From contig ONLQ01000003.1 of assembly GCA_900318665.1 (NCBI GenBank), positions 12,387 to 76,386 on the forward strand: a stretch of 64,000 bases of DNA, read 5' to 3'. The position numbers and the translations under genes are program-made. This document shows, in pieces, positions 1 through 64,000 of the stretch. How positions within the stretch are numbered: position 1 is the stretch's first letter; the number at the start of each line of letters is the position of its first letter. Source of the DNA: an uncultured Bacteroidales bacterium (GTDB lineage: Bacteria; Bacteroidota; Bacteroidia; Bacteroidales; P3). The notes beneath the pieces were generated by a model. The model was not told where the DNA came from, did not search any database, and saw only the letters and a program-made list of their open reading frames with translations.

Positions 1-798
1 ACGGTCATATTCGTCGGCAGTGAGCGTCCGCTGCAGATTGGGCGGCAGAGTGGCACCCTTTGGCGGAAAATACTGCGCCATGACGGAGATATGGATATTT
101 GACGGCATATTGTCGGCAAGCCAGTCGAGCACCTTGATGCTGTTGTCCACCTCGCCAGGCAGAACAAGATGGCGCACGATAAGCCCACGGAAAGCCATGC
201 CACGCTCGTCACACAACAGTCCCGACCCTTTCTGCCGAGCCATCTCCTTTAGAGCCTCGGCAGCACGCTGCGGATAGTCGGCAGCATTGGAAAGACGCGC
301 GGCAAGCGAGGAGTCCATGTACTTGAAATCGGGCAGATAGACATCGACATAAGGCTCCATGCGGCGCAACGTAGCAATATCGTCGTAGCCGTTGCTGTTA
401 TATACCACCGTAGGATTGTAGCCATCGCGGCGCAACGCCTCGACTATCTCGGGCACACTGTCGGCATAATGCGTGGGGCTGACAAGGCCAAGCACATTCT
501 CGCACTGCGGCAGCAGGCTCTCTATGCGCTCCACAACCTCACGCAAAGAATGGTAGAACACGCGCGAGGATTCGACCTCGGCGCGACTTATATCGAGATT
601 CTGGCAATAGCAACACTGCAGATTGCAATGCGAGAAAAACACGTTGCACACGCCTTTCTCGCCACAAAGAGGAGGCTCCTCGCCAGGATGTATGCACACC
701 GACGCAACCTCTGGCTCTATTCCCGCATGGCAGAAACCCATACGCGACACACGGTCCACACCGCAGTGACGAGGGCAACACGAACAACCTTTTTCCAT
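1..798 (-). CDS. radical SAM protein (PflX / pyruvate formate-lyase-activase-like); C-terminal end runs off the window
   Basis: I translated the minus strand from the ATG at complement 796-798: MEKGCSCCPRHCGVDRVSRMGFCHAGIEPEV...FFSHCNLQCCYCQN. CNLQCCYC is the CxxxCxxC radical-SAM cluster motif. The frame stays open for 266 codons to position 1, so it is missing from the ORF track (no stop in the window). Confidence 0.8.
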   Translation of the reverse strand, partial: MEKGCSCCPRHCGVDRVSRMGFCHAGIEPEVASVCIHPGEEPPLCGEKGVCNVFFSHCNLQCCYCQNLDISRAEVESSRVFYHSLREVVERIESLLPQCENVLGLVSPTHYADSVPEIVEALRRDGYNPTVVYNSNGYDDIATLRRMEPYVDVYLPDFKYMDSSLAARLSNAADYPQRAAEALKEMARQKGSGLLCDERGMAFRGLIVRHLVLPGEVDNSIKVLDWLADNMPSNIHISVMAQYFPPKGATLPPNLQRTLTADEYDR

Positions 799-812
799 CG
801 TTTTCACGGGTG

Positions 813-820
813 CAAAGGTA
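813..820 (-). promoter_or_regulatory. Bacteroidetes -7 box (TACCTTTG on the minus strand) for the radical SAM gene
   Basis: The complement of caaaggta matches the TAnnTTTG consensus and lies 15 nt upstream of the ATG at 798. Confidence 0.45.
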
Positions 821-852
821 AGCGTTTTTTTCGATAGAAACCTTTTTTTTGC

Positions 853-860
853 TATCTTTG
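853..860 (+). promoter_or_regulatory. Bacteroidetes -7 box (TATCTTTG) for ridA
   Basis: Matches TAnnTTTG and lies 49 nt upstream of the ATG at 909. It is divergent from the radical SAM promoter. Confidence 0.5.
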
Positions 861-908
861 CATTCGCAAACAAACAAAACCGACCAATAAATAAAAATAC
901 CTTTTACT

Positions 909-1289
909 ATGAAAAAAGTCATCAGCACACCCAACGCACCTGCGGCCATAGGTCCTTACAGCCAGGCCATTCTCAGCGGCAACACGCTCTATATCTCGGG
1001 ACAAGTGCCTATCGTTCCCGCCACTGGCAAACTCATTGAAGGCGACATTACGGCACAAACCGAGCAGGTGATGAGAAATATCAAGGCCATTCTCGACGAG
1101 GCTGGTTTCACCTTCCAAGACGTAGTGAAAAGCACCTGCCTGCTGGCCTCTATGGACTATTTCAAGCCCATGAACGAGGTTTATGCCAAATACTACCCCA
1201 CCGACAGCCCCGCACGCGCCGCTTTCGCAGTGCAGGCACTGCCTATGGGCGCACTGGTAGAGATTGAGACTATCGCCGTCAAAGGCTGA
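909..1289 (+). CDS. ridA: RidA family reactive-intermediate (enamine/imine) deaminase (YjgF/L-PSP)
   Basis: 126 aa. AIGPYSQAI..LYISGQ...TAQTEQVMRNIKAIL...VKSTCLL..M..F..MNEVY...PARAAFAV..LP.GALVEIE is a full-length YjgF/RidA signature. Confidence 0.9.
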   Translation: MKKVISTPNAPAAIGPYSQAILSGNTLYISGQVPIVPATGKLIEGDITAQTEQVMRNIKAILDEAGFTFQDVVKSTCLLASMDYFKPMNEVYAKYYPTDSPARAAFAVQALPMGALVEIETIAVKG

Positions 1290-1332
1290 CGCCGACATAA
1301 ATTCATCGGACATCAGATAGAAAAGAAATGAT

Positions 1333-1367
1333 ATAGGACTAATCCCCGCATTAGTCCTATTAATTTA
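1333..1367 (+). terminator. stem-loop terminator after ridA
   Basis: ataggactaat / attagtcctat is an 11-bp perfect stem with loop ccccgc, followed by a T/A-rich tail. Confidence 0.5.
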
Positions 1368-1391
1368 TATGTCAGAACAAACTCACACATC

Positions 1392-1838
1392 ATGCTTGAA
1401 GTTGGAACAAAAGCCCCTCATTTCGAAGGCTATGACGAGAATGGCAACATCGTGAAACTGACCGATTTCGCCAACAAGAAACTCGTGCTGTATTTCTATC
1501 CCAAGGACAGCACCCCTGGCTGCACCGCCGAGGCTTGCGACCTGCGCGACAACTACCAGCGTTTCCTTGCGCTGGGCTACGAGGTTCTGGGCGTGAGCCG
1601 CGACTCGCAGGCTTCGCATCAGCGTTTTATAGCCAAATACGAACTGCCTTTCCACCTTATCTCCGACCCCGAATGTGCTATTCTCAAAGCCTACGAGGCA
1701 TGGGGGCTGAAGAAAAACTACGGCAAGGAAACCATGGGCACACTGCGCACCACCTACGTCATTGACGAGCAAGGCATCATAATAGACGCCATTGCAAAAG
1801 TAGATACGAAAAACCATAGTGCCCAGTTGCTCAAATAG
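1392..1838 (+). CDS. bcp: thioredoxin-dependent peroxiredoxin Bcp
   Basis: 148 aa. The APHF..D.NG..V.L.DF..KKLVLYFYPKDSTPGCT.EAC motif is typical of Bcp/PrxQ. Confidence 0.9.
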   Translation: MLEVGTKAPHFEGYDENGNIVKLTDFANKKLVLYFYPKDSTPGCTAEACDLRDNYQRFLALGYEVLGVSRDSQASHQRFIAKYELPFHLISDPECAILKAYEAWGLKKNYGKETMGTLRTTYVIDEQGIIIDAIAKVDTKNHSAQLLK

Positions 1839-1846
1839 CATTTGCC

Positions 1847-2281
1847 GTGTCACAGCTAATAATAACATCGCGTCTGGGGCGTCTTATGGGACGTATGCCT
1901 CACAAAATCTTTCTCAATAACACTTTTGTAGGCATTATGAATATTCCCTCTGTCAAAATAGAGTTGCCAGAGGGGCAATACACATTGACCATACAGCATG
2001 CCCTACCCGTCTTATCGGTGACGCGACAGGTGGCTGTGAAAAACGGCACAGAGACCCATGTGGATTTCTATAGCCGTGAACGCTGGTGGGACATATTGTT
2101 TTCTATCGACCTGCTGCTTTGCGTCATCAAACTATTTGTCACCCTACCGTCGCCATGGGGTTGGATTTACGAGATACTGACCAATGGCTTTTTCGTGGCC
2201 TGGCTCATATACGAATGGTCGATACGCAAACGCTATTACAAGATAGACCTCTACGAGACAGCCGACACAACGGCACGATAG
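1847..2281 (+). CDS. hypothetical membrane protein
   Basis: 144-aa ORF with a GTG start (alternative ATG at 1886). It has two hydrophobic helices near the C-terminus. I recognise no family. Confidence 0.45.
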   Translation: MSQLIITSRLGRLMGRMPHKIFLNNTFVGIMNIPSVKIELPEGQYTLTIQHALPVLSVTRQVAVKNGTETHVDFYSRERWWDILFSIDLLLCVIKLFVTLPSPWGWIYEILTNGFFVAWLIYEWSIRKRYYKIDLYETADTTAR

Positions 2282-2309
2282 AAAAACGCAGCGAATAGAG
2301 GCAAAACAC

Positions 2310-2352
2310 AACGGGTCGTCAGTTTTCACACCGACGACCCGTTCTTTTTATT
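2310..2352. terminator. bidirectional stem-loop terminator between convergent genes
   Basis: aacgggtcgtc / gacgacccgtt is an 11-bp stem followed by ctttttatt. Confidence 0.55.
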
Positions 2353-2389
2353 CGATTTCAAGAATACAGACGTATCTGAAAATCGTTCC

Positions 2390-3415
2390 TTACTGAATGT
2401 CTAAATTGTCAAGCGGACCGGCAAGGAGGCCAAGGAACTGGTCTTTTGCGTCAAACTCAAGACGAGTGTATTTCTTCTGCTTGTTGACCTTCTGGCTCAC
2501 CACCACATAGGTGTAGGGCTTGGGCTTTTTGCCATCGTCGCCACGATATTTGCTATCGGCGGTGTAGTTGACCATTTTCTCGATGGTGTATTTCTCGCCC
2601 TTGAATTTCTCGTCAAGATATTTCACGATACCTTTTTTGTAGCGTTCTTTTTCAAGAACCTTGCCCAGCCATTCGCAAGCGCCTGTCTCTGCATTGTAGA
2701 TAACCTCGAAGCCAGCCTTCTGGGGGTTGGTGTAGTAGGCCACCATGCGAGCGCCGTTGTCGCGTTTTGCCCATTCGGGACCTTTCTTGACGCGCTTGGC
2801 GTGGTTCTTCTCAAAGTGAGCGGCAATAGGAGCGGTGGGCTCAACGGCAGATGCCTCGGCGGGTTTATCCTCCTCGGGCAGGGGGCGTTTGCCACGACGG
2901 GTGTTGCGGCCGTCGTCAGACTCGGGGTTGTTCAGCGTGTAGTATTCACGTTTCACGGCCTCTGGGTCGGGAGCGTTGCTCTTCATCAGTTTTCCCCGTG
3001 TGTCGAAAATCATCTCGCAGTCAGCAGCATCGAGAGCGTCGCGGGCAATGATTACACGGTAGTAGTTGTCGCCGCCCATTTCCTCGATATAATTGATTTC
3101 CTTGGTGCGATAGCCAGGATAGTTGTCGTTGATGTAGGTTGTCATCAGCGTAGGACATTCCTTCAGTTTTACCGGGAAGGCGCTGTACTGCCAATCACCG
3201 CCAGCGGTGAAATAGCCACGGCCAGCCTGTCCGTCGATAACGAAATCGGCGATATACTGTCCAGGAGCCTGATACCACGTCTTGACCTTGTAGGACTCAT
3301 AGGTCTTGGCAAGAGTGATGAGGACTGACTTGGGAACCTCGGTTTCCTTTACCTTGGTCTGCGCTCCAACCATCAGAGGGAGGCATATCAGTGCAAGCAG
3401 AAGGTATTTCTTCAT
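2390..3415 (-). CDS. secreted PepSY-like (beta-lactamase-inhibitor-like) domain protein
   Basis: 341 aa. Signal peptide MKKYLLLALICLPLMVGAQ. There are two repeats of the 'P..v...yp.y......' PepSY-like pattern separated by a charged linker. Confidence 0.6.
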   Translation of the reverse strand: MKKYLLLALICLPLMVGAQTKVKETEVPKSVLITLAKTYESYKVKTWYQAPGQYIADFVIDGQAGRGYFTAGGDWQYSAFPVKLKECPTLMTTYINDNYPGYRTKEINYIEEMGGDNYYRVIIARDALDAADCEMIFDTRGKLMKSNAPDPEAVKREYYTLNNPESDDGRNTRRGKRPLPEEDKPAEASAVEPTAPIAAHFEKNHAKRVKKGPEWAKRDNGARMVAYYTNPQKAGFEVIYNAETGACEWLGKVLEKERYKKGIVKYLDEKFKGEKYTIEKMVNYTADSKYRGDDGKKPKPYTYVVVSQKVNKQKKYTRLEFDAKDQFLGLLAGPLDNLDIQ

Positions 3416-3479
3416 AATTGTATGGTGTTGTTTCTTTTTTAACGAGATATAGGCCTTTTTATTGCATTAGGGCAGCCTT

Positions 3480-4772
3480 TTATTTGAAAAGCACGTCTTT
3501 GCGGTCGGGGCTGATGGAAACTGCCATGATATGGACACCAGTGTGCTGCTCAATGGCGTCGAGATAGGTGCGCAGACGCTGCGGCAACTGCTCGTAGGAG
3601 GTGGTGCCGGCAAGAGGAGTTTTCCAACCCTCGAACTTCTGCAACACGGGCTCTATTTTCACATCGTTGAACTCAAAGGGCAATTCGTCGGTCTGCTGAC
3701 CGTTGATGCTGTAGGCGGTACACATTTTCACCTCGTCAAAATCGTCCATGACGTCGGGCTTGGTGACGAAGAGGTCAGTCACGCCGTCGAGCATACAGGC
3801 GTAGCGAAGAGCCGGAATGTCAATCCAGCCACAACGACGCGGACGGCCGGTAACGCTGCCGAACTCATGACCATTCTCGCAGAGTCTCTTTCCCGTCTCG
3901 TCGAAGAGTTCCGTCGGGAACGGGCCTGCGCCCACGCGGGTGCAGTAGGCCTTGGTGATGCCCATAACACGACCTATTGACGAAGGGGCAATGCCAAGTC
4001 CGGAGCAGACGCCAGCGGTGACGGTGTTGGACGATGTCACGAAAGGATATGAGCCGAAATCAATGTCGAGCATAGAACCTTGTGCGCCTTCGGCCAGAAC
4101 TTTTTTGCCGTCGCGCAGGCACTGGTTGATAAAGTACTCGCTGTTGATAAGGCGGAACTGGCGCAAGGTCTGGAGCGACTCCATCCAGCGCTTCTCGTAT
4201 TCGGCAAACGGTATGCCTTCAAGTTGGAACGACTCGACATCGAAGCCCAGCATACGTGCCATCTGGATATGCTGCTGACGCAGATGCTCAAAACGAGCGG
4301 AGAAATCAGCCGAGAGGATATCGCCAACACGGAGGCCGGTGCGGGCGACCTTGTCGGTATAGGCTGGGCCGATGCCCTTGAGCGTGGAGCCAATCTTCGA
4401 CTTGCCCTTGGACTGCTCGTTGGCGGCATCCATCAAGCGATGCGACGGCAGAATAAGGTGGGCTTTCTTAGATATATAGAGGTTCTGCGTGGCATCGACG
4501 TTTTTCTCTTTCAGTGCCTCAATCTCGCCCTTGAAAATGCAAGGTTCGATAAGCACTCCGTTGCCAATGACATTAATCTTTTCGCGGTGGAAGATGCCCG
4601 AAGGAATGGTGCGAAGAACATGTTTCATGCCATTGAATTCGAGGGTGTGGCCAGCATTGGGACCACCTTGGAAACGCGCCACCACGTCGTATTGCGGCGT
4701 AAGCACGTCAACAACCTTGCCTTTACCCTCATCGCCCCATTGGAGCCCTAACAGCACGTCTACTTTGCTCAT
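3480..4772 (-). CDS. purA: adenylosuccinate synthase
   Basis: 430 aa. N-terminus VLLGLQWGDEGKGKVVD and GPNAGHT are the PurA signatures. Confidence 0.95.
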   Translation of the reverse strand: MSKVDVLLGLQWGDEGKGKVVDVLTPQYDVVARFQGGPNAGHTLEFNGMKHVLRTIPSGIFHREKINVIGNGVLIEPCIFKGEIEALKEKNVDATQNLYISKKAHLILPSHRLMDAANEQSKGKSKIGSTLKGIGPAYTDKVARTGLRVGDILSADFSARFEHLRQQHIQMARMLGFDVESFQLEGIPFAEYEKRWMESLQTLRQFRLINSEYFINQCLRDGKKVLAEGAQGSMLDIDFGSYPFVTSSNTVTAGVCSGLGIAPSSIGRVMGITKAYCTRVGAGPFPTELFDETGKRLCENGHEFGSVTGRPRRCGWIDIPALRYACMLDGVTDLFVTKPDVMDDFDEVKMCTAYSINGQQTDELPFEFNDVKIEPVLQKFEGWKTPLAGTTSYEQLPQRLRTYLDAIEQHTGVHIMAVSISPDRKDVLFK

Positions 4773-4916
4773 ATCTGATTAATTATTATTGTATCTTTTT
4801 AGTTATAAACACATTAAATATATGTGCCAGCGCATTGCGACACACTCAAACAAGGTGCGAAGATACTCATTTTTGTTTTATCTGCGTCAAAAAAGTTGCC
4901 TCGCAGCCAATAACGG

Positions 4917-5555
4917 TTATTCCTTATCCCTCTGTTTCTTGAACCAATCTACAAATTCGGGCAGGTCGTCCATTGGGCGGAAGCCTGATTTGAAAGGCTC
5001 TTCGGGCAGAGGAACAACCTCCAGATAGCCCATAAGCGTGGCGCAATCATACTCGCCAATCATAGACTCTATGGTGACATAGACGCCGACCTGCAGGTCT
5101 TCGTCGTCGATGGTGGGAACGTTCTTGCCGCCGCACACCTCTTTCAAGTCAACCGCGACACGCAGTCCGATGAAATCGGGCTCTTCTTCGCACTCCAACT
5201 GCATGAAGTGCATTTTGGAGGTATTGAACGTGTAGCGGTCGAAACGCACGCGAAGCCCCGCTCCGTTGGGTTGCTTGAACGGCACGAACTCCCACCAGTC
5301 GAGGTCGGGAGCGTTGTCGGTGAGGTCGAGCAGAAAACGGAAGAGGTCGGTATCGCCTTCGGCGGTGAAAGTCAGTTTGCGTCCCGATGTCGTGGACTCG
5401 CCCATCACGAACGACAGACCCTCGCAGTACTGGTCTAGTTGTTGCTGCAATTCGTCGAGCAACTGCTTGCGCTCTTCGTCGCCAAGGTCGGCCAGCATGG
5501 TAAGGCGCTCGTTGTGAGCCTCAAACCACTGCCAAAATTTCTTATAGTCGTGCAT
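4917..5555 (-). CDS. hypothetical protein (conserved-looking, unassigned)
   Basis: 212-aa ORF co-directional with purA and murB, with native composition. I recognise no motif. Confidence 0.55.
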   Translation of the reverse strand: MHDYKKFWQWFEAHNERLTMLADLGDEERKQLLDELQQQLDQYCEGLSFVMGESTTSGRKLTFTAEGDTDLFRFLLDLTDNAPDLDWWEFVPFKQPNGAGLRVRFDRYTFNTSKMHFMQLECEEEPDFIGLRVAVDLKEVCGGKNVPTIDDEDLQVGVYVTIESMIGEYDCATLMGYLEVVPLPEEPFKSGFRPMDDLPEFVDWFKKQRDKE

Positions 5556-5604
5556 AAATATTCTGTTTTTGTTTATTGCTGCTTGATTATACTGATTTAG
5601 TACC

Positions 5605-6636
5605 CTACTCGTTAAAAAACACCTCTCGCTGCAACGTCACGCCGAAACGGGCCTCGACGTCGGCTATGATGGCGTTGGCAAGTTGAACAATCTCATCGAA
5701 AGTGCAGCCGCCCCTATTGACGAGCACGAGAGCCTGCTTGTCCCACACGCCGCAACGGCCCAGCGAACGTCCACGCCAGCCGCACTGCTCTATCAGCCAG
5801 CCCGCCGCCAACTTATAGCCATCGCCGAAAGCATAACCCGCTATGCCTGGGTAATCTTTCTGCAACTGTTCGAAATGCGAAGCCGTGACAACGGGGTTCT
5901 TGAAAAAACTACCTGCGCTGCCCCACTCTTCGGGACGAGGCAGCCGCCCCCATCTGATGCGTGTGACGATATCGAAGGTCTGCATTGCCGTGGGGTTTGC
6001 GATGCCCTCGTCGCGCAAAGTCTGCGCCAAAGCGCTATACGACAAATTGGGAATATAACGCGTATGAAGGCGATAGACGACCGACGTTATGACTAAACGG
6101 CCAGCCATGCTATGCTTGAACACGCTATCGCGATAGGCAAAGAGGCACTCGTCGTGGCTGAACGAAAGAGTTTTGCCGCTCTCGATACCGACAGCATGGA
6201 CACAATCTATATATTGCCCAGCCTCGCTCCCATAGGCTCCAACGTTCTGCACCGCCGAGGCTCCAACGGTGCCAGGTATGGCAGCAAGGTTTTCCAATCC
6301 ATACCACCCTTGACCGATGCAATGCCGCACAAAGGAGTCCCACTCCTCGCCAGCCTCGGCCTCGACCAGCACATACTCGTCTGTCTGCCCGACAAGACGT
6401 ATTCCCTTGGTAGCCATGCGAACCACCGTGCCACGATAGCGGTCGGCAAACACCATATTGCTGCCGCCACCAAGAATAACAAATGGCTCTTTCAGCAAAT
6501 GACGCTTTATCAGATAATCAAGATGCGCGGCGGTGTCAACCTCTATGAAACAGTCTGCCACGGCGTTAGTGCCAAAAGTGTGATAGGGACGCAACGAAAC
6601 GTCATGTAATACGGCTGGTATGGCGAAGTCTGTCAT
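5605..6636 (-). CDS. murB: UDP-N-acetylenolpyruvoylglucosamine reductase
   Basis: 343 aa. The FAD-binding ILGGGSNMVF motif and the C-terminal MurB region (AGWLIEQCGWRG) are present. Confidence 0.9.
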   Translation of the reverse strand: MTDFAIPAVLHDVSLRPYHTFGTNAVADCFIEVDTAAHLDYLIKRHLLKEPFVILGGGSNMVFADRYRGTVVRMATKGIRLVGQTDEYVLVEAEAGEEWDSFVRHCIGQGWYGLENLAAIPGTVGASAVQNVGAYGSEAGQYIDCVHAVGIESGKTLSFSHDECLFAYRDSVFKHSMAGRLVITSVVYRLHTRYIPNLSYSALAQTLRDEGIANPTAMQTFDIVTRIRWGRLPRPEEWGSAGSFFKNPVVTASHFEQLQKDYPGIAGYAFGDGYKLAAGWLIEQCGWRGRSLGRCGVWDKQALVLVNRGGCTFDEIVQLANAIIADVEARFGVTLQREVFFNE

Positions 6637-6651
6637 TATCGTGTGTGAGGA

Positions 6652-8967
6652 TTAAATATCGTAGCCTATCGAGACCGACATGCCCCAACGGCTGCTGAGC
6701 GAACTCCAGAAAACGTCAACGGCTATAAGGCCGAGAACCGAACGCAGTCCGTAGCGGAGACCGCCGCCGTAGTAGAACGCAAGCGGCGAGGTGTCCTCGA
6801 TGGTGAAAATATGCTGATTGCTGCCGCCTATGGCGTTGAGCAAAACGGAGATATAATGCGGCCCACGGATGTTGAAGTTGATGTCGTAGCGAACAATAGC
6901 GGCATCGTAGAACAGAGTCTGCACGTTATTGATTCCGACGAAAGGCAAGTGGTTCTGTCCGTAGCGATTGGCCAGCAGACCGCCAAACAGGGTGCGGAAC
7001 TCGCCATCGTGGCCGTGGTGCGACGTCAAACGGGTGTAAATCTGTGGCGAACCCGTGAAGCGGCTGTCGCCAAAAGTATGGTTCTGTCGCAGATACAGCA
7101 TTATGTCACCAATACCAGTCCCTTCAGGAGCAAACTGCGAGTCGTGTGCAAAACGCCAATTGAACGAAACATTGAGGAGCAGACCGTTGCGTGCGAGGCT
7201 CTGCTTGTCGCGTGTGTCGTAGGTTATGTGGCCGAACAGACCGTAATACTTATTTGTGGAATTGATAGGAACAAGCGTGTTCTTATTAACAGACTGTTCG
7301 AAATGTATTAGTTCCTCCTGCGCACCAACCAGCAGCGACACGCTTCGGCTCTGGAATTCCGAGAAATAGAGTCTCATACGGTGTTCTTGTCTCATTCCGG
7401 TGCCAGCACTTTCCGAAAAACTGCGTATTCGGTAATTGCATTCACGGAATATGTAATCGAGATTGAGGGTGCCGAAATTCCAACCCTCGAACGAGCCTCG
7501 TATTCTCACCTGAGGATTGTAATTAAGGCGTGCCGTCAGACTCATTTTCGCTCCCGAACTGTGGTACTGGTTAAGGCCGAGCGCAAAAAGCGCGGCTGCG
7601 CTCTCCTCGTTGTCGTAGCGCAAGCCTGCTGCGAAAACGTGAGGCTCGGCGTTTTGTGGCGACAGCGAAAGACGGTAGCAGGTGTTTATAATGGTGTCAG
7701 ACGGGCAAAGCATAGGCGACAGTCTGTAATCTATGCTGGTGAATGCGCCAGTGCCTATCATGCGCTGCACCATTTTCTCTATTTCCTTGCCCGTGGTGAA
7801 ACCTGTCGAGAAACCAATCTTGTGGAGCTGCCGTTCCACATCTTCTTTCGTGGGGCTGTCGATGTCTATTTCCGAGACATACATTGTGTCGCTGGCAATA
7901 TATTCGGCAGGAGGGGCCTGCAATCTCTTTGGATGCAGTCCGTAGCCATCGAGAAACTGACGCAGACTGTCTATGGCGGCGGCGCTCTTCTGCGCGCAGA
8001 CATATCCTCGGTTCACGAGCGAGTCGATAGCGTCCTTAGAGAAACTGAGCATATTGTAACCCGTTATGTCGGGCTTGAAATAAAAATTGCACAATCCTCT
8101 ATTTTCCAATCTTTTATTGCTTACGGCTATCTGCATGAGTTGGCTGGCAATCTGCGGTAGCGACTGCAGTTGGCTGATGTTGGTGTCCAACCCGTCCGAC
8201 ACCTCGACGCCAATGATGATGTCGGCGCCCATCTCGCGACAGATGTCAACGGGAAAATTGTTCACCATGCCGCCGTCAAGCAGCAGATGTCCGTCAATCT
8301 TAACAGGGTCGAACACTCCGGGAATGGCCATGCTGGCACGCATAGATATAGGAAGGCGGCCGCTGCGCATGACATAGGCACCACCAGACATGACGTCGGT
8401 AGCCACGCAGGCAAAGGGTATGGGCAGACGGTCGTAACTCATAGAGTCCTGATAGCCAACACTAAGGCTATTGAACAGGTTGGTCACGTTGCTGCCGCCG
8501 ACAAACGACCCTGGCAGCGACTTTATAAAGGCCTTGCTTATGCCACCCTCCGAGCCCAAAGCATTGTCGGCATCTTTCAGATTGAACGGAATACGCAACA
8601 GATAGTTGCTGCGCATCTGTCGTTCGCCCGACGAGAGCAGTTTGGGGTCTATCTCGCGGCTCATATAGTGCGACCAGTCCAACTCGCTTATCAGTTTTGC
8701 CATCTGTTCGGGCGAATAGCCAAGAGCGTAGAGGCCACCGATGATGGAGCCCATGCTGGTGCCAGCAACATAGTCGATAGGAATACCTTGCTCTTCAAGA
8801 TATTTGAGCACGCCTATATGCGAAGCCCCTTTTGCGCCACCACCGCCAAGCACCAATCCTATGCGCGGACGCTGGGCAGCAGACTTTTTTGCCCTATGCG
8901 ACTGCGACATAACCGCCTGCGGCATAAGCGCTAACGCAATGAAGAAAAGCACCACAAACTTTTTCAT
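6652..8967 (-). CDS. patatin-like phospholipase with C-terminal Omp85-like beta-barrel region
   Basis: 771 aa with a signal peptide. GLVLGGGGAKGASHIGVL (oxyanion GGG) and GTSMGS (GxSxG nucleophile) are present. The long C-terminal region ends in aromatic-rich beta strands. Confidence 0.85.
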   Translation of the reverse strand: MKKFVVLFFIALALMPQAVMSQSHRAKKSAAQRPRIGLVLGGGGAKGASHIGVLKYLEEQGIPIDYVAGTSMGSIIGGLYALGYSPEQMAKLISELDWSHYMSREIDPKLLSSGERQMRSNYLLRIPFNLKDADNALGSEGGISKAFIKSLPGSFVGGSNVTNLFNSLSVGYQDSMSYDRLPIPFACVATDVMSGGAYVMRSGRLPISMRASMAIPGVFDPVKIDGHLLLDGGMVNNFPVDICREMGADIIIGVEVSDGLDTNISQLQSLPQIASQLMQIAVSNKRLENRGLCNFYFKPDITGYNMLSFSKDAIDSLVNRGYVCAQKSAAAIDSLRQFLDGYGLHPKRLQAPPAEYIASDTMYVSEIDIDSPTKEDVERQLHKIGFSTGFTTGKEIEKMVQRMIGTGAFTSIDYRLSPMLCPSDTIINTCYRLSLSPQNAEPHVFAAGLRYDNEESAAALFALGLNQYHSSGAKMSLTARLNYNPQVRIRGSFEGWNFGTLNLDYIFRECNYRIRSFSESAGTGMRQEHRMRLYFSEFQSRSVSLLVGAQEELIHFEQSVNKNTLVPINSTNKYYGLFGHITYDTRDKQSLARNGLLLNVSFNWRFAHDSQFAPEGTGIGDIMLYLRQNHTFGDSRFTGSPQIYTRLTSHHGHDGEFRTLFGGLLANRYGQNHLPFVGINNVQTLFYDAAIVRYDINFNIRGPHYISVLLNAIGGSNQHIFTIEDTSPLAFYYGGGLRYGLRSVLGLIAVDVFWSSLSSRWGMSVSIGYDI

Positions 8968-8990
8968 AGACTATCGCTCTTTTGCGGACA

Positions 8991-9031
8991 CAAAAAAAGG
9001 CGTGCTATCGAGAGAAAGCATACGCCTTTTT
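8991..9031 (-). terminator. rho-independent terminator after the TPR gene
   Basis: aaaaaggcgt ... acgccttttt form the stem arms. On the minus strand the stem is followed by a T7 run. Confidence 0.5.
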
Positions 9032-9053
9032 ATGTCAGATAATGTCATTGTCC

Positions 9054-9737
9054 TTATTTCATGCTCTCGGCAACGGCAATGTATTTGTCCACCTCGCTAT
9101 ATTCGGTGCTCTGGGGGTATTTCTCTTTAATCTGCTCAAGGGCAGCCACGGCCTTGTCGCCCTGCTGGTTGGCAATGTAGAGGATAGCAGTCTTGTAGAG
9201 AGCGGTAGGAGCAACGATGTCGTTGTCGCCAATCTTCGCGGCCTTCTCATAATACTTTATGGCCTCGTCGTTGTCGCCCAACTCTGCCTGTGCATCGCCA
9301 ATGGCCATGACAGCCAAAGCCTTGGTATAGGCGTCCTTGCCCGAATATTTCTTAAGATGGCCGATAGCCTCTTCGTACTGGCCGAGACGCAGTTCGCAAA
9401 TACCAGCATAGTAGCGAGCCAGGTTGGCGGTCTTAGTGCCGCTATAATCGTTAATAATGTCGATAAAGCCAAGCGCGTTGGTGGTCTGATCGCCATTCAA
9501 AGCCTTTTCGTAATCGTAGTTGTCGAAATAGTTTTCTGCCATAAACATTTCGCCGGCAGCCTCTTTCTCGCGAGGCTCGAAATACCATTTCTTGAGACCA
9601 AAATAGCCAAGCACAACAACCACGATGGTTGCCACCACGATAAGAATGGTGTTCTTGTATTTCTCAATAAAAGCCTCGGCTTTAGTGATAATGTCGTTGA
9701 TTTCAACGTTTTGTTTCTCGACTTGTTCTTCTTTCAT
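9054..9737 (-). CDS. membrane-anchored tetratricopeptide-repeat protein (YfgM-like)
   Basis: The ORF-track start at 9770 is a TTG, so I prefer the ATG at 9737 (MKEEQVEK...). It has a single TM segment (ILIVVATIVVVVLGYFGL) followed by TPR-like helices. Confidence 0.7.
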   Translation of the reverse strand: MKEEQVEKQNVEINDIITKAEAFIEKYKNTILIVVATIVVVVLGYFGLKKWYFEPREKEAAGEMFMAENYFDNYDYEKALNGDQTTNALGFIDIINDYSGTKTANLARYYAGICELRLGQYEEAIGHLKKYSGKDAYTKALAVMAIGDAQAELGDNDEAIKYYEKAAKIGDNDIVAPTALYKTAILYIANQQGDKAVAALEQIKEKYPQSTEYSEVDKYIAVAESMK

Positions 9738-9934
9738 TGTATTCTTGTATTGTATTTTTTGAGTTTGCAAAAGTAGTTATTTTTTTTGTTTTGTATATGA
9801 TTTTATTTCATCATTTTTCAACCTACTATTTAACCGACGGCATAACAACCAAATTAACTCATCTGATAGACAATGAAATAGGCATTATTTTTACAATTTA
9901 GGAGAATTATATGTCAATATTTCAAAAAAATTGC

Positions 9935-9942
9935 TATTTTTG
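9935..9942 (+). promoter_or_regulatory. candidate -7 box (TATTTTTG) upstream of the DHOD-like gene
   Basis: Matches TAnnTTTG and lies 131 nt upstream of the ATG at 10074, which implies a long leader. Confidence 0.35.
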
Positions 9943-10073
9943 CAAATATTAACTTTATAAGAATAATGCGCGGTTTTATGTGGTTGATTCTGCGAGAAAA
10001 CACATCGGTCGGCAACTCTAACGCAGCACGATGGCAGTAAGCAGAGCTCCACTCCGCCTCCTGATAAAAAGAT

Positions 10074-11057
10074 ATGGACACATCGGTCAAATATCTTGAA
10101 AAAAAACTAAAAACGCCCATCATCGTCGGCAGTTGCGGACTGGCTAGCAGCATCGACGATTTGAAACGCATGGAAGATGCTGGCGCTGGCGCCATAGTGC
10201 TGAAAACTCGCTTTGAGGAAGAATTTGCCTACGACACCAAGCGCAACACGCCCATCTATATGCGCACCAATCAATATGGCGAGAGTTACAACTATGTGGC
10301 CGACCGCCTGGGCGAGTTTAATCTCGACGACTATTTTGAATACCTGCGTAAGGTAAAAAGCGCCATAAGCATCCCCGTCATTGGCAGCATCAACTGCATC
10401 TCGTTCGAATCGTGGATTAACTATCTGAAACGCTACGAGGCCGCTGGTGTGGATGCCATGGAACTAAACATTGCCCTGCATCCTTACGATATCAACACTA
10501 CGGCGTCCGACGTGGAGCGCACCTACAACCAAATCCTCATGTCAGTGAAACGCCTAACGAATATGCCTATCGCAATAAAATTGGGCTACTATTTCACCGA
10601 TATGGCCAAGTTCGTGCAGAGGCTTTCGTGGTCGGGCGTGCTGGGCGTGGTGCTTTTTGACCGCGAGGCGCCTGTGGACATCAACATCGACACTTTCGGT
10701 TTGGAGCCGAAAGGCTATGCCGAACAGTCTAACGATATGTCGATGATGTTGAGATGGATAGGTGCTCTTGCCAACAAGACAAAATGCTGCATCTCGGCAT
10801 CGTCGAGCATCGGCAGCTGGCAAGACGTGGTGAAGAACCTTATCGTAGGCGCGACCACCGTGCAGGTCTCGTCTTGTCTCTACAGCAACGGCATCGACTA
10901 TATCACGACACTCCAGAAAGGTCTGGAACAATGGATGGAGCAGCACCAATTCGACACCATTGACAGTTTCAAAGGACGGCTTGCATTAGGCTCTCACGAC
11001 GACGTGGCGTCTATTATGCGAGTATTGTCTATCAAAAGCACAATGGAGATAAACTAA
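10074..11057 (+). CDS. dihydroorotate dehydrogenase-like flavoprotein
   Basis: 327 aa. TIM-barrel DHOD-family pattern: PIIVGSCGLA...AGAGAIVLKT...IPVIGSIN...GVDAMELN. Confidence 0.75.
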   Translation: MDTSVKYLEKKLKTPIIVGSCGLASSIDDLKRMEDAGAGAIVLKTRFEEEFAYDTKRNTPIYMRTNQYGESYNYVADRLGEFNLDDYFEYLRKVKSAISIPVIGSINCISFESWINYLKRYEAAGVDAMELNIALHPYDINTTASDVERTYNQILMSVKRLTNMPIAIKLGYYFTDMAKFVQRLSWSGVLGVVLFDREAPVDINIDTFGLEPKGYAEQSNDMSMMLRWIGALANKTKCCISASSSIGSWQDVVKNLIVGATTVQVSSCLYSNGIDYITTLQKGLEQWMEQHQFDTIDSFKGRLALGSHDDVASIMRVLSIKSTMEIN

Positions 11058-11129
11058 TCCCTCCAGAACCATTCTACGAACCATACAGCGACAACAAATA
11101 TCATACTAACCATAAACAAACAAAACAAT

Positions 11130-11591
11130 ATGGAAACTACCGAGAAAAATGGCACTTTCTTCAGGTTCGAAGAACTAAGAATCTACGCCAAGGCCACCGC
11201 CTACAGCCAGTGGCTGCTTCAAACCATGCACCTGCCTGTCAACGAGGCACAGAAAAACCTCTTTGACGCATTCTGCCACTCGTCCTACGACATCGCCCTC
11301 AACATTGCCGAAGGCTCGTCGCGCAACAAAAGCCAGTTTGAGCACTATCTGAAAATCTCAAAGACCGCCATCCGCGAGTGCTACGTTTACACCACCATCG
11401 CCACCAACCTCGGCATGCTTACCGCCGAAGAGGGCGCACAAAGCGGCGAATACCTCATGGAGATGACCCGTATGCTTGGCGCGCTGATTATCTCGCTGAC
11501 ACGCAACCGTCGCTCCGCTGACGACGAGCGAGAGGATTCTCCCGCCGACGAAAGCACCGATATGCTCGACAATATTGATACCGACTTCTAA
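11130..11591 (+). CDS. four-helix-bundle protein (23S rRNA intervening-sequence protein family)
   Basis: 153 aa. The F.FE.L.IY..A......L pattern and NIAEGSSR are the family hallmark. The C-terminal tail is acidic. Confidence 0.75.
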   Translation: METTEKNGTFFRFEELRIYAKATAYSQWLLQTMHLPVNEAQKNLFDAFCHSSYDIALNIAEGSSRNKSQFEHYLKISKTAIRECYVYTTIATNLGMLTAEEGAQSGEYLMEMTRMLGALIISLTRNRRSADDEREDSPADESTDMLDNIDTDF

Positions 11592-11597
11592 AAAATC

Positions 11598-11632
11598 GGC
11601 GAGGCGATACAAGCCTCGCCATTTTTATTTTT
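11598..11632 (+). terminator. rho-independent terminator
   Basis: ggcgaggc / gcctcgcc is an 8-bp GC-rich stem with loop gatacaa, followed by atttttattttt. Confidence 0.7.
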
Positions 11633-11665
11633 CATCATTAATATAATTGACAGTATTTGCTACAA

Positions 11666-12490
11666 ATGCTAACAAACTATCCGAAACTCCATAACTTGAA
11701 TTTTTGCGAGACCGGCAATTTCTTTTTGATTGCCGGTCCTTGCGTTATTGAAGACGAGAAGAGTCCTTTCGCCATTGCCGAACGACTGGTCGAGATAACC
11801 CAACGTCTTCAAATCCCCTTCGCGTTCAAAGCCTCCTACAAAAAAGCCAACCGCTCGCGACTCGATTCGTTCACAGGCATTGGCGACATCGAAGGGCTTG
11901 AAATACTGCAGGCTATAAGCCGCAAATACGGCGTGCCCGTGGTGACAGACGTCCACAACGAGGCCGAGGCTGCAAAGGCGGCGCAATATGTTGACGTGCT
12001 GCAAATTCCTGCTTTCCTCTGCCGTCAGACCGACCTTCTGCGCGCCGCCGCCGAAACGGGTCGCGTGGTCAACGTCAAGAAAGGACAATTCCTATCGCCA
12101 GAGGCTATGACACACGTGGTGGACAAGATGAACGCCTTTGGCAACTCCAACGTGATGCTCACCGAACGAGGCACGACTTTCGGTTACCAGGACCTCGTGG
12201 TCGATTTTCGCGGTGTTACGGAGATGAAGAAAAACAATGTCCCCGTGGTGGTAGATATAACCCATTCGTTGCAGCGCCCCAATCAGGTGGCAGGCGTCAC
12301 GGGTGGCAACCCCGAAATGATAGAGACCATAGGACGTGCCGCCGTGGCAGTGCAGTGCGATGGCATTTTTATGGAGACCCACCCCAATCCGCAGGTGGCA
12401 AAGTCGGATGGTGCCAACATGTTGCGGCTCGACCTGGCTGACAATCTCCTGCAGACACTGCTCCGAATACACAAAGTATCAAGGATATAA
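11666..12490 (+). CDS. kdsA: 3-deoxy-8-phosphooctulonate (KDO-8-P) synthase
   Basis: FLIAGPCVIEDE, FKASYKKANRS and DVLQIPAFLCRQTDLL are present. The ORF-track start at 11657 is a TTG, so I prefer the ATG at 11666. Confidence 0.9.
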   Translation: MLTNYPKLHNLNFCETGNFFLIAGPCVIEDEKSPFAIAERLVEITQRLQIPFAFKASYKKANRSRLDSFTGIGDIEGLEILQAISRKYGVPVVTDVHNEAEAAKAAQYVDVLQIPAFLCRQTDLLRAAAETGRVVNVKKGQFLSPEAMTHVVDKMNAFGNSNVMLTERGTTFGYQDLVVDFRGVTEMKKNNVPVVVDITHSLQRPNQVAGVTGGNPEMIETIGRAAVAVQCDGIFMETHPNPQVAKSDGANMLRLDLADNLLQTLLRIHKVSRI

Positions 12491-12529
12491 TCTTTCAAAA
12501 CCTCACTCTCAACTACCAAAACTATCACT

Positions 12530-13456
12530 ATGCAACTAAACCTAAAACGACCGCTCGTATTCTTCGACCTTGAAACCACCGGCCTGCAAGTAGGACACGA
12601 CCGCATTGTCGAAATGTGCTTCCTAAAGATAAACCCCGATGGCACAGAAGAGACACTAAACACCCGCGTGCGTCCTGCAGACGAACAAGGAAACACGATA
12701 CCCATTCCCAAAGAATCGACAGCAATACACGGCATTTCCGATGCCGACGTGGCCGACAAGCCCTCGTTCAAAGAACTTGCGCCTCGCGTAATACAGTTCA
12801 TAGGCGACGCCGACCTTGCTGGCTACAACTCCAACAAATTCGACGTGCCCATGCTTGTCGAAGAATTTCTTCGCGCCGGACAGCCGTTCGACATAAAGCA
12901 GCATCTCCGTATCGATGTGCAAAACATATTCCACAAAATGGAACAGCGCACACTGCGTGCAGCCCACAGGTTCTATTGTGGTAGAGACTTCGACAATGCC
13001 CATTCGGCCGACGCCGACACCTATGCCACCTACGAGGTGCTGAAGGCACAGTTAGACCGCTACAAGGACAGCGACTACGAGGTGAAAGAAGGCGTGGTGG
13101 AGAAAAATCCCGTGCGCAACGACGTCGAAGCCCTCAGCGTTTTCAGCACCATTGGCCGCAACGCCGACCTCGTGGGACACATTGTTTACGATGCCAACGG
13201 ACAGGAAACGTTTAACTTCGGAAAACACAAAGGACGCACACTCCAAGCGGTATTTACCGAAGAGCCTTCCTATGCCGACTGGATGACAAAGTCCGATTTT
13301 CCTCTCAGCACCAAAGCCGTTGTCAACGAGGTTTATGAGCGCGTGAGGAACAAGAAAAAACAGGAAAAGCAATTCCAACCCAAAAGAGAACCGCGGAAAG
13401 AAGCCAACGGCCAACTGCAAGAACAACTGCGACTGTTTAATCTGACCGATAAATAA
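12530..13456 (+). CDS. 3'-5' exonuclease, DnaQ/epsilon-like (DEDDh)
   Basis: 308 aa. ExoI VFFDLETTGL, ExoII GYNSNKFDVPML and ExoIII HSADADTYATYEV are present. Confidence 0.85.
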   Translation: MQLNLKRPLVFFDLETTGLQVGHDRIVEMCFLKINPDGTEETLNTRVRPADEQGNTIPIPKESTAIHGISDADVADKPSFKELAPRVIQFIGDADLAGYNSNKFDVPMLVEEFLRAGQPFDIKQHLRIDVQNIFHKMEQRTLRAAHRFYCGRDFDNAHSADADTYATYEVLKAQLDRYKDSDYEVKEGVVEKNPVRNDVEALSVFSTIGRNADLVGHIVYDANGQETFNFGKHKGRTLQAVFTEEPSYADWMTKSDFPLSTKAVVNEVYERVRNKKKQEKQFQPKREPRKEANGQLQEQLRLFNLTDK

Positions 13457-13495
13457 GCAATCAGCGGAAGGCATAACCAATACCATTAGTAAAAA

Positions 13496-15739
13496 ATGTC
13501 GTCGCTTCCACCGATTTTCCTCGACTTAGCAATAATCCTCATCACTGCAGGAGTTGTAACCATAGTATTCAAATGGCTCAAACAGCCATTGGTGCTTGGC
13601 TACATTGTTGCGGGATTTATAATCGGTCCCTATGTAACTTGGTTCCCTGCCGTTACCGACAAGGCCAACGTGCATGTGTGGAGCGATATCGGCATTGTTT
13701 TCCTAATGTTTGCCTTGGGTCTGGAGTTCAGCATCAAGAAACTGAAAAAGGTTGGAGCCACAGGCGCCATCACGGCGCTGACCGAACTGTGCATCATGTT
13801 CTTGATAGGCAGTTCGCTGGGCAAGATACTCGGCTTCCAGCAGATGGAATGTATATTCCTCGGCTGCATGCTCTCCATCTCCTCTACCACTATTATTATC
13901 AAGTCGTTTGACGACCTGAAACTCAAGCAGCAGAAATTCACCAACACCGTGACGGCTGTTCTTGTTGTGGAGGACCTCGTGGCGGTATTGCTTCTCGTGC
14001 TGCTCTCCACGCTCTCTGTCAGCCGAAGTTTCAACGGCGGCGAGTTGGTGATGAGCCTCTTCAAACTGCTGTTTTTCTTGGTCATCTGGTTCGTTTTCGG
14101 CATTTTTTTCATACCGACGTTCCTGCGCTGGATGCGTCGTTTCATGACTGAAGAGACCCTTTGCATAGTGGCCACGGGCCTCTGCTTCGGCATGGTGGTG
14201 CTGGCCTCTTACGCGGGTTTCTCTACCGCATTGGGCGCTTTCGTGATGGGCGCTATACTTGCCGAAACCATTGAAGCCGACACCATACACCGAATTATCA
14301 CCCCCATCAAAAACCTGTTTGGTGCCGTCTTTTTTGTCTCAGTCGGAATGCTGGTGAACCCAGAGGTCTTGGTCAAATACATTCTGCCCATTCTCGCCAT
14401 TGCTGCCACCATCGTAATATTCAAATCAACGGCTGCCACCATAGGCGTGCTACTTAGCGGCAAGCCACTCAAATCCGCAATCCAGAGCGGTTTCTGCTTC
14501 TGTCAGATAGGCGAGTTCTCATTCATCATCGCAGGCCTCGGACTCAGTTTCGGCGTCATTGGCGAGAACCTCTACCCCATCATCGTGTCGGTGTCTATCA
14601 TCACCACCTTTGTCACACCTTATATGATAAAGGCGGGTCTGCCTTTCTACGAATGGCTCAACCCACGGCTGCCCGAGAAACTGAAAACCGCCTTGGGCAA
14701 ATACTCCTCATCGGCAATCAACAGCGGCAAAGGCTCGATGGTTAACAAATTCATACGCCGTCAGTTGTTCTCCACGCTCATCTACGGCACCATTCTCGCC
14801 GTCATCTCGCTGCTATCTTTCACATTGCTGCAGCCCTTCCTGCTTCGCGCATTCAATACGGCAGGACTAAGCAGCAAGTGGGCCAACATCTTAGGCGCGA
14901 CAATAACGCTCACCGTAATGGCTCCATTCGTATGGGCCATGGTGCAGAATGTCAATTTCGACCGCGTGCGCAAGATGCTCCACGCCTATCACAACAGCCA
15001 GGTGGCGGTCATCCCTCTTGTCATTCTACGCATCTTTGTGGCCTTGTTTGCCGTGGGCGTAGTGCTGGCACGTTACATTCACCTGGCATTGGGTTTCGTG
15101 CTTGTGCTGACGATATTGGTGCTGATTTTCGTGCTGACATCGCGGCGTGCCACACGGGCATATCTGCGTTTAGAGGAACATTTTGTGTCCAACTTCAACC
15201 AGCGTCAGGCGCAAAACTCATTCCGTATTCCTCAGACAATGGAACAGGTGTTCAGCATGGAACGCCTACAACTCACATCGTTCTCCAATCTCATAGGGCA
15301 GACCCTGCGACAGAGTAATCTGCGTGCCAATTTCGGTCTGAGCGTGGTCTCTATCGAACGTGGCAACAACGTGATAAACCTGCCGGGAAGCGAAGAACTG
15401 CTGATGCCGCAGGACAAACTCACCGTGATTGGCACCGAGGAACAGATAGCCCGCTTACGCGTTGAGGCCGAGGTGGAGCCCGACATGCTGATACACGACC
15501 ATTCCGACAACGAGGTAAACATCTATCGCTATGTCATCATCAACGACGGCCCTCTGCACGGCAAAGACCTAATACATGCCGACCTGCGCAATCGCTTCAA
15601 CGGCATGGTGATAGCCATTGAACGCGATGGAGATTACATACTCAACCCGAAAGCCACCACGGTGTTTCAAGAAAACGACGTGGTTTGGTTCGTCTCTCCC
15701 GACGAGATAACCCTGAACCGTTTTGTGAAAGAAGGTTAG
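13496..15739 (+). CDS. cation:proton antiporter (CPA2-like) with two C-terminal RCK_C/TrkA-C domains
   Basis: 747 aa. About 12 TM helices are followed by two soluble repeats (L.G.TL....LR...G..V..IER). Confidence 0.8.
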   Translation: MSSLPPIFLDLAIILITAGVVTIVFKWLKQPLVLGYIVAGFIIGPYVTWFPAVTDKANVHVWSDIGIVFLMFALGLEFSIKKLKKVGATGAITALTELCIMFLIGSSLGKILGFQQMECIFLGCMLSISSTTIIIKSFDDLKLKQQKFTNTVTAVLVVEDLVAVLLLVLLSTLSVSRSFNGGELVMSLFKLLFFLVIWFVFGIFFIPTFLRWMRRFMTEETLCIVATGLCFGMVVLASYAGFSTALGAFVMGAILAETIEADTIHRIITPIKNLFGAVFFVSVGMLVNPEVLVKYILPILAIAATIVIFKSTAATIGVLLSGKPLKSAIQSGFCFCQIGEFSFIIAGLGLSFGVIGENLYPIIVSVSIITTFVTPYMIKAGLPFYEWLNPRLPEKLKTALGKYSSSAINSGKGSMVNKFIRRQLFSTLIYGTILAVISLLSFTLLQPFLLRAFNTAGLSSKWANILGATITLTVMAPFVWAMVQNVNFDRVRKMLHAYHNSQVAVIPLVILRIFVALFAVGVVLARYIHLALGFVLVLTILVLIFVLTSRRATRAYLRLEEHFVSNFNQRQAQNSFRIPQTMEQVFSMERLQLTSFSNLIGQTLRQSNLRANFGLSVVSIERGNNVINLPGSEELLMPQDKLTVIGTEEQIARLRVEAEVEPDMLIHDHSDNEVNIYRYVIINDGPLHGKDLIHADLRNRFNGMVIAIERDGDYILNPKATTVFQENDVVWFVSPDEITLNRFVKEG

Positions 15740-15801
15740 CCTGCATTTCACATCAAAATAATAAACCGCAATAAACACTACATTTCCATAATCACACACC
15801 A

Positions 15802-17439
15802 ATGAAACGCTTATCGCTCTCACTGCTGACAATTCTGCTTCCTTTCGCACTGATGGCGCAGGAGGACAAAGGATTCGAGATTTCAAAAAATCTTGAAATC
15901 TTCTCCAACGTGTATAAGAACCTCCATCAATATTATGTAGATGACGTTGACCCTGGCAAGACTATGCGTGCCGCCATCGACGCCATGCTTGAATCAATGG
16001 ACCCCTACACGAACTACTATCCCGAATCGGAGATGGAGGACGTGAAACTCCAACTGATGGGAAAATACGGCGGTATAGGCGCCTATATCCAGCAGCAAGG
16101 GAAATGGGTCTATGTGTCGGAGCCTTACGAGAACTCGCCCGCCGACCGTGCCGGGCTGAAGGCTGGCGACCGCATTGTGAGCATAGGTAGCGAGAGTGCC
16201 GAAGGCAAGACGGTCTCCGACATCAGCAGCGCGCTCCGCGGACAGGCTGGGACAAGCATCACCATAGGCCTGGAACGCAACGGCAAACGCTTTGAACGCA
16301 CCATAGTGCGCGAGGAAATCCAGATGAAAGACGTGCCATACTACGGCTATGTGCAGAACGACTATGGCTATGTGAAACTCAACGAGTTCACCCGTGGCTC
16401 GGCATCCGATGTACGCTCGGCAGTGCAGGACCTGATGCAGGGCAACAAGAAACTCAAAGGCATAATACTCGACCTGCGTGGCAATGGTGGCGGACTGATG
16501 AACGAGGCGGTGGACATCGTCAATATCTTTATGCCCAAAGGTCAACTTGTTGTGGAAACCAAGGGCAAGGTGGCATCGAAAAACCTTAAAAGTTTCACCA
16601 ACCGCGAACCGCTCAGCACCGACATACCCGTGGCAGTGATTATCGACTCCTATAGCGCATCGGCAAGCGAGATTGTGAGCGGTAGCCTGCAAGATTTCGA
16701 CCGCGCCATAATCGTAGGCGAACGGTCATACGGCAAAGGCCTGGTGCAGAACATTCTGCCTATGCCCTACAACACCCAGATGAAGATAACGGTATCGAAA
16801 TACTACATTCCCTCGGGGCGCTGCATCCAAGCCCTCGACTACGCCCACCGCGACACCAATGGCCGTGCCACCAAGGTGCCCGACTCGCTGAAAACGGCTT
16901 TCAAAACCCGCAACGGACGCACTGTGTATGACGGCTTCGGCATAGAGCCCGATGTGGAGATGGAACCGCAATATATGTCGGGCATAGCGGCATCGCTCTA
17001 CGCCAAACACCACATCTTCAACTACGCCACGCAATTCGTCTCCACCCACGACACCATACTTCCACCCTCGCAGTTCACTATCACCGACGAGATTTTCTCC
17101 GACTTTGTGCGCTATCTCTCCGACAAGGACTATTCCTACAGCACCATAACGGAACGCATACTCGACGAACTACGCAAAACAGCCAAAGAGGAAAACTATC
17201 TCGATGCTATAAAGGAACAACTTGACGCTATGGAGCAAGGCTTCCGCAAGGACAAAGAGAAAGACATCTATCGCTATCGCGCCGAGATAAGCGAGATGCT
17301 GGGCGCCGAAATCCTCACACGCTACTACTACGAGCGCGGCAGGATAGAGGGCAGCCTTACCACCGACCCCGACGTGAAACGCGCCATAGAAGTTCTTTCC
17401 GACACCAAGGAATACAAGAAACTTTTGGGACAAAAATAA
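15802..17439 (+). CDS. S41 family C-terminal processing peptidase
   Basis: 545 aa. Signal peptide, PDZ region (AGLKAGDRIVSIG), LDLRGNGGG, and the SASASEIV nucleophile segment. Confidence 0.9.
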   Translation: MKRLSLSLLTILLPFALMAQEDKGFEISKNLEIFSNVYKNLHQYYVDDVDPGKTMRAAIDAMLESMDPYTNYYPESEMEDVKLQLMGKYGGIGAYIQQQGKWVYVSEPYENSPADRAGLKAGDRIVSIGSESAEGKTVSDISSALRGQAGTSITIGLERNGKRFERTIVREEIQMKDVPYYGYVQNDYGYVKLNEFTRGSASDVRSAVQDLMQGNKKLKGIILDLRGNGGGLMNEAVDIVNIFMPKGQLVVETKGKVASKNLKSFTNREPLSTDIPVAVIIDSYSASASEIVSGSLQDFDRAIIVGERSYGKGLVQNILPMPYNTQMKITVSKYYIPSGRCIQALDYAHRDTNGRATKVPDSLKTAFKTRNGRTVYDGFGIEPDVEMEPQYMSGIAASLYAKHHIFNYATQFVSTHDTILPPSQFTITDEIFSDFVRYLSDKDYSYSTITERILDELRKTAKEENYLDAIKEQLDAMEQGFRKDKEKDIYRYRAEISEMLGAEILTRYYYERGRIEGSLTTDPDVKRAIEVLSDTKEYKKLLGQK

Positions 17440-17524
17440 AAGATTAGATGTGTCGGGGCACACTTCGACCATCTAAAAAAACACGCCCGCTATCAGAACT
17501 CGTATCCATAGGATAATCTTTCTC

Positions 17525-17555
17525 TCATCGCTATGTCTGTTAGGCATAGCGATGA
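17525..17555 (+). promoter_or_regulatory. 11-bp perfect hairpin that includes the start codon of the O-antigen-ligase-family gene
   Basis: tcatcgctatg (17525-17535), a 9-nt loop, then catagcgatga (17545-17555). The ATG at 17552-17554 lies inside the 3' arm. Confidence 0.5.
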
Positions 17556-19039
17556 CAACATCGGCATTTGCCGCCAACTTCTTCTATTTCGTGCTGTCCG
17601 TCAACTGGATTGCCGAATGGAACTGGAGCGAGAAATTCTCACATTTCCGCAGCCGCCGATTGCTCCATGCTTTCCTAATCTTGGTGGCAATGCATCTGAT
17701 ATGGCTTGTCGGCACAACCAACTTCGCCTATGCACTGCACGACCTACAGGTAAAACTCCCTCTGCTGGCAGTGCCGCTCATAGTCTTAACATCGCAGCCT
17801 CTTTCAAACAAGCAACGATGGATAATTGGCTCATTCTATGTGACCACGGTGTTTGTTGTGTCAATAATAGGCATTGTACGATACCTCACTATTCCCAACC
17901 TGCCCTACCGTTCCATTGTTCCTTACATCTCTCACATCCGTTTCGCCCTCAACGTCTGCCTTACACTTGTGTTCATAGCCTACGCTGCCATATACATGTG
18001 GAAAAACACGCCTCGCCACCGCTGGCTTTGGACACCTGTGGCAATATTGCTAACCATCTGGTTGTTGTATTTCTTGACAATCCTGCAGTCCTACACATCG
18101 GCAGCAGTGCTACTGGCAATGCTCATTGCCATCGGGGTCTGGGCAGTAACGAAATCTGCAAAGCGTTGGCAGAAACTTACGGCACTCGCGCTTGCCATTG
18201 TCATAATAGGCGGCTCGACAATAGCCATAATCAATATCGCTGACGACTACTATCGCCCTACGGCTCTCGAGAGCGCGCCCCTCGCCACCCACACAGCCAA
18301 CGGCAACGCCTATAGCCACTCCTGCGACGGACTGATAGAAAACGGCGGCCAAGTGAGCAACTACGTGTGCGAAACCGAATTGCGTCAGGCGTGGCCCTTG
18401 TTGAGCCAAATGGGGATAGACGATACCACGCCAATAGGCTATCCCGTCTATCCTACACTGATACGCTATCTCGGCAGCCGTGGGCTGACCAAAGACGCGC
18501 AAGGCGTAATGTCGCTAACTCCTACAGACATCAATGCCATTGAGAAAGGCGTGGCAAATCATGTTTATATTGACGGTTCTACCCCACGTCAAATGATATA
18601 CCGCCTGCTTTTTGAATACGAGAACTATCGCGTTTACGGTAGTGTTGACAACTCATCGCTCGGCGAACGGCTGTTGCTGTGGCAAAGCGGCTGGCAGGTA
18701 TTTTGCCAGCACTCGCTGCTGGGTGTGGCGCCTGGCGACGTGCCCGACCTCTGCCACGAGCAGATTGCGGAAAACCACCCCAGCATGGCACAGACACAGA
18801 AACACCTTCACAACCAGTATCTGTCGTTTCTTGTTGGCTTCGGCATCGTGGGATTTCTTGTCATCGCAGCGGCATTCATCAGAGCCATTCCTCACCGCTC
18901 ACGATGGACGCTGCCTCTACTACTATATATTATAATAGTCCTCGTGTCGTTCGTTGCCGAAGACACGCTCGAAACTCTTGCCGGCATTCTTTTCTGCACT
19001 TTTCCGATAGCGCTATTCCGAACAGAAGAAAAACCGTAA
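17552..19039 (+). CDS. O-antigen ligase / Wzy_C family membrane protein
   Basis: 495 aa and polytopic. It has a large periplasmic loop and the HNQYLSFLVGFGIVG motif typical of Wzy_C. Confidence 0.75.
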   Translation: MTTSAFAANFFYFVLSVNWIAEWNWSEKFSHFRSRRLLHAFLILVAMHLIWLVGTTNFAYALHDLQVKLPLLAVPLIVLTSQPLSNKQRWIIGSFYVTTVFVVSIIGIVRYLTIPNLPYRSIVPYISHIRFALNVCLTLVFIAYAAIYMWKNTPRHRWLWTPVAILLTIWLLYFLTILQSYTSAAVLLAMLIAIGVWAVTKSAKRWQKLTALALAIVIIGGSTIAIINIADDYYRPTALESAPLATHTANGNAYSHSCDGLIENGGQVSNYVCETELRQAWPLLSQMGIDDTTPIGYPVYPTLIRYLGSRGLTKDAQGVMSLTPTDINAIEKGVANHVYIDGSTPRQMIYRLLFEYENYRVYGSVDNSSLGERLLLWQSGWQVFCQHSLLGVAPGDVPDLCHEQIAENHPSMAQTQKHLHNQYLSFLVGFGIVGFLVIAAAFIRAIPHRSRWTLPLLLYIIIVLVSFVAEDTLETLAGILFCTFPIALFRTEEKP

Positions 19040-19074
19040 GCCATTCACACACCATTATTACCACACATCAGACA

Positions 19075-20292
19075 ATGTACCAATACCATACACTCGACAA
19101 CGGCATACGCATCGTTTTCCGAAAGACCGACTCGCCAGTGGCCTATTCGGGAGTGTATATCAACGTAGGCTCGCGCGACGAGGCTCCCGCCGAACAAGGC
19201 GTGGCGCACTTCATAGAACACTCCATTTTCAAAGGCACCGAGCATCGCCGCTCGTACCACATACTCAACCGCATAGACGGCGTTGGAGGCGAACTCAACG
19301 CCTTCACCACCAAGGAAGAGACCTGCGTCTATGCCACCTCGCTCACCGAACATCTCGGACGATGCCTCGAACTCTTTGCCGACGTGCTTTTCCATTCCGT
19401 GTTTCCCGACAAGGAACTTGCCAAGGAAAAAGATGTCGTGATAGAGGAGATTAACAGTTATCAAGACTCACCCTCCGACCTTATCTACGATGAGTTTGAG
19501 GAACTTATCTATGGCGAACACCCGTTGGCACACAACATTTTGGGCACGAAGAAGAACGTAAAACGCTTCTCGCCGCAGTTTGTGCGCGACTTTATGAGCC
19601 GCAACTACACCACCAATCGAATGGTAATCACCGTGGTGGCGAACATTGATTTCAAACGTCTGGTGCGCCTCTGCCAGCGCTATTTCGACCGCTACGAACA
19701 GCGTCAGGCCCCATCACAACGCGACGTGCCGCCTGTGCCGCAACGATTTGAGAAGATTGTCAATCGCCGCACCCATCAGATGCACCTGCTCATAGGCTGT
19801 CCGGCACCCGACATCTACGACGAGGACAAAGTTGCGTTCACCCTGCTCAACAACATCATAGGCGGCCCCGCCATGAACTCGCGCCTCAACGTTGCCATAC
19901 GCGAGCGCTATGGATTCTGCTACAGCATAGAGTCGCAATATGTGCCTTTTAGCGATACAGGCCTTTTCTACATCTACGCTGGCATCGAGCCCGATGCCTA
20001 CGACCGTGTGTGCAAACTCATCGAAGGCGAGACAACGCGTTTTGCCGAAAGTCTCCTATCGCCACAACAATTGCGCTCGGCACAACGCCAACTCATAGGA
20101 CAGATGGCCATAACAGGCGACAACGCGCTGAACGAGATGCAATCCATAGGCAAAGCCTGCCTCAACTACGGCAAAGTGGACACTCTCGACGAGATGGCCA
20201 ACGACATAATGGCAGTAACGGCCAACGACATTCAGACGGTGGCCGCACGCTATTTTTCTCCCGACAAGTTCAGCCTGCTTTGCTATAAATAG
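19075..20292 (+). CDS. M16 (pitrilysin) family zinc peptidase
   Basis: HFIEHSIFKGT is the inverted HxxEH zinc motif. The start was re-assigned to the ATG at 19075 (MYQYHTLDNGIRIV), because the ORF-track start at 18679 overlaps the preceding gene. Confidence 0.85.
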   Translation: MYQYHTLDNGIRIVFRKTDSPVAYSGVYINVGSRDEAPAEQGVAHFIEHSIFKGTEHRRSYHILNRIDGVGGELNAFTTKEETCVYATSLTEHLGRCLELFADVLFHSVFPDKELAKEKDVVIEEINSYQDSPSDLIYDEFEELIYGEHPLAHNILGTKKNVKRFSPQFVRDFMSRNYTTNRMVITVVANIDFKRLVRLCQRYFDRYEQRQAPSQRDVPPVPQRFEKIVNRRTHQMHLLIGCPAPDIYDEDKVAFTLLNNIIGGPAMNSRLNVAIRERYGFCYSIESQYVPFSDTGLFYIYAGIEPDAYDRVCKLIEGETTRFAESLLSPQQLRSAQRQLIGQMAITGDNALNEMQSIGKACLNYGKVDTLDEMANDIMAVTANDIQTVAARYFSPDKFSLLCYK

Positions 20293-20331
20293 GGCTATCT
20301 ATCGGATTTCTTTGAATAGGGATTTCTAATG

Positions 20332-20616
20332 TTATTTCCTCTTCGGTTCTGGAATGGGCTGTAGAGAGGCTGTCTGCACCTTTATGCGTACCGACGGAGC
20401 AACCTCTATCGTAGCCATCGCGCCCTCCACGCTCACTATGCTGGCATGAATGCCTGCGGCAGTCATCACTCGGTCGCCCTTGGCAAGGCTGTCGCGATAG
20501 GCTTTTTCTTTCTTTGCCTGCTGGCTCTGCGGACGGATTAGGAAGAAATAGAAGACAATAAGCATCAAAGCAATCATGATAGCGGTCTTCCATCCTGTGG
20601 CAAGTAGAGGTATCAT
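20332..20616 (-). CDS. yajC: preprotein translocase subunit YajC
   Basis: 94 aa. One TM segment, then FFLIRPQ..Q.K....R..L.KGD.V.T..G family pattern. Confidence 0.85.
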   Translation of the reverse strand: MIPLLATGWKTAIMIALMLIVFYFFLIRPQSQQAKKEKAYRDSLAKGDRVMTAAGIHASIVSVEGAMATIEVAPSVRIKVQTASLQPIPEPKRK

Positions 20617-20767
20617 TCTTATAGGGTTTTAATCGTTGTTAGAAATCTGTTTTTGAAAATGCAAAATTACAAATATTTCCGCATACTTGTCCTGCTGTTT
20701 TTTTCTCCAACGTGCCACAAGAACACGCCGTGGCGCATCTTAACGAAAAAGAATGTACCTTTGCGGC

Positions 20768-21316
20768 ATGATTTGGCAGTTGTTTGTCTCTTTTTTCAAG
20801 ATTGGAACATTCACTATTGGCGGTGGTTATGCCATGATACCGCTGATGCAGCGCGAGATTGTGGACCGTCGCCATTGGTATTCCGACGACGATTTCTCAA
20901 ACCAGATAGCCCTCTCGCAGGCCATGCCAGGTGTGTTTGCCGTCAATATGGCAACCGCTGTGGGCTATCGTCAGGCAGGCATTAAAGGCTCGGTAGTGGC
21001 AATTCTTGGCGCAGTGGCTATGCCTATTGTCATAATACTGCTTCTCGCCATGTTTTTCGGCCATTTCAGAGACAACGCCACAATCAACCACATCTTTATG
21101 GGCATCCGTCCAGCCGTTGTGGCTCTCATGGCAGCCATAGTGTTCAACATGGCTCGTGCAACACACATTGGATGGCGCAACGCATGGATGCCTATCACGG
21201 CATTACTGCTCGTATGGCTGCTGGGCATCAGCCCTATGTGGGTCATAATCGGCGCTGCCGTGGCGGGTGTCATCTACGGATATCTGAACGACAAAACAAA
21301 CGTTAGCGGCAAATGA
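20768..21316 (+). CDS. chromate transporter family protein (N-terminal-type half)
   Basis: FFKIGTFTIGGGYAMIPL is the CHR signature. A TACCTTTG box at 20756-20763 lies inside the ORF-track start (20753), so the ATG at 20768 is more likely. Confidence 0.8.
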   Translation: MIWQLFVSFFKIGTFTIGGGYAMIPLMQREIVDRRHWYSDDDFSNQIALSQAMPGVFAVNMATAVGYRQAGIKGSVVAILGAVAMPIVIILLLAMFFGHFRDNATINHIFMGIRPAVVALMAAIVFNMARATHIGWRNAWMPITALLLVWLLGISPMWVIIGAAVAGVIYGYLNDKTNVSGK

Positions 21317-21933
21317 TTTTCTTCCAACTCTTTTTCTCCTTTCTACGCATTGGCCTCTTCACTTTTGGCGGCGGACTGGGCATGGTCGCGCTCATTCAGG
21401 ACGAGGTTGTAGTGCGCAAAGGATGGATGACTGCCGCCGAGTTCACCGATATACTTGCCGTTAGCGAGATGACGCCAGGCCCAGTGGGAATAAATACAGC
21501 AACATACGCAGGCTATACCGCCGTGCTCCATGCGGGCTATGAGCCGTGGGCTGCCGTGCTGGGCTCCGTTATGGCCTCAATAGCGGTAATTATATTCCCT
21601 GCCACTATGATGGTCTTGATGCTGCGTTTCCTGCAACGTCATTCGGGCAACAGCATCATCCAGCAAACGCTTTCCATCCTCCGCGTGGTGGTGATAGGCG
21701 TTATTGCATCGGCAGTGCTACTGCTTGTAGGCGAGAGCAGTTTTGGCAGCATTGGGATGAACCGACAATTCATCGTCAGCCTATTGATTGCCGTGGCGGT
21801 ATTCGCTTTGTCCGTTATCCCTCGTGTAAAAGGAATAACCTTGTTCAACGGTAAAGTAACAATCCACCGCCCCTCGCCAATAACACTAATAATAGCCAGC
21901 GGCATAATCGGCGCAATTGTTTACGGACTATAG
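21313..21933 (+). CDS. chromate transporter family protein (C-terminal-type half)
   Basis: FLRIGLFTFGGGLGMVALIQ is present. It overlaps the previous gene by 4 nt (ATGA). Confidence 0.8.
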   Translation: MIFFQLFFSFLRIGLFTFGGGLGMVALIQDEVVVRKGWMTAAEFTDILAVSEMTPGPVGINTATYAGYTAVLHAGYEPWAAVLGSVMASIAVIIFPATMMVLMLRFLQRHSGNSIIQQTLSILRVVVIGVIASAVLLLVGESSFGSIGMNRQFIVSLLIAVAVFALSVIPRVKGITLFNGKVTIHRPSPITLIIASGIIGAIVYGL

Positions 21934-22006
21934 CCACAATTCGGAACGCACCGCGCGCCGATAGCACCAATTAAATCCTCGTCGAAAGTGGGAATGATGT
22001 CCAATA

Positions 22007-23998
22007 TTATTTCTTATCCGTTACAGGGTAAGAGATGCGGACGTGGTAGATACTCAGCATCTTGCTTTTCAGCATACTGCGGATAGACGAAATGTCGTGG
22101 AACGTTAGCGGGCACTGTCCCATCTGTCCCTGCTCTATCTTGCCGAGCACTATGCTGTCCACCAGTTTGTCTATATTCTCCTTGGTGGGCTCTTTCAGAC
22201 TCTTGCAAGCGGCCTCCACCGAGTCCACAATCATCACCACCGCCGTCTCGCGCGAATAAGGACGCGGACCAGGATAGCGGAACACCGAGTCGTCGAACTT
22301 CTCGTCTGGATGTGCCTCTTTGTATTTGGCATAGAAATAGCCCGTATAGGTTGTGCCGTGGTGAGTGCGGATAAAATCGCATATCTCGGCAGGCAGGTGA
22401 TATTTATGAGCCAAATCGATGCCGTCGTGCACATGCTGCGTTATGATACGCGCGCTTTCGGTGTAGGGCAACTCGCTGTGGGGGTTGTATCCAGAGTTCT
22501 GATTTTCGGTAAAATAGATAGGCGCGTTAATCTTGCCTATGTCGTGATAGAGGCCGCCGACCTTTGCCAGCAGTGCGTTGCCGCCAATCTCGTTGACAAG
22601 GTCCTCGCTGATGTTTGCCACCTGCATACAATGCTGGAAAGTGCCAGGGGCTTTGCGTGACAGTTCGCGCAGAGCGGGCGTGTTGGTATTGGCTATCTCC
22701 ATCAGCGTCAGATTGGTAGTAACGTGGAACACCTTCTCGTATATATATATGAGAGGGTAGGCCAGAAGGGTTAGCACGGCATTGAGGAAGAACACCACAT
22801 AGCGGTCGGGGCGAAGGTTGTGCAGGTGGGTGTCCTGCCACAGTATTCCGCAGGTGTAGATGAGCGAATAGGTCAGAAAGACAACGAGACACGCCACAAA
22901 GAACTGACTCCTGCGCTCAAACTCGCGAACGGTGATGATTGACATCATTCCGGCGGTGAGTTGATAGAAGATAAACTCAAAACTGTCGGGCACCATGTGA
23001 CCGAGTATCACAATGGTAGATATATGTACATAGAGAGCCGTGCGCATATCGAAAATGACGTGCATCAGTATAGGTCCGATACATAGCGGCACCACGAGCA
23101 CCCATGCCGGACGCACATGGATTACAAAGGCCGTCATGGCAGCCATCAGCACTATGGTTGTCAAAATCATAAGCACGCTGTGCATATCTTCCAGCAGGCC
23201 GTGATTGCTGATATTAAGGAACATGAATAGGGCCAAAAATGCAATGGCGCACAGCATGAAACGCCCGAAATAGTGGGCCACAGGATTGAACTGCTTGACA
23301 AAGCGCTTGTCGTTGTCGGCCTCGAGCGACGCTATAATGCGAGCCTTCTCGTCGGTAATATACTCGCCTTTCGACACTATCAGTTCGCCCGTAAGCACCG
23401 TCTGCGACGAATACTGCAACTGCGAAAGGCGCGAGTCGAGTTCCATCTGCGTGCGGTTGGCATCAAAACAGACGCTGGGAACCAGCACGCTGTCGCGCAG
23501 AAAAGCATTGGCAATGCTGGAAGGCTCAACAAACTCCGACGGCGAGTGTTCCGAACCTACATTTCCTTGCAAAATCACTATGGTGTGGTCGGCAATATCG
23601 GGATAGTCTGGCGACAGTTCTATATATCCGCGCTGATAAATGCTGTCCATGCTTTTGCGCATACGCTGCATCTCGACATACGACAAAGTCCGCCTATATT
23701 GCGCAAGGCGGCTCATTGCCGTGGCGTGCGCCGCACTGTCAATCTGATAGTAAAGCGTGCTTTGCGCCTTGGCCAAAGCCATCTCCTGGTTCAGTTCGCT
23801 CTCGCTCTTTATGATGGGGAAGTCGTGAGGCGCATAGAGGTCGTTGTCTTTCCAAAAACTCCCTGGCGAGTAGTCGTAATGCTCGCCTTGCTGTTTCTGC
23901 GGGAACATTATCATTATTACAACTATGGCAATGATAATGGCAAGAAACTTATTGATAAGTGGGAGCCGCCTTACGGCATTAGCGAAAAACTCTTTCAT
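22007..23998 (-). CDS. 7TM-receptor HDIG-domain phosphohydrolase (PgpH-like)
   Basis: 663 aa. An extracellular N-terminal domain is followed by 7 TM helices and the HD domain LYHDIGK...HHG. Confidence 0.85.
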   Translation of the reverse strand: MKEFFANAVRRLPLINKFLAIIIAIVVIMIMFPQKQQGEHYDYSPGSFWKDNDLYAPHDFPIIKSESELNQEMALAKAQSTLYYQIDSAAHATAMSRLAQYRRTLSYVEMQRMRKSMDSIYQRGYIELSPDYPDIADHTIVILQGNVGSEHSPSEFVEPSSIANAFLRDSVLVPSVCFDANRTQMELDSRLSQLQYSSQTVLTGELIVSKGEYITDEKARIIASLEADNDKRFVKQFNPVAHYFGRFMLCAIAFLALFMFLNISNHGLLEDMHSVLMILTTIVLMAAMTAFVIHVRPAWVLVVPLCIGPILMHVIFDMRTALYVHISTIVILGHMVPDSFEFIFYQLTAGMMSIITVREFERRSQFFVACLVVFLTYSLIYTCGILWQDTHLHNLRPDRYVVFFLNAVLTLLAYPLIYIYEKVFHVTTNLTLMEIANTNTPALRELSRKAPGTFQHCMQVANISEDLVNEIGGNALLAKVGGLYHDIGKINAPIYFTENQNSGYNPHSELPYTESARIITQHVHDGIDLAHKYHLPAEICDFIRTHHGTTYTGYFYAKYKEAHPDEKFDDSVFRYPGPRPYSRETAVVMIVDSVEAACKSLKEPTKENIDKLVDSIVLGKIEQGQMGQCPLTFHDISSIRSMLKSKMLSIYHVRISYPVTDKK

Positions 23999-24032
23999 GT
24001 GCAGGTCTATTCGTATTAAGCAATAAAGATTG

Positions 24033-24040
24033 CAAAGTTA
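24033..24040 (-). promoter_or_regulatory. -7 box (TAACTTTG on the minus strand) for the HD gene
   Basis: The complement of caaagtta, 35 nt upstream of the ATG at 23998. Confidence 0.45.
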
Positions 24041-24518
24041 CACAAAATCCAACAAATTCACACAACCAGACAAAAAACGACTTAATCCTCGAACAATATT
24101 CTTAATGGATTTTAGCATAACATTGTTCCCAAAAAACTTGTTCTGCTTTTTTTCAAAGACTTAATGATAACCGATAGAAAAGGCAATAATATACAAGTAA
24201 TCCAGTCATAAAAAAGGTCTTTCATGTTTTTTGATTAGTTTCTCAGAAAAAAAGTAAATTTGCAAACGCTTACGCGCACGATGTAAGACATACAAGAAAA
24301 GCATTGTTATTAAGTCCTTACTTGTAAATTCGGTTGAACTCCGTGAAGTATGCTCCATGTATAAACATAATGTTTTTTTATACCTTTAAAGGTTACAAAA
24401 AGTAAATCGATGAGAGGCACTTAAGTCTCATTTTTTTATAGATGACCCTGCCCGTGGGAGGTATGAAAATACAAAATGACTAACGGGAAGAGTGTCAAAG
24501 ACGAATAAAATAAGATTT

Positions 24519-25406
24519 ATGGAAAATATAAAAAACATAACAGACATCCTTTTCGCAAAGATTTCTGAACTAATAGATCAATCGCGAGGCTTCGTAGTTA
24601 ATGCTGTCAACGTGGCGGAGGTCAGAACTCGCTTTGAGGTGGGACGCTATATTTTTGAGGATGAGCAGCGGGGCGAACGTGCCACATACGGCCAACGGGT
24701 GTTGAAAAAACTCTCTGCCCGACTGATGGAACATTATGGCAACGATTGGAGTTATGATACACTTGTAAGATGTCGGAAATTCTATCAAGCATACGAACAT
24801 GCAGAAATTGTGGCAATGGCGTTGCCACAATTAGAAGAAACAACACAATCACCAGAAAGCAAGAAACTTACAAATTGGGGCAACGGTGTTGCCACAATTC
24901 AGATGCCCCGTTTCACACTCTCATGGTCGCACTACCTAATCTTGATGCGAATCGAGAATAAAGAAGCCCGCAGTTTCTATGAGATTGAGGCGACCCAGTA
25001 ACAGTGGTCTGTCAAACAACTGAAGCGTCAGGTGGGTAGCAGCCTCTATGAGCGATTGGCATTGAGCCGCGACAAAGACGAAGTGATGCGGCTGGCCAGG
25101 GAAGGGCAAACCGTCGAAAAGCCGTCCGACATCATCAAGAACCCCATCACGCTGGAGTTCCTTGGCCTCAAGCCCAATGCCGCCTATACAGAGTCGAGGT
25201 TGGAGAACGCCATCATTGGCCGCATGCAGCAGTTCCTGTTGGAACTGGGAAAAGGATTCCTGTTCGAGGCCCGACAGAAACGCTTCACCTTCGAGGAACG
25301 TAACTTCTATGTCGATTTGGTGTTTATGTTCCATGGATTTGATACGACAGAGCATGAGGATAATGACAAAGTACGCCAAAACAAAGCATACAGGTGCGCT
25401 GCCTGA
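24519..25406 (+). pseudogene. DUF1016 / YhcG-type PD-(D/E)XK nuclease, disrupted
   Basis: ORFs 24492-25001 and 25032-25406 are in the same frame and are separated only by a TAA at 24999-25001 (...YEIEATQ*QWSVKQLKRQVGSSLYERLALS...). Family similarity ends after FYVDLVF (~25326), and the E.K part of the nuclease motif is missing. Confidence 0.7.
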
Positions 25407-25473
25407 ATGGTGTAAGCCTTTTATCAATCTGTTCAGAATGCGTTGTAAAAAGTTTGAGAACGCACAATAAATC

Positions 25474-25530
25474 TCCTCACATCGCGTTATCAACCTGTAA
25501 TCACTAGGGATATTGTCGCCAATGTGAGGA
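25474..25530. repeat. 9-bp perfect inverted repeat (tcctcacat / atgtgagga) with a 39-nt spacer
   Basis: Read directly from the sequence. It lies in the gap between the DUF1016 remnant and the HU-like gene, 36 nt upstream of the ATG at 25566. Confidence 0.6.
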
Positions 25531-25565
25531 CAAATATACAGTAGAACACGCAATAATGGAATAAC

Positions 25566-26000
25566 ATGGCCTATTATCGTAAACGCAAATCAAGCCTCAC
25601 GGGTTTGTGGACGCCAGTCGCTGTTTCGACTCAGATGGTTGATGAAGAGTATCTGGCACGTCTTATCGGGCAACGCTCAACTGTACACGCTGCCGATATT
25701 GCTGCCGTCCTTACCGCTTTGCCTGAGGTTATAAGCGAGGCATTGGCTGATGGATTCAGCGTACAGTTGGGCAAACTTGGCTCATTCAATTTGGTCGTAG
25801 AATGTGAAAAGACGGGCGTGGCCACTTCTGCCGAGGTCTCGCCAAAGCAGATAACCAACGTCAAGGTTCAATTCCGTCCACCTCGCAAAATGCTCTGGAT
25901 GGGTGATGGGCGCAAGCGTCAGAACATGCTCCTCAATCGCCCGTACGAGTGGATTGAGTTGCCGCCCCGTCCAGGCAGCAAGGCGAGTGAGGAGGACTAA
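25566..26000 (+). CDS. HU-family (Bacteroidales HU-HIG type) DNA-binding protein
   Basis: 144 aa. The pattern ...LIGQRSTVHAADIAAVLTALPEVISEALADGFSVQLGKLGSF.L... is an HU-fold core, followed by a basic, proline-rich tail. Confidence 0.65.
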   Translation: MAYYRKRKSSLTGLWTPVAVSTQMVDEEYLARLIGQRSTVHAADIAAVLTALPEVISEALADGFSVQLGKLGSFNLVVECEKTGVATSAEVSPKQITNVKVQFRPPRKMLWMGDGRKRQNMLLNRPYEWIELPPRPGSKASEED

Positions 26001-26013
26001 AAAATAAAACGAC

Positions 26014-27090
26014 ATGAACACTCTGCCACAATCAAGAACGCTACCCATAGAACCGCTGACGCGCATCTTCAAGAACACGTCCGCGACGTATAAGTTCTAT
26101 TGGTTTATGGGCATCCTAGACCTATATGTCAAGAAGGACATGAAACGGATGAGCATTTGGGACCTTATGGTTGAGATGACTGCCAATGCTTGGTATCCAG
26201 TTAGCTATTTCCGGCTTTCGTTTGGCAAAAGCGACTCGCTGCGCGATGCTATTATCTCGCTGCAAGAGGTGAACAACCTTCCGATGAATATTAACCCTAA
26301 CGAGTTACGCCGTTGGCTGCACAACCACAAGAACGACACGATGGTGCGTCGCACGCTCGATTTCCTGCCCAAGAATGTGCCCTATTGGTTCCTGCGTCCG
26401 TGGATTGATGTGGCCGACACCAAAGAGATAATGCATCGTTCGCAGTCGTTGGAAAACAGCTGTCTCTACAAACTGACCAAAGAGGATGACACCATCTGGG
26501 TCGAACTGAACAGCAGGTGGTTGACCTACCTCAAAGAGAACTACGTCATTCTAAAAGACTTCGCCTATTGGAATCTCTCGTCGTTCCTGCAAGTACGTAA
26601 TCCCAATGTGCCTAACATTGCCACCAAGTTAGTGAAAGTGGAGAGTCGGCAAGCATTGACCAAACAGCGTAACCTGTGGGACTTCGTACTTGAACACTCA
26701 CAGCCGATGAACTGCATCTACACTGGCAATACGTTGGAAGTCGGCAATTACGACCTTGATCATTTTATCCCGTGGAGCTTCGTGTCGCACAACCTTTTGT
26801 GGAACCTTATCCCTGCCGACAGCAGTATCAACTCGTCAAAAAGCGACCGACTGCCAGACCTCGACCGCTATCTGCTACCTTACGCACAAACCCACCAAAT
26901 GGCCGTTCGCACATGCATTGAGGGCAACTATCGGAACAAGGAACTGCTCGATGATTACATATCGCTCGGCTGTACACCGCAGGAACTATCGCAAATGAGC
27001 AAAACAAACCTTGTGAACTGCTTCAAGCGAACCTTCGTACCAATGAGCCAGATTGCACAAAACATGGGATTTGAAGTATGGAGAAACTAA
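26014..27090 (+). CDS. HNH endonuclease with a ~235-aa uncharacterised N-terminal region
   Basis: 358 aa. The C-terminal CIYTGNTLEVGNYDLDHFIPWSFVSHNLLWNLIPADSSINSSKSDRLP is an HNH (beta-beta-alpha-Me) motif. I cannot assign the N-terminus (FKNTSATYKFYWFMGILDL...). Confidence 0.8.
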   Translation: MNTLPQSRTLPIEPLTRIFKNTSATYKFYWFMGILDLYVKKDMKRMSIWDLMVEMTANAWYPVSYFRLSFGKSDSLRDAIISLQEVNNLPMNINPNELRRWLHNHKNDTMVRRTLDFLPKNVPYWFLRPWIDVADTKEIMHRSQSLENSCLYKLTKEDDTIWVELNSRWLTYLKENYVILKDFAYWNLSSFLQVRNPNVPNIATKLVKVESRQALTKQRNLWDFVLEHSQPMNCIYTGNTLEVGNYDLDHFIPWSFVSHNLLWNLIPADSSINSSKSDRLPDLDRYLLPYAQTHQMAVRTCIEGNYRNKELLDDYISLGCTPQELSQMSKTNLVNCFKRTFVPMSQIAQNMGFEVWRN

Positions 27091-27959
27091 CGCACATAGA
27101 ACCCGAGAAGATAAACCGTCCATATCTGACGGCCATCAAGCGGACAGACCTTTCTGTGCCCACACGATACCTTATGCAACACGGATTGTTGAGAGGTAAG
27201 ATATTGGATTTTGGATGCGGTTTCGGTTTTGATACTGATGAACTATGTAGGCAGGGGTACAATGTCATTGGCTATGACTATTATTATCGCCCAGATTTCC
27301 CCATTGGAAAGTTTGATACCATTTTGTGTAACTATGTGTTGAATGTCCTTGAACCCTATGCACAAGCAGAGGTGTTGATGAATGTTGCTAATTTGCTATC
27401 GCCCAAAGGTACTGCTTTTTTTGCCGTGCGTAGAGATTTGACAGAAGAAGGTTTTCGGCTTCACGCCATCCACAAGCAATACACCTACCAATGCAACGTC
27501 ATACTTCCTTATAAAAGCATAGTTTCCAACGCAAGCTACGAACTATATCAATATAATCACTTCAACAAACTGCCTCGTGTTGAAGGCGAGAAATGTCCAT
27601 TCTGCAAACTCTCACGCCGCGTTGAAATAATATGTGAGACTACAACCTGTGTGGCTTTCTACGATGGTTACCCTGTTTCTCCCGGACATGCGCTCATAAT
27701 ACCCAAAAGACATGTCGCATCATATCGAGACCTAAGTCGTCAAGAGCGTTATGATATGGATGAAATAAGGGAATATGTGATGCGTAAGATAGATGAACGA
27801 TTTCAACCAGATGGTTACAATGTCGGAATTAATATCAACAAAGCGGCCGGCCAATCCGTTTTCCATTGTCACATGCACATTATTCCTAGATATAAAGGTG
27901 ATGTACCCAACCCCAAGGGCGGTGTACGTGGCGTTATTCCTCAAAAACAGAAATATTAA
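27078..27959 (+). CDS. fusion protein: class I SAM-dependent methyltransferase domain + HIT (histidine triad) domain
   Basis: 293 aa. ILDFGCGFGFD is SAM motif I, followed by GYD and ILCNYVLNVLEP. The C-terminal KCPFCKL...YDGYPVSPGHALIIPKRHV...HCHMHIIPR contains HxHxHxx. The ATG overlaps the HNH stop region by 13 nt. Confidence 0.8.
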   Translation: MEKLTHIEPEKINRPYLTAIKRTDLSVPTRYLMQHGLLRGKILDFGCGFGFDTDELCRQGYNVIGYDYYYRPDFPIGKFDTILCNYVLNVLEPYAQAEVLMNVANLLSPKGTAFFAVRRDLTEEGFRLHAIHKQYTYQCNVILPYKSIVSNASYELYQYNHFNKLPRVEGEKCPFCKLSRRVEIICETTTCVAFYDGYPVSPGHALIIPKRHVASYRDLSRQERYDMDEIREYVMRKIDERFQPDGYNVGININKAAGQSVFHCHMHIIPRYKGDVPNPKGGVRGVIPQKQKY

Positions 27960-28038
27960 TATTTACAACAATATGGATCCAGAATACGAAAACATAACAA
28001 TCATCTTAAGCATTGAGAAACATAAATAATAAAATAGA

Positions 28039-29106
28039 ATGGAGAAAAAATATTTAAAACATAGTTTAAGTAAATTGACGGATTCCGAATACAAAGAGGC
28101 TGTTCTTAGCGCCAGTAGTATCTTGGATACGGATGATGGAGAAGACTGGTGCAAGCTGATTCTTAGAATTGCAGACGAGATAAAAAGAAGAAACGGGCTG
28201 GAAGAAGCCATAAAATACCTTGATGCCAGACGATCCGATTATGAAAGAGTGTTCAGTAATTTATTTGACAAAAGTGCTGAGATACTCAAGAAGACTTGTT
28301 ATTTCAATCTGGAAAACAACACAATTCATTCTTATGATAAAGCAAAAGAAAATATAGTTAGATATATATATAATGCTCTTGCCCAGATAGATTACAAGGC
28401 CACATATGATAAAATGCCTTACTACAGTTTTAGGTGCTTTTCGGAATACTCTTTAAACGATGTAAAGAACCAGAAATTAACCCTATCACATCCTCGTGAG
28501 TTTAATGACCCTTTGGATACTTTACTTGTTTGGTGGATGGTATCTGAAATCGAGAGCCCTGGTAGTTCTGACATTAACAAGAAATACACTCTCTTGTTGA
28601 AGAAAGTGTCTGAAAGTATTAAAATACGGTGTTTAGTCGCAGGTAAGAAAGGCAAAGAAACCATTCCAGTGGAAGATCTTTCAAGCCTTATGTGGGCACA
28701 CTATGCAAACAGTCATAAAGGTTTTTGTGTAGAATATGAGTTTGATAGATCTTTTACCTCTAGAGACCCATCTAAAGGCAATATTGTCTTGCTAAATGGA
28801 ATCAACTATACTAGCAAACTTGAAACACATGGCGAACCTTCCATCAAAGAAGCTCTGTTTAACAAAGGAGAGTTTTGGAATTACGAAAATGAGGTTAGAT
28901 TGGTAATGTTTAATGCAGAAATAGAAGAAGATTTCCCGTCACTATCTTGCGAAGGAAGAATTAAAGCCATATATTTGGGGGTTAAGTGTACAGATGAAAA
29001 TAGAAGAAAGATGGAAAGAGCTATTGGCCATAAGGATATACCCTTGTACCAAATGAAAATTGATGAGAACAATCTTATGCATTTTAAAAAACAACAAATA
29101 GGATAA
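28039..29106 (+). CDS. DUF2971 domain protein with an N-terminal helical extension
   Basis: 355 aa. LSHPREFNDPLD, LMWAHYANSHKGFCVEYEF, FWNYENEVRLV and IKAIYLGVKC follow the conserved DUF2971 order. The sequence is very AT-rich. Confidence 0.75.
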   Translation: MEKKYLKHSLSKLTDSEYKEAVLSASSILDTDDGEDWCKLILRIADEIKRRNGLEEAIKYLDARRSDYERVFSNLFDKSAEILKKTCYFNLENNTIHSYDKAKENIVRYIYNALAQIDYKATYDKMPYYSFRCFSEYSLNDVKNQKLTLSHPREFNDPLDTLLVWWMVSEIESPGSSDINKKYTLLLKKVSESIKIRCLVAGKKGKETIPVEDLSSLMWAHYANSHKGFCVEYEFDRSFTSRDPSKGNIVLLNGINYTSKLETHGEPSIKEALFNKGEFWNYENEVRLVMFNAEIEEDFPSLSCEGRIKAIYLGVKCTDENRRKMERAIGHKDIPLYQMKIDENNLMHFKKQQIG

Positions 29107-29110
29107 TACC

Positions 29111-31378
29111 ATGAATACTAATAGAATAACACAAGAAGAATTATTATCTTCTGTAATTCAATTCGAGAAGAATAAGAACAATGCAGAATTTGTCAGTCGA
29201 TTGCATGACGACAACTATTTATACAAATTCAAAGGTTCAAGAAAAGAGAAGATAGTTATTGTCATGCTAGATTCTCTGGATTTCATTGACCGGATGATTC
29301 ACCAACTGGAAATAGCCAAAGATTATATAGTTATTAATACGAACTATACTGATATCATTGAAGTGTTTACTACAGCCATCCTTCCTGAGTCTAAGATATC
29401 GGAACTGGAGAAGCCATTAGCGACAGAAGACCTGTCTCTTTCAGTTAATGATCTGATAAGTATAGAAGAGCGAAATGAATTCGCTTCATTGTTTATAACG
29501 GAGAACATGAGTATGAGTGAATCCGAAATTGCCCCTGCGGTTTATGACTATCTTGCTATGAGCAATGAATCATCCGATATTAAGAACCTATTTTTCTATG
29601 CTTTACTGCTAATGGATATATATCGACATCAACCGGTTGAAGAAAGATCTTTTATCGATGATAGTAGTAAAAAATATAATAAGAGTGAGTTGGAGATACA
29701 GCGTGCTATTAAAAAGATGAGAAGTGATGGAAAAATAACTCCATTACAAAAAGGTAATGTATTCAGTTTGAGTGATAGTGAGCAACGCGCTATCGATAAA
29801 TCGATAAAAGACTCCCGTGCTACGGAGCAGCAATTCCTTATGAAATATAATGAGATTTTGGACAAATATCAGGTGTCTTGGGGTGAGGATATTCTTGAAA
29901 AACTAAAGAACGAGTATCTTCTAAAATATAATGGATTGTATGGTGACGAACAAACAAATGGAACAGATAAGAATGGAGATAATACTAGTTTTGAACAATT
30001 CCTGACCGAAAAATTAGGAAACATTTCGCAAACATTTCTTGAGGAACTATATGGGTTGTGTGACAATACGGACTACCTTGATCAATATGCTCTAAATCAA
30101 TCATTTTTCAACCTTTTTTGTTCTCCAAAGTATGAAGAATATTTGAGTAAAAAAAATATTTATATTTACCTTGACACTCCTGTGATTTCAAATTACATTT
30201 GTTCGAAGAGCGAATATCCAAATGATTACAATTTAGAATTAAATAATCCAGACTATCAGAACGCTTTGGATCTCTTTGGTTATCAGGAAGAGAATGATGA
30301 CAAAATAAGTTTTGTTGTCCCTCATGATTATCTCCTGGAAACAGTCGGTGAATTAAAAAAAGCCTTACAGCTATCTTGGTTCGACCAAATACAGGATGCC
30401 CCGATAAAAATGCAAACATCCAATGTTTTCTACAATTTTTATTGTTCAATTAGGGATGAAAAGAAGATTCGCGAGGAAGATATTTCTGGATTTAGTTTTG
30501 AACAATTTGTCAAAACATTAGGTTTTGGAGAAGTCAATCCAGATGCAAATACTTTTATGAAGAAAAACGTCACTAATATGAGGTATTTCCTTAAAAAAAT
30601 GGGAGTTGAAACACTAGATATTGTGGACGGTTATTTTGATGGCTTTGATAAGGTGAAAGTTAGTTATGAATGGGAGTTACAGGAAAGAGGTCGAGACAAA
30701 ACTAATCTTGCTATTAATGCCGATGTTCGTCAGGCTTTTTATATTACAAAAGAAGCCCTTGAAAATGGTTTAGAGAATACTGAATATTATCTGGTAAGTT
30801 GGGATAACACGTTGTTCAAACTACGCGACATTGTCAAAGATGAATTGGAAATAGCTGGACGCACTTATGGGATATATAAACCAGGAGAATTGGCAGACAA
30901 ACTTGCTTTTCGTAATTTTCGGATTAGTAAGGAGAACGTGAAAAGCGAAGTTTTTGCTTATGCAAACAATAGTTTCAATATGAGTGATAAAATCCGAAGC
31001 CTTTTTGATAACGTGTTAACCCCGTATTTTGCATCGTCTAAAAACAAAAACAGTAAACTCGTTTCCTCTCTGTTGACAATGGAACATTCCCAAATTGATG
31101 GTGGGGTAGAAAAAGAAACGTCTTCAAGAAGTGACAAGACTATGTTTGAAGAAACATTTATCTCAATTGTCATGTCTTTGCCAAAGTATAATTGTACAAA
31201 ACAAAATCTGCGTGATTTCTTGGTTGATGAGAAAAATAATGATTTCATTATCACTACTTTTAAAGAAGCATTCCAGGAAAAAGGGGCGGGCAAGAGCATT
31301 GACATTGCAGACAGATTCTGCAAAGAAATAAAAGACTATGTAAATGTAGTGACTGATGATATTAAATTGTCATTGTGA
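29111..31378 (+). CDS. large hypothetical protein (755 aa), possible PIN-like core in the middle
   Basis: A long uninterrupted ORF 4 nt after the DUF2971 stop, with the same low G+C. I see no Walker A, HEPN or HNH motif. For the acidic-residue pattern, see the finding at 30152-30835. Confidence 0.75.
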   Translation: MNTNRITQEELLSSVIQFEKNKNNAEFVSRLHDDNYLYKFKGSRKEKIVIVMLDSLDFIDRMIHQLEIAKDYIVINTNYTDIIEVFTTAILPESKISELEKPLATEDLSLSVNDLISIEERNEFASLFITENMSMSESEIAPAVYDYLAMSNESSDIKNLFFYALLLMDIYRHQPVEERSFIDDSSKKYNKSELEIQRAIKKMRSDGKITPLQKGNVFSLSDSEQRAIDKSIKDSRATEQQFLMKYNEILDKYQVSWGEDILEKLKNEYLLKYNGLYGDEQTNGTDKNGDNTSFEQFLTEKLGNISQTFLEELYGLCDNTDYLDQYALNQSFFNLFCSPKYEEYLSKKNIYIYLDTPVISNYICSKSEYPNDYNLELNNPDYQNALDLFGYQEENDDKISFVVPHDYLLETVGELKKALQLSWFDQIQDAPIKMQTSNVFYNFYCSIRDEKKIREEDISGFSFEQFVKTLGFGEVNPDANTFMKKNVTNMRYFLKKMGVETLDIVDGYFDGFDKVKVSYEWELQERGRDKTNLAINADVRQAFYITKEALENGLENTEYYLVSWDNTLFKLRDIVKDELEIAGRTYGIYKPGELADKLAFRNFRISKENVKSEVFAYANNSFNMSDKIRSLFDNVLTPYFASSKNKNSKLVSSLLTMEHSQIDGGVEKETSSRSDKTMFEETFISIVMSLPKYNCTKQNLRDFLVDEKNNDFIITTFKEAFQEKGAGKSIDIADRFCKEIKDYVNVVTDDIKLSL

Positions 31379-31520
31379 ACATGTATCATGCCGGGGACAC
31401 AGGGACAGGCACCTGTCCCACACCCGCGAGAGCAAGGGGATAAGTGAAACTGAAGATAAATGATAAAAAATGCGGATGAATGATGTGTAACATTTCCGTT
31501 TTTTGGACATTATTAGAGAT

Positions 31521-31554
31521 TTCCCCACCCCGCCACCAGAACAGATGAGAAATG
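31521..31554 (+). repeat. repeat segment A, copy 1 (ttccccaccccgccaccagaacagatgagaaatg)
   Basis: Near-identical to 33120-33153. In copy 2 it is contiguous with segment B, whereas here it lies ~330 nt away. Confidence 0.8.
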
Positions 31555-31690
31555 TGTAACATAAAGAATTGAAAATTGGGAGTTCCGGGAGTCGAGCGCA
31601 AAGCCAAACTTGCTTGAGCTCTGCCGAGATGCAGGAGCGTTGACGAAGTCAAAATTGAAATTGATGACTGATGGAATATTGACTAAACCA

Positions 31691-31712
31691 CTCTGCACTG
31701 AAAGTGCAGAGG
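31691..31712 (+). repeat. GAAA-tetraloop hairpin, copy 1 (ctctgcact-gaaa-agtgcagag)
   Basis: A 9-bp perfect stem followed by gtttta. The core ctgcactgaaagtgcag is repeated at 31841-31858. Confidence 0.7.
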
Positions 31713-31840
31713 TTTTATAAATGATGCGGAATGAAATTCCTTATTATCTACAAACAAACTTACGAAAAAAACAAACCGAAACATAAACTTAAAATCAAAC
31801 CCCAAGTAACACTATAGACGTTTTTAGAAACTAAAAGTTG

Positions 31841-31858
31841 CTGCACTGAAAGTGCAGG
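31841..31858 (+). repeat. GAAA-tetraloop hairpin, copy 2 (ctgcact-gaaa-agtgcag)
   Basis: The same 17-nt core as copy 1, in direct orientation 150 nt downstream. Confidence 0.7.
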
Positions 31859-31880
31859 GATTTAACCGTAAAATATTAAA

Positions 31881-32038
31881 AAATGAAAATTGAGAATTGA
31901 AAAAAAACATCAGCTGACGCTCTGCAAACCGGTGATTCGGAATATGTAAGACTTGTCTCACTAATTCCAGGTGTGTGTTAAAAGGCAACAGAGGAAAATA
32001 GGCCACTATAACAGGTGAAAAAAGAAAAGTGAGAATAC
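31881..32038 (+). repeat. repeat segment B, copy 1 (~150-nt module upstream of rhuM)
   Basis: aaatgaaaattgagaattgaaaaaaa..catc.gctga.gct.tgcaaacc...gacttgtctcact.att.caggtgtgt... aligns by eye at roughly 85% identity with 33148-33287. Confidence 0.75.
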
Positions 32039-32069
32039 AAAAAAATCTGAGTATAATAATATATTGAGT

Positions 32070-33086
32070 ATGAATAAAAATACAAGCATACAATTGGCAT
32101 CGAATGACGAAATGCTGATTTACCAGTCGGAAGATGGGACTATCAAGGTGGATGTGCTGTTTCAAGACGAGACCGTCTGGTTGACAATCGACAATATGTG
32201 TATGCTGTTCGGGAAGGCCCGCTCAACAATCAATGAACATATTCTGAATGTCTTCAGTGAAGGAGAACTGGAAGAATCGAAGAGTGTGAGAAAAATCGGT
32301 ATTTCCGATTTTTCCACCAAACCTACTAATTTCTACAATCTTGACGTCATCATTTCAGTAGGCTATCGCGTGAAGTCGCACCAAGGTACTTTGTTCCGTA
32401 TCTGGGCCACACAACGTCTGCACGAATATATCATCAAGGGTGTGGCGTTGAACGACGAGCGTTTCAAGAAGGGCAACTCGATGAACTACTTCAAGGAATT
32501 GCTGGAACGCATCCGTGAGATACGCCTGTCGGAACGGGTCTTCTACCAACAGATTAAAGACATCTACAAGACCAGTATTGACTATGACCCTGCTGACGAG
32601 ATGACGCTGCAGTTCTTCAAAGAGGTGCAGAACAAACTGTTGTGGGCCGTAAGCGGGCAGACAGCTGCAGAACTGATATACTACCGGGCCAACGCCTCGT
32701 TGCCAATGATGGGCCTGACCTCAACGGAAAATACCGGCAAGGTGCTGAAATCGGACGTGAGTATAGGAAAAAACTATCTGAATGAGGACGAGATGAAGGT
32801 CTTGAAACTCATCGTCGAACAGTTTCTGGCCTTTGCCGAAGCCCAAGCCGCGTCCCACACCCCTATGTATATGCGTGACTGGATGGAATATTTGAAGATG
32901 GTGCTCACGATGAACCGCAAGTCTATCCTAGCCGATGCCGGACGAATCTCGCACCATATGGCCATTGAAAAAGCCGAATCGGAGTACGACAAATACAAGA
33001 ATACCCAACGCCAGATAGAGCATCTGGAAAGCATCAAGGAACTGGAAGCCGACATCTATCGATTGAAGAAAGATAATGAATCTTGA
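32070..33086 (+). CDS. rhuM: RhuM family (Virulence_RhuM) protein
   Basis: LIYQSEDGTIKVDVLFQDETVWLTIDNMCMLFGKARSTINEHILNVF...YNLDVIISVGYRVKSHQGTLFRIWATQRL is a strong RhuM signature. I chose the ATG at 32070 over the TTG at 32064. Confidence 0.85.
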   Translation: MNKNTSIQLASNDEMLIYQSEDGTIKVDVLFQDETVWLTIDNMCMLFGKARSTINEHILNVFSEGELEESKSVRKIGISDFSTKPTNFYNLDVIISVGYRVKSHQGTLFRIWATQRLHEYIIKGVALNDERFKKGNSMNYFKELLERIREIRLSERVFYQQIKDIYKTSIDYDPADEMTLQFFKEVQNKLLWAVSGQTAAELIYYRANASLPMMGLTSTENTGKVLKSDVSIGKNYLNEDEMKVLKLIVEQFLAFAEAQAASHTPMYMRDWMEYLKMVLTMNRKSILADAGRISHHMAIEKAESEYDKYKNTQRQIEHLESIKELEADIYRLKKDNES

Positions 33087-33119
33087 CAATGGATGCATAA
33101 CACATGTTGTTCCCCACCC

Positions 33120-33287
33120 CGCCACCAGAACAGGTGAAAAATGAAAATTGAGAATTGAAAAAAAGCATCGACTGATGCTTTGCAAACCGACGATTTAGAA
33201 TAGGTACGACTTGTCTCACTGATTTCAGGTGTGTAAAAAAAGCAAGAGGGGAAAGTGGGCCACCAGAATATGTGAGGAATATAACTT
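33120..33287 (+). repeat. repeat segments A+B, copy 2 (contiguous)
   Basis: It starts 34 nt after the rhuM stop and ends at a TAACTTTG box (33282-33289) that precedes the DUF1016 stub. Confidence 0.75.
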
Positions 33288-33303
33288 TGCAAAATATACT
33301 AAC

Positions 33304-33423
33304 ATGAAAGTGCGAAATAATATTCAGCCATCTAATATCTCAAGTTTCATTGCGGATATCAAGCAAATTGTCAATACTGGCAAAATGTCAGCCTCTTCGG
33401 CAGTGAATGCGACGGGTTTATAA
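33304..33423 (+). pseudogene. 39-codon N-terminal stub of a second DUF1016/YhcG-type gene
   Basis: MKVRNNIQPSNISSFIADIKQIVNTGKMSASSAVNATGL* resembles the N-terminus of the gene at 24519 (ITDILFAKISELIDQSRGFVVNAVN). It then stops, and a -7 box lies 15 nt upstream. Confidence 0.45.
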
Positions 33424-33474
33424 TTCTTCCGTGTCTTTACATATTTTCATGAAATTTCATGTACTTTTGCAGTC

Positions 33475-34563
33475 GTGAAAAACACTATTGAGAAACGTAT
33501 TATTGGGTTGATGTCGGGGACTTCGCTTGATGGTCTTGACATTGCTTATTGTCTTTTGCGTTGCGATGAGGAGTTTCGGTATGTCGATTTTGAACTTTTG
33601 GCTGCTGAGACTATTCCCTACCCTGACTCATGGACTAAACGCCTTGCTGGGCTTGTCGATGCCTCAGCCTACGAATATGCGCTGACAGACGTTGAATTAG
33701 GGCATTATATGGGACGCTGCGTTAGAGATTTCCGGCAGCGTCACGAAGGGGCTGTCGATGCCATCGCTTCACACGGCCATACCATCTTTCACCAACCTCA
33801 TCTGAGACTTACCACGCAGATAGGCGATGGCAACGCCATTGCTGCCGAAACAGGCTTGCCCGTGGTCTATAACTTCCGCCAACTGGACGTGGCTCTTGGC
33901 GGCCAGGGCGCACCGCTTGTGCCAATAGGCGACAAACTGCTGTTCGGACAATACGACGGATGCCTTAACCTTGGCGGTTTCAGCAACATTTCTTACGAAA
34001 TCGAAAAACAGCGCATTGCCTACGATGTGTCGCCTTGCAACATGGCGCTGAACTACTTGGCAAATCTAAATCATGTTGTTTTTGACATTGATGGCATGAT
34101 GGCGCGCCAAGGCAAACTAAACGACACTCTTCTTCAACGCTTTAACAGTCTCGACTACTACGGCAAACCGCTACCCAAAAGTCTCGGCAAAGAATGGTTT
34201 GACAGCAAGTTCCGTTCGCTTTTAGACACAAATGACGATTCTACCGAAACCGTAAACAGCCACCTGCGCACCGTGGTAGAGCACATTGCGCAACAAGTAG
34301 GCTTGGCAGTTAAAAACGCAGACTTGCATAGTCTGCTGGTTACTGGCGGTGGGGCAAAGAATGGTTTTCTAATAGAACGCATCAAAGTCTATTCGACACA
34401 ATGCGAGATAGTTGTCCCCAAAAGCGAGATAATAGACTACAAGGAGGCCATAATCTTTGCGCTTTTAGGATTCCTGCGTCTTTACGGAAAGGCCAACTGC
34501 CTACGAAGCGTAACAGGCGCCAGCACTGACAACTGCGGCGGCTGCATTGCAGGGCTTGTCTAA
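33475..34563 (+). CDS. anmK: anhydro-N-acetylmuramic acid kinase
   Basis: 362 aa with a GTG start. IGLMSGTSLDGLDIA, NFRQLDVALGGQGAPLVP and LVTGGGAKN are present. Confidence 0.9.
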   Translation: MKNTIEKRIIGLMSGTSLDGLDIAYCLLRCDEEFRYVDFELLAAETIPYPDSWTKRLAGLVDASAYEYALTDVELGHYMGRCVRDFRQRHEGAVDAIASHGHTIFHQPHLRLTTQIGDGNAIAAETGLPVVYNFRQLDVALGGQGAPLVPIGDKLLFGQYDGCLNLGGFSNISYEIEKQRIAYDVSPCNMALNYLANLNHVVFDIDGMMARQGKLNDTLLQRFNSLDYYGKPLPKSLGKEWFDSKFRSLLDTNDDSTETVNSHLRTVVEHIAQQVGLAVKNADLHSLLVTGGGAKNGFLIERIKVYSTQCEIVVPKSEIIDYKEAIIFALLGFLRLYGKANCLRSVTGASTDNCGGCIAGLV

Positions 34564-34575
34564 CACATAAAAAAG

Positions 34576-34610
34576 AAGGCTATCCGATATTTCGAATAGC
34601 CTTTCTTATT
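34576..34610. terminator. bidirectional stem-loop between convergent anmK and alaS
   Basis: aaggctat / atagcctt is an 8-bp stem flanked by an A-run and a T-rich tail. Confidence 0.5.
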
Positions 34611-34612
34611 TA

Positions 34613-37219
34613 TTATCCCTCAATTATCTGGCGGGCGGCCTCCATTGCCTTTGGCAGACCTTCAAGCAGTTTGCCACCAGCAGTAGCATAAGCGGGCTGA
34701 CCACCGCCACCGCCTTGCATCTCTTTGCCTGCGGTGCGGACAATCTGCCCTGCGTTGAGACCAGCGTCAACACGGTTCTGTCCAAGACAGACCAGCAATG
34801 ACGGTTTGTCGCCATAGCAACTTCCCAAAACGAGAGCCATATCCGGATGGTCGATACGGAGTTGCATTACAGCATCTTTAAGTTGCGATAGGTCGCACTC
34901 AACCTGCTCGGCAAGCACGGGGTTGTCTGCCACACGCTTTGCCAACTGGCAGCAGAATGCCGTTGCCTGCTCGCGGCGGAATGCCTCGACCTGCGAACGC
35001 ATTGCAGCATTCTCTTCCTGCAGTTTAACGATGGCAGCGGGAACGTCCTTGGTGTTTTTCAGCAGTTCGCGCACGGCGTCCATCTGGTCCTGAATACCAT
35101 CAATATAGGCCTCGGCAGCGGCACCCGTCACAGCCTCGATGCGACGCATACCAGCAGCCACAGCGCCTTCGCTCACAATGCGGAACGAACCGATATGGCC
35201 CGTATTGGCAACATGGGTACCGCCACAGAACTCGACGCTCTCGCCAAAACGCACAACACGCACACGCTCGCCGTATTTCTCGCCAAAGAGTGCCATGGCA
35301 CCCAATTTCTGCGCCTCGGCAATAGGCATGGCACGATGCTCGTCGAGTGGAATGGCGCGACGGATGGCCTCATTCACAAGACGTTCGACAGCACGAATCT
35401 CGTCATGCGACAGTTTGGCAAAATGGCTGAAGTCGAAACGCAGACGCTCGGCATCAACGCTGGAACCTTTCTGCTCCACATGAGTGCCAAGCACCTGGCG
35501 CAGCGCGTGGTGCATCAAGTGAGTGGCCGAGTGGTTGCACTCCGTGGCACGACGTGCCTCGACATCGACCGCAGCGGCAAACGTGGCCGACAAATCAGAC
35601 GGCAACTGATTGACGATATGAATGATGAGGTTGTTTTCCTTCTTGGTGTCAACTATCTGTACGGTCTCGCCATCGACAGTCAGAGTGCCGCGGTCGCCGG
35701 CCTGTCCACCACCCTCGCCATAGAACGGGGTCTGGTCGAACACCAACTGATAGAACACCTTGTCTTTGGCTTTCACACGGCGATAGCGCACTATCTGCAC
35801 GTCGGCATTGAGCGTGTCGTAGCCCACAAACTGCTGTTCCACACCTGCATGCAGTTCCACCCAGTCATCGTTCTCCACAGCGGCGGCGGCACGACTGCGG
35901 TCTTTCTGCTCCGACAGCCCTTTCTGGAAGCCCTCCATATCAACCGTCCAGCCCTTCTCGGTAGCCATCAGTTGCGTGAGGTCGATGGGGAAGCCGTAGG
36001 TGTCGAAAAGTTCGAAGGCAAAAGCGCCGTCTATCTCGTGCTTGGCGGCAGAGGCGTTGCGCTCAAGATAGTCGTCGAAACGGCCAATACCGTTGGAGAG
36101 TGTCTTGAGGAATGACTGCTCCTCTTCGCGGATGATATTCTCGATGAGTTGCTGCTGCTTCTGGAGTTCGGGGAACTGATGTCCCATCTGCTCGGTAAGT
36201 TTGGCAACCAGCGTACACATGAACGGCTCTTTGAAGCCGAGGAAGGTGTAGCCGTAGCGCACGGCGCGGCGTAGTATTCGGCGAATGACATAGCCCGCCT
36301 TGGCGTTGGAGGGCAACTGTCCGTCGGCAATAGAGAAACTGACGGCACGCAGGTGGTCGGCACACACGCGCATGGCGATGTCCTTCTGCTCGTCGCCGCC
36401 ATAATGCAAGCCAGCCTTGAGGGCAATCTCTTGGATTAGCGGCTGGAAGACATCGGTGTCGTAATTCGACTTCTTGCCCTGCATCACCATGCAGAGGCGC
36501 TCAAAGCCCATGCCGGTGTCAATATGCTTGGCCTTCAAAGGCTCGAGGGTGCCGTTGGCAAGGCGGTTGTATTGCATGAAAACGAGGTTCCAAATCTCGA
36601 TGACCAGCGGATTGTCTTTATTCACGAGGTCGCGACCTGCCACCTTGGCTTTCTCATCGTCGTCGCGCAGGTCAATATGTATCTCGCTACACGGGCCGCA
36701 GGGACCTTGGTCGCCCATCTCCCAGAAATTGTCTTTCTTGCTGCCACACAGAATGCGGTCCTCTGCCACATGCTCTTTCCAAAAGTCGTAGGCCTCACGG
36801 TCCATCTCCAAACCCTCTTTCTCGTCGCCGCCAAAGACGGTGACATAGAGTTTAGACTTGTCGATACCCATCACCTCGGTGAGGAACTCCCAGCCGTAGG
36901 CAATGGCCTCTTTCTTGAAATAGTCGCCAAACGACCAGTTGCCCAGCATCTCAAACATCGTGTGGTGGTAGGTGTCGTGTCCCACCTCTTCAAGGTCGTT
37001 GTGCTTGCCGCTGACGCGGAGGCATTTCTGCGTGTCGCACACCCTTGGGTACTGTGCAGGCGAGTTGCCAAGGAAGATGTCCTTAAACTGGTTCATACCC
37101 GCATTGGTGAACATCAATGTCGGGTCGCCTTTCACAACCATTGGGGCACTCGGCACCACATGATGCTGTTTAGACTCGAAAAACTTAAGAAATTGCGAAC
37201 GTATTTCGTTGGAGGTCAT
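34613..37219 (-). CDS. alaS: alanine--tRNA ligase
   Basis: 868 aa. FTNAGMNQFK, the HHTFFEMLGNWSFGDYFK-type motif and the C-terminal editing and DHHA1 regions are present. Confidence 0.95.
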   Translation of the reverse strand: MTSNEIRSQFLKFFESKQHHVVPSAPMVVKGDPTLMFTNAGMNQFKDIFLGNSPAQYPRVCDTQKCLRVSGKHNDLEEVGHDTYHHTMFEMLGNWSFGDYFKKEAIAYGWEFLTEVMGIDKSKLYVTVFGGDEKEGLEMDREAYDFWKEHVAEDRILCGSKKDNFWEMGDQGPCGPCSEIHIDLRDDDEKAKVAGRDLVNKDNPLVIEIWNLVFMQYNRLANGTLEPLKAKHIDTGMGFERLCMVMQGKKSNYDTDVFQPLIQEIALKAGLHYGGDEQKDIAMRVCADHLRAVSFSIADGQLPSNAKAGYVIRRILRRAVRYGYTFLGFKEPFMCTLVAKLTEQMGHQFPELQKQQQLIENIIREEEQSFLKTLSNGIGRFDDYLERNASAAKHEIDGAFAFELFDTYGFPIDLTQLMATEKGWTVDMEGFQKGLSEQKDRSRAAAAVENDDWVELHAGVEQQFVGYDTLNADVQIVRYRRVKAKDKVFYQLVFDQTPFYGEGGGQAGDRGTLTVDGETVQIVDTKKENNLIIHIVNQLPSDLSATFAAAVDVEARRATECNHSATHLMHHALRQVLGTHVEQKGSSVDAERLRFDFSHFAKLSHDEIRAVERLVNEAIRRAIPLDEHRAMPIAEAQKLGAMALFGEKYGERVRVVRFGESVEFCGGTHVANTGHIGSFRIVSEGAVAAGMRRIEAVTGAAAEAYIDGIQDQMDAVRELLKNTKDVPAAIVKLQEENAAMRSQVEAFRREQATAFCCQLAKRVADNPVLAEQVECDLSQLKDAVMQLRIDHPDMALVLGSCYGDKPSLLVCLGQNRVDAGLNAGQIVRTAGKEMQGGGGGQPAYATAGGKLLEGLPKAMEAARQIIEG

Positions 37220-37270
37220 GATGATAATTATATATGAATTGTGATTAGTAAATGTGATTAGGCAAATGGA

Positions 37271-37699
37271 TTAAAACTCCTCGCGCTCAACCAATAATAT
37301 CGCGTTTTGCGACACTATGTAGTATTTCTCGCCGTTGTATTTGATTTCCACGGCGCTCTTCTGCAGAAAGATGGCGAGGTCGCCGGGCTGCACCTGCAAC
37401 GGGAGATATTTCACCGTGTGGTCCTGATGGTTCCAACTCTCGGCATCTTCCATATTTGGCAGCGCATAGCCAGGTCCGCATTTCAAGATATAGCCCGACT
37501 GAATGTCCTCTTTCTCCTGATAGCCCGCAGGCAACAGCAGTCCACTCTTGGTGCGCTTGGCCCCGCCAGGCTTAATAAGCACACGGTCGCCAATGACGAT
37601 GATATTGTCTAAATTATTGCTCATAACTATTTCGTTATCGGCATATTCGGCAACCACTTTAACAAACGAGCCTTGTGGCACACCGAATGCATCGCTCAT
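37271..37699 (-). CDS. GroES (Cpn10) family protein, atypical, no adjacent groEL
   Basis: GDRVLIKP......KSGLLLP is the GroES mobile-loop region, but with N-terminal and internal extensions. I chose the ATG at 37699 because the TTG at 37714 overlaps the -7 box. Confidence 0.65.
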   Translation of the reverse strand: MSDAFGVPQGSFVKVVAEYADNEIVMSNNLDNIIVIGDRVLIKPGGAKRTKSGLLLPAGYQEKEDIQSGYILKCGPGYALPNMEDAESWNHQDHTVKYLPLQVQPGDLAIFLQKSAVEIKYNGEKYYIVSQNAILLVEREEF

Positions 37700-37711
37700 T
37701 ATTAAAACGTG

Positions 37712-37719
37712 CAAAGGTA
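37712..37719 (-). promoter_or_regulatory. -7 box (TACCTTTG on the minus strand)
   Basis: The complement of caaaggta, 13 nt upstream of the ATG at 37699. Confidence 0.4.
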
Positions 37720-37784
37720 CTAATTTTTTTTCACAGCGGCATAACGTATTGATTAATTTTGTAATTTTGCATTTTTTACTATCT

Positions 37785-38864
37785 ATGCCTATCTTTGAAT
37801 CTTCAGCAATAGCACATGTCGCTCTGCACTATGTGGGCAACAAAGGCACCGGCGAGAGCATCATTCTCTCTCACAAGACGCTGCCGCTTTCCGAACAGTT
37901 GCAGGACCTGCTTGTGCGCTACTTTCTCTCTCCGTTCAAGGGCGAGGAATACTTCACTTTCTACCACGATGAGGACCTTGCGCTGAACGAGGTTTACAAC
38001 CGTGCCAGCCGCATTTTCGACGACCCCGAAACGCTTTTGGAAGAGTCGCACCAACTGGCTCGCGCTCTATTCAACGCCTCGACACACCCCAACATCAAAG
38101 GCGGAGACCTCTTTGTGGTCTATTTCAAAGAGTGTGTGCTTGAGGGCAAGACGATGGACGCCATAGGCCTCTTCAAGTCGGAGAACAAAGAGCATTTCCT
38201 CAAAGTTGGCTACACCGACGAACAGTGGAGCACCAAGGAGAACGACGCATCGGCAACGGCATCATTCTCCATAGACATAGACAAGGGCATCAATATCAAC
38301 AAACTGGACAAAGGCGCGCTTATCTTCAACACCGAGCGCGAACAGGGCTATGTGGTTAGCGTGGTGGACTCTACCAACCGAGGCCTCGACGCTCACTACT
38401 GGCGCGACGACTTCTTGCAGATTTGCCAGCGCGAGGACCCATACTACAAGACCCACAGCGAGATGACGGCCTACAAGAAGTTCGTCACCAAGGAACTGCC
38501 GCAGCAGTTTGAAGGCGTAAGCAAGGCCGACCAGGCCGACCTGCTGAACCGCAGCGTGGAATATTTCAAACAGAACAACAGTTTCGACCTGCAGCGGTTT
38601 TCCGAAGAGGTGATTGCGCAGCCCGAAGTGATAGAGAGTTTCCAAAGTTTCCGCCAGCAGTATCAAGAGGACAACGCCATAACCCTCGATGACTCTTTCG
38701 CCATTGACGACAGCGCTGTGAAAAAGCAGAGCCGTGCCTTCAAGAGCGTCATAAAACTGGACAAGAACTTCCATATCTATGTTCACGGCAACCGCGAACT
38801 GATAGAGCAGGGCGAGGACGAGCGAGGAAAATACTACAAAGTCTATTACAGCGAGGAAAGTTGA
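37785..38864 (+). CDS. nucleoid-associated protein (NdpA/YejK family)
   Basis: AIAHVALHYVGNK......L...L...LL..YFL..F is the N-terminal signature. The start was re-assigned from 37548 to the ATG at 37785. Confidence 0.7.
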   Translation: MPIFESSAIAHVALHYVGNKGTGESIILSHKTLPLSEQLQDLLVRYFLSPFKGEEYFTFYHDEDLALNEVYNRASRIFDDPETLLEESHQLARALFNASTHPNIKGGDLFVVYFKECVLEGKTMDAIGLFKSENKEHFLKVGYTDEQWSTKENDASATASFSIDIDKGININKLDKGALIFNTEREQGYVVSVVDSTNRGLDAHYWRDDFLQICQREDPYYKTHSEMTAYKKFVTKELPQQFEGVSKADQADLLNRSVEYFKQNNSFDLQRFSEEVIAQPEVIESFQSFRQQYQEDNAITLDDSFAIDDSAVKKQSRAFKSVIKLDKNFHIYVHGNRELIEQGEDERGKYYKVYYSEES

Positions 38865-38881
38865 CAATAAAATCAAACATC

Positions 38882-40432
38882 ATGAAACGCAGCATAATAA
38901 CACTCATTTTCTTAGGTCTTGCCACCCTTCTCTCGGCACAGGAGAGGCAATTGAGCGCACTCTTCAACTTCAACGCCTTCTATCATGCCGAGCAGCATAA
39001 GCCTTACATTGAGACCTATCTGTCGTTCGACGCCTGGACGCTGAACTTTGCGCCAACCGGCGACGGCCGCTATCGTGCCACGGTGGAAATCCTGCTCACC
39101 GTCAAACAGGACGACTCTATCGTCTATGCGAAAAAATACGACCTTAACAGTCCCGCCATTTCCGACAGCACGGCGACAAACTTCAACTTTCTCGACCTGC
39201 AACGGTTCTATCTCGACAACGGTCTTTACACCCTCGACCTCAGTGTGCGCGACAAGGCCTCGCAGCAGCCGCCAATAACCGCCACACAGAAACTGACGAT
39301 TTTCTTTGACCCTGCAAAGCCCACTATGAGCAGCCCGCAACTGATGGCGACAGTCAAAAAGACCGAGACGCCCAACGTGCTGTCGCGCGCAGGCTACGAC
39401 ATGGAGCCCTATCTGAGCGACTATATTCCGTCCGACATAGACAGGCTGAACCTCTATTACGAAATTTACAACCTGCCGCAGGAAATAGGACAAAATCCTT
39501 TTCTGACGTGCGTGTTTGTGGAGGACTACGCCACAGGCAAACGAATTGAGGGCATACAGCAGATGTCGCGCCAGAAGTCGGCCGACTTCGTGCCCGTTTT
39601 CGCCATGCTCGACATCACCAACCTCATGTCTGGCCATTTCAACGTGGTTGTCGAGGTCCGCAACAAAGACAACGAGACTCTGCTCTACAAGCGTCTGCCC
39701 ATCTATCGCGCCAACGCCAACAAGCAACTTATTGCCAACCTGCCTCCCGCCTCTGGCACTTTTGCCTCCGACATTACCGACGAGAAACAACTGAACTACT
39801 ATCTCGACGCCCTATACCCCATAGCCTCTGAAGCCGAGAAAGACGCTGTGAAAGACATGATGAAGCGCAACGCCTTGGAAGAAAAGCAGGCTTTCTTCTA
39901 CAAGTTCTGGACCGACCGCGACCCGCTGCGTGCCGAGGACCTCTGGCGCGAGTATCGCGGCTGGCTCGAATATGTTGACGAGCATTTCTCCTATCCTCGC
40001 ACTCCAGGCTATCGCACCGACCGTGGCCGCGTCTATCTGCAATACGGTCCGCCCGACTTCATCCGCGACGAGAAGAACTTTGTGTCGGCGCTGAAACTGG
40101 GCAGCGGCAACGACGCTCGACGTCGTGTTACCGACTCGCAGGGAAATGTTATAGGCACCGAGTCGCTTGGCCCCGTGGGAGTGGTGAACGAGTCGCAAGG
40201 CCACGTCTATTATCTCCCCTACCAACTGTGGCGCTACAACAAATTGGAGCGCGACGACGCCAACCGTGTGTTCCTCTTCTGGGACGAGATGCGCAGCGGA
40301 TTTTACAAACTGCTGGTCTCAAACGCTCGCGGCGAGGTGATGGACCCGCTGTGGGAACGCCGCCTGTCGCAGCAACAACTTGAAGAATACGTGGTGGGCG
40401 AAGTAGGCGAACAGTTCAACCGCGGCCACTAA
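38882..40432 (+). CDS. GWxTD domain-containing secreted protein
   Basis: Signal peptide MKRSIITLIFLGLATLLSAQ. The C-terminal PGYRTDRGRVYLQYGPPD is a GWxTD-type motif. Confidence 0.75.
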   Translation: MKRSIITLIFLGLATLLSAQERQLSALFNFNAFYHAEQHKPYIETYLSFDAWTLNFAPTGDGRYRATVEILLTVKQDDSIVYAKKYDLNSPAISDSTATNFNFLDLQRFYLDNGLYTLDLSVRDKASQQPPITATQKLTIFFDPAKPTMSSPQLMATVKKTETPNVLSRAGYDMEPYLSDYIPSDIDRLNLYYEIYNLPQEIGQNPFLTCVFVEDYATGKRIEGIQQMSRQKSADFVPVFAMLDITNLMSGHFNVVVEVRNKDNETLLYKRLPIYRANANKQLIANLPPASGTFASDITDEKQLNYYLDALYPIASEAEKDAVKDMMKRNALEEKQAFFYKFWTDRDPLRAEDLWREYRGWLEYVDEHFSYPRTPGYRTDRGRVYLQYGPPDFIRDEKNFVSALKLGSGNDARRRVTDSQGNVIGTESLGPVGVVNESQGHVYYLPYQLWRYNKLERDDANRVFLFWDEMRSGFYKLLVSNARGEVMDPLWERRLSQQQLEEYVVGEVGEQFNRGH

Positions 40433-40471
40433 AAACTATCCTAATCCAACTTTCATAATTCGTAATTACAC

Positions 40472-41299
40472 TTGTACCTTCTCTCCGACATACTCTATCT
40501 GCTTGTTTACTATGTGGTGCGCTATAGGCGCAAGGTCACACGTCTGAACCTCGAACGTTCTTTCCCCGAAAAGACCGCTAAAGAACGTCTCTCGATAGAA
40601 CGTCGCTATTACCGACATATGTGCGACCTGCTAATGGAGGGCATTTTCAACATGATTGCCACCCGTTCACAGATTAGGCGTCGCTATCGCATAACTAACC
40701 TAGAGGTCATCGACAAATACTACGATCGAGGGCAGAGCGTCATACTGCTCTCGCAGCACTACAACAACTGGGAGTATATGGTGTCGTCGCTCAACTTCCA
40801 ACTGCACCATCACGGAGTGGGCGTAGGCAAACCCCTTGACAACAAAGGCATTGGCTCTTTCATCTCGCGTCGCCGCATACGCTACGGCACCGAGGTGGTG
40901 GACCAGACCGACGTACGTCAGGTGATGGAATTTTACGACCACAACCATGTCCCCACGGCCTACATGATGCTGGCCGACCAGTCGCCGAGCAATACCCGCA
41001 AGAGTTACTGGGCCACATTCCTGCATCAAGAAACGCCATTCCTCTATGGTCCCGAATATTTTGCCCGCAAATACAACTATCCCGTGGTTTACTATGTGGT
41101 GACGAAAGTACGCCGTGGACGCTACGAGGTGACGCTGAGCGACTTCTGCACCAATCCGCAAGAGACAAAGCAATACGACATCGTAAAGAAATATATACGC
41201 ACTCTCGAACAACTGCTGCAACAGCAGCCCGAATACTGGCTATGGAGCCATCGCCGCTGGAAACGCCAACGTCCCGACGATATGCCCATTGACAATTGA
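40472..41299 (+). CDS. lysophospholipid / lipid A (LpxL-HtrB type) acyltransferase
   Basis: RYRRKVTRLNLERSFPEK and HYNNWE (the HX4D/E-like box) are present. The start is uncertain: there is a TTG at 40472 and an in-frame stop at 40463, so the usual N-terminal anchor is short. Confidence 0.7.
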   Translation: MYLLSDILYLLVYYVVRYRRKVTRLNLERSFPEKTAKERLSIERRYYRHMCDLLMEGIFNMIATRSQIRRRYRITNLEVIDKYYDRGQSVILLSQHYNNWEYMVSSLNFQLHHHGVGVGKPLDNKGIGSFISRRRIRYGTEVVDQTDVRQVMEFYDHNHVPTAYMMLADQSPSNTRKSYWATFLHQETPFLYGPEYFARKYNYPVVYYVVTKVRRGRYEVTLSDFCTNPQETKQYDIVKKYIRTLEQLLQQQPEYWLWSHRRWKRQRPDDMPIDN

Positions 41300-41337
41300 G
41301 AATTTTGAATTTTGAAAACGGATAAAACAATAATACC

Positions 41338-42351
41338 ATGCCAAAGACAGCCATAGTCATTCTCAACTGGAACGGCCGCCACATGTTGGAACGTTTCCTG
41401 CCCAGCGTGACAAGCCACTGTCCCGACGACGCCGAAGTAGTGATAGCCGACAATGGCTCCACCGACGACTCTCTGGAATTTCTTAACACGCACTACCCCA
41501 CCCTGCGGACAATTTCCCTTGACCGCAACTACGGCTTTGCCGAAGGCTACAACCGTGCCATAGCGCAAATCGATGCCGACTACTATGTGCTGCTCAACGA
41601 CGATGTGGAGGTTACGCCCAACTGGGTAGGTCCCGTGGTGGCAATGATGGAGCAGGACGCCACCATTGCGATGGCGCAGCCTAAAATGCTGATGTACGAC
41701 CAACGCGACACCTTTGAATATGCCGGTGGCGCAGGCGGATATATAGACAAATACGGCTATCCCTTCTGCCGTGGGCGAATGTTCAACACCCTCGAGCAGG
41801 ACCACGGGCAATACGACGACCCCTGCGAGATTTTCTGGGCGTCGGGAGCCGCCATGTTTGTCCGTGCCAGCGTGTGGCGCCAACTGGGAGGACTTGACGG
41901 CGACTTTTTCGCCCACATGGAAGAGATAGACTTCTGCTGGCGTGCCAAAAACGCAGGCTATCGCGCCGTCTATTGCCCGCAGTCGGTCATCTACCACGTT
42001 GGCGGCGGCACACTGCCCAAGAGTTCGCCCCACAAGACCTTCCTCAACTTCCGCAACAACATGGCGTTGCTCTACAAGAACCTGCCACAGCGGAGGCTAC
42101 ACTGGGTGCTGGCTTTGCGCATGATATTAGACGGCGTGGCATCGCTCAAATTCCTCGCCGAAGGGCATCCTAAAGAATTGGCGGCGGTGTATAAAGCCCA
42201 TCAGGCTTTCCGCCAATGGAAGCCGCAACTGAAGGCCAAACGCCAGCAAAACAACCCTCACGAGGTCAGTTGCATCTATCAAGGTCGTCTGCTGATAGAC
42301 TACTACCTGCTTGGCAAAAAGAAATTCTCACAACTGAAATTCAAGAAATAA
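41338..42351 (+). CDS. family 2 glycosyltransferase
   Basis: IVILNWNG, the ADNGSTDDS region, LLNDDVEV (DxD) and a [10 protein letters not shown]-type motif are present. Confidence 0.85.
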
Positions 42352-42376
42352 CATATACATAAACACATCTACCACA

Positions 42377-43912
42377 ATGACAAGAAAAGTAAGAGTACGT
42401 TTCGCTCCAAGTCCCACAGGTCCGCTCCACATTGGCGGCGTGCGCACAGCACTCTACAACTATCTCTTCGCCCGCCAAAACGGGGGCGACATGATTCTCC
42501 GCATCGAAGACACCGACCAGACCCGTTTCGTGCCTGGTGCCGAAGCTTATATCATCGAAGCCCTCGACTGGCTGGGCATCAAGTTTGACGAAGGCGTACA
42601 CATCGGCGGCAACTACGGTCCCTATCGCCAAAGCGACCGCAAGCCCATGTATCGCCAATATGCCGAGCAACTGCTCCGCGAAGGCTGGGCCTACTATGCT
42701 TTCGACAGCGCCGAGGCTCTCGATGCCAAACGCAAAGAATACGAAGCACAGAAAAAGACCTTCCAATACGACTGCAACACTCGCGCCGAGATGGAGAACA
42801 GCCTCTCGCTCTCTGCCGAAGAGGTGCAGCGTCGTCTCGACAGCGGCGCACCTTATGTTGTGCGTTTCAAATTTCCTGCCGACACCGAAATCACAGTCCA
42901 CGACCTTATCCGTGGCGATGTCACTATGAACAGCAACCTGCTGGACGACAAGGTGCTTTTCAAGAGCGACGGCATGCCCACCTACCACCTCGCCAACATC
43001 GTTGACGACCACACCATGGAAGTCTCCCACGTCATTCGTGGCGAAGAGTGGCTGCCCTCTGCCCCACTCCACGTCATGCTCTACAAGGCCTTCGGCTGGG
43101 AAGACACCATGCCGCAGTTTGCCCACCTGCCTCTGCTCCTCAAGCCCGAAGGCAACGGCAAACTTAGCAAACGCGACGGCGACCGTCTCGGCTTCCCCGT
43201 ATTTCCTCTCGACTGGCACGACCCCAAGACTGGCGAGTTGAGTAGCGGCTATCGCGAGAAAGGCTATCTGCCCGAAGCCGTAGTCAACATGCTGGCTCTC
43301 CTTGGCTGGAACCCCGGCACCGAGCAGGAAATCCTTTCTATGGACGACCTCATCAAGCAGTTCAACGTGGCTCATATCAGCAAAAGCGGCGCAAAATTTA
43401 ACGTCGAGAAAGCCAAATGGTTCAACCACGAATACCTGCAGATGCGTAGCGACGAAGAGATTGCCGCCATGTTCGAACCCCAACTGAAAGAGCACGGCAT
43501 CGAGGCAAAGCACGACTATGTGGTAAAGGTTTGCGGCATGATGAAAGAGCGCATCAACTTCCCCTCCGAACTATGGGAACAGACCTCCTATTTCTTCGAA
43601 GCGCCGACCGAATATGACCCCGCAGCCATCAAGAAACGATGGAAACCCGGCATGACAACCCACATGGCCAAGGTCATCGAAATCCTCAACACCGTGCCAT
43701 TTGAATACGATGCCATCCACAAAGCACTGCTCGACGAATATATCGTAGGCAACCAACTCAATATGGGCCAGGTGATGAACAGCCTGCGCCTTGCCGTGGT
43801 AGGAAAAACCGTGGGTCCCGACATGCTGACCCTCGTCATGACTATCGGCAAAGAGGAGACTATACGCCGTGTGCAGCGTGCCATCGACACCATAGGCGAA
43901 GTGGCAGAATAG
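42377..43912 (+). CDS. gltX: glutamate--tRNA ligase
   Basis: [19 protein letters not shown] (HIGH) and KLSKR (KMSKS) are present. Confidence 0.95.
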
Positions 43913-43989
43913 CGAATCATGGGCGGAGACCTATTCTCCACAATATGACAGCAATAAACTACAAATAATTGAAATAAAAATCTAATATC

Positions 43990-44724
43990 ATGGAAAATAA
44001 CGAAGAAATCATCAATCAGCCCCAACAGCAGGAAACCGCTTGCTGCAACAGCGAGAATAAGAACCAATGCACCACCAAGATGCTTGTCATCAGCAACATT
44101 GTCCTTTTTGTTGCAGTCATAGTTCTCTTTGTATTGCATTTCACCTCCTCTCCCAGAAGCATGGTGAACACCGATGCCAAAGCCCCTGTGGTGGCAGAAG
44201 GCGGACTTAAAGTGGCCTATATCAACACCGACAGCCTCAACGCTCGCTACGAATACATCAAAGACCTTGAGAAAGAACTCCAAGCCTTCACAGCAAACAA
44301 GGAGAACAGTTACAAACAGCAGATGGAGAAATTCCGCAACGACGGCATCGCCCTGCAGACCGAGTATCAGAACTATCTGAAAACCGGCGACCAACTGACC
44401 CTCTCGCAGCAGCAGGCCAAAGAGGCAGATTTCAAGAAACGCGAAGAAGAGTTGAACCAGCGCCTGCAGAAACTGCAAGGCTTGGAACAGGAACTCGCCG
44501 CTCAGGTGCAGAAAAAACAGATAGAAGACAACGAGCGCATGATTAAAGCCGTCTATGCCTTCATCCGCGAATACAATGCTGCCAACCAGCAGTTCAACCT
44601 CATCTTTGCCCGCAGCGGCGCCGCCAGCCCTGTCCTCTACGGTGATGAGGCAATGGACATAACCGACGAAATAGTAAAAGGCCTAAACGAAGAATACGCC
44701 ACAGTAAAGAAAAACAAAAAATAA
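43990..44724 (+). CDS. OmpH/Skp family periplasmic chaperone
   Basis: 244 aa. One TM/signal anchor, then a long coiled-coil rich in Q/E/K with the KVAYINTDSL start typical of OmpH. Confidence 0.7.
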   Translation: MENNEEIINQPQQQETACCNSENKNQCTTKMLVISNIVLFVAVIVLFVLHFTSSPRSMVNTDAKAPVVAEGGLKVAYINTDSLNARYEYIKDLEKELQAFTANKENSYKQQMEKFRNDGIALQTEYQNYLKTGDQLTLSQQQAKEADFKKREEELNQRLQKLQGLEQELAAQVQKKQIEDNERMIKAVYAFIREYNAANQQFNLIFARSGAASPVLYGDEAMDITDEIVKGLNEEYATVKKNKK

Positions 44725-44756
44725 GACCCAAACGCCATTACGGCGACATATTAAAA

Positions 44757-44792
44757 GTACGGGATTGCCAATAGGCAATCCCGTACTTTCTT
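44757..44792. terminator. bidirectional rho-independent terminator
   Basis: gtacgggattgcc-aata-ggcaatcccgtac is a 13-bp perfect stem, followed by tttcttatt. Confidence 0.75.
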
Positions 44793-44847
44793 ATTCATAT
44801 AAATTATAGTCAGTCTAACACTGGCATTTACATTTTACATGGCTCTT

Positions 44848-45333
44848 TTATTGTGCGAGGGATGCTTTTATTTTGAATTCTATTATTTTCTCACTTTGTT
44901 TGCCTGCTTTGTCGCTTACGTTTATTTTTAGGCAGTAGTCGCCTTCGTCGCGGTCTGTGGGTATGTCGTATGTCTTATCCAGCACATATTTGGTCTGCCC
45001 GGCGGGGATTGTGCCATTATCTACAAACGCCCACGGATAGACTGTTGCCGTCTGTGGCTCGTGCTGACATTTCACTTCGGCGGCGGCACGATTGCTGGGC
45101 TGGAAGTTGTTGTAAACCTCTATCGAGTATTTGCCAAGTTCCACATTGTCGGTCAACTCGTAACGGACGTGCAGTGTCTCTCCAAGACGATAGACGGCGC
45201 AATTGATAGGATTGACCCAAGAATCGGCACCACCTATGGCCGGGGGTATATTGTCTTTGGTTTCTTCTTTCTCTTCGCACGCCACCATCAGTATGACTGC
45301 AAGTGCGGCACAAAAATACAGAACTCTTTTCAT
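44848..45333 (-). CDS. hypothetical lipoprotein (Ig-like, possibly DUF4625)
   Basis: The lipoprotein signal MKRVLYFCAALAVILMVAC is followed by beta-rich sequence. I chose the start at the second ATG. Confidence 0.5.
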   Translation of the reverse strand: MKRVLYFCAALAVILMVACEEKEETKDNIPPAIGGADSWVNPINCAVYRLGETLHVRYELTDNVELGKYSIEVYNNFQPSNRAAAEVKCQHEPQTATVYPWAFVDNGTIPAGQTKYVLDKTYDIPTDRDEGDYCLKINVSDKAGKQSEKIIEFKIKASLAQ

Positions 45334-45427
45334 ATTAATAATAGTAATAAATAATGCCATCCACCCACGACGGCGGGAAGCATAATTGAACTAAAAGGTT
45401 TGTTGCAAAACAATAGGATTACGCCTA

Positions 45428-46171
45428 TTAACGACGTTCGTCAATCTTACGCAGCGGGAAGCGATAGCCCACGGACACCATATAGGCCGTAAGGCTGCTG
45501 CCCGCATGGCTCACCGTCTCGCCACCATTCTCAATGGTACGGAGGGCGTCCACCTCGTCATAGACCGAGAGGAAGCCGTGGTCAACATAAATGCTGAAGG
45601 TGATGTTGCGGTTCTCGTATCCGAAGCCGAAAATAGCCTCGGCATCAAGACGGTTCATATAGTCGAAAGCAGCAGCGTTGTGAATCTTATAGTTAACATC
45701 GCGCTGGGGCTGGAACGGCGTGACTTTGCGCTCGCTGTAAGTGCCGATAATGCCGTAACTGACAGCGGGGCCGAAGAATAAACGCAAATACTGCTTACGT
45801 TTTTTGACAGGCAGTTCGAAACGGAAATTGGCGAGGATGGGCACCTGCGCATACCATGCGTCATAGTTGCCGTGATGCTCGGTGTTGAGCCCCTGGGCGA
45901 TAGAGAACACCTCGGAATAGCCACCACCGCGACGAACGATATTCACGCCTCCCTGGAGATAGAAGATGTAGGCCATGGGCGAGCGCAACTGGGTAAATTC
46001 CAGCGTGGCATAGCCGCCAACCGAGACAGCAAGAATAGGCGTTTTATCAGTAAGGTCGTCAGAAAGTTTCGAAATACCAAGTCCCCCGCGAAGTCCGAGG
46101 TTGGTAATCTGTGCCATTGCACCCATAGAGAGCGCAATAAAGCATATAAAGACAATTAATATTTTTTTCAT
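45428..46171 (-). CDS. outer-membrane beta-barrel (porin-family) protein
   Basis: Signal peptide MKKILIVFICFIALSMGAMAQ, then alternating hydrophobic/aromatic beta strands. Confidence 0.6.
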   Translation of the reverse strand: MKKILIVFICFIALSMGAMAQITNLGLRGGLGISKLSDDLTDKTPILAVSVGGYATLEFTQLRSPMAYIFYLQGGVNIVRRGGGYSEVFSIAQGLNTEHHGNYDAWYAQVPILANFRFELPVKKRKQYLRLFFGPAVSYGIIGTYSERKVTPFQPQRDVNYKIHNAAAFDYMNRLDAEAIFGFGYENRNITFSIYVDHGFLSVYDEVDALRTIENGGETVSHAGSSLTAYMVSVGYRFPLRKIDERR

Positions 46172-46225
46172 AATACCGTGCAAAAGTACAAAAAATAATA
46201 TAAATAGCACGTTTTATTTTTATTG

Positions 46226-48388
46226 CTATAATTTTCGCATCAGAAAGTCGGTCATCAGTTCATAGAGATTCTGGCGTGTGTTTCCTCCATAGATGCCGTG
46301 GTTTTTGTTGGGATAGATGCGGAATTCGAAGTGCTTGCCGGCACGTTCGAGGGCGCTAACCATATCGACGGAATTCTGGAAATGCACGTTGTCATCGCCA
46401 GTGCCGTGGATAAGCAGATAGTTGCCTTTCAGTTGGTCGGCGAAGTTGAGCGGCGAGTTGTTGTCGTAGCCCTCTGGGTTGTCCTGCGGGCGTTGCAGGA
46501 AACGCTCGGTGTAGATGTTGTCGTAGTAACGCCACGTTGTAACAGGTGCCACGGCTATGGCAGCCTTAAAGACGTCGTTGCCCTTGAGCAGTGCGAGAGA
46601 TGAGAGATAGCCACCAAAACTCCAGCCGAAGATGCCTATACGGCTTTCGTCAATCCACTGTTTGGCACCGAACCAGCGAGCAGCCTCGATGGCGTCCTCG
46701 CACTCCATTGCTCCAAGGTTGCGGTAGGTCTGGTTGCGGAACGCAATGCCACGACCACCTGTGCCACGACCGTCGAAACAGGCCACGGCATAACCCTTCT
46801 GCGACAGCATGTGGAACCAATAGTTGTCGCCGCCACGATAGGCATTGACAACCTGCTGGCTGCCAGGGCCGCCATAGACGTAGATGAGCAGCGGATAGCG
46901 CTTGGTGCTGTCAAAGTTCTCGGGCAGAATGATATAGTAGTTCAGTTCCGTGCCTATGGATGTGGTCAGAGTGCCGAAAGCCTTGCGGTTGGCGCCGTAT
47001 TGCTCAATGGTAGTCTGCAGGGCGGCATTGTTTTCGAGCACGCGAATGGCCTTGCCCTTATGATTGTAGAGCGTGGTTACAGGGGACTGCGCCGTCGTGC
47101 TGAACACATCAATATAGTAGCGACAGCCATTGCTGAACGAGGCGCTATGGGTTCCTTCCTCGGTGCTGAGTTGCATGGTGCGGCGGCCTTTGAAGTCGCA
47201 CACAAACAACTCGGTATTGATTGGCGAACTCTTATGCGCGGTGTAGTAAATCTGCTGTTTCTTCTCATCGATGCCGCACACGCTCACCACATCGTAGTCG
47301 CCCGGAGTGATACGGAGTTGCATCTTACCCTCCATATCGCAAAAATACAGTTGGTTATAGCCGCCACGTTCGCTACTGATGATGAAGTTCTTGCCATCGG
47401 CAAGGAACTTAATCGTTGCCGGAACCTCGATATAGGTGTCGCTCGTCTCGTCGTAGAGTGGCGACACGGTGTTTTGCTCTGCGTCAACGAGAAGCAACTC
47501 CATGTGGTTTTGCAGGCGGTTCATACGCATGACGCACAACACGGCGGGGTTGTTAGTCCACTGGAAGCGAGGCAGGTACTGGTCGTTATCGCTACCCAGT
47601 TCAGGACGCGTCAACGATTTGTCGCGCAAGTCATAGATGAGAATCTCCACACGCGAGTTGTCCTCGCCAGCCTTGGGGTACTTATACTTGTATTCGCCAG
47701 GGTAAAGGTCGCCCCACATCTGCATGGAGTATTCTTTCACGTTGCTCTCGTCAAAACGGTAGAAGGCTATGCGGCGGCTGTCGGGCGAAAAACGGAAGCC
47801 ACGGGTTATGGCAAATTCCTCCTCGTAAACCCAATCGGTGGTGCCGTTGATGATATGGTTAGCCGAGCCATCGGTGGTTATGGCCTGCTCTTTGAGGTTG
47901 GACAAGGTCATAACATACAAGTTGTTATCGCGGACGTAAGCCACCTTCGACCCATCGGGCGAAAAAGTTGTTAGGCGCTGCTTGCCATCGTTAGAGATGC
48001 GCACAAGGCGCTGCGAGCCAATATTATAGACATAATAGTCCGACACGCCGCTATAGCGATAGATAGGCTCGAAATTAGCGCTTAGCAATATCTGGCGCTC
48101 GCCCTCGTCAATCTCATACGACTGAAACTGAACACCCTCCGCACCTTTCACTTTGGCAAAAACACACAAGTCGGCAACCTTCTCACCAGTCTTGTAACTG
48201 TATTTCGCAATGCCATTGGCATCCATCAGCGTGTAATGCTCGCCGTCGGCCATCGAGCGTCCCAGACGAGCTGACGAGGCAGAGAAAGTACCCTTAGTCC
48301 AAATATCCTCAAGGGTGATGGCTTTATGCTGTGCCACTACCGACAATGCCATAGAACAAGTAAGCATGAGCGACAAAAGTTTTTTCAT
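46226..48388 (-). CDS. S9 family peptidase, dipeptidyl-peptidase IV type
   Basis: An N-terminal DPPIV beta-propeller region, the GWSFGGY nucleophile elbow, and the C-terminal GTGDDNVH ... NH catalytic residues. Confidence 0.9.
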   Translation of the reverse strand: MKKLLSLMLTCSMALSVVAQHKAITLEDIWTKGTFSASSARLGRSMADGEHYTLMDANGIAKYSYKTGEKVADLCVFAKVKGAEGVQFQSYEIDEGERQILLSANFEPIYRYSGVSDYYVYNIGSQRLVRISNDGKQRLTTFSPDGSKVAYVRDNNLYVMTLSNLKEQAITTDGSANHIINGTTDWVYEEEFAITRGFRFSPDSRRIAFYRFDESNVKEYSMQMWGDLYPGEYKYKYPKAGEDNSRVEILIYDLRDKSLTRPELGSDNDQYLPRFQWTNNPAVLCVMRMNRLQNHMELLLVDAEQNTVSPLYDETSDTYIEVPATIKFLADGKNFIISSERGGYNQLYFCDMEGKMQLRITPGDYDVVSVCGIDEKKQQIYYTAHKSSPINTELFVCDFKGRRTMQLSTEEGTHSASFSNGCRYYIDVFSTTAQSPVTTLYNHKGKAIRVLENNAALQTTIEQYGANRKAFGTLTTSIGTELNYYIILPENFDSTKRYPLLIYVYGGPGSQQVVNAYRGGDNYWFHMLSQKGYAVACFDGRGTGGRGIAFRNQTYRNLGAMECEDAIEAARWFGAKQWIDESRIGIFGWSFGGYLSSLALLKGNDVFKAAIAVAPVTTWRYYDNIYTERFLQRPQDNPEGYDNNSPLNFADQLKGNYLLIHGTGDDNVHFQNSVDMVSALERAGKHFEFRIYPNKNHGIYGGNTRQNLYELMTDFLMRKL

Positions 48389-48476
48389 CAAATACAACTT
48401 ATTGAAATTAAAAACAATGTATTATTTGGTATAAATTGCAAATTTACGTTTTTTTTGTGAAATCAAAAAATGTTAG

Positions 48477-48484
48477 TACCTTTG
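48477..48484 (+). promoter_or_regulatory. -7 box (TACCTTTG) for tRNA-Ser
   Basis: Matches TAnnTTTG and lies 48 nt upstream of the tRNA 5' end. Confidence 0.45.
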
Positions 48485-48531
48485 CAGCCGTTTTTGAGAC
48501 AGCGACATAGTGCGTAACTATGCCGAAAAAC

Positions 48532-48619
48532 GGAAAGATGCCGGAGTGGTCGAACGGGGCGGTCTCGAAAACCGTTGACCTCCTTTGGGGGTCCAAGGGT
48601 TCGAATCCCTTTCTTTCCG
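48532..48619 (+). tRNA. tRNA-Ser (anticodon CGA)
   Basis: Acceptor ggaaaga/tctttcc with discriminator g. Anticodon stem gcggt/accgt with loop ctCGAaa. A long variable arm (tgacctcctttgggggtc) and T-arm aaggg-ttcgaat-ccctt. CCA is not encoded. Confidence 0.9.
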
Positions 48620-48620
48620 C

Positions 48621-48654
48621 AGCGACGACTGACTATCAGCCGTCGCTTTTTTTA
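48621..48654 (+). terminator. rho-independent terminator after the tRNA
   Basis: agcgacg / cgtcgct stem followed by a T7 run. A second cagcc/ggctg + T9 element follows at about 48670-48700. Confidence 0.7.
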
Positions 48655-48948
48655 TCCCAAAGGAAAGCAGCCTATTTGTCATACGGCTGTTTTTTTTTAT
48701 CTCGTTTTGTTGCAATTTCTTGCAAAAGAATCATTTAATTTGTACATTTGTTAGTTCAAAACGCTGACAAAACAGCAGTAACACATTGCATCACAATAAC
48801 TAAAACCACAAAACTAACACATTTGCAACTGCCCTCTTATCCGAGCGAACGGCAATATTTTTTCTAAAACACTGAAAGTCCGTCGGCCTGCAAGGAAAAA
48901 GATGTCCTAATTTTCACAAATCAGAATCACCTTTTTCAATATAAATAC

Positions 48949-51036
48949 ATGATTAAACGATTATTAGTTTTTTCACTAATCCTAATTTTGGGAGCAGGGA
49001 CACTTTTTGCCAAAGCAGCGACAAACAACATTAACGGAAACGGGCTATCTTTCACAGACATTTTACTTGACCCCGGCCTCGGCTGGAACAATGTGCCTGA
49101 CAACGACATAAAGATCAATCTTGGTTCCGACAGCGTTAGGCCACAGCCTACATTGACGAGCAATGCGCCTCTCGGCAATATTCGCTACGGCAGCACCGAC
49201 CCCGCTGTTGCCACAATCGACGGCAACGGCACGATAACCTATCTTTCGGTAGGCAACGCGGTAATATACGCGGTGCATGACACCAATGCCGACAACGACG
49301 GCTACGGCTACGACAGCATCGCATTGCCCGTAACCGTGGTTTATACGCACACGCTGACCCTCGTTTCCAGCGACACTGACATGGGCACTGTCACCATAGA
49401 CGAAAACCGAGTACTGCTTGACGAACCTTTTGGCGAAAACACTCCGCGCCTCGAAAACGACACCAACAACGAAGGCACCTGCGCCTGGAGCGTGATAACC
49501 GAGCAGACCTCCAGCGGCTACACTCCACACAGCGGGACCCATTTCGCCTTTATAGGGCACTGCTCCACCGGCAAAAAGACCCGATACCTCACGAAAGCGA
49601 TAAATATGACATCATGCACCAGCGCCACGCTGAGTTTCTGGTATATCAACCGCTCGTGGCGTGGCGACATCGACGCCCTATCGGTTTACTACCGCACCTC
49701 TCCAACCTCCGAATGGGTGCAACTCTTCTCGACCACCTCAGGGCATGGCTCATGGACCGAGTGCGTATTGACTCTGCCCGACCTTTCCGACTCCTACGAA
49801 CTTGCTTTCGAGGCCACCGACCACTACGGCTACGGCGTAGGAATTGACGACGTGCTTGTTACCGCCATCTCCACCGAGATGCCCGAAGGCATAGAGGACA
49901 ACAACGACGGCACCTACACCATCAGCCACGGCACCGAGATAAACATCAAGGCCACGCCCACTACCTGCCACCGTTTTGACTATTGGAGCAACACCAAAAA
50001 CACCTCCAACTTCCAGCGATACATTGTCGTGACAAGCGACACCGCAATCAGAGCCACCTTCTCCACCGAGCAATACGGCAGCACCGACGTCCGCACGGCC
50101 TGCGACAGCCTCGCATGGCACGGCGTCACCTATCACGCCTCTACCGACAATGCCACATATTCCGAGCCTTCAACAAAAGGCTGCGACAGCGTCATCACAC
50201 TGCACCTCACCGTAAAACACAGCAACACGGGCATAGATACCCGCACAGCCTGCGACCATCTAACATGGCACGGCACCAACTATTTTGAGTCCACCGACAA
50301 CGCCACGCACACCCTTACCAACATTGATGGCTGCGACAGCGTGGTAACGCTCCACCTCACCATTCTGCCAGCGTCCGACACCACCATCACCGCGCAGGCA
50401 CAAGACTCCTACTCGTGGATGGGCACGACCTTCACCGAGTCCGGCTCTTACGTCCACACTATACCGTCATCGAAAGACTGCGACAGCAACATAATGCTCA
50501 TACTTACAATAACCTCGGCCACCACGCCAATACCGACGCTCAACAACATTATGAACGTCATGCTGGTGGTCAACCACAACCCCGACAACATCATAGGTGT
50601 GTTCTACGCCTACTACCGCTGGTATCGCAACGGCGTGCCCGTCAAAGAAGGTCCCGATGCCGACTCCTACGATGAGAGCGGCAACTCGCTGAAAGGGTGC
50701 TATAGCCTCGAAGTGGCATTCGACGCCGACCTAACCTACTGGGCCAAGACCGACAACATCTGCTTCGGAACCGCCGACATCACCACCGCCGACGCACTGC
50801 AAGCAACCCTTGCGCCCAATCCCGCAATGAGAGGACAAGAGGTAAGCGTAGCCGTCACTGCCGACGAAAGCGAGATACAGAATGTCAGCCTCACGATTTT
50901 CGACACCTACGGCCGCCGCATAATGGAGCAAGGCAATGCCACGCACTTCAAGGCAGAACTGCCCGCTGGCATATACACCGTCCGCATAACTCTCGCCGAT
51001 GGACGCACGGCATCTCGCCGACTGATAGTCAAATAA
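48949..51036 (+). CDS. T9SS-sorted surface protein (Big_2-like, MAM / choice-of-anchor-J-like, Cys-repeat region, Por_Secre_tail)
   Basis: 695 aa with a signal peptide. The C-terminal ...LAPNPA..G.EV.V.........V.L.IFD..GR.I........F.A.LPAGIYTVRI...G....RLIVK is a type A T9SS sorting domain. Confidence 0.8.
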   Translation: MIKRLLVFSLILILGAGTLFAKAATNNINGNGLSFTDILLDPGLGWNNVPDNDIKINLGSDSVRPQPTLTSNAPLGNIRYGSTDPAVATIDGNGTITYLSVGNAVIYAVHDTNADNDGYGYDSIALPVTVVYTHTLTLVSSDTDMGTVTIDENRVLLDEPFGENTPRLENDTNNEGTCAWSVITEQTSSGYTPHSGTHFAFIGHCSTGKKTRYLTKAINMTSCTSATLSFWYINRSWRGDIDALSVYYRTSPTSEWVQLFSTTSGHGSWTECVLTLPDLSDSYELAFEATDHYGYGVGIDDVLVTAISTEMPEGIEDNNDGTYTISHGTEINIKATPTTCHRFDYWSNTKNTSNFQRYIVVTSDTAIRATFSTEQYGSTDVRTACDSLAWHGVTYHASTDNATYSEPSTKGCDSVITLHLTVKHSNTGIDTRTACDHLTWHGTNYFESTDNATHTLTNIDGCDSVVTLHLTILPASDTTITAQAQDSYSWMGTTFTESGSYVHTIPSSKDCDSNIMLILTITSATTPIPTLNNIMNVMLVVNHNPDNIIGVFYAYYRWYRNGVPVKEGPDADSYDESGNSLKGCYSLEVAFDADLTYWAKTDNICFGTADITTADALQATLAPNPAMRGQEVSVAVTADESEIQNVSLTIFDTYGRRIMEQGNATHFKAELPAGIYTVRITLADGRTASRRLIVK
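50095..50517 (+). repeat. three tandem ~150-nt (50-51 aa) intragenic repeats
   Basis: TACDSLAWHGVTY..STDNAT......GCDSVITLHLTV, then TACDHLTWHGTNY..STDNAT......GCDSVVTLHLTI, then AQDSYSWMGTTF..SGSY.......DCDSNIMLILTI. The units start at 50095, 50245 and 50398. Confidence 0.75.
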
Positions 51037-51084
51037 TACCCACGACGGCACACGACAAATTATCACACCAAAAACTTTGCGACA

Positions 51085-51954
51085 ATGAGACTTACGACAA
51101 AAATATCATTCCTTCTTGCAACACTGCTTGTTACAGCCACCACGCTAACCGCACAAAACGCTATGGCACCGACTCATAGGCCAGACGGCGAAATAGCCGT
51201 ATCGGTCTATGGTCCGGCAATGGCGTCGCTGCCGTTCCGCTCGGATTTTGAGTGGAACGACAACCGAGGCTACTCTATGGGCTTCGGCGCCGACTACACA
51301 CGCTGGCTCAACACCTATATCGGGCTTTCGGCAGGCTTCAAAATAACCTATCTGACTCACAACCAAACGTCGGGCGTAATACACGAGAACTTCGCTGGCA
51401 CCATACCCATGAACGGCAATAGCACCACGAGCGTCTTAATGCAAGGCACGTCAACCAATGTGACAGAGACCCAGACAATGACCTTTGCCGAGATACCGCT
51501 GCGGATTTCCTTCGAGGCATACAACGCATATCTCAACATCGGCGCAGCCCTCTCGGTGGCGCTGACCGACTATTCCGACTTCTCCTATGGCGGTAACGGC
51601 TACGCCATCACGGGTCTGCCCGACATGGGCGTCACGCTGCCCAATGCCGTGCCCGTAGCACTCAAAGGACGCACCCGCAGCAGCAATTTCCCATCCGAAC
51701 TATCGCGCACCATATACGGCCTCGCCTGCGCGGAACTTGGCTATAAATTCCGTTTCGACAACCGCAACGCCGTGTCGCTCGGAGTTTTCGGCCGCTATGC
51801 CTTCCTGCCCGCCAACACCGAAAACAACAAGACCTTCACCCTGACCAACGGCAACATCACCGCCATACAGCCCTCCACAACGACAATCGTGGACAAAATG
51901 GGTTACTACGAGATAGGCCTACGAATAGCATACCACTACGGCATAGGCAAATAG
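51085..51954 (+). CDS. hypothetical outer-membrane beta-barrel protein
   Basis: 289 aa. Signal peptide, then an alternating beta-strand pattern with G/Y/F-rich strand ends. Confidence 0.55.
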   Translation: MRLTTKISFLLATLLVTATTLTAQNAMAPTHRPDGEIAVSVYGPAMASLPFRSDFEWNDNRGYSMGFGADYTRWLNTYIGLSAGFKITYLTHNQTSGVIHENFAGTIPMNGNSTTSVLMQGTSTNVTETQTMTFAEIPLRISFEAYNAYLNIGAALSVALTDYSDFSYGGNGYAITGLPDMGVTLPNAVPVALKGRTRSSNFPSELSRTIYGLACAELGYKFRFDNRNAVSLGVFGRYAFLPANTENNKTFTLTNGNITAIQPSTTTIVDKMGYYEIGLRIAYHYGIGK

Positions 51955-52038
51955 CCAACCTACCCTCAAAACGAGGGACTCAAAAGGCCTTTTCGAAGAT
52001 AAATTCCTCAACATTATTCGACTTTTGAGATTATTTTG

Positions 52039-52046
52039 TATCTTTG
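52039..52046 (+). promoter_or_regulatory. -7 box (TATCTTTG)
   Basis: Lies 29 nt upstream of the ATG at 52075, inside the ORF-track TTG-start extension. Confidence 0.5.
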
Positions 52047-52074
52047 CAACTTGAATTTTTGCACATCTACATCT

Positions 52075-52671
52075 ATGAAAAAACTACTTTTTATTGCTGT
52101 CTTCGCCGTTTTAGGGCTCTCGGCCGGCGCACAGCAGGTAAGCACACGCGCCAAAGCGCTACGTCTCAAAGACTATGCCCGCCCAGAATATATGGTTGCC
52201 GATGTCAAGATTTTGGCCGACACATTGACGGTTTACAGCCTCAGCGACTACGTAATCTATCCTTTCGGCAAATGGAACACCTTGGAAGAATATATCACTA
52301 ACACCGAATTGCAGTGGTATCGCGAGGTAGGCTACAAGAAATTCATGGGCAACATGGAGGTGAGTGTCAACACGCTGAAGCGCATCGACGACAGTTATAT
52401 TGACATCTACCGCAGCATCACCACCGGCAAAGTCGAGATGCTTTCCGCCAAAATCACCGACCCCGAGGTTGTTTTCAAAAACGGTCTGCACGTTGGAATG
52501 ACCATGCAAGAGGTCTATCTGACCTACTTCACCAAGTTCCTCAAATCGTATGTGGTGAATGTCAACGTGCTGAAAATCGTTTCCGGTGGCGGCGAGGTGT
52601 CCCAAATCTACACCTTCAAGGGCAACAAACTGCGCCATCTGCAGGTCCGTTCCGACTATAAATTCTACTAA
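52075..52671 (+). CDS. hypothetical secreted protein
   Basis: Signal peptide MKKLLFIAVFAVLGLSAGAQQ. I recognise no family. Confidence 0.55.
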   Translation: MKKLLFIAVFAVLGLSAGAQQVSTRAKALRLKDYARPEYMVADVKILADTLTVYSLSDYVIYPFGKWNTLEEYITNTELQWYREVGYKKFMGNMEVSVNTLKRIDDSYIDIYRSITTGKVEMLSAKITDPEVVFKNGLHVGMTMQEVYLTYFTKFLKSYVVNVNVLKIVSGGGEVSQIYTFKGNKLRHLQVRSDYKFY

Positions 52672-52696
52672 ACGACAATATCGATTACCACCTATT

Positions 52697-52734
52697 GCCA
52701 CAAATCGCCGAATGTCGATTTGTGGCTTTTATTT
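52697..52734 (+). terminator. rho-independent terminator
   Basis: gccacaaatcg / cgatttgtggc is an 11-bp stem followed by ttttattt. Confidence 0.7.
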
Positions 52735-52773
52735 ACCCATCGCACCATTACGTCAAACCTATAACCGCACGCC

Positions 52774-53379
52774 ATGCTGTTCCCCACCCCGCAATCGTCG
52801 CTCCGCAAGATAGGGCTGTTTTTCGGCTCATTCAACCCCATACACATGGGGCATCTCGTCATTGCCAGTTCCATGCTGGCGCATACCGATATGAAAGAGG
52901 TGTGGTTCGTGGTGTCGCCCCAGAACCCGCTGAAGGAGCGCCACTCGCTGCTGCCCGACCGCCAGCGGCTCGACATGGTGCGACGAGCCATAGACGACGA
53001 GCCACGTATGCGTGCGTGCGATGCCGAATTTGAACTGCCAAAGCCCTCTTATACGGTGCTGACCCTCGCCCACCTCGGCGAGAAATACCGCGACAAGGAG
53101 TTCGCGCTAATCATGGGCAGCGACAACCTCGACACCTTCGACCGTTGGCGCAACTACGAGTATATCCTCGACCACTACCACATCTACGTCTATCCGCGCC
53201 CCGGCCACGACGGCGGCAAATTTGCCACGCATCCGCATATCCACTGGGTGGAGACGCCAATGATGGATATCTCGTCAACCTACATTCGCGAACTATTGCG
53301 ACAAAAGCGCGACATCCGCTTCCTCGTGCCCGAAGCGGTATATCAGCACATACAGTCAATGCATTTCTACGAGAAATAG
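52774..53379 (+). CDS. nadD: nicotinate-nucleotide adenylyltransferase
   Basis: IGLFFGSFNPIHMGHL is the (H/T)xGH motif, and ISSTYIR is the ISST motif. The 12-aa N-terminal extension is unusual. Confidence 0.9.
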   Translation: MLFPTPQSSLRKIGLFFGSFNPIHMGHLVIASSMLAHTDMKEVWFVVSPQNPLKERHSLLPDRQRLDMVRRAIDDEPRMRACDAEFELPKPSYTVLTLAHLGEKYRDKEFALIMGSDNLDTFDRWRNYEYILDHYHIYVYPRPGHDGGKFATHPHIHWVETPMMDISSTYIRELLRQKRDIRFLVPEAVYQHIQSMHFYEK

Positions 53380-53400
53380 CCGTTCGGCGCCAATCTCACG

Positions 53401-54201
53401 CTATGAGATAAGACTCTCCAGCGCCTGACTCAGTTCTACCGGCGAGACGCCGTGGTGCACCTCGCCATCTACGGCATAGGAAATATCGCCCGTCTCTTCG
53501 CTCACCACTACGGCAACAACGTCAAGTTGCTCGGTGACGCCAATGGCGCTACGATGACGCAAACCGAGATTGGGGTCCACGTCGGTGCGTTCGGTCACGG
53601 GCAGTATGCAACGGGCCGCCACCACGGTGTTTCCGTCAACAAAGACGGCACCGTCGTGCAAAGGCGAGTTCTTGAAAAACAACGTCTCCAGCAGTGCCGA
53701 CGACACTTTGGCGTCAATGCGCTCACCCGTCGCGACAAGTTCATCTACCGAGTTTTCGCGCTTGAAAATAATCAACGCGCCGGTTTTTGTTGCCGACATG
53801 TGCACACAAGCCTGGATATACGGCTCCAGTATTATTTTTTGCTCCTCCACGTCAGGCTGACGCAAAAAGATGCGCCGTATCATACGCAGACGCAGTTCGG
53901 GCGACGCCTTTGTGCCAAGCATCAGCAGGAATTTGCGTATCTCTGGCTGAAACACCACGACGATGGCAAGCAGACCCACACTGATGATGCCGCCTAAAAT
54001 TCCCGACGAAAGGCGCATGCCCAGCACGTCAACCACGCGCCATAGCACATAGATGGCCACGATAGTCCAAAAAATACGCATGACGTTGGTGCCCTTGGCA
54101 AGCCTATAGCACTCATATAATATGAATGCGACAAATAGCACGTCTAAAATATCCACTATGCGGACATTAGGCAGTCCCTGTATCAGAAGTGTGGGAATCA
54201 T
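53401..54201 (-). CDS. cdaA: diadenylate cyclase CdaA
   Basis: Three N-terminal TM helices, then the DAC domain: TGALIIF, PLHDGAVFV and RHRSAIGVTE. Confidence 0.9.
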   Translation of the reverse strand: MIPTLLIQGLPNVRIVDILDVLFVAFILYECYRLAKGTNVMRIFWTIVAIYVLWRVVDVLGMRLSSGILGGIISVGLLAIVVVFQPEIRKFLLMLGTKASPELRLRMIRRIFLRQPDVEEQKIILEPYIQACVHMSATKTGALIIFKRENSVDELVATGERIDAKVSSALLETLFFKNSPLHDGAVFVDGNTVVAARCILPVTERTDVDPNLGLRHRSAIGVTEQLDVVAVVVSEETGDISYAVDGEVHHGVSPVELSQALESLIS

Positions 54202-54271
54202 ATTCTTTTATTTTTACAGGACGAGGACCCTCGCCCCTCTCATTTTTATCTTTTAGCGAACGGCATAGTGT

Positions 54272-55132
54272 TTACCACATCCTGCCCACCATCTCGATGG
54301 TCTGTCGAGCCTCTCTCGGGTCGTGGACACGCAACATCTTAGCCCCTTGCAGCAACGCTATGGTGTTGAGCACCGTGGTGCCGTTGAGCGACTCCTGCGG
54401 CGTTATGCCGAGAGCCTTGTATATCATGCTCTTGCGACTCACGCCGACAAGCACCGGCTGGCGGAACGTGGTGGTGATGTCGCACAGATGCGCCATCAGT
54501 TCGTAATTCTGGTCGGTGGTCTTTGCAAAGCCGAAGCCAGGGTCGAGCAGCACGTCGGCAACGCCAAGGCGGTAGAGCATCTCCAAGCGCTCGGAGAAGA
54601 AGAACTGGATTTCTCTCATCAAATCGTCGTAGTCGGTCAGCGTCTGCATCTCTGACGGCAGTCCACGGGTGTGGCTAAGAACGTAGGGAACTTTCAGCCT
54701 CGCCACCGTGGGGAACATATCTTCGTCAAACTGACCGCCGCTGATGTCGTTTATGATGTCGGCGCCAGCCTCGACGGCGGCCTCGGCAGGACGGCTGTAG
54801 CAGGTATCTACAGAGATAATGGTGTCGGCAGGCAACTCGCGGCGCAGCATCGACATCACGTTTCTGAGGCGTGCGGCCTCCTCGTCGGGCGGCAGCAAAA
54901 TGGCACCCGGACGCGACGACACAGCCCCCACGTCAATAATGTCGGCACCCTCGTCAAGCAGCCAGTGAGCGTGACGGATAATGCTATCGTCGTCAACATG
55001 ACTGCCACCATCATAGAACGAGTCGGGAGTCACATTCAGTATGCCCATAACGCATGGACGGTCAAACTCCACGATGTTTTTACCACAACGTAGCGAGAAT
55101 GAAGAAAAAATATTACCTTTGCTTATAATCAT
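54272..55132 (-). CDS. folP: dihydropteroate synthase
   Basis: MGILNVTPDSFYDGG, DIIDVGAVSSRPG and GFGFAKT are present. Confidence 0.9.
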   Translation of the reverse strand: MIISKGNIFSSFSLRCGKNIVEFDRPCVMGILNVTPDSFYDGGSHVDDDSIIRHAHWLLDEGADIIDVGAVSSRPGAILLPPDEEAARLRNVMSMLRRELPADTIISVDTCYSRPAEAAVEAGADIINDISGGQFDEDMFPTVARLKVPYVLSHTRGLPSEMQTLTDYDDLMREIQFFFSERLEMLYRLGVADVLLDPGFGFAKTTDQNYELMAHLCDITTTFRQPVLVGVSRKSMIYKALGITPQESLNGTTVLNTIALLQGAKMLRVHDPREARQTIEMVGRMW

Positions 55133-55228
55133 AATGTGTTCTTCCTAATCGTTGAGCACTGTTTTTCAGTGCGTAACGCTCAATAGGGATTGGTTTGCGT
55201 TTTAGGCAAATATACAAAAAATAAAACC

Positions 55229-55777
55229 ATGCTATCTACCGAAGCCGAATTCAAACAAGAAATAGAAGCCTGCCGTTCTATATTTGAAAAAAAGACACAA
55301 GACTATGGCACCTCGTGGCGCATACTGCGACTGCCATCTATCACCGACCAGATTTTTATCAAAGCCAACCGCATCCGCAGTATTCAGGAGAGCGGCACAC
55401 ATTTGGTTGACGAAGGCGTGCGGCCCGAATTTATAGCCATGGTCAACTACGCCACAATGGCCCTCATGCAGCAAGAACTGGGTCGCGACGGCGAGCAGGA
55501 ACTGCCTCTCGACACCGCGCTGACGCTCTACGACAAGCACATAAGGACCGCCACGTCGCTAATGCTCAACAAAAACCACGACTACGGCGAGGCATGGCGC
55601 CAGATGCGCATCAGTTCGATGGTTGACCTTATCCTGATGAAAATCCGCCGCATAAAGCAGATAGAGGACAACCAAGGCAAGACCATCATCTCCGAGGGCG
55701 TGGAAGGCGGATACATGGACATAATCAATTATTCCCTCTTCTGCCTAATAAGAATGACCGAGGAGCAAGCAAATTAA
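55229..55777 (+). CDS. DUF1599 domain-containing protein
   Basis: A K..DYG.SWR..R..S..DQI.IKA.RIR pattern is duplicated within the protein. The start was re-assigned to the ATG at 55229. Confidence 0.7.
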   Translation: MLSTEAEFKQEIEACRSIFEKKTQDYGTSWRILRLPSITDQIFIKANRIRSIQESGTHLVDEGVRPEFIAMVNYATMALMQQELGRDGEQELPLDTALTLYDKHIRTATSLMLNKNHDYGEAWRQMRISSMVDLILMKIRRIKQIEDNQGKTIISEGVEGGYMDIINYSLFCLIRMTEEQAN

Positions 55778-55837
55778 GAACAATTAGACCAATAGGACTA
55801 ATTAGTCCAATAAGACCAATTAATAACACCAAAAACA

Positions 55838-56977
55838 ATGAAAGACACCAAAACAACCTACACGCTCAACGTTATTGCCCGCTGGTTTGTGGGCCTCGTT
55901 TTCCTGTTTTCCAGTTTTGTGAAAGGCGTTGACCCGCTGGGCACCACATTCAAAATCGAAGAGTATTTTGCCGCTTGGAGCGGTAGCGTGCTCTCCTTCC
56001 AGTGGCTCGTCCCGATGTCCACAGTGCTGTCTATGGCGCTCATCACCTGCGAGTTCCTTGTCGGCGTACTGCTCATCACCAACTCCTTCCGTCGCATCTC
56101 GGCCTGGCTGCTTATCGCCATGATGGCTTTCTTCACCTGCAGCACCGCCCTCGACGCTTTCAGCAGCACCTACGGCATCAACGACTGCGGTTGCTTTGGC
56201 GACGCCGTAAAACTCACTCCGTTCCAGACCTTTATGAAGAATGTCATTCTCGACATTCCCGCCATCTACATCTTGCTGACGTGCGACCTGCGCCGCAAAC
56301 GCCGCACCGAGCGCGACACCATCATTGCCTCTGCCGCCATTCTCGCCATGGTTCTCTTCGGGCTGCACAACATCAACAACGAGCCCTGCATCGACTTCCG
56401 CGCCTGGAAGGTTGGCAACCGCATGATTAACACCGACAACAGCGACGTGCAGGCCGAGAGTTTCACCACCTATAAGAACAAGCAGACCGGCGAGACCGCA
56501 GAGTTCTCCGCCACGCAACTGATGGAGCGCTACTCCACCGAGCCCGATTTCGATGACAACTGGGAGTGGGTTTCCAGCCGTGTTGTTGACCCCAACGAGA
56601 TACACGCCGACGGTTTCTCGATGCTTGACGCCGATGGCAACGACTATTCTGTTGACATCATCTCCTCGCCCGACACCACAATCATCGCCACCATCCACCA
56701 CCTCGACAAGGTGAACGAAAAAGGCCTCGCGGCTCTCCACGCCACCTACGACTATGCCAACAGCCACAACTTCTACTTTGTGGTTCTCACCGCCGCGCTG
56801 CCGGAGGACGTCGATGCTTTCAAAGACGCCAACAACCTTGCCGACCTCGAATGGTATTTTGCCGACGACAAGGCCATTGAGACCATGCTGCGCTCCAACC
56901 CCGGATTTATCATGCTGCAAGACGGCGTGGTGCTTGGCAAATGGCACTACAAGAACATCGAGAAAATGGTGAAATAG
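55838..56977 (+). CDS. DoxX/MauE-type membrane domain + thioredoxin-like C-terminal domain (BT_3928-type)
   Basis: 379 aa. Four N-terminal TM helices (RWFVGLVFLFSSFVKG), a CGCFG motif and a soluble C-terminal half. It sits next to DUF1599, as is usual in Bacteroidetes. Confidence 0.65.
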   Translation: MKDTKTTYTLNVIARWFVGLVFLFSSFVKGVDPLGTTFKIEEYFAAWSGSVLSFQWLVPMSTVLSMALITCEFLVGVLLITNSFRRISAWLLIAMMAFFTCSTALDAFSSTYGINDCGCFGDAVKLTPFQTFMKNVILDIPAIYILLTCDLRRKRRTERDTIIASAAILAMVLFGLHNINNEPCIDFRAWKVGNRMINTDNSDVQAESFTTYKNKQTGETAEFSATQLMERYSTEPDFDDNWEWVSSRVVDPNEIHADGFSMLDADGNDYSVDIISSPDTTIIATIHHLDKVNEKGLAALHATYDYANSHNFYFVVLTAALPEDVDAFKDANNLADLEWYFADDKAIETMLRSNPGFIMLQDGVVLGKWHYKNIEKMVK

Positions 56978-57036
56978 TTTGCCCCCTCCGACAACTAATA
57001 GCAATTACTAAACAATCTTTTACAATCCCACAAAAA

Positions 57037-57576
57037 ATGATTCAACGCATTCAGACAGTCTATATCGCACTGGCCATCGCAGCCCTCGCGCTGTGTCTTT
57101 TCTTCCCCATAGCCACCTATGTGGCACCAATACAAAGCACCCAACAGACCATTGCCGCGCGTCTCGACATCTTCCCCCACGCCGTTGCCACCTCTGGCGC
57201 CGAGATGGACGAAGTCTATGCCACCATCAACGTGCCGCAAAAAGGCTTCATCAAGACCTGGCCTCTCGTGGTCCTATTGTTTGCCACCATGGCATTGGCA
57301 GCAACCTGCATCTTCCTCTACCACAACCGAGTGCTGCAAATGCGTCTTGTGGCCGTAGCCTCGCTGCTCGGCGTCATCTACATCTTCCTAATCTTCATCT
57401 GGGCTGTTGACGCCTTTGCCAAAGCCTTTGCCACGCCGTTTGGCGCCGACTCCCCCGTGGTGACCTATGCGCTCGGCACATGGGCGCCCATAGCCGCCGT
57501 GGCACTGCTGATACTTGCGCAGCGTGCCATTCGCAAGGACGAGATGAAGGTGCGCGCCGCCGACCGTTTGCGATAA
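57037..57576 (+). CDS. DUF4293 family membrane protein
   Basis: MIQRIQTVYIALAI is the characteristic N-terminus, followed by four TM helices. Confidence 0.65.
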   Translation: MIQRIQTVYIALAIAALALCLFFPIATYVAPIQSTQQTIAARLDIFPHAVATSGAEMDEVYATINVPQKGFIKTWPLVVLLFATMALAATCIFLYHNRVLQMRLVAVASLLGVIYIFLIFIWAVDAFAKAFATPFGADSPVVTYALGTWAPIAAVALLILAQRAIRKDEMKVRAADRLR

Positions 57577-57608
57577 GTCCAACCGAAAACAATCTAACCG
57601 ACGTAGAA

Positions 57609-58028
57609 GTGGAACAATCTTTCTGCCATACCGACCAACTGCCCGACGTGGCGTCTGCCCTGCTCCGCGAGTTCGAGGGGCAACGGTTCTTTGCCTTCTT
57701 CGGAAGCATGGGCGTTGGCAAGACCACGCTCATCAAGGAGTTATGCCACCAACTTGGCGTGGAAGATAACGTCTGCAGCCCCACGTTCGCTATTGTCAAC
57801 CAATACAGCGACCGCGATGGCGAACCCGTATATCATTTTGACTTCTACAGGCTTAAAGACCTAAACGAAGCCTACGACATCGGCTACGAAGAATATTTCT
57901 ATTCCGACAACTACTGTTTCACCGAATGGACCGAGAAGATAGAGCCTCTGCTGCCGTCGCCCTATGTGCGCGTAACGATAACCGAGGACAACGGCACACG
58001 CCATCTGGAAGCCCATATCGAAGAATAA
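57609..58028 (+). CDS. tsaE: tRNA t6A biosynthesis ATPase TsaE
   Basis: The P-loop FFGSMGVGKTTLIK and SPTFAIVNQY are present. There is no in-frame ATG after the DUF4293 stop, so the GTG at 57609 is assumed and the 5' boundary is uncertain. Confidence 0.75.
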   Translation: MEQSFCHTDQLPDVASALLREFEGQRFFAFFGSMGVGKTTLIKELCHQLGVEDNVCSPTFAIVNQYSDRDGEPVYHFDFYRLKDLNEAYDIGYEEYFYSDNYCFTEWTEKIEPLLPSPYVRVTITEDNGTRHLEAHIEE

Positions 58029-58060
58029 AAATTGATTTTTTGCATAAACACTAACCTCAA

Positions 58061-58417
58061 ATGAAAGAATCCGAAGTATTAGCCCGCCTGGCCGCACAGG
58101 CCATAGATGACAAAAAGGGCAGCGACATCGCAATACTCGACCTACGCAAAATACCCTCAGCACCCGCCGAATTTTTCGTCATAGCCTCGGGCAACGTGCC
58201 GTCGCACGTCAGCGCCCTGTCCGACGCTGTACACGAAGTGGTGAAGAAAGCCACGGGCCTCAACCCCTCGAAAGTCGAGGGCTACAACAACGCCGAATGG
58301 ATTTTGATGGACTACTTCGACGTAGTGGTGCATATCTTCCAAAAGGAGAAACGCGAGTTTTACCGCCTCGACCAACTGTGGGACGACGGCAACAGAATTG
58401 AACTTTCCAGCAAATAA
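58061..58417 (+). CDS. rsfS: ribosome silencing factor RsfS
   Basis: 118 aa. KKG.DI..LDL......A.FFVIASG.....V.A....V, ...W.L.DY.DVVVHIF and R.FY.L..LW are present. Confidence 0.9.
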   Translation: MKESEVLARLAAQAIDDKKGSDIAILDLRKIPSAPAEFFVIASGNVPSHVSALSDAVHEVVKKATGLNPSKVEGYNNAEWILMDYFDVVVHIFQKEKREFYRLDQLWDDGNRIELSSK

Positions 58418-58425
58418 GAAACACC

Positions 58426-60561
58426 ATGGCACAACGCCCCAACACACCGCAGCCCAACAACCCGAAGAAAGGTCCTCGTCCAACAGGCTCTGTAATAATG
58501 TATGTCATCTACGCTGTGCTTATCATAGGCCTCAGCAGCATGCTCTTCTCTGGCAACAAGTCCAACAGCCACGAGATAGAGTGGAACCGCCTGACATACA
58601 TCATCAAGAATCACGACTACGAAAAAATTGTCGTGGTCAACAACGAGTATGCCGAAATCTATATCAGCGATGAGGGAATGCGCCGCGATACCACCTATCG
58701 CGAACTCTACGGACGCTCTATCTTTGGCGACCGCAACACCGAACGCGGCTTCTATCGCTACAACAGCGTTGGCAGCCTCGACCATTTCGACAAAGAACTC
58801 GAGCGCATAGAGAACGAGACCGGCGAGCATATCACCTATTCCATCGAGCGCCGTTCCGACACCTGGCGCGAAATCCTTGTGATTTTCGGACCCCTCGTGC
58901 TCCTCATTCTCTTCTTCGTCTTTATGAGCCGCGCCTCCATGCGTCAGATGGGTGGCGGCGGTGGCATCTTCGGCGTAGGCAAATCGCGCGCCAAGATGTA
59001 CGACGGCAAGACGCCCACCAACACCACGTTCAAAGACGTGGCAGGCCTTGAGGGCGCCAAGGAAGAGGTCATGGAAGTGGTCGATTTCCTCAAAAATCCC
59101 AAACGCTACACCAGCCTCGGCGGCAAGATTCCCAAGGGCGTGCTCCTCGTAGGCCCTCCGGGCACCGGCAAGACGCTCCTCGCCAAAGCCGTGGCGGGCG
59201 AGGCCAATGTGCCGTTCTTCTCGCTGTCGGGTAGTGACTTCGTCGAAATGTTTGTCGGCGTGGGCGCCTCGCGAGTGCGCGACCTCTTTGAGGAGGCCAA
59301 GAAGAAAGCCCCCTGCATTGTCTTTATCGACGAGATTGACGCCGTGGGACGCGCACGCGGCCACGGTGCCATGAGCAACGCCAACGACGAGCGCGAGAAC
59401 ACCCTCAACGCCCTCCTTACCGAGATGGACGGCTTCAGCAGCGGCACCAACGTCATAGTCATGGCAGCCACCAACCGCGCCGACGTTCTCGACAAGGCCC
59501 TGCTACGTGCCGGTCGTTTCGACCGCCAGATTTATGTCGAACTGCCCGACCTCGAAGAGCGCAAAGCCATCTTCAAGGTGCATCTCAAAGGGCTGAAGAT
59601 TAGCAAGGAAGGCGAAGGCAAGATTAGCCGCAGTTTCCTCGCCAAGCAGACCCCCGGTTTTTCGGGTGCCGACATCGCCAACGTGTGCAACGAGGCCGCC
59701 CTCGTGGCTGCACGCAAAGGCAAAAACAAGATAGAGAAGCAGGACTTCCTCGATGCCATAGACCGCATTGTGGGCGGCTTGGAGAAACGCACCAAGGTGC
59801 TCACCGACCACGAGAAGCACACCATAGCCCACCACGAGTCGGGACACGCCTCCGTCAGTTGGCTGCTGCGCTGGGCCAGCCCGCTGGTGAAAGTCACCAT
59901 CGTGCCGCGCGGCAAGGCATTGGGCGCCGCATGGTATCTGCCCGAAGAACGCCAGATTACCACCTACGAGCAGATGTTCGACGAGATGACCTCGCTCATG
60001 GCAGGCCGTGCCGCCGAAGAGACTTTCTATGGCAAAATTAGCACCGGAGCCCTCAACGACATAGAGCGTGCCACCAAGATGGCCTTCTCTATGGTGGCCT
60101 ACTACGGCATGAGCCCCGAGGTTGGCAACATCAGTTACTACGACTCCACCGGCCAGAGCGATTTCACCTTCTCCAAACCTTTCAGCCAAAAGACCAACGA
60201 GACCATCGACGCCGAGGTGCGCCGCCTTGTAGAATCCGCCTACCAGCGCGCGCTCGACATCATTCGCGAGCATCGCGACCAAATCGACACCCTTGCGTCG
60301 CAACTCTACGAGCGCGAGGTGCTGTTCCGCGAGGACCTCGTCAACATCTTTGGCGAACGCCCATGGGAAGCCAAGCAGAGCAAAGACCTTGAGCGCGGCA
60401 GTAAAGCCGAAGCTAGCGACGAGGCCGAAGAGACTGAAACCAAGGAGACGCAGACCGAGTCAACTCCAGCCGAAGAACCTCACGCCGAGCAAACCGACAA
60501 CAACGAGGTGGCAGACAACGCCACGCCGTCGGAGTCTGACAACGACAAACAAGAACAATAG
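58426..60561 (+). CDS. ftsH: ATP-dependent zinc metalloprotease FtsH
   Basis: Walker [14 protein letters not shown], Walker B IVFIDEID, the SRH region, and the HESGHA zinc site. The C-terminal tail is acidic. Confidence 0.95.
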
Positions 60562-60565
60562 CCTT

Positions 60566-61414
60566 ATGAAAAACTTTTGGACACGAACCCTTTCCGCCAC
60601 CATCTATGCCCTGCTTTTCGTAGGTTGCATCTATACCAAGCAACTGACAGGCAGCCTTTTGGCAGGCAGCCTCATCTTTGCGGCGTTCATACTGTTTGTT
60701 GCCGAGGGTTGCACCTTCGAGTTTTTCCGCCTGGTGGAGAAAGCCGGCGCACGCCCCATAAAACCCGTAGGCTATCTTCTGAGCGCCATAATAAGCCTGA
60801 GCATCTCGCTATCCATCATTTTATTCTCGAAAGACCATATTGATTTTGTAGCATTGCCGCTTATCGGCACTCTCTTTCTCGCCACACCTACCCTGCTCAT
60901 AGCGCAACTGTGGCGCAAGTCCGACCGACCCTTTGCCGACACCGCCTACACCATCTTTCCCGCCATCTACGCCGCATTTCCGCTCGGCCTCATGGCACCG
61001 CTCAACGATTTTTATAACGTGATGATGATGGTGCTAATACTTGTGTGGCTCAACGACTCGTGCGCCTATATGGGCGGCTCGCTCTTTGGTCGCCACAAGA
61101 TGTGGCCGCGCCACTCCCCCGGCAAGACCTGGGAAGGCACCGCCATAGGCGTGGCAATGACTATCGTGGTCGCGCTGCTCGTAGGCCCGCTGTTCGACAC
61201 CCGTCTGCAATGGTTCGACTGGCTGGTTGTTGGCATCATTTGCAGCGTCATCGACACGCTGGGCGACCTCGTGGAGTCTATGCTCAAGCGCACCGTAGGC
61301 GTCAAAGACAGCGGCAACATCATGCCCGGCCACGGCGGCTTACTCGACCGTTTCGACAGCCTGCTAATCATCATTCCGTTCATTACATTATATCTGATTA
61401 TTTCGGTCAACTAA
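60566..61414 (+). CDS. cdsA: phosphatidate cytidylyltransferase
   Basis: The ND..AY..G..FG..K......SP.KTWEG and S..KR...VKDSG...PGHGG.LDR.DS signature is present. The start was re-assigned from 60293 to the ATG at 60566. Confidence 0.9.
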   Translation: MKNFWTRTLSATIYALLFVGCIYTKQLTGSLLAGSLIFAAFILFVAEGCTFEFFRLVEKAGARPIKPVGYLLSAIISLSISLSIILFSKDHIDFVALPLIGTLFLATPTLLIAQLWRKSDRPFADTAYTIFPAIYAAFPLGLMAPLNDFYNVMMMVLILVWLNDSCAYMGGSLFGRHKMWPRHSPGKTWEGTAIGVAMTIVVALLVGPLFDTRLQWFDWLVVGIICSVIDTLGDLVESMLKRTVGVKDSGNIMPGHGGLLDRFDSLLIIIPFITLYLIISVN

Positions 61415-61471
61415 TAACACGCCACACCGAGACACACATACGCTAACCCTCGCAAAAAACATTCTTTAGAC

Positions 61472-62152
61472 ATGTATTTCCACAAAGAAGGACGCAAAAT
61501 AATCTTCGTCACGCTGGCGGTGGTCCTTGTCATCTATGCCGCCATGATTTTCTTTGTCCGCGACTGGACCTTCTTCCACGGCCTTTTCATGTGCATTCTG
61601 CTGCTTTTCTGGATGGCCATAACGTTGTTTTTCCGCATTCCCCGCCGCATCTTCACCGAGGACTTTCAGCAACTTATAGCCCCTGCCGACGGCACCATCG
61701 TCACCATCGAGGAGGTTATGGAGAAGGAGTATATCAAGGAAGAGTGCATGATGATTAGCATCTTCATGAGCGGCACCGACGTGCATGTGAACCGCTATCC
61801 CTGCGACGGCGTGGTGGAATATGCCAAATATCACCGTGGCAACTATTTCATAGCCTCCTATCCCAAGAGCAGCGACCTCAACGAGCGCACCACGGTAGGC
61901 CTACGCCTTGCCGACGGACAGAAAATCGTTCTTCGCCAGGTGGCCGGCACCATGGCTCGCCGCATAGTGTGCTATGCCCGCGAAGGCGAGGTGGTGAAAC
62001 AGAACCAAGAGATGGGCTTTATTAAATTCGGCTCGCGCGTCGATATCTTCGTTCCCAAGACCTTCAAAATCAATGTCGATTTGCAGGACAAGGTGCGCAA
62101 CGCCATCAGCCCCATAGCCCACATAGTGCCAGCGCAGTCCACAACAGACTGA
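61472..62152 (+). CDS. psd: phosphatidylserine decarboxylase family protein (short archaeal/Bacteroidetes type)
   Basis: A FFR.P.R..........ADG pattern and a FGSRVD (GS cleavage-site-like) motif are present. Confidence 0.8.
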   Translation: MYFHKEGRKIIFVTLAVVLVIYAAMIFFVRDWTFFHGLFMCILLLFWMAITLFFRIPRRIFTEDFQQLIAPADGTIVTIEEVMEKEYIKEECMMISIFMSGTDVHVNRYPCDGVVEYAKYHRGNYFIASYPKSSDLNERTTVGLRLADGQKIVLRQVAGTMARRIVCYAREGEVVKQNQEMGFIKFGSRVDIFVPKTFKINVDLQDKVRNAISPIAHIVPAQSTTD

Positions 62153-62175
62153 ACACGTCAAAAAACCGTCAGCCA

Positions 62176-62862
62176 ATGCCCCTCGACCTGTCTGACCAGA
62201 TAATCTATGAGGACAACCACCTCATAGCCCTCAACAAGAGGGCGGGACAGATAGTGCAAGGCGACAAAACAGGCGACACCCCTCTCTGCGACGAGATAAA
62301 GGCCTATCTCAAGCAGCGCGACAACAAGCCCGGCAACGTTTTCTGCGGTGTAATCCACCGACTGGACCGCCCCGTGAGCGGCATAGTGGTCTTTGCCAAG
62401 ACCAGCAAGGCGCTTGCCCGCATGAACGCCCTCGTGCAGTCGCGCCAGTTCCACAAGACCTATTGGGCCATAGTCCGCCAGCAGCCACCGCAGCTTCAAG
62501 GCACCCTGCGCGACTACCTGCTTCGCAACGAGCAAAAGAACAAATCGTTCGTAGTTGCTGCCAACACCGCCAACGCCAAAGAGGCTATACTCGACTACGA
62601 AATGCTTGCCACCTCCAAAGGGGGCTACCATCTGCTTGAAATCCACCTTCACACCGGCCGCCACCATCAGATACGCTGCCAGTTAGCCAATATGGGGTGT
62701 CCCATTCGCGGCGACCTCAAATACGGCTATCCGCGTTCCAATGCCGACGGCGGCATCTCGCTCCACGCCCACAGCCTCTCTTTTGTCCACCCCGTCAGCC
62801 ACGCCGAGATTGTATTGACGGCTCCCTGGCGTGAAGCCGAAATTTTCGATAATGTCCGATAG
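62176..62862 (+). CDS. RluA family pseudouridine synthase
   Basis: The catalytic HRLDRPVSG motif and HTGRHHQIR are present. Confidence 0.85.
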   Translation: MPLDLSDQIIYEDNHLIALNKRAGQIVQGDKTGDTPLCDEIKAYLKQRDNKPGNVFCGVIHRLDRPVSGIVVFAKTSKALARMNALVQSRQFHKTYWAIVRQQPPQLQGTLRDYLLRNEQKNKSFVVAANTANAKEAILDYEMLATSKGGYHLLEIHLHTGRHHQIRCQLANMGCPIRGDLKYGYPRSNADGGISLHAHSLSFVHPVSHAEIVLTAPWREAEIFDNVR

Positions 62863-62905
62863 CGGCCACACGGCGCTATCACCACAGCATAACATCTTTC
62901 CAGCA

Positions 62906-64000
62906 ATGAAACGACTGTCATCTATCATACTTCTTCTTTTCCCCATAGTGCTTTGGGCGCAGACTCTCAAGCCTATTGCCAACATTATGAGCCAGGCCAC
63001 GCTGCAGTTCCACAGCGAGCAGCCCTCTGCCACCACTGTCGCAACGCCTCTGGGACATTTCACACGGCTGTCGCTGCCCTCGTGCGGCAGCACCCATAAG
63101 GTTGGCGCGCCGCGACTGCCTGTCTATCGCCAGCATATCGAAATCCCCGTATGCGGCAACATCGAAATCACAGCCCGTCCCACCGACAGCGTTGTTGTCG
63201 CTCTTGCTGACCTCGGCGCGTCGCATCCCGTCATTCCCGTGCAGCCAAAACGCCGCAAAAGCGACACCGCCGCACACCCCTTCGCCTACAATGCCGAGGC
63301 CTACACCGCCACCCGCATCAGCCAACCCCTCGCCAGCATAGTGCCGATAGGCATAGCACGCAGCCGCCGTCTAGCACGCATAGAGATTAGCCCTGTGGCC
63401 TACAATCCAGAGCAAGGCACACTAACCGTATATAGCGACATCGACATAACGCTGCGCTACAAAGACGTAGATGCCGACGCCACGCAACGCCTCTCGCTCT
63501 ACGCCACGCCTTCCTACCCCGCGCCAGCCAACACCATAGCCCTCGCCACAGGCAAAGCCGCCAAAAGCATAGCCCATCACGCACCGATGCGCTACATCAT
63601 CATTTCCGCCCCCATGTTTCGCGGACACCTCGACCAACTTGTGGAATGGAAACGCCAGCAGGGCTACCTCACCGAAATCTATTACACCGACAATCCCGCC
63701 GTGGGGCAGACCATTGCCTCCATACGCGCCTTCCTAAAACAGCAATACACCTCGGCCACGCACGCTTCGCCAGCACCCGACTATGTGCTGCTGGTGGGCG
63801 ACATCGACCAACTGCCATCGTTCCGCACACGCGTTACCGACAACGGCATCCTGGGCGGCGTGGCACACATCACCGACCTCTACTATTTCACCTGGACCGA
63901 CGACTTCGTTCCCGACTGCCTCTACGGCCGCCTCTCTGCCAACAGCGTCGAGGAACTGCAGCCGCAGATAGACAAGACGCTCTACTACGAGCAATACGAT
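62906..64000 (+). CDS. peptidase C25 (gingipain-like) family protein; 3' end runs off the window
   Basis: My own reading from the ATG at 62906: MKRLSSIILLLFPIVLWAQ..., a propeptide-like N-terminus, then MRYIIISAP.F...L..LV.WKRQQGY and YVLLVGDIDQLPSF. The frame is open for 365 codons to the window edge, and it is not on the ORF track. Confidence 0.65.
   Translation, partial: MKRLSSIILLLFPIVLWAQTLKPIANIMSQATLQFHSEQPSATTVATPLGHFTRLSLPSCGSTHKVGAPRLPVYRQHIEIPVCGNIEITARPTDSVVVALADLGASHPVIPVQPKRRKSDTAAHPFAYNAEAYTATRISQPLASIVPIGIARSRRLARIEISPVAYNPEQGTLTVYSDIDITLRYKDVDADATQRLSLYATPSYPAPANTIALATGKAAKSIAHHAPMRYIIISAPMFRGHLDQLVEWKRQQGYLTEIYYTDNPAVGQTIASIRAFLKQQYTSATHASPAPDYVLLVGDIDQLPSFRTRVTDNGILGGVAHITDLYYFTWTDDFVPDCLYGRLSANSVEELQPQIDKTLYYEQYD

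Follow-up and report, generated by a model that had tools for sequence, protein, structure and literature searches.

Core-genome defence hot spots, in which variable islands lie between conserved genes, are known from the pangenomes of Escherichia coli and Pseudomonas aeruginosa, and RhuM and DUF1016 (YhcG) proteins are accessory passengers of restriction-modification and defence islands. To our knowledge, defence turnover at the pangenome level has hardly been described in uncultured rumen Bacteroidales, and we know of no description of the site between a PgpH-like HD gene and anmK as a hot spot. For the DUF2971 family, anti-phage activity as a single gene was demonstrated experimentally with Aristaios (PMC11381338), an Abi-like system of 316 aa encoded on a Lactococcus plasmid (PMC11381338, PMC13064643), and the family was predicted to comprise DarT/AbiGi-like ADP-ribosyltransferases (ARTs) (PMC12522546).

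The window analysed here, a stretch of 64,000 nucleotides from an uncultured rumen Bacteroidales bacterium (assembly GCA_900318665.1, contig ONLQ01000003.1), contains a variable island of an ordinary kind, a defence hot spot, which carries one candidate new system variant. This strain-specific insertion of 9,371 bp (24090-33460, + strand; island A) is located between the gene for a PgpH-like 7TM receptor with an HD hydrolase domain (663 aa, 22007-23998, - strand; Pfam 7TM-7TMR_HD E 3e-27, HD E 1e-14) and anmK, which encodes an anhydro-N-acetylmuramic acid kinase (33475-34563, + strand; Pfam AnmK E 4e-69). Its ends were set by blastn and sequence comparison with five conspecific contigs (L005, L006, L007, L009 and L010) that encode an identical HD protein and in which the HD gene adjoins anmK. 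The flanks of these contigs are 96-99.5% identical to the window, with the alignment stopping at 24089 and resuming at 33461. The original prediction, made from the sequence of the window, had expected such an empty site in close relatives, and it was found with exact breakpoints; the insertion between the two genes was thereby upheld, while the predicted limits of 24000 and 33470 had to be moved to 24090 and 33460. Where the island sits in the window, the empty site holds 12 bp (TACAGAAAAAAC), which are replaced and not duplicated. The right junction consists of anmK promoter-proximal sequence (GTACTTTTGCAG) that is kept in the empty sites. In the nearest genomes of the species collection, AnmK is no more than 61-63% identical and the genes are arranged differently.

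The identical HD protein is encoded on 16 contigs with varying neighbourhoods, and the site exists in at least three population states: empty, with island A, or with a second island, island B (L002/L003), which encodes SspB, SspC, an intact DUF1016 protein, SspD, a DUF262 protein, a kinase and an SNF2 helicase. This Ssp cargo at the identical site bears out the hot spot that had been proposed from the window. In the recovered part of island B, the features in common with island A are only the DUF1016 sequence and the first 244 bp, an AT-rich left end (24090-24333, GC 0.30) devoid of ORFs of 60 aa or longer in the ORF list. By blastn, the end of the HD gene together with this left end (23000-24333) is 97% identical to island B contigs, or 94% over 24000-24333, beyond which the similarity ceases.

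All genes that had been listed for island A were recovered at their places and on the + strand with Pfam and PADLOC, and genes sampled elsewhere in the window were housekeeping genes, in agreement, as far as these samples go, with the claim that everything outside the island is core. The island has a G+C content of 0.405, compared to 0.522 for the core; the flanks range from 49 to 58% with a core mean of 52%, lower than the 55-60% first estimated. Computation of GC and tetranucleotide usage confirmed the stepwise composition: the G+C content is 0.425 in the methyltransferase-HIT gene, 0.353 in the DUF2971 gene and 0.340 in the gene for its 755-aa partner. The latter two have a joint G+C content of 0.347 and a tetranucleotide distance that exceeds the remainder of the window by up to 15.9 sd, and their GC3 values are 0.34 and 0.32 versus 0.52-0.67 in flanking genes.

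Island A is a mosaic of separately travelling pieces. One of these is composed of an HNH gene (HNH_4, 358 aa, 26014-27090, + strand) and a gene for a class-I methyltransferase-HIT fusion (MT-HIT; Methyltransf_23+HIT, 293 aa, 27078-27959, + strand), both assigned with Pfam, whose ORFs overlap by 13 nt. The unit spanning both (25997-27940) shows 76% nucleotide identity across 1,950 bp with L095-L098, in which this overlapping pair is part of another island. The preceding gene (25566-26000, + strand), encoding an HU-HIG family DNA-binding protein of 144 aa (Pfam HU-HIG E 3e-20; NCBIfam HU_rel 69.6 bits, cutoff 68.6), falls outside the unit common to the window and L095. With respect to a possible restriction-modification pair, the HNH_4 protein has an intact Cas9-type DH..N..N motif. 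The methyltransferase domain matches small-molecule-type class I families and, in the Pfam search, no DNA methyltransferase family; its N-terminus matches the dnd-associated methyltransferase TIGR04096 (E 1e-17), under the curated cutoff. MT-HIT is very widespread in Bacteroidales and may stand alone among ordinary genes, as seen in another genus; its role is not necessarily one in defence.

The second travelling piece is an AT-rich two-gene cassette (28020-31469, + strand), which recurs at other chromosomal sites in L099/L100 (88% nucleotide identity) and in L101 (86.5%); the similarity extends from approximately 18 nt ahead of the first ATG to 15-90 nt beyond the second stop codon. The search for the same cargo at other loci was thus successful for both pairs, and at least two separate acquisitions, as proposed, are supported by their occurrence as discrete units. 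Since the pairs stand alone elsewhere and differ in composition, the number of acquisitions was probably larger than two.

The left part of the island contains a pseudogene of a DUF1016/YhcG PD-(D/E)xK nuclease (24519-25324, + strand), recognized by Pfam, PADLOC and comparison with the intact 375-aa DUF1016 gene of L002, to which it is 84.5-86% identical (86% at the amino acid level, codons 8-273). Pfam places DUF1016_N at 24492-25001 and, in the same frame past an in-frame TAA, a YhcG_C fragment at 25032-25406. Both lesions named in the original prediction were confirmed against L002: a CAG codon has become TAA (24999-25001), and the homology breaks off at 25324 (codon 273 of 375) inside the YVDLVF motif, which leaves the nuclease domain without its second half. 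At the opposite end of the island, a 39-codon ORF (33304-33423, + strand) probably represents what is left of the 5' end of a second DUF1016 gene; the ORF is present as predicted, and its DUF1016 identity is suggested by a weak match to PADLOC PDC-S02 (E 0.0014) and a weak blastp-short alignment to the DUF1016 N-termini of L095 and L099 (E ~0.02). Besides the pseudogene, three 3'-truncated DUF1016 genes lie at cassette junctions, namely the stub in the window and those in L095 (142 aa) and L099 (218 aa), which makes four independent cases of a dead DUF1016 copy where cassettes meet. As a secondary idea, such truncated genes may mark the junctions, with DUF1016 and RhuM paralogues serving as recombination anchors for cassette exchange.

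Upstream of this stub lies an apparently intact gene for a RhuM family protein (340 aa, 32064-33086, + strand; Pfam Virulence_RhuM E 4.5e-98, profile positions 18-250 of 252; PADLOC PDC-S05 E 3e-128, positions 4-330 of 336), which is flanked on both sides by copies of a leader sequence. Members of the 90% cluster of this RhuM protein are located on contigs equal in length to the two island B contigs. The upstream copy A is part of a non-coding spacer of 685 bp (31379-32063, + strand; repeat families D1-D5 and D8), corresponding to the repeat-rich non-coding DNA of about 700 bp noted earlier, and is split into two parts (31521-31554 and 31879-32045) by a 324-bp insert, in which a hairpin repeat (CTGCACTGAAAGTGCAG) occurs twice, at 31693 and at 31841. 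Both motifs of the spacer are confined to this place in the window (0 expected by chance), and a terminator-like hairpin was found at 31691-31711. The downstream copy B is uninterrupted (33110-33290, + strand; matching copy A at 85% over 106 nt and at 94% over 34 nt) and ends ahead of the stub ORF in what reads as a TAnnTTTG-type box, a motif of Bacteroidetes promoters.

The AT-rich cassette encodes a DUF2971 protein (355 aa, 28039-29106, + strand; Pfam PF11185 27.1 bits, cutoff 22; PADLOC PDC-S31 E 1e-32) and the 755-aa partner (29111-31378, + strand), an ORF without Pfam match. Genes for DUF2971 and proteins of about 750 aa were neighbours at each of the 19 loci inspected, with identities as low as 27% (8/8 contexts from protein look-ups and 11/11 JGI loci with enough upstream DNA), and in this branch the gap between them was 4-10 nt in every locus examined. 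Defence genes are frequent neighbours of the pair: KwaB, AAA_15+RloB, TIR_2, RVT_1, SLFN_AlbA_2 and AAA_21+DUF4276. In the DUF2971 protein, H221, Y222, Y257, E283 and E285 are invariant across 58 homologues, E283 and E285 forming the ExE of the Y + ExE motif defined in PMC12522546. The structural model (pLDDT 95) has an extra TPR-like helical N-domain. Foldseek did not recover an ART fold for it, so the ART assignment rests on published remote homology together with motif conservation. The partner had no significant family or structural match in Pfam, sequence and structure searches; its family comprises approximately 240 clusters at 50% identity and is not annotated. A winged helix-turn-helix match was found (E 0.0027), and 11 of 58 distant members showed weak Mrr_cat matches with the Mrr motif visible in the alignment; this Mrr-like catalytic motif is lost in the subfamily of the window protein. 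Residues E410, N438, D538 and D565 are invariant among 109 sequences.

The pair is an uncharacterised, conserved unit and a plausible new anti-phage system. More specifically, though tentatively and at somewhat less than even odds, it could represent an undescribed two-component system in which an Aristaios/DarT-like ART-type enzyme is joined to an obligate large partner, spreading between Bacteroidales defence islands as a tight two-ORF cassette. According to the leading proposal, the DUF2971 protein would serve as an effector of the ADP-ribosyltransferase type, similar to Aristaios. The partner, putatively made up of an Mrr-like domain in degenerate form, a winged helix and a conserved domain that is rich in D/E and possibly PIN/FEN-like, would either be a sensor of infection that binds nucleic acid or be itself a second effector.

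We favour, with a probability of approximately 0.75, the reading that the locus is a mosaic accessory island, not mobile by itself, at an intergenic hot spot between the HD gene and anmK, where it is assembled from cassettes, swapped by recombination and carries live cargo for conflict with phages or other mobile DNA. Island A would be built from a dead DUF1016 relic of the island B kind, the HU-like gene, the HNH and MT-HIT pair, the very AT-rich, recently acquired DUF2971 pair, and RhuM with its duplicated leader and the DUF1016 5' stub. Cargo exchange would proceed via recombination and not via an element-encoded integrase, and would make use of the core flanks, which are conserved, of the ends that the islands share and of the DUF1016 and RhuM sequences that recur. 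An assembly or binning artefact, i.e. a chimeric metagenomic contig, is hardly credible: every source is a metagenome assembly and contig L008 terminates within the left end of the island, but identical junctions and cargo were found in two independent assemblies from different samples (ERZ28614905 and ERZ1029110; 99.985% identity over 20.4 kb) as well as in NCBI records, and contigs of 56-96 kb run across both junctions. A single integrative element (ICE, IME or prophage), which entered by site-specific integration, later lost its integrase and decayed, would account for the common orientation of all genes and for the 244-bp left end conserved in both island types, and HU-HIG genes are common on Bacteroidales mobile elements. 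This origin is nevertheless quite improbable. No integrase or transposase domain was detected in any island ORF with Pfam and NCBIfam, no tra or phage genes were found in the island, the repeat search and empty-site comparison revealed neither terminal direct repeats nor a target duplication, and the only tRNA of the window, at 48532, leaves none within 15 kb of the island. These searches agree with the original reading of the locus as lacking integrase, transposase and flanking tRNA. Furthermore, the island parts are of three compositions and occur separately in other genomes, and the DUF2971-755 family had no relative in IMG/VR. It is also improbable that the island is ancestral and the empty strains arose by deletion, in which case gains would not be concentrated here. 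The empty site does not resemble a clean pre-insertion site, as its 12 bp are unique to it; however, two unrelated cargos occupy the one site, and the deviation of the AT-rich cassette from host tetranucleotide usage (up to 16 sd), together with its 86-88% identity to copies in other genomes, points to recent import and not to ancestry. As both loss and gain are possible at a hot spot, ancestral deletion is only partly exclusive of the recombination-driven mosaic that we prefer.

The role of the cargo is a further point on which readings differ. PADLOC assigned the candidate families PDC-S02 (pseudogene), PDC-S05 and PDC-S31 to the island, plus isolated HNH and HIT domain matches, and called no complete validated defence system in island A; the proposed association with defence therefore stands at the level of candidate families, and the defence flavour of the cargo is plausible, not proven. 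Its live genes could instead be selfish or addictive, with the DUF2971 pair resembling a toxin/anti-toxin (TA) unit and the HNH protein a homing-type nuclease, or could serve the cell in an ordinary way, MT-HIT for instance in nucleotide metabolism. The resemblance of DUF2971 to DarT toxins (PMC12522546), the movement of the pair as a tight two-ORF unit and the solitary MT-HIT gene among housekeeping genes of another genus are in line with this explanation, which we judge unlikely while giving it real weight: the partner lacks a macrodomain and any other known antitoxin domain, known defence genes recur beside the pair, and TA function and abortive-infection defence are not mutually exclusive.

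With its empty, island A and Ssp island forms, the locus offers a clean three-state example of a hot spot in an uncultured rumen Bacteroidales and shows islands that are rebuilt cassette by cassette without a recombinase of their own. Current tools score the DUF2971 pair only as the single-gene candidate PDC-S31. Should it prove to be a true defence system, ADP-ribosyltransferase-based immunity would gain a new partner architecture. The compact size of the pair, 3.4 kb, makes it directly testable.

Compared with described systems, Aristaios, the equivalent of PADLOC candidate PDC-S31, has the DUF2971 domain with the conserved Y and ExE in common with the window protein, but is a single protein, whereas the latter possesses the TPR-like helical N-domain and an always adjacent partner of about 750 aa. 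DarTG is likewise a two-gene unit, and DUF2971 was reported to be similar in sequence to the DNA ADP-ribosyltransferase DarT (PMC12522546); HMMER and Foldseek gave no DarT family match to the window protein, and the partner, unlike that of DarT, is not a macrodomain protein, with neither a macro nor a NADAR domain detected by Pfam, NCBIfam and PDB-sequence searches. Phosphorothioation of the SspABCD type is encoded at the same chromosomal site in L002/L003, together with the intact DUF1016 counterpart; PADLOC found sspB, sspC and sspD in island B only, and not in the window. Islands with RhuM and DUF1016 passengers are resembled by the intact RhuM gene and two DUF1016 remnants among nuclease genes, with the difference that no restriction-modification system was recognised here and the DUF1016 copies are dead. 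From the core-genome defence hot spots the locus differs in its host, an uncultured rumen Bacteroidales, and in its cargo, most of which is candidate or uncharacterised and not validated, with one component a pseudogene. It resembles them in its nuclease and defence-type cargo of foreign composition without integrase, in its fixed site between housekeeping genes, and in the presence of the empty, A and B states within one species.

Taken as a whole, the locus is a textbook case of a variable island that occupies a core-genome hot spot, here in a rumen lineage that has been little studied. Island A (window 24090-33460, 9,371 bp) has as its flanks a minus-strand 7TM-HD gene (PgpH-like; hereafter HD) and the gene for AnmK. 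Pfam and PADLOC searches bore out all gene calls of the original prediction in the island, every one on the plus strand: a DUF1016_N plus YhcG_C fragment (in one frame, with a stop between them), HU-HIG, HNH_4, a Methyltransf_23-HIT fusion (MT-HIT), DUF2971, a 755-aa ORF having no family match in either resource, and RhuM. The GC content, 0.49-0.58 in the flanks, drops to 0.30-0.39 at 23.75-24.75 kb, comes back up to 0.43-0.51 at 24.5-27.25 kb, is 0.32-0.37 over 27.75-31.25 kb, and regains the core level only past 33.5 kb. GC3 is host-like (0.57-0.74) for DUF1016b, HU, HNH and RhuM, 0.41-0.45 for MT-HIT and DUF1016a, and 0.32-0.34 for the AT-rich DUF2971 and 755-aa pair; these classes agree with the cassette map obtained by blastn, as the proposed stepwise composition had it. 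The sampled window genes outside the island are housekeeping genes (among them DAHP synthase, S41 peptidase, YajC, AlaS, GltX, lipid A acyltransferase, FtsH, CdsA and Psd). A tRNA-Ser at 48532 is the sole tRNA or Rfam match within the window, so that no tRNA flanks the island, as claimed, and Rfam at gathering thresholds gave zero matches inside island A. Located among the housekeeping genes is a 153-aa ORF (11130-11591) of the 23S_rRNA_IVP four-helix-bundle family (E 2e-11), which lies in a region whose tetranucleotide usage is mildly deviant (windows that start at 8.5 and 9.5 kb).

The states of the HD-anmK site were collected by look-up of the exact HD protein in public assemblies, all sequences compared being metagenome assemblies. 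In the flanks, the contigs so obtained are 96-99.5% identical to the window, and they therefore belong to the same species. In five of them (L005, L006, L007, L009 and L010) the site is empty, with HD directly adjoining anmK across a spacer of 117-153 bp, which is the arrangement that the original prediction had proposed to look for in close relatives. Their alignment with the window stops exactly after 24089 and restarts at 33461, 12 bp (TACAGAAAAAAC) standing in place of the window's 9,371 bp, and in this comparison neither a target duplication nor a terminal repeat was found at the ends of island A. The window, with island A in place, is 100% identical to ENA ERZ28614905 scaffold_292, and the independent assembly ERZ1029110 agrees with it in 99.985% of positions over 20.4 kb. 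A third state, island B, occupies the site in contigs L002 (GCA_017453775.1) and L003, where positions 1-9426 encode, beside HD, SspB (E 2e-89), SspC (1201 bits), an intact 375-aa DUF1016 protein and SspD fragments, followed by a DUF262/NsnA-like protein, a Ser/Thr kinase and an SNF2 helicase. The DUF1016 gene is placed between sspC and sspD, the latter being split in L003 and uncalled in L002. The original prediction had named the same gene set at this position throughout as the finding that would speak against it; empty, island A and island B states were all found, and that refutation therefore did not arise. The HD-anmK site is a hot spot.

Islands A and B have their first 244 bp in common (24090-24333), and a single spanning alignment of 23000-24333, comprising the end of the HD gene and this island end, shows 97% identity to island B. 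Direct derivation of island A from island B by deletion of sspBC is not supported, since L002 has nothing that matches 24334-24528, and DNA identity between the DUF1016 alleles is only 84.5% (window 24529-25324). At the right end, island B probably shares RhuM, the clue being that RhuM proteins of 90% identity or more are found on contigs exactly as long as the two island-B contigs; the small Cpn10-like neighbour, used as a query for this end, returned only island-A and short contigs. A contig scan with AnmK outside the species gave only relatives of at most 63% identity, none with HD or AlaS nearby. Two observations concern the shared left end. Contig L008, metagenomic and 100% identical to the window, stops at 24196, 107 bp into the island, which an assembly-graph branch from co-existing strains with different island states would explain. 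On the minus strand, 24115-24225 contains an ORF of 37 codons, its sequence MKDLFYDWITCILLPFLSVIIKSLKKSRTSFLGTMLC as read by eye, whose start region repeats that of the HD gene (24212-24227, a 16-mer, matches 23985-24000 at 88% identity); judged from this sequence, it may be a small membrane peptide or the relic of a duplicated gene start.

The island was divided into units by blastn against loci fetched through protein homologues. The leftmost gene is a DUF1016 relic (24519-25324, plus strand), the protein of which is 86% identical to that of the L002 gene; a CAG codon has become TAA at 24999-25001, and homology stops at codon 273 of 375 within the YVDLVF strand, hence the nuclease lacks its (D/E)xK half. 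Its N-terminal coding region contains two 27-nt near-perfect palindromes, 24806-24832 (AATTGTGGCAATGGCGTTGCCACAATT) and 24873-24899 (AATTGGGGCAACGGTGTTGCCACAATT), 67 nt apart, and their 15-nt core recurs, reverse-complemented, in anmK at 33828-33842. The HU-HIG gene (25566-26000, plus strand) comes with upstream DNA of its own. The HNH and MT-HIT pair (25997-27940, plus strand) has 76% DNA identity over 1,950 bp to contigs L095-L098, where the MT-HIT counterpart is 92% identical in protein and the two genes again overlap by 13 nt; the pair belongs there to a different island, in the order Fic, RhuM, truncated DUF1016_N, HNH, MT-HIT, a 397-aa protein, Fic and SLFN_AlbA_2. The DUF2971 and 755-aa pair lies in 28020-31469 (plus strand) and is 88% identical to L099/L100, where truncated DUF1016_N, DUF2971, a 754-aa gene and two RhuM genes stand between glycoside hydrolase and acetyltransferase/RecQ genes, and 86.5% identical to L101, where the pair comes after an AAA_21 and DUF4276 pair. 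Similarity to these loci starts about 18 nt before the first ATG and stops 15-90 nt past the second stop, so that the unit which travels consists of the two ORFs alone; the GC content of the pair is about 0.34 in each host context, irrespective of the flanks. Both cargoes were thus recovered at other loci, where the original prediction had suggested looking.

The right-hand segment (31470-33460, plus strand) consists of RhuM between two leader copies of about 180 bp (31521-32045 and 33110-33290). RhuM is seemingly intact and matches the PADLOC candidate family PDC-S05 from end to end. In each leader copy, two GCCACYAKAAYAKGTGA-like boxes are spaced by about 138 bp and accompanied by a hairpin and, immediately ahead of the following ORF, a TAnnTTTG-type box. 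An insert of 324 bp (31555-31878) interrupts the upstream copy and contains two 34-nt repeats that bear a perfect hairpin (CTGCACTGAAAGTGCAG); this insert, whose region has no match in Rfam, could be a small insertion element, a terminator pair or a small RNA. The downstream copy runs into a 39-codon ORF weakly resembling the DUF1016 N-terminus. The idea that the GCCACCAGAACAGGTGA/CCCCACCCCGCC leader motif serves widely for recombination was discarded, because the motif was found only in island A and once, loosely, in L101.

Domain searches found no integrase, transposase, conjugation or phage-structural domain in any ORF of island A, in agreement with the original reading on integrase and transposase. 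Cargo would instead be exchanged allelically via homologous recombination across the conserved flanks, which fits with 9.4 kb standing in place of 12 bp, with the common left end of the two islands, and with the RhuM probably shared at the right; smaller cassette swaps would then follow within the island. DUF1016 genes truncated at their 3' side stand beside cassettes in four independent cases, co-oriented with the downstream genes: the window relic (24519-25324, codon 273), the window stub (33304-33423, about codon 39), L095 (8480-8908, codon 142) and L099 (8160-8816, codon 218). All retain 5' parts only; the sole intact copy seen is the one that L002 has within its ssp operon. The pattern is suggestive, though no proof, of DUF1016 paralogues being favoured as breakpoints in recombination, and DUF1016 may serve as a recurrent breakpoint or as a promoter donor.

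In the HNH protein, a Cas9-type HNH motif (DLDH...N...N) is intact and follows a 230-aa N-terminal region without an assigned type. In MT-HIT, a class-I SAM methyltransferase, which matches the phosphorothioation-associated TIGR04096 below cutoff (E 1e-17), is joined to a domain of the HIT nucleotide hydrolase/transferase type (E 2e-24; ThsC-type HIT in PADLOC, E 1e-9). Since Bacteroidales very commonly carry this fusion (more than 3,000 matches, 75-95% identical among the 120 best matches listed) and it also occurs alone next to ordinary genes, the HNH and MT-HIT pairing is real but not universal, and a defence role is not assigned to it. Truncation of MT-HIT by an AT-rich insertion was rejected, as 293-aa forms are common (for example P0018, P0025 and P0029, of which P0029 has 507 members) and the family varies in its C-terminal extension. 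In L095, where 6239-15657 forms another rumen island, MT-HIT has 396 aa; the 397-aa protein encoded there, which shows a weak CAP12/Pycsar TIR-domain match (E 2e-4, below cutoff), may be a third partner of the pair.

The arrangement of the DUF2971 gene (28039-29106) and its 755-aa partner (29111-31378) is the one place in the island where something new may hide. Among 5.8 billion proteins the partner's word-sharing relatives number only 16, and among 1.84 billion 50%-identity representatives it has 242 relatives, nearly all of 740-830 aa. A phage origin of the pair was rejected, as IMG/VR holds zero relatives of the 755-aa protein. Adjacency was followed in the window, L011, L012, L013, L099, L101, L102, L104 and 11 JGI loci with enough upstream DNA: in every one, including 11 of 11 JGI loci, the immediate upstream neighbour, in the same orientation, is a DUF2971 gene of 300-365 aa, at 4-10 nt in called contexts, the JGI loci being checked as stop-to-stop ORFs. 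The adjacency holds down to 27% partner identity; upstream of a more distant homologue (26%, L131) DUF2971 is absent. Neighbours of the pair are repeatedly defence genes (KwaB, AAA_15 plus RloB, an HD-CE/HATPase protein, SLFN_AlbA_2, RVT_1 and two TIR_2 proteins).

The DUF2971 domain is that of Aristaios, a plasmid-encoded lactococcal protein of 316 aa that blocks Skunavirus and is reported to interfere with phage transcription (PMC11381338, PMC13064643). By remote homology it was classed as a DarT/AbiGi-like ADP-ribosyltransferase (ART) in which a Tyr and an ExE motif are conserved (PMC12522546). H221, Y222, Y257, E283 and E285, invariant in 58 homologues, are all present in the window protein, whose excellent AF2 model (pLDDT 95, pTM 0.91) has an extra N-terminal helical, TPR-like domain. 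The ART assignment is that of the literature and is not reproduced here, because Foldseek with this model recovered no ART structure; ART Pfam families gave zero matches to the protein even at E <= 1.

The model of the 755-aa partner is of moderate quality (pLDDT 74.6, pTM 0.47), and Foldseek found no match to it in PDB or BFVD at E <= 0.001. Over residues ~160-225 a 109-sequence partner profile matches a viral winged-helix protein (1tbx, E 0.0027). Distant family members have a DGxxDGGxD...QxTvQK motif, with weak Mrr_cat matches in 11 of 58; in the DUF2971-linked subfamily, including the window protein (residues ~30-60), this Mrr-type motif is deleted or replaced, a sequence pattern which suggests that an active nuclease domain has turned into a non-catalytic module. 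In Foldseek the N-domain matches RPB5 and restriction-endonuclease folds with high probability but not significantly, and these matches are leads only. About 2 kb upstream of the distant homologue in L131 lies a bona fide Mrr_N plus Mrr_cat gene. The beta-alpha central domain has invariant E410, N438, D538, D565 and P591, with D355, T356, Y407 and W564 nearly so; weak Foldseek matches to FEN/Exo1/XRN folds are likewise leads, and a PIN-like nuclease modelled on them is speculation only.

In the preferred model, to which we give a probability of roughly 0.4-0.5, the pair is predicted to be an abortive-infection-type system, in which the DUF2971 enzyme would be the effector and the partner would bind nucleic acid, and so sense infection, restrain the enzyme or act as a second effector. 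When the defining features of known systems were tested, island A lacked those of an integrative element and of an Ssp system, and the pair those of a DarTG system; island A is therefore none of these. Compared with Aristaios, the pair departs from the single-gene feature of that system, but belongs to the same DUF2971/PDC-S31 family.

Follow-up and report, generated by a model that had tools for sequence, protein, structure and literature searches.

The window, which is the whole 64-kb stretch of DNA that was analysed, contains a 9-kb low-GC island set between housekeeping genes, and this island holds a pair of genes that follows closely behind a third, all on the forward strand. The first gene (25566-26000) encodes a 144-aa HU-related protein, the second (26014-27090) a 358-aa HNH endonuclease that is the putative effector, and the third (27078-27959) a 293-aa bifunctional partner in which a class I SAM methyltransferase is joined to a HIT domain. 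The stop codon of the HU-related gene is separated from the ATG of the HNH gene by 13 nt (26001-26013), and the ATG of the methyltransferase-HIT gene, at 27078, lies 13 nt within the end of the HNH gene, an overlap (27078-27090) that couples the two translationally. The three reading frames, the gap and the overlap agree exactly with an earlier note on this DNA. There is no terminator-like site between the HU and HNH genes, and in this genome the HU gene is probably co-transcribed with the pair. A scan for sigma-70 promoters was uninformative, with 20 sites found against 21.4 expected, and the Bacteroidetes -7 motif (TAnnTTTG) is absent upstream of both the HU and the HNH gene.

Which of these genes belong together? 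The HU-related protein matches HU-HIG (PF18291; E=2.7e-20, 73.1 against a cut-off of 26.2) and TIGR01201 (69.6 bits against a cut-off of 68.6). In none of 160 related loci does an HU homologue adjoin the pair, the single weak HU match (locus L113) being about 4.5 kb away from it. At locus L095, where the HNH protein is 96% identical, an intact yhcG gene abuts the HNH gene and HU is missing. Within the window there is a decayed yhcG whose 3' portion has been replaced by the HU gene, which is therefore a local insertion; on this comparison of loci it is a lineage-specific neighbour that lies outside the conserved module. The earlier note had taken the three genes as one system in which the HU-like protein targets DNA, and neither the three-gene composition nor the targeting role finds comparative support at the 160 loci or L095. 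Such a three-component arrangement could call upon the short, terminator-free gap in this genome, and upon the small DNA-binding gene (HTH_3) that holds the same upstream position in some other lineages, but against the record of the related loci it is extremely improbable.

The conserved unit is a two-gene pair rather than a trio. In 79 of 80 species genomes (GTDB species loci) the gene immediately upstream of methyltransferase-HIT encodes an HNH homologue and, when the search is made from the HNH side, all 79 evaluable metagenome loci have a methyltransferase-HIT gene immediately downstream, such that the co-occurrence that the earlier note proposed to check is borne out by conserved neighbours. 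This pairing persists down to 43% identity for the HNH protein and 60% for its partner, and of 131 related loci there are 119 at which the junction falls in the range from -16 to +13 nt. At least 324 species-level genomes carry the cassette, and clustering at 90% identity gives about 3,000 clusters for each protein; with thousands of homologues for both genes and the junction kept in other genomes, the arrangement is far beyond chance. The association is also asymmetric, since in Bacteroidales the HNH gene is never seen without the methyltransferase-HIT gene and orphan methyltransferase-HIT genes do exist. The only such HNH-less genes are found in Paraprevotella, where the next gene encodes a helicase-nuclease, MkoA-like and with DUF2726.

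The two proteins evolve at very different rates, with median identities across loci of 50% for the HNH protein and 78% (77.5%) for the methyltransferase-HIT protein. Within the HNH protein, the beta-beta-alpha-Me catalytic core (aa 215-290; 26656-26883) has a median identity of 63% across aligned homologues and matches HNH_4 (PF13395) over residues 234-281 (E=6.6e-12, 45.6 bits against a cut-off of 22), with D249, H250, N264, N273 and K276 invariant in all 131 aligned homologues. Cas9 provides the best PDB and NCBIfam matches, and its HNH core can be aligned to this one with the D-H...N...N residues kept, but the protein falls well short of the Cas9 family cut-offs (NF049971, 28.6 against 375 bits; TIGR01865, 18.9 against 100) and differs from Cas9 in being a stand-alone 358-aa polypeptide with unrelated flanking domains, no RuvC domain and no CRISPR array. 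The N-terminal domain (aa 1-210; 26014-26643; median identity 49.5%) is helical with one beta-hairpin and an invariant 'ATYKF' helix, a motif common to distant plasmid HNH proteins; it has no Pfam match even at E<=10, and the PDB profile search for it was also empty. The C-terminal helical region (aa 291-358; 26884-27087) is the fastest-evolving part, at 39.7%. An AlphaFold2 model (pLDDT 85) places helices at 283-350, and when this whole-chain model was searched with Foldseek no entry of PDB or BFVD reached E<=0.001, the only matches being weak ones to the HNH core.

The partner protein carries two intact sets of active-site residues. Its methyltransferase domain (aa 1-165; 27078-27572) is a Rossmann domain of the small-molecule type with a conserved basic N-terminal motif, matching Methyltransf_23 (E=2.7e-10) as well as Methyltransf_25, 12, 11 and 31 in Pfam, and it is most similar to methyltransferases that act on small molecules, among them UbiG and TehB-like enzymes. 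The GCGFG motif (DFGCGFGFD) is present in the translation, and D44, G46, G48 and G50 of motif I are invariant, as is D67. The HIT domain (aa 170-293; 27585-27959) is of the Hint/Fhit type and matches PF01230 over residues 183-273 (E=2e-24, 86.5 bits against a cut-off of 21.5) and PDB entry 2EO4 (E=1e-17); the three histidines of its HxHxH motif (HCHMHII), H263, H265 and H267, are invariant, and it ends in a conserved C-terminal GDVPNPKGGVRGVIP tail. It shares the HxHxHxx triad with Hint, Fhit and aprataxin, its nearest relatives by sequence being archaeal and bacterial Hint-like proteins and Ap4A phosphorylase, but is set apart by its fusion to a methyltransferase, by the distinctive basic tail and by its genomic link to nucleases. 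The AlphaFold2 model of the fusion, built from a shallow alignment, reaches a pLDDT of only 54, too poor for a structure search, and so gives no structural hint as to the substrate.

Beyond the Bacteroidales pair, the HNH protein belongs to a wider family with a shared 'SATYKF' N-terminal helix, within which the partner is exchanged. Distant HNH relatives in Aromatoleum, Polaromonas and Hymenobacter are accompanied by a stand-alone HIT protein, those in Pseudoalteromonas and Acinetobacter lwoffii by a stand-alone TehB/TPMT-like SAM methyltransferase, and in Gammaproteobacteria distant relatives persist where the methyltransferase partner has decayed or is missing. The HIT subtype of the pair also occurs in fusion with nucleases composed of PLD and SF2-helicase domains (plus DUF3427), which match TIGR04095 weakly. 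These recall SauUSI-like type IV enzymes (PLD nuclease, SF2 helicase and DUF3427), with which the pair shares the N-terminal HIT subtype (45-54% identity, including the C-terminal tail), the joining of HIT to a DNA nuclease and defence-like neighbourhoods; they differ from it in using another nuclease plus a helicase, in a single polypeptide with no methyltransferase. No characterised role for the HIT domain of SauUSI-like enzymes was found in the searched literature. An obligatory triad of methyltransferase, HIT and nuclease, in which HIT-PLD-helicase genes would adjoin a TIGR04096-like methyltransferase, was considered and rejected, since three HIT-PLD-helicase contexts have no methyltransferase neighbour and the TIGR04095 match of these proteins is weak. 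In viruses, a scan of viral contigs found no cassette on phage; one phage contig encodes a stand-alone methyltransferase of the same clade, and phage phiSASD1 carries a HIT gene of the same type that comes after one for PAPS reductase.

A nuclease gene adjacent to, and translationally coupled with, a gene for a SAM methyltransferase naturally brings to mind a type II restriction-modification system with an HNH endonuclease of the KpnI type, in which the methyltransferase would mark host bases at particular sites and the HNH enzyme would cleave the unmethylated ones. The asymmetry of the pairing fits such a scheme, in that the nuclease is never found without its partner in Bacteroidales although orphan partners exist, as does a weak HTH-like C-terminal extension in many family members, and the phage contig with its stand-alone methyltransferase is reminiscent of the orphan protective methyltransferases of phages. 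The enzyme itself does not. The earlier note had seen no DNA-methyltransferase motif IV, and indeed the methyltransferase-HIT sequence has no (D/N/S)PP(Y/F), not even one PP dipeptide, and no PCQ-type motif; N85, the equivalent of the DNA-methyltransferase motif position, varies between N, V, H, Q and I; the family matches are confined to Methyltransf_11, 12, 23, 25 and 31; and the minimal 165-aa domain has no target-recognition domain. By these motifs the domain is not of the DNA base methyltransferase type, and sequence-specific methylation of bases by the protein is unlikely. Moreover, a conserved methyltransferase is set against diverging HNH recognition regions, and the identities of the two proteins, taken as a proxy for co-varying specificity, are uncorrelated (Spearman rho 0.10, p=0.27). 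This uncoupling of rates argues against cognate, sequence-specific restriction-modification and for a universal substrate of the accessory enzyme. Finally, the type II scheme has no role for the invariantly fused HIT domain and its active site, nor for the HIT protein that, in other phyla, stands by itself where the methyltransferase would be, and we regard it as distinctly unlikely.

The same asymmetric orphan pattern in Bacteroidales, together with the tight coupling of the genes, could instead describe a toxin-antidote (addiction) module, where the HNH protein is a toxin neutralised through binding or modification by the methyltransferase-HIT protein, in the service of element maintenance or abortive infection. 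In one context the pair is carried, beside HipBA, on a mobilisable element with a relaxase and an integrase, which is also in keeping with this idea. The partner, however, is an enzyme of 293 aa whose two active sites are both invariant, which argues against a simple binding antidote; other phyla have unrelated enzymes in its place; and the gammaproteobacterial HNH relatives outlive its decay or absence, such that the methyltransferase is no universal antidote. With the putative toxin gene also first in order and fast-evolving, an addiction module is very unlikely.

A further possibility gives the accessory enzyme an anti-repair role, in which the HNH protein nicks or cuts invading DNA and the partner makes the break unligatable. 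Aprataxin hydrolyses 5'-adenylated DNA and Hint hydrolyses AMP-lysine phosphoramidates, activities that can be counted in favour of such cutting and capping, and the idea would account both for the presence of HIT, methyltransferase or both with one nuclease family and for the fusion of HIT to unrelated nucleases. It is nonetheless purely inferential, it leaves the orphan asymmetry unexplained and the HIT domain here is Hint/Fhit-like, not aprataxin-like. The general scheme is highly improbable, and just as remote is its detailed form, in which HIT would strip AMP from ligase-adenylated 5' ends and the methyltransferase would methylate the end group.

The surroundings of the pair point in the direction of defence. 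Carriers are found by the hundred among gut and rumen Bacteroidales, with the pair in defence islands. Its flanks differ greatly from locus to locus and abound in genes for defence and for mobile elements, including families such as AbiEii, Fic, T5orf172, YhcG, AIPR, HipA, JetA, TIR, GmrSD, DpdF, SspD and pAgo. For instance, in one context the pair adjoins nSTAND NTPase, SLFN and HEPN genes. These flanks are in keeping with the enrichment next to known defence genes that the earlier note had proposed to look for, although the defence-island context is guilt by association only. With respect to known systems, PADLOC has no system model that matches the composition of the pair and gave nothing beyond the domain level: among seven island proteins the HIT domain matches ThsC only (E=1.3e-9). 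ThsC is a HIT-family accessory protein in a defence system, type II Thoeris, but the likeness is one of HIT fold only, with no ThsA or ThsB (SIR2/TIR) partners here. A literature search likewise found no description of a system combining HIT with HNH or of a methyltransferase-HIT system, and the remark in the earlier note that the genes match no known defence system therefore stands for the PADLOC models and the literature searched.

The pair can also be compared with defence based on DNA phosphorothioation (SspABCD with SspE or SspFGH, Dnd with DndFGH, and the ScoMcrA-type enzymes that combine a sulfur-binding domain with HNH). The likeness extends to the HNH nuclease and to the N-terminus of the methyltransferase, whose residues 17-94 match TIGR04096 (dnd_rel_methyl; 'DNA phosphorothioation-associated putative methyltransferase') at E=1.2e-17. 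This is the only specific NCBIfam match of the domain, shared by its stand-alone relatives, but at 63.8 bits it is far under the cut-off of 150 and the alignment spans only positions 6-85 of the 478 in the model. Genes of the ssp or dnd type occur near the pair in 7 of 80 related species loci (about 9%), in or beside sspBCD-like clusters. In two of these (L024 and L048) the order is DUF4007, SspC-like, PAPS reductase, HNH and methyltransferase-HIT with gaps of 3-6 nt; in three (L073, L075 and L079) the pair is followed by SspD (PADLOC, 1e-88) with gaps of about 20 nt; and in two (L071 and L084) DUF4007 and SspC-like genes lie a few genes upstream. Two closer associations were rejected on inspection: the 376-aa gene after SspC in L071 encodes an OLD-like ATPase rather than a PAPS reductase, and L079 is not a case of the pair inside an intact ssp operon, its 1050-aa gene being a SIR2-pAgo fusion and its DUF4007 gene truncated.

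It is possible, though unlikely, that the cassette works with SspBCD- or Dnd-type modification as a restriction partner whose HNH protein discriminates phosphorothioate status. The substrates of the methyltransferase and HIT domains would in that case be backbone intermediates, either thiophosphate or adenylated ones, and the reaction S-methylation, desulfuration or de-adenylation. Beyond the TIGR04096 match and the clustered loci, this reading can draw on the adjacent PAPS-reductase and HIT genes of phiSASD1, on the rarity of sspBCD, which is present in only about 3% of genomes (PMC12914056), and on the hydrolysis of nucleoside 5'-phosphorothioates by HINT1 (PMC8775712). Against it, about 90% of loci, the window included, have no ssp or dnd gene nearby; the seven associated loci amount to roughly three independent arrangements, with L079 a mosaic island in which the SIR2-pAgo fusion sits between the truncated DUF4007 gene and the pair; and no sulfur-binding-domain similarity was detected in the HNH N-terminal domain, nor any sulfur-binding wHTH or SRA domain on the HNH protein by Pfam, PDB profile search or Foldseek against PDB with the whole-chain model. 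Tentatively, the cassette could represent an unrecognised phosphorothioate-coupled module in gut Bacteroidales, an alternative to SspE, SspFGH and DndFGH for SspBCD-type modification. That its chemistry would be directed at DNA or DNA breakdown products, with HNH as the effector, is equally a minority view. Were this to be true, it would account for the recurrence of TIGR04096-type methyltransferases and HIT domains beside nucleases.

The reading that we prefer is that the cassette (26014-27959) is, on balance, probably a mobile two-gene restriction-type defence module directed against phages or other mobile elements. The HNH protein would cut DNA by means of its intact Cas9-type core, with the fast-evolving, non-catalytic flanking domains most likely setting what is cut. 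The methyltransferase-HIT protein, as a slowly evolving and near-obligatory partner with two intact active sites, may act on a phosphate-linked group, be it a nucleotide or a site on DNA, at an end or in the backbone, that has been nucleotidylated or thiophosphorylated, a substrate that we infer from its resemblance to small-molecule and phosphate-directed enzymes. This chemistry would then either license or restrain the nuclease, such that host DNA is spared. The hypothesis of the earlier note, in which an HNH effector is held back or released by an enzyme that modifies small molecules or nucleic-acid ends, is compatible with these observations.

If the pair is a working defence system, then it would be a common one, overlooked in the Bacteroidales of the human gut and the rumen, a group in which few defence systems have so far been put to the test. 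Its wider significance relates to the unusual accessory enzyme. A HIT domain, by itself or joined to a methyltransferase of a non-DNA type, turns up next to nucleases of three kinds that are unrelated to one another (HNH, PLD-helicase and SF1 helicase-DUF2726). This recurrence suggests that phosphate-linked chemistry could serve, in a general manner that has yet to be described, to license or support restriction nucleases, and the link between HIT and nucleases may also connect to DNA phosphorothioation. The pair offers a small, genetically tractable two-gene entry point to this idea.

Three genes follow one another on the same strand of the window: an HU-HIG/TIGR01201 gene of 144 aa (25566-26000), assigned by domain match; a gene for a 358-aa HNH protein (26014-27090) with its HNH_4 core at residues 234-281; and a gene for a 293-aa fusion protein (27078-27959), which domain searches resolve into a small SAM methyltransferase of class I (Methyltransf_23/25/12/11) and a canonical HIT domain. 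The positions set out in an earlier note are exact, as are the 13-nt gap between the HU and HNH genes and the 13-nt overlap of the third gene into the second, and its domain calls hold. The first ~210 residues of the HNH protein have no Pfam match even at E<=10. The methyltransferase-HIT translation contains the GCGFG and HCHMHII motifs and lacks the DNA-methyltransferase motif (D/N/S)PP(Y/F), whose absence had already been remarked upon. All three genes reside in a low-GC island (~24.0-33.4 kb; GC 0.35-0.45 vs ~0.51) with a 7TM-HD gene and anmK at its edges.

Which of these genes belong together? The earlier note had read them as a one-operon trio, and the genome-neighbourhood comparison that it proposed has been run. 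A forward scan with the methyltransferase-HIT protein against one genome per GTDB species gave at least 324 confirmed relatives; 80 loci were kept, and in 79 of them an HNH homologue (43-84% identity) is found immediately upstream. The reverse scan, with the HNH protein against metagenome contigs, gave 80 loci, and all 79 with room downstream have the methyltransferase-HIT gene there. Co-occurrence of the two is thus near-constant in Bacteroidales. An HU homologue is present in none of the 80 kept GTDB loci, the metagenome loci contain a single weak HU match ~4.5 kb off, and the exact HU protein is confined to the window's own lineage. The pairing within the proposed trio therefore stands, but the HU gene, which adjoins the pair in neither locus set, is outside the conserved module; the conserved unit is the pair, and the original trio comes last in confidence of five rival explanations.

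The origin of the HU gene can be followed in L095, a contig whose HNH protein is 96% identical to that of the window. Here 177 nt of spacer separate an intact yhcG from HNH downstream, the HU gene is absent, and nucleotide similarity to the window starts exactly at the HNH start codon. The window yhcG (24492-25406) is decayed into two ORFs, one of 169 aa with DUF1016_N and a truncated one of 124 aa with PDDEXK, which covers profile positions 2-66 of 157; both match the PADLOC candidate PDC-S02. The intact yhcG in L095, the start of similarity at HNH and the split, truncated window gene together indicate that HU arrived by local rearrangement. The 3' end of the window yhcG seems to have been replaced by the HU gene. 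Since no terminator-like site was found between HU and HNH in the window, the two are probably co-transcribed here. At locus L191 (4940-5155), and also at L192 and L193, the position of the HU gene is occupied by a 71-aa Cro/CI-type HTH_3 gene, which stops 2 nt short of HNH and resembles restriction-modification controller proteins. At L190 (7194-9864) the HNH_4 and methyltransferase-HIT genes are parted by a further HNH gene of another type (PF01844, 248 aa).

The two genes of the pair are closely coupled: at 119 of the 131 loci where both are complete, the junction falls in the range -16 to +13 nt. Their catalytic sites are intact. Invariant are D249, H250, N264, N273 and K276 in HNH, D44, G46, G48 and G50 of motif I together with D67 in the methyltransferase, and H263, H265 and H267 in HIT; N85, where an NPPY-like motif would sit, is variable. 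The nuclease evolves fast and the accessory enzyme slowly: HNH homologues have a median identity of 50% with the window protein (49.5% over the N-terminal domain, 63% over the core and 40% over the C-terminal region), methyltransferase-HIT homologues one of 78%, and the two identities are uncorrelated (rho 0.10). The HNH homologue at L009 (2270-3671; P0040) reaches 453 aa through internal duplications in its N-terminal and middle regions (alignment A6). Many methyltransferase-HIT proteins (P0221, P0237, P0130 and others) have an extra ~75-aa C-terminal segment (alignment A1, columns 300-400) with sub-threshold HTH-type matches only (GcrA, Sigma70_r4, Myb, HTH_11), and the window copy is without it.

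A nuclease gene beside a methyltransferase gene has the look of restriction-modification, as the earlier note observed, and classical base-methylation restriction-modification ranks second among the rivals. This likeness is formal, however: the cassette has neither DNA-methyltransferase motifs nor a target-recognition domain, its two proteins do not co-vary, and its invariant HIT site is left unexplained. Taken as a proxy for recognition, the contrast in rates and the lack of correlation are the reverse of the expectation for a cognate sequence-specific pair, and fit a recognition or effector protein that varies beside an enzyme whose substrate stays the same.

The components also occur in other combinations. 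A whole-library search with methyltransferase-HIT returns fusions along the full length, at identities down to ~31%, methyltransferase domains that stand alone, and numerous proteins related through HIT only. This HIT subtype (45-54% identity, GDVPNPKGGVRGVIP tail included) also forms the N-terminus of ~1,000-1,350-aa proteins that carry a PLD nuclease and an SF2 helicase, often with DUF3427, which is the architecture of SauUSI. These genes are stand-alone in defence-like neighbourhoods, with no methyltransferase beside them in the contexts examined. The HIT-PLD nuclease-SF2 helicase family, with or without DUF3427 and Peptidase_S24, is large and mainly actinobacterial (P0305, P0443 and relatives; L096-L098). 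Plasmid-borne HIT genes of the subtype adjoin ~340-aa HNH genes, with HNH first and a 3-nt gap in Hymenobacter, HIT first in Polaromonas, and HIT first with overlap in Aromatoleum; these HNH proteins resemble that of the window in overall length, in the HNH core and in a 'SATYKF' helix at the N-terminus. In Gammaproteobacteria, for example Pseudoalteromonas and Acinetobacter lwoffii, the gene ahead of this family's HNH encodes a 197-aa TehB/TPMT-like SAM methyltransferase; in A. lwoffii a type I-F CRISPR-Cas locus adjoins. The small methyltransferase is truncated upstream of an intact HNH on A. baumannii plasmid pPUMA0052_1 (L186 3296-3496, beside BREX), frameshifted with HNH intact on a Marinomonas plasmid (L188 2880-3481, beside McrBC), and missing beside the HNH relative of P. 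shioyasakiensis. Within Bacteroidales, methyltransferase-HIT lacks an HNH gene only in Paraprevotella, where the next gene encodes an MkoA-like SF1 helicase with DUF2726; at L001 (8001-11871) a 365-aa methyltransferase-HIT protein with a C-terminal extension is followed 65 nt later by the 902-aa helicase, its DUF2726 nuclease-like.

Because HIT-only, methyltransferase-only, fused and helicase contexts are all found, HIT, a small methyltransferase or both are recurring companions of DNA nucleases. Such modular partner swapping bears on the toxin-antidote module, third among the rivals: it is not expected of a specific protein-protein antidote, whereas an enzymatic helper or regulator could be exchanged like this.

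The genes flanking the pair vary by locus and belong mostly to defence and mobile-element families, with AbiEii, Fic, T5orf172, YhcG, AIPR, HipA and integrases upstream and JetA, TIR, RhuM, DNA methylases, AAA_15/21, GmrSD, DpdF, DdmD, SspD and TIR-pAgo downstream. On Bacteroides intestinalis-type contigs the pair travels on a mobilisable element that also carries relaxase/MobC, a primase-like gene, excisionase, integrase and HipBA; at another locus it adjoins nSTAND NTPase, SLFN/AlbA and HEPN-NTase genes, and at others Septu-like and MORC-like genes. In the window its PADLOC-listed neighbours are the decayed YhcG and a 355-aa DUF2971 protein (PDC-S31, E=1e-32). The DUF2971 gene ends 4 nt short of one that encodes a 755-aa protein without a family match (28039-31378 together). 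As the GC of these two genes is only ~0.35, they probably form a candidate defence pair in their own right that was acquired separately. A DUF2971 gene (451 aa) and a 605-aa gene also adjoin another HNH/methyltransferase-HIT cassette at L190, where they lie on the opposite strand. The cassette was not found in IMG/VR viral contigs. On one such contig (L196 256-978) a His/Cys-rich HNH-like ORF of 93 aa is directly followed by a stand-alone methyltransferase of 144 aa, which belongs to the same clade, shares its basic N-terminal motif and may serve the phage as a counter-measure; radical-SAM-like genes come next.

Could the cassette be linked to DNA phosphorothioation? Such phosphorothioate-coupled restriction heads the five rivals and is a genuine lead, though of low probability. 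In its favour, the sole specific NCBIfam match of the methyltransferase N-terminus is TIGR04096 (E=1.2e-17, well under the model cut-off), and the pair lies in or beside sspBCD-like genes in 7 of 80 species loci; sspBCD occurs in only ~3% of genomes (PMC12914056). The arrangements are DUF4007, SspC-like, three small ORFs, PAPS reductase, HNH and methyltransferase-HIT (L024, L048); HNH, methyltransferase-HIT and SspD (L073, L075, L079); and DUF4007 and SspC-like a few genes upstream of the pair (L071, L084). In a Streptomyces phage a HIT gene of this type follows one for a PAPS reductase, and HINT1 desulfurates nucleoside 5'-phosphorothioates (PMC8775712). However, the seven loci represent ~three independent arrangements, and L079 is a mosaic defence island (3322-12254) whose DUF4007 gene is truncated and which also has a 1050-aa SIR2-APAZ-pAgo fusion, the pair, SspD and a 756-aa XPB-like SF2 helicase; ~90% of loci, the window included, have no phosphorothioation gene nearby, and a sulfur-binding domain was not detected.

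The earlier impression that no known defence system matches is borne out by PADLOC-DB 2.0, where matches are at domain level only (Cas9 and PtuB to the HNH core, ThsC to HIT, and a weak mad2), and by literature searches, which turned up no account of a system built on HIT+HNH or methyltransferase-HIT. In the mechanism that we propose, HNH would be the DNA-cutting effector, with the variable domains flanking its core setting target choice. The methyltransferase-HIT protein would act on a phosphate-linked group, perhaps a nucleotide or else a DNA end or backbone position that bears an adenylate or thiophosphate, and this chemistry would license or restrain the nuclease; an anti-repair 'cut-and-cap' role is placed fourth among the rivals. 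The pair is thus put forward as a widespread two-gene candidate defence cassette of the restriction type, of unusual enzyme composition and previously uncharacterised.

Follow-up and report, generated by a model that had tools for sequence, protein, structure and literature searches.

A mobile two-gene operon of a DUF2971 protein and a five-domain partner as a candidate anti-phage module in Bacteroidales

We describe two adjacent genes, in the following called gene A and gene B, from a rumen Bacteroidales genome. All coordinates are positions within the window, the 64,000-nt stretch of DNA that was analysed. The two genes form an operon, occur together strictly and have diverged together. Gene A is homologous to a validated defence protein, while gene B, as judged from structure models, encodes a protein composed of five domains. 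With moderate confidence, we propose that A and B are a self-contained, horizontally mobile two-gene operon and act as an Abi-type anti-phage module, where A is the effector and B the sensor or regulator. The family of gene A is already known for a defence protein, and the pairing with gene B is the new part. The initial annotation had presented the pair as a candidate for an undescribed module. This is retained for the two-gene form, which is not described in PADLOC or in the literature searched, but not for the family of A, which is already represented by PDC-S31 and Aristaios.

Results and Discussion

Locus organisation and base composition

The open reading frames and the sequence itself agree with the initial annotation on both genes, their coordinates and the 4-nt gap between them:

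28039..29106, + strand: gene A, DUF2971 / Aristaios-like predicted ADP-ribosyltransferase (open reading frame with ATG start, 355 aa)
29107..29110, + strand: spacer between A and B, 4 nt, TACC (read from the sequence)
29111..31378, + strand: gene B, 755-aa partner from an uncharacterised superfamily (open reading frame with ATG start)

Gene A ends with a TAA stop codon at 29104-29106 and the ATG of gene B follows at 29111; this close spacing suggests that both genes belong to one operon. The G+C content is 0.353 for gene A and 0.340 for gene B. As annotated before, these values are below those of the host (0.522, calculated for the window without 24000-33400) and of the neighbouring HNH and MTase-HIT genes (0.484 and 0.425, respectively). 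According to PADLOC, PDC-S02 and PDC-S05 genes are among the neighbours of the pair in the window. An Rfam scan of the island returned no RNA families and thus gives no sign of an RNA antitoxin. Matches to a sigma-70 promoter were as frequent in the scan as in shuffled sequences, where the consensus used may not be that of the host, promoters of Bacteroidota being different.

Gene A belongs to the family of a validated defence protein

The assignment of gene A to DUF2971 holds. Residues 218-288 match the Pfam family PF11185 with 27.1 bits (gathering score 22), and the protein is also matched by PDC-S31 (E 9.6e-33), which PADLOC lists as a candidate, and by phrog_1762 (E 6e-26). The motifs quoted along with this assignment, i.e., FNDP at residues 155-158, MWAHYA..GFC at 218-230 and W..E.E.R at 280-287, are invariant in a subfamily of 104 members, most of which are 355-375 aa long and aligned over 89-100% of the query.

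It had further been stated that DUF2971 has no experimentally defined activity, which has to be corrected. Aristaios, a lactococcal DUF2971 protein, is an experimentally validated single-gene anti-phage system of the Abi type (PMC11381338), and DUF2971 is thus no longer wholly uncharacterised. Aristaios is reported to block phage transcription (PMC13064643). In a BLASTP comparison, gene A and Aristaios (a 316-aa DUF2971 CDS on pUCCL641D) share 27% identity over 226 residues (E 2e-19), and their alignment contains the common motifs NDP, MWAHYAN.HKGFCV, FWNYENE.R and YLG.KC. Proteins with DUF2971 are predicted to be DarT/AbiGi-like ADP-ribosyltransferases, with DarT, AbiGi and Tox-ART-HYD1 as the nearest toxin types (PMC12522546); the ADP-ribosyltransferase fold that we ascribe to the family of gene A follows PMC11381338 and PMC12522546. 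The corresponding positions of gene A are:

28039..28413, + strand: residues 1-125, N-terminal extension beyond the DUF2971 core, common to the subfamily paired with B
28426..28434, + strand: S130-F131-R132, candidate for motif I, found in 100-104 of the 104 subfamily members
28699..28704, + strand: H221-Y222, motif II with the conserved Tyr of the family (104/104; family motif from PMC12522546)
28885..28893, + strand: E283-N-E285, motif III, the ExE of ADP-ribosyltransferases (both Glu in 104/104)

Gene A carries every residue that does not vary in the subfamily, and the ExE of motif III is kept in the alignment with Aristaios as well. The N-terminal extension is absent from this BLASTP alignment, which begins at residue 142.

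The likeness of gene A and Aristaios thus extends over Pfam family, motifs and predicted ADP-ribosyltransferase fold, and Aristaios is a validated Abi-type protein (PMC11381338, PMC13064643). There are also clear differences. Aristaios is a single gene, flanked by IS elements and without a B-like gene, whereas gene A is paired with B in each of the 26 loci found. Gene A carries an additional N-terminal region of approximately 125 aa. Furthermore, the hosts differ, Lactococcus (plasmid pUCCL641D) for Aristaios and Bacteroidales for gene A.

With the Tyr and ExE residues intact, A may be an effector in the manner of Aristaios and DarT, i.e., an ADP-ribosyltransferase. A nucleic acid or an essential protein would be modified at the expense of NAD+, bringing gene expression of the phage, and probably also of the host, to a stop. 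The ADP-ribosylation chemistry and the target of A are what we infer here.

Domain architecture of gene B

No model of Pfam, NCBIfam, PHROG or PADLOC matches gene B. In agreement with the initial annotation, the family-model searches gave no ATPase, HEPN or HNH match, and a Walker A motif is absent. The close family of gene B comprises 16 clusters, and a PDB profile search with it returned no match. A whole-chain AF2 model reached a mean pLDDT of 74.6; its Foldseek alignments against PDB are non-significant and globally poor. Based on the models, the protein consists of an N-domain, a winged helix, a helical linker, an alpha/beta domain and a helical tail, placed as follows:

29111..29494, + strand: residues 1-128, homologue of the putative Mrr/SMEK-like nuclease domain of relatives, without the catalytic DGxxDGGxD ... 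QxK
29570..29776, + strand: residues ~154-222, winged helix-turn-helix (three helices and a beta hairpin in the AF2 model)
30149..30910, + strand: residues ~347-600, conserved alpha/beta domain with a candidate metal-binding PIN/FEN-like site
30944..31375, + strand: residues ~612-755, C-terminal helical domain (AF2 secondary structure)

The N-domain shows the topology alpha-beta-beta-beta-alpha-beta in the AF2 model. It aligns with the N-domain of relatives with a hhalign probability of 98.4% (E 4e-15), but the catalytic positions are not conserved: those of DGxxDGGxD and QxTVQK in the relatives are substituted in the window lineage. In the relatives, the N-domain matches Mrr_cat in 16 out of 30 sequences (best E 8e-4) and SMEK_N in 9 out of 30, all below the Pfam gathering score, and a PDB profile search with it gave no match.

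The winged helix-turn-helix like segment suspected in the initial annotation is recovered at residues ~154-222 by the AF2 topology, together with modest profile and Foldseek matches. The superfamily profile matches F-93 of SSV1 (1tbx, E 0.0026) and F93 of STIV (2co5, E 0.026), and Foldseek relates the segment to TtgV with a probability of 0.98 over 94 residues.

Nuclease motif and upstream gene in the gene B superfamily

By an exhaustive profile search, counted on representatives, the superfamily of gene B comprises at least 242 clusters (50% identity). Its members occur in Bacteroidales of the rumen and the gut and extend as far as an IncF plasmid of an enterobacterium. Searches of 2.9 million viral contigs and 50,697 phage genomes returned no relatives. 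In 64 diverse superfamily members, the only recurrent Pfam match is Mrr_cat, below threshold, and winged-helix matches are scattered. When the same 64 members were scanned with PADLOC, only one matched a model, PDC-S60, and the match lay in an N-terminal domain of a different kind.

Loss of the nuclease motif is linked to a tightly coupled upstream gene. In a comparison that carries an ascertainment bias, because stand-alone loci were partly retrieved via the nuclease motif itself, and in which a closer sequence set was used for the loci of distant relatives, all 25 superfamily proteins with an intact DGxxDGGxD motif stand alone, with no DUF2971 gene in the locus, whereas the 27 proteins without the motif have an upstream DUF2971 gene in 19 cases, an upstream membrane-protein gene (~230 aa, one or two hydrophobic segments) in 6 cases, and neither in 2 cases, one frameshifted and the other with another N-terminal domain. 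This opposition of intact motif and stand-alone gene on the one hand, lost motif and upstream gene on the other, points to a modular, probably defensive and so far undescribed system.

For the proposed module, we suggest the following course. B may descend from stand-alone proteins that combined an N-terminal Mrr/SMEK-like nuclease with a conserved core. In the window lineage, the active site of the nuclease would have been lost and the killing role would have moved to a separate protein encoded directly upstream. B may then hold A inactive until an infection is detected, with its dead nuclease domain as a docking site for A and its D-E-D-D domain (see below) sensing or processing a nucleic-acid cue. 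The initial annotation had seen in the pair a small protein of unknown function next to a large nuclease; the comparative evidence rather suggests the reverse assignment, B as sensor or regulator and A as effector.

More tentatively, the whole superfamily might be one of undescribed modular immune sensors with an interchangeable killing module, in which the winged helix and the novel D-E-D-D domain detect the invader. The modules swapped would be a built-in Mrr/SMEK-like nuclease, a separately encoded protein, either a DUF2971 ADP-ribosyltransferase as in the window or a small membrane protein, and N-terminal domains of other kinds. A constant core with alternative effectors is known from short prokaryotic Argonaute/APAZ systems with their SMEK, DUF4365 and HNH partners, and SMEK_N and Mrr_cat effector domains of these systems are weakly matched, below Pfam thresholds, by the N-domain of the B relatives (PMC10810196). 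However, known sensor domains, Argonaute, APAZ and STAND included, are absent from B, and the resemblance is one of architectural logic only.

If these readings are true, an effector of the Aristaios/DUF2971 type can be controlled by a partner protein dedicated to it, which would provide a handle on how enzymes of the DUF2971 class are silenced and switched on. The catalogue of bacterial immune sensors would gain a widespread superfamily that has no model in Pfam, NCBIfam, PHROG or PADLOC. The loss of the nuclease motif together with the gain of an upstream gene would represent a natural experiment that separates the probable weapon from the sensor. All this would concern the Bacteroidales of rumen and gut, where few defence systems are experimentally characterised.

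The acidic site of gene B

The alpha/beta domain of gene B carries an invariant acidic tetrad, D355 (30173), E410 (30338), D538 (30722) and D565 (30803), accompanied by N438 and P591. Among 114 representatives with at most 50% identity, each of the four residues is kept by 112-114. A model of residues 336-605, built from an alignment of 131 sequences, reached a pLDDT of 93.1 and a pTM of 0.90. In this model, five beta strands, presumably parallel, alternate with helices, and the tetrad residues are located at strand ends and helix starts; an LDT motif ends the first strand.

Alternation of strands and helices and four invariant acidic residues with PIN-like spacing are shared with PIN-domain-like nucleases such as VapC and FEN/Exo1/XRN. 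In contrast to these, the domain of B comprises approximately 250 residues, about double the length of a canonical PIN domain, and has no significant match in sequence or structure. Foldseek comparison of the domain model with PDB and BFVD gave nothing at E <= 0.001 (best E 8e-3, TM < 0.35). Exo1, XRN, XPG and flap endonucleases recur among the weak, non-significant matches (Exo1/XRN/FEN with E 0.08-1). No PIN family appeared in Pfam scans of the 64 diverse superfamily members or in PDB profile searches. Because of the missing significant match in PDB and BFVD, we do not file the domain as PIN. The tetrad annotated initially as PIN-like therefore stands as an invariant acidic tetrad, but its label as a PIN-like nuclease is not borne out by sequence and fold searches.

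Three other classes of active site were considered for this domain and rejected. A DEDD/RNase-H-type exonuclease does not fit, with D355 and E410 lying 55 residues apart and strands alternating with helices. A HAD phosphatase would show DxDxT instead of the single Asp of LDT, and the E...DxD pattern of Toprim is absent.

The universally conserved D-E-D-D site could be the effector itself. B would then kill as a PIN/FEN-like nuclease, and A would be an accessory sensor or regulator which, e.g., ADP-ribosylates B or marks the target. The near-complete invariance of the tetrad among diverged representatives, its position at strand ends and helix starts in a confident model and the recurrence of Exo1, XRN, XPG and flap endonucleases among the weak fold matches all argue for this possibility. 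Nevertheless, we consider it unlikely. A domain that kills alone would not require an upstream gene after loss of the N-terminal nuclease motif, yet 25 out of 27 motif-less proteins have one. Furthermore, neither Pfam nor PDB sequence searches nor Foldseek return a significant PIN-family match, and Aristaios, the homologue of A, defends alone (PMC11381338).

Conservation of the gene pair

The co-occurrence check proposed with the initial annotation yielded pairing without exception. In each of the 26 related loci, whose identity goes down to about 25%, gene B is immediately preceded by gene A. These loci represent about a dozen different contexts, and the pairing is therefore far beyond chance. 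The distance between both genes ranges from -8 to +15 nt across related pairs, and pairwise identities among the A proteins correlate with those among the B proteins at r 0.98 (Mantel test of the two matrices, 0/5000). Relatives of A down to 36% identity always have B beside them and never occur without it. The pair has a low G+C content in every host, 0.33-0.41 compared to 0.38-0.47 for the rest of the locus. The joint import initially assumed for both genes is in line with this picture of a conserved, co-evolving and mobile cassette.

A tightly coupled two-gene operon whose members strictly co-diverge, one of them related to DarT-like toxins, might also be a toxin-antitoxin or addiction cassette with A as toxin and B as antitoxin. 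It would stabilise islands and capsule loci rather than act against phages, and capsule loci and islands of high variability are indeed a frequent location of the pair. We regard this as rather improbable. It would be unusual for an antitoxin to have 755 aa, five domains and a conserved site of catalytic appearance. B also has stand-alone relatives without a toxin partner, and among characterised proteins the one most closely related to A serves in defence. Such a role and abortive infection can, moreover, coexist. The obvious reference is DarTG, likewise a two-gene operon, whose ADP-ribosyltransferase toxin is of the type nearest to DUF2971 (PMC12522546). B differs from its antitoxin, as it is no macrodomain protein, has no Macro match in Pfam and shows a wholly different five-domain architecture. 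In this comparison, that A acts on DNA is only inferred.

Genomic contexts

While the pair persists, its neighbours vary. Many of them are defence genes, namely KwaB, AAA_15+RloB, HD-CE/HATPase, SLFN_AlbA_2, HEPN_LA2681, AbiH, SIR2_2, MmeI-type RM, OLD-TOPRIM+UvrD, RVT_1+TIR_2 and integrases. The proximity to defence genes expected for an anti-phage module is thus found for many copies, but a sizeable minority is located in capsule or glycan loci. In a raw neighbour tally, capsule/glycosyltransferase genes account for approximately one third of the contexts of the pair; in the same kind of raw tally they, and not defence genes, are also the gene families found most often beside stand-alone relatives of B. 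This minority comes close to the observation that the initial annotation had itself named as refuting it.

One could therefore imagine that the pair serves surface-glycan loci, e.g., in the regulation of capsule synthesis or in modification, and has no part in conflicts with mobile elements. Glycosyltransferase, epimerase and Wzy genes are recurrent neighbours both of the pair and of stand-alone B relatives, and a 30%-identical DUF2971 protein that has no B is encoded inside a glycosyltransferase operon, where its gene shares 4 nt with a GT4 gene. We judge such a role very unlikely. The pair has no adjacent glycan genes in the window, nor in many of the other loci, and a nuclease-type N-domain with a winged helix would be unexpected in glycan enzymes. 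One of the capsule loci with the pair also embeds Gabija-like OLD+UvrD defence genes, and a mobile cassette, as in our preferred reading of an anti-phage module, fits the low G+C content and the patchy distribution.

Finally, HU-HIG, HNH and MTase-HIT genes precede A and B in a row of five genes on one strand with short gaps, but a larger system in which A and B need these genes is rejected as highly improbable because the neighbours are not conserved, being absent beside the pair in all 25 other loci except one (L031) that is the window's own DNA, and the G+C content falls stepwise from 0.48 to 0.43 to 0.35.

The two-gene cassette and its genomic island

The cassette comprises two ORFs, here called A and B:

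28039-29106, + strand: gene A, DUF2971 protein of 355 aa
29111-31378, + strand: gene B, partner protein of 755 aa

As read from the sequence, the stop codon of A (TAA, 29104-29106) is followed by four bases, TACC, and then by the ATG of B at 29111. A and B have G+C contents of 0.353 and 0.340, respectively, compared with 0.484 and 0.425 for the same-strand HNH and MTase-HIT genes and 0.522 in the window outside 24000-33400. This arrangement and the low G+C agree with what the initial annotation had stated. The region 18075-39106 matches a 96.5-kb rumen metagenome scaffold (ENA ERZ28614905) at 100% identity. The surrounding island is bounded by a 7TM-HD receptor gene (22007-23998, - strand) and by anmK/alaS (from 33475), and carries, in this order, a broken DUF1016/YhcG gene, HU-HIG, HNH_4, an MTase::HIT fusion, A, B and rhuM. 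In terms of PADLOC candidate defence models, the cassette is flanked by a broken PDC-S02 gene and a PDC-S05 gene (rhuM).

The DUF1016/YhcG gene (24492-25406) is a pseudogene, interrupted by an in-frame TAA (24999-25001) and shortened in its C-terminal part; a 28-nt palindrome occurs twice within its N-terminal domain (24805-24832, 24872-24899). On the other side, rhuM (32064-33086) is located between direct repeats, the blocks 31521-31545 and 31877-32030 reappearing at 33110-33290 with 85-94% identity, which suggests that rhuM was itself inserted or duplicated as a cassette. The repeat copy 3' of B holds an additional segment of about 330 nt (31546-31876), in which the hairpin GCACTGAAAGTGCAG occurs twice (31695 and 31843), the first copy being followed by a terminator-like T-run. 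A further, G+C-rich hairpin follows the stop codon of B at about 31391-31420. A comparison of the segment and the hairpins downstream of B with Rfam gave no match.

Protein A and its relation to Aristaios

In Pfam, A exceeds the gathering score for DUF2971; it also matches four PDC-S31 models of PADLOC (best E 9.6e-33) and phrog_1762 of PHROGs. The initial annotation took DUF2971 to have no experimentally defined activity, which holds only in part: Aristaios, a 316-aa DUF2971 protein encoded on a lactococcal plasmid, is a single-gene anti-phage system. Its phenotype resembles abortive infection, its AlphaFold model resembles an ADP-ribosyltransferase, and it affects phage transcription (PMC11381338, PMC13064643). 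In a bioinformatic survey, DUF2971 proteins are predicted to be ADP-ribosyltransferases of the DarT/AbiGi-like kind; a Tyr and an ExE motif are conserved (PMC12522546). The Aristaios gene was recovered from plasmid pUCCL641D, and its product aligns with A over 226 residues at 27% identity (E 2e-19), sharing the motifs NDP, MWAHYAN.HKGFCV, FWNYENE.R and YLG.KC. Within 104 members of the A subfamily, S130-F131-R132, H151, N156-D157-P158, D160, R197, W219, H221-Y222, H226, K276, E283, E285 and R287 are invariant or nearly so. All of these residues are kept in the window, and thus the predicted enzyme looks intact.

A is a member of the DUF2971/PDC-S31/Aristaios family on every sequence test, but it is not a single-gene system, and about 125 residues at its N-terminus extend beyond the alignment with Aristaios. 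DarTG was ruled out as an identity of the pair, since A has no macrodomain partner.

Family and domain anatomy of protein B

B has no match in Pfam, NCBIfam, PHROGs or PADLOC, and no Walker A motif was found in it. A word-indexed search returned just 16 clusters, with identities of 38-92% and lengths of 749-755 aa throughout. An exhaustive profile search gave 242 representatives (50% identity); the E value was below 1e-30 for 93 of these, and almost all measure 740-845 aa. The full-length AlphaFold model (pLDDT 74.6) divides B into five parts.

Parts of protein B in the AlphaFold model
Residues 1-128: alpha-beta-beta-beta-alpha-beta topology
Residues 154-222: three-helix bundle and hairpin
Residues 222-346: long helices
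Residues 349-600: alpha/beta domain
Residues 612-748: helical

A winged helix, guessed at in the initial annotation, is supported by matches of a superfamily profile (64 diverse members) to two winged-helix proteins, SSV1 F-93 (E 0.0026) and STIV F93 (E 0.026), as well as by a Foldseek match of the B model to TtgV (probability 0.98). The acidic tetrad proposed there does exist as a pattern of conservation: of 114 full-length representatives with a mutual identity of at most 50%, 112-114 keep D355 (with T356 directly after it), E410, D538 and D565, and likewise N438 and P591. In a domain-only model of the central domain (131 sequences; pLDDT 93.1, pTM 0.90), the D-E-D-D residues fall at strand ends and helix starts. 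The label PIN-like, on the other hand, is unproven, because this model has no significant match in PDB or BFVD (best E 8e-3, TM <0.35) and Pfam scans of B relatives yielded no PIN family. Exo1/XRN/FEN/XPG proteins recur among the fold matches, only at E 0.08-1. The central domain may be a PIN/FEN relative with extensive elaborations, or its fold may be new.

Pairing and co-divergence

Every locus found via B (L001-L018) has a homologue of A of about 358 aa immediately upstream on the same strand, and loci found via A relatives of just 36-39% identity have a B homologue of 751-765 aa immediately downstream. Altogether, A lies directly upstream of B in 26 of 26 loci from about a dozen different neighbourhoods, with a spacing of -8 to +15 nt; co-occurrence of the homologues had been named in the initial annotation as a check on its defence-module reading. 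Pairwise identities of A and those of B correlate with r 0.98 over 18 pairs (Mantel 0/5000), so that, judged by sequence, both proteins diverged together, to about 25% identity. At greater distance the pairing stops, as a 30%-identical DUF2971 protein occurs without B. The cassette is low in G+C in every host (0.33-0.41). Species genomes with a B relative are all rumen or gut Bacteroidales MAGs (9 of 9); neither the viral contigs of IMG/VR nor 50,697 phage genomes contained a B relative, and the matches of A in phage-plasmids are all distant.

N-terminal variants and a proposed exchange of the partner

The B superfamily has several N-terminal variants. The commonest, in 61 of the 114 representatives, carries the motif DG(P)xDGGxD ... 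IQxTVQK. Such N-domains match Mrr_cat (16 of 30, best E 8e-4) and SMEK_N (9 of 30, best E 2.7e-4) in Pfam, all below threshold; SMEK is a nuclease domain known to serve short Argonaute systems as an effector (PMC10810196). Profile alignment shows the N-domain of the window type to be homologous to the motif-bearing domain (hhalign probability 98.4%, E 4e-15, 118 columns), with the catalytic positions lost. The state of the motif was compared with the upstream gene for all distinct B proteins whose upstream sequence extended over 700 nt or more, including 66 motif-bearing-type loci from metagenomes; the nuclease motif itself served as one of the two search patterns, and the sample is thus not unbiased.

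N-terminal nuclease motif of B relatives and upstream gene
Motif intact, no tightly coupled upstream gene, entire locus free of DUF2971 genes: 25 of 25
Motif absent, DUF2971 gene upstream: 19 of 27
Motif absent, upstream gene encoding a protein of 221-255 aa that has one strongly hydrophobic segment or two: 6 of 27
Motif absent, no upstream gene: 2 of 27 (one frameshifted, one with a different N-terminal domain of about 200 aa)

The hydrophobic protein, which has no Pfam match and whose gene usually overlaps that of B by 4 nt, is a second kind of partner for B relatives (L071-L073, L076-L078, L080, L082). The variant with the N-terminal domain of about 200 aa (P0277, L027-L029) belongs to a gene set between two integrase genes, by a type I RM/Abi_C/DUF1016 cluster. 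In another B relative, P0253, the N-terminal domain matches PDC-S60. A motif-bearing stand-alone relative of 753 aa (L099) is encoded on the Raoultella terrigena IncFII plasmid NZ_CP062917.1 (204691-206952), in the leading region among ssb, anti-restriction and methylase genes and in the opposite orientation to these.

Effector replacement is the simplest reading of the table. The ancestor of B would have been a one-gene system whose sensor/regulator core came with a nuclease of its own; where this nuclease became inactive, a killing protein encoded by a separate gene would have replaced it, an ADP-ribosyltransferase here and a membrane protein elsewhere. A would then be the effector and B the sensor/regulator, whose D-E-D-D domain and winged helix more likely bind or process a nucleic-acid cue, while the dead nuclease domain of B and the extra N-terminal region of A are candidate docking surfaces. 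We give this model as a whole an even chance of being correct. Effector replacement also argues that the invariant D-E-D-D domain does not suffice as an effector; that B is nevertheless the true effector, a nuclease, as the conservation of these residues might suggest, appears unlikely.

B is not present in PADLOC v2, and the open-access literature mentioning DUF2971 describes no partner like it. What we rate as new is that an effector family already known occurs here as one half of an obligate gene pair, the other half belonging to a superfamily not described before. With A and B strictly paired and diverging together, and with the state of the motif correlated with the partner, the hypothesis is clear and testable; against this it must be weighed that candidate defence systems are numerous, that effector swapping is a familiar theme and that the association with capsule loci is a loose end.

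Genomic neighbourhoods

Proximity to known defence genes, likewise proposed as a check, was found within a few kb of A+B in many loci.

Defence-related neighbours of A+B
L001: KwaB
L003, same island in L013, L014 and L017: AAA_15+RloB, HD-CE/HATPase and SLFN_AlbA_2, next to an integrase
L004-6: HEPN_LA2681, AbiH, SIR2_2
L007-9: MmeI-type RM system, FRG, integrases
L019-21: OLD-TOPRIM+UvrD pair
L025-26: RVT_1 and two TIR_2 genes

The island of L003, common to several Bacteroidales genomes, includes A+B and the HD-CE/HATPase protein of 1130 aa, and also encodes an uncharacterised protein of about 1255 aa whose sole match is a weak one to AAA. Tight pairing might also be expected of a toxin-antitoxin or addiction cassette without a primary defence role, which we regard as quite improbable.

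Capsule or glycan loci make up roughly a third of A+B contexts (L004-6, L019-24 and several GTDB loci), a proportion without background control, and stand-alone B relatives occur in such contexts likewise. This counts against a purely defence-island picture; the capsule loci may be insertion hot spots or may have a functional link. That the function itself is tied to glycan loci is very doubtful. Capsule or glycosyltransferase contexts were also seen for L016, L100-L102 and neighbours of L032-L076, and in one such locus an unpaired DUF2971 relative overlaps a GT4 gene by 4 nt. A dependence on the HNH and MTase-HIT genes, adjacent in the window, is hardly credible: neither these nor rhuM accompany A+B in other loci, and from gene content A+B is thus an independent cassette.

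At 25566-27959, HU-HIG (25566-26000), the Cas9-like HNH_4 protein (26014-27090) and the MTase::HIT fusion (27078-27959), which shares 13 nt with the HNH gene, appear to form a candidate module of their own. The MTase half of the fusion matches the dnd-related methyltransferase TIGR04096 below the cut-off of that model, and the HIT half matches ThsC of PADLOC.
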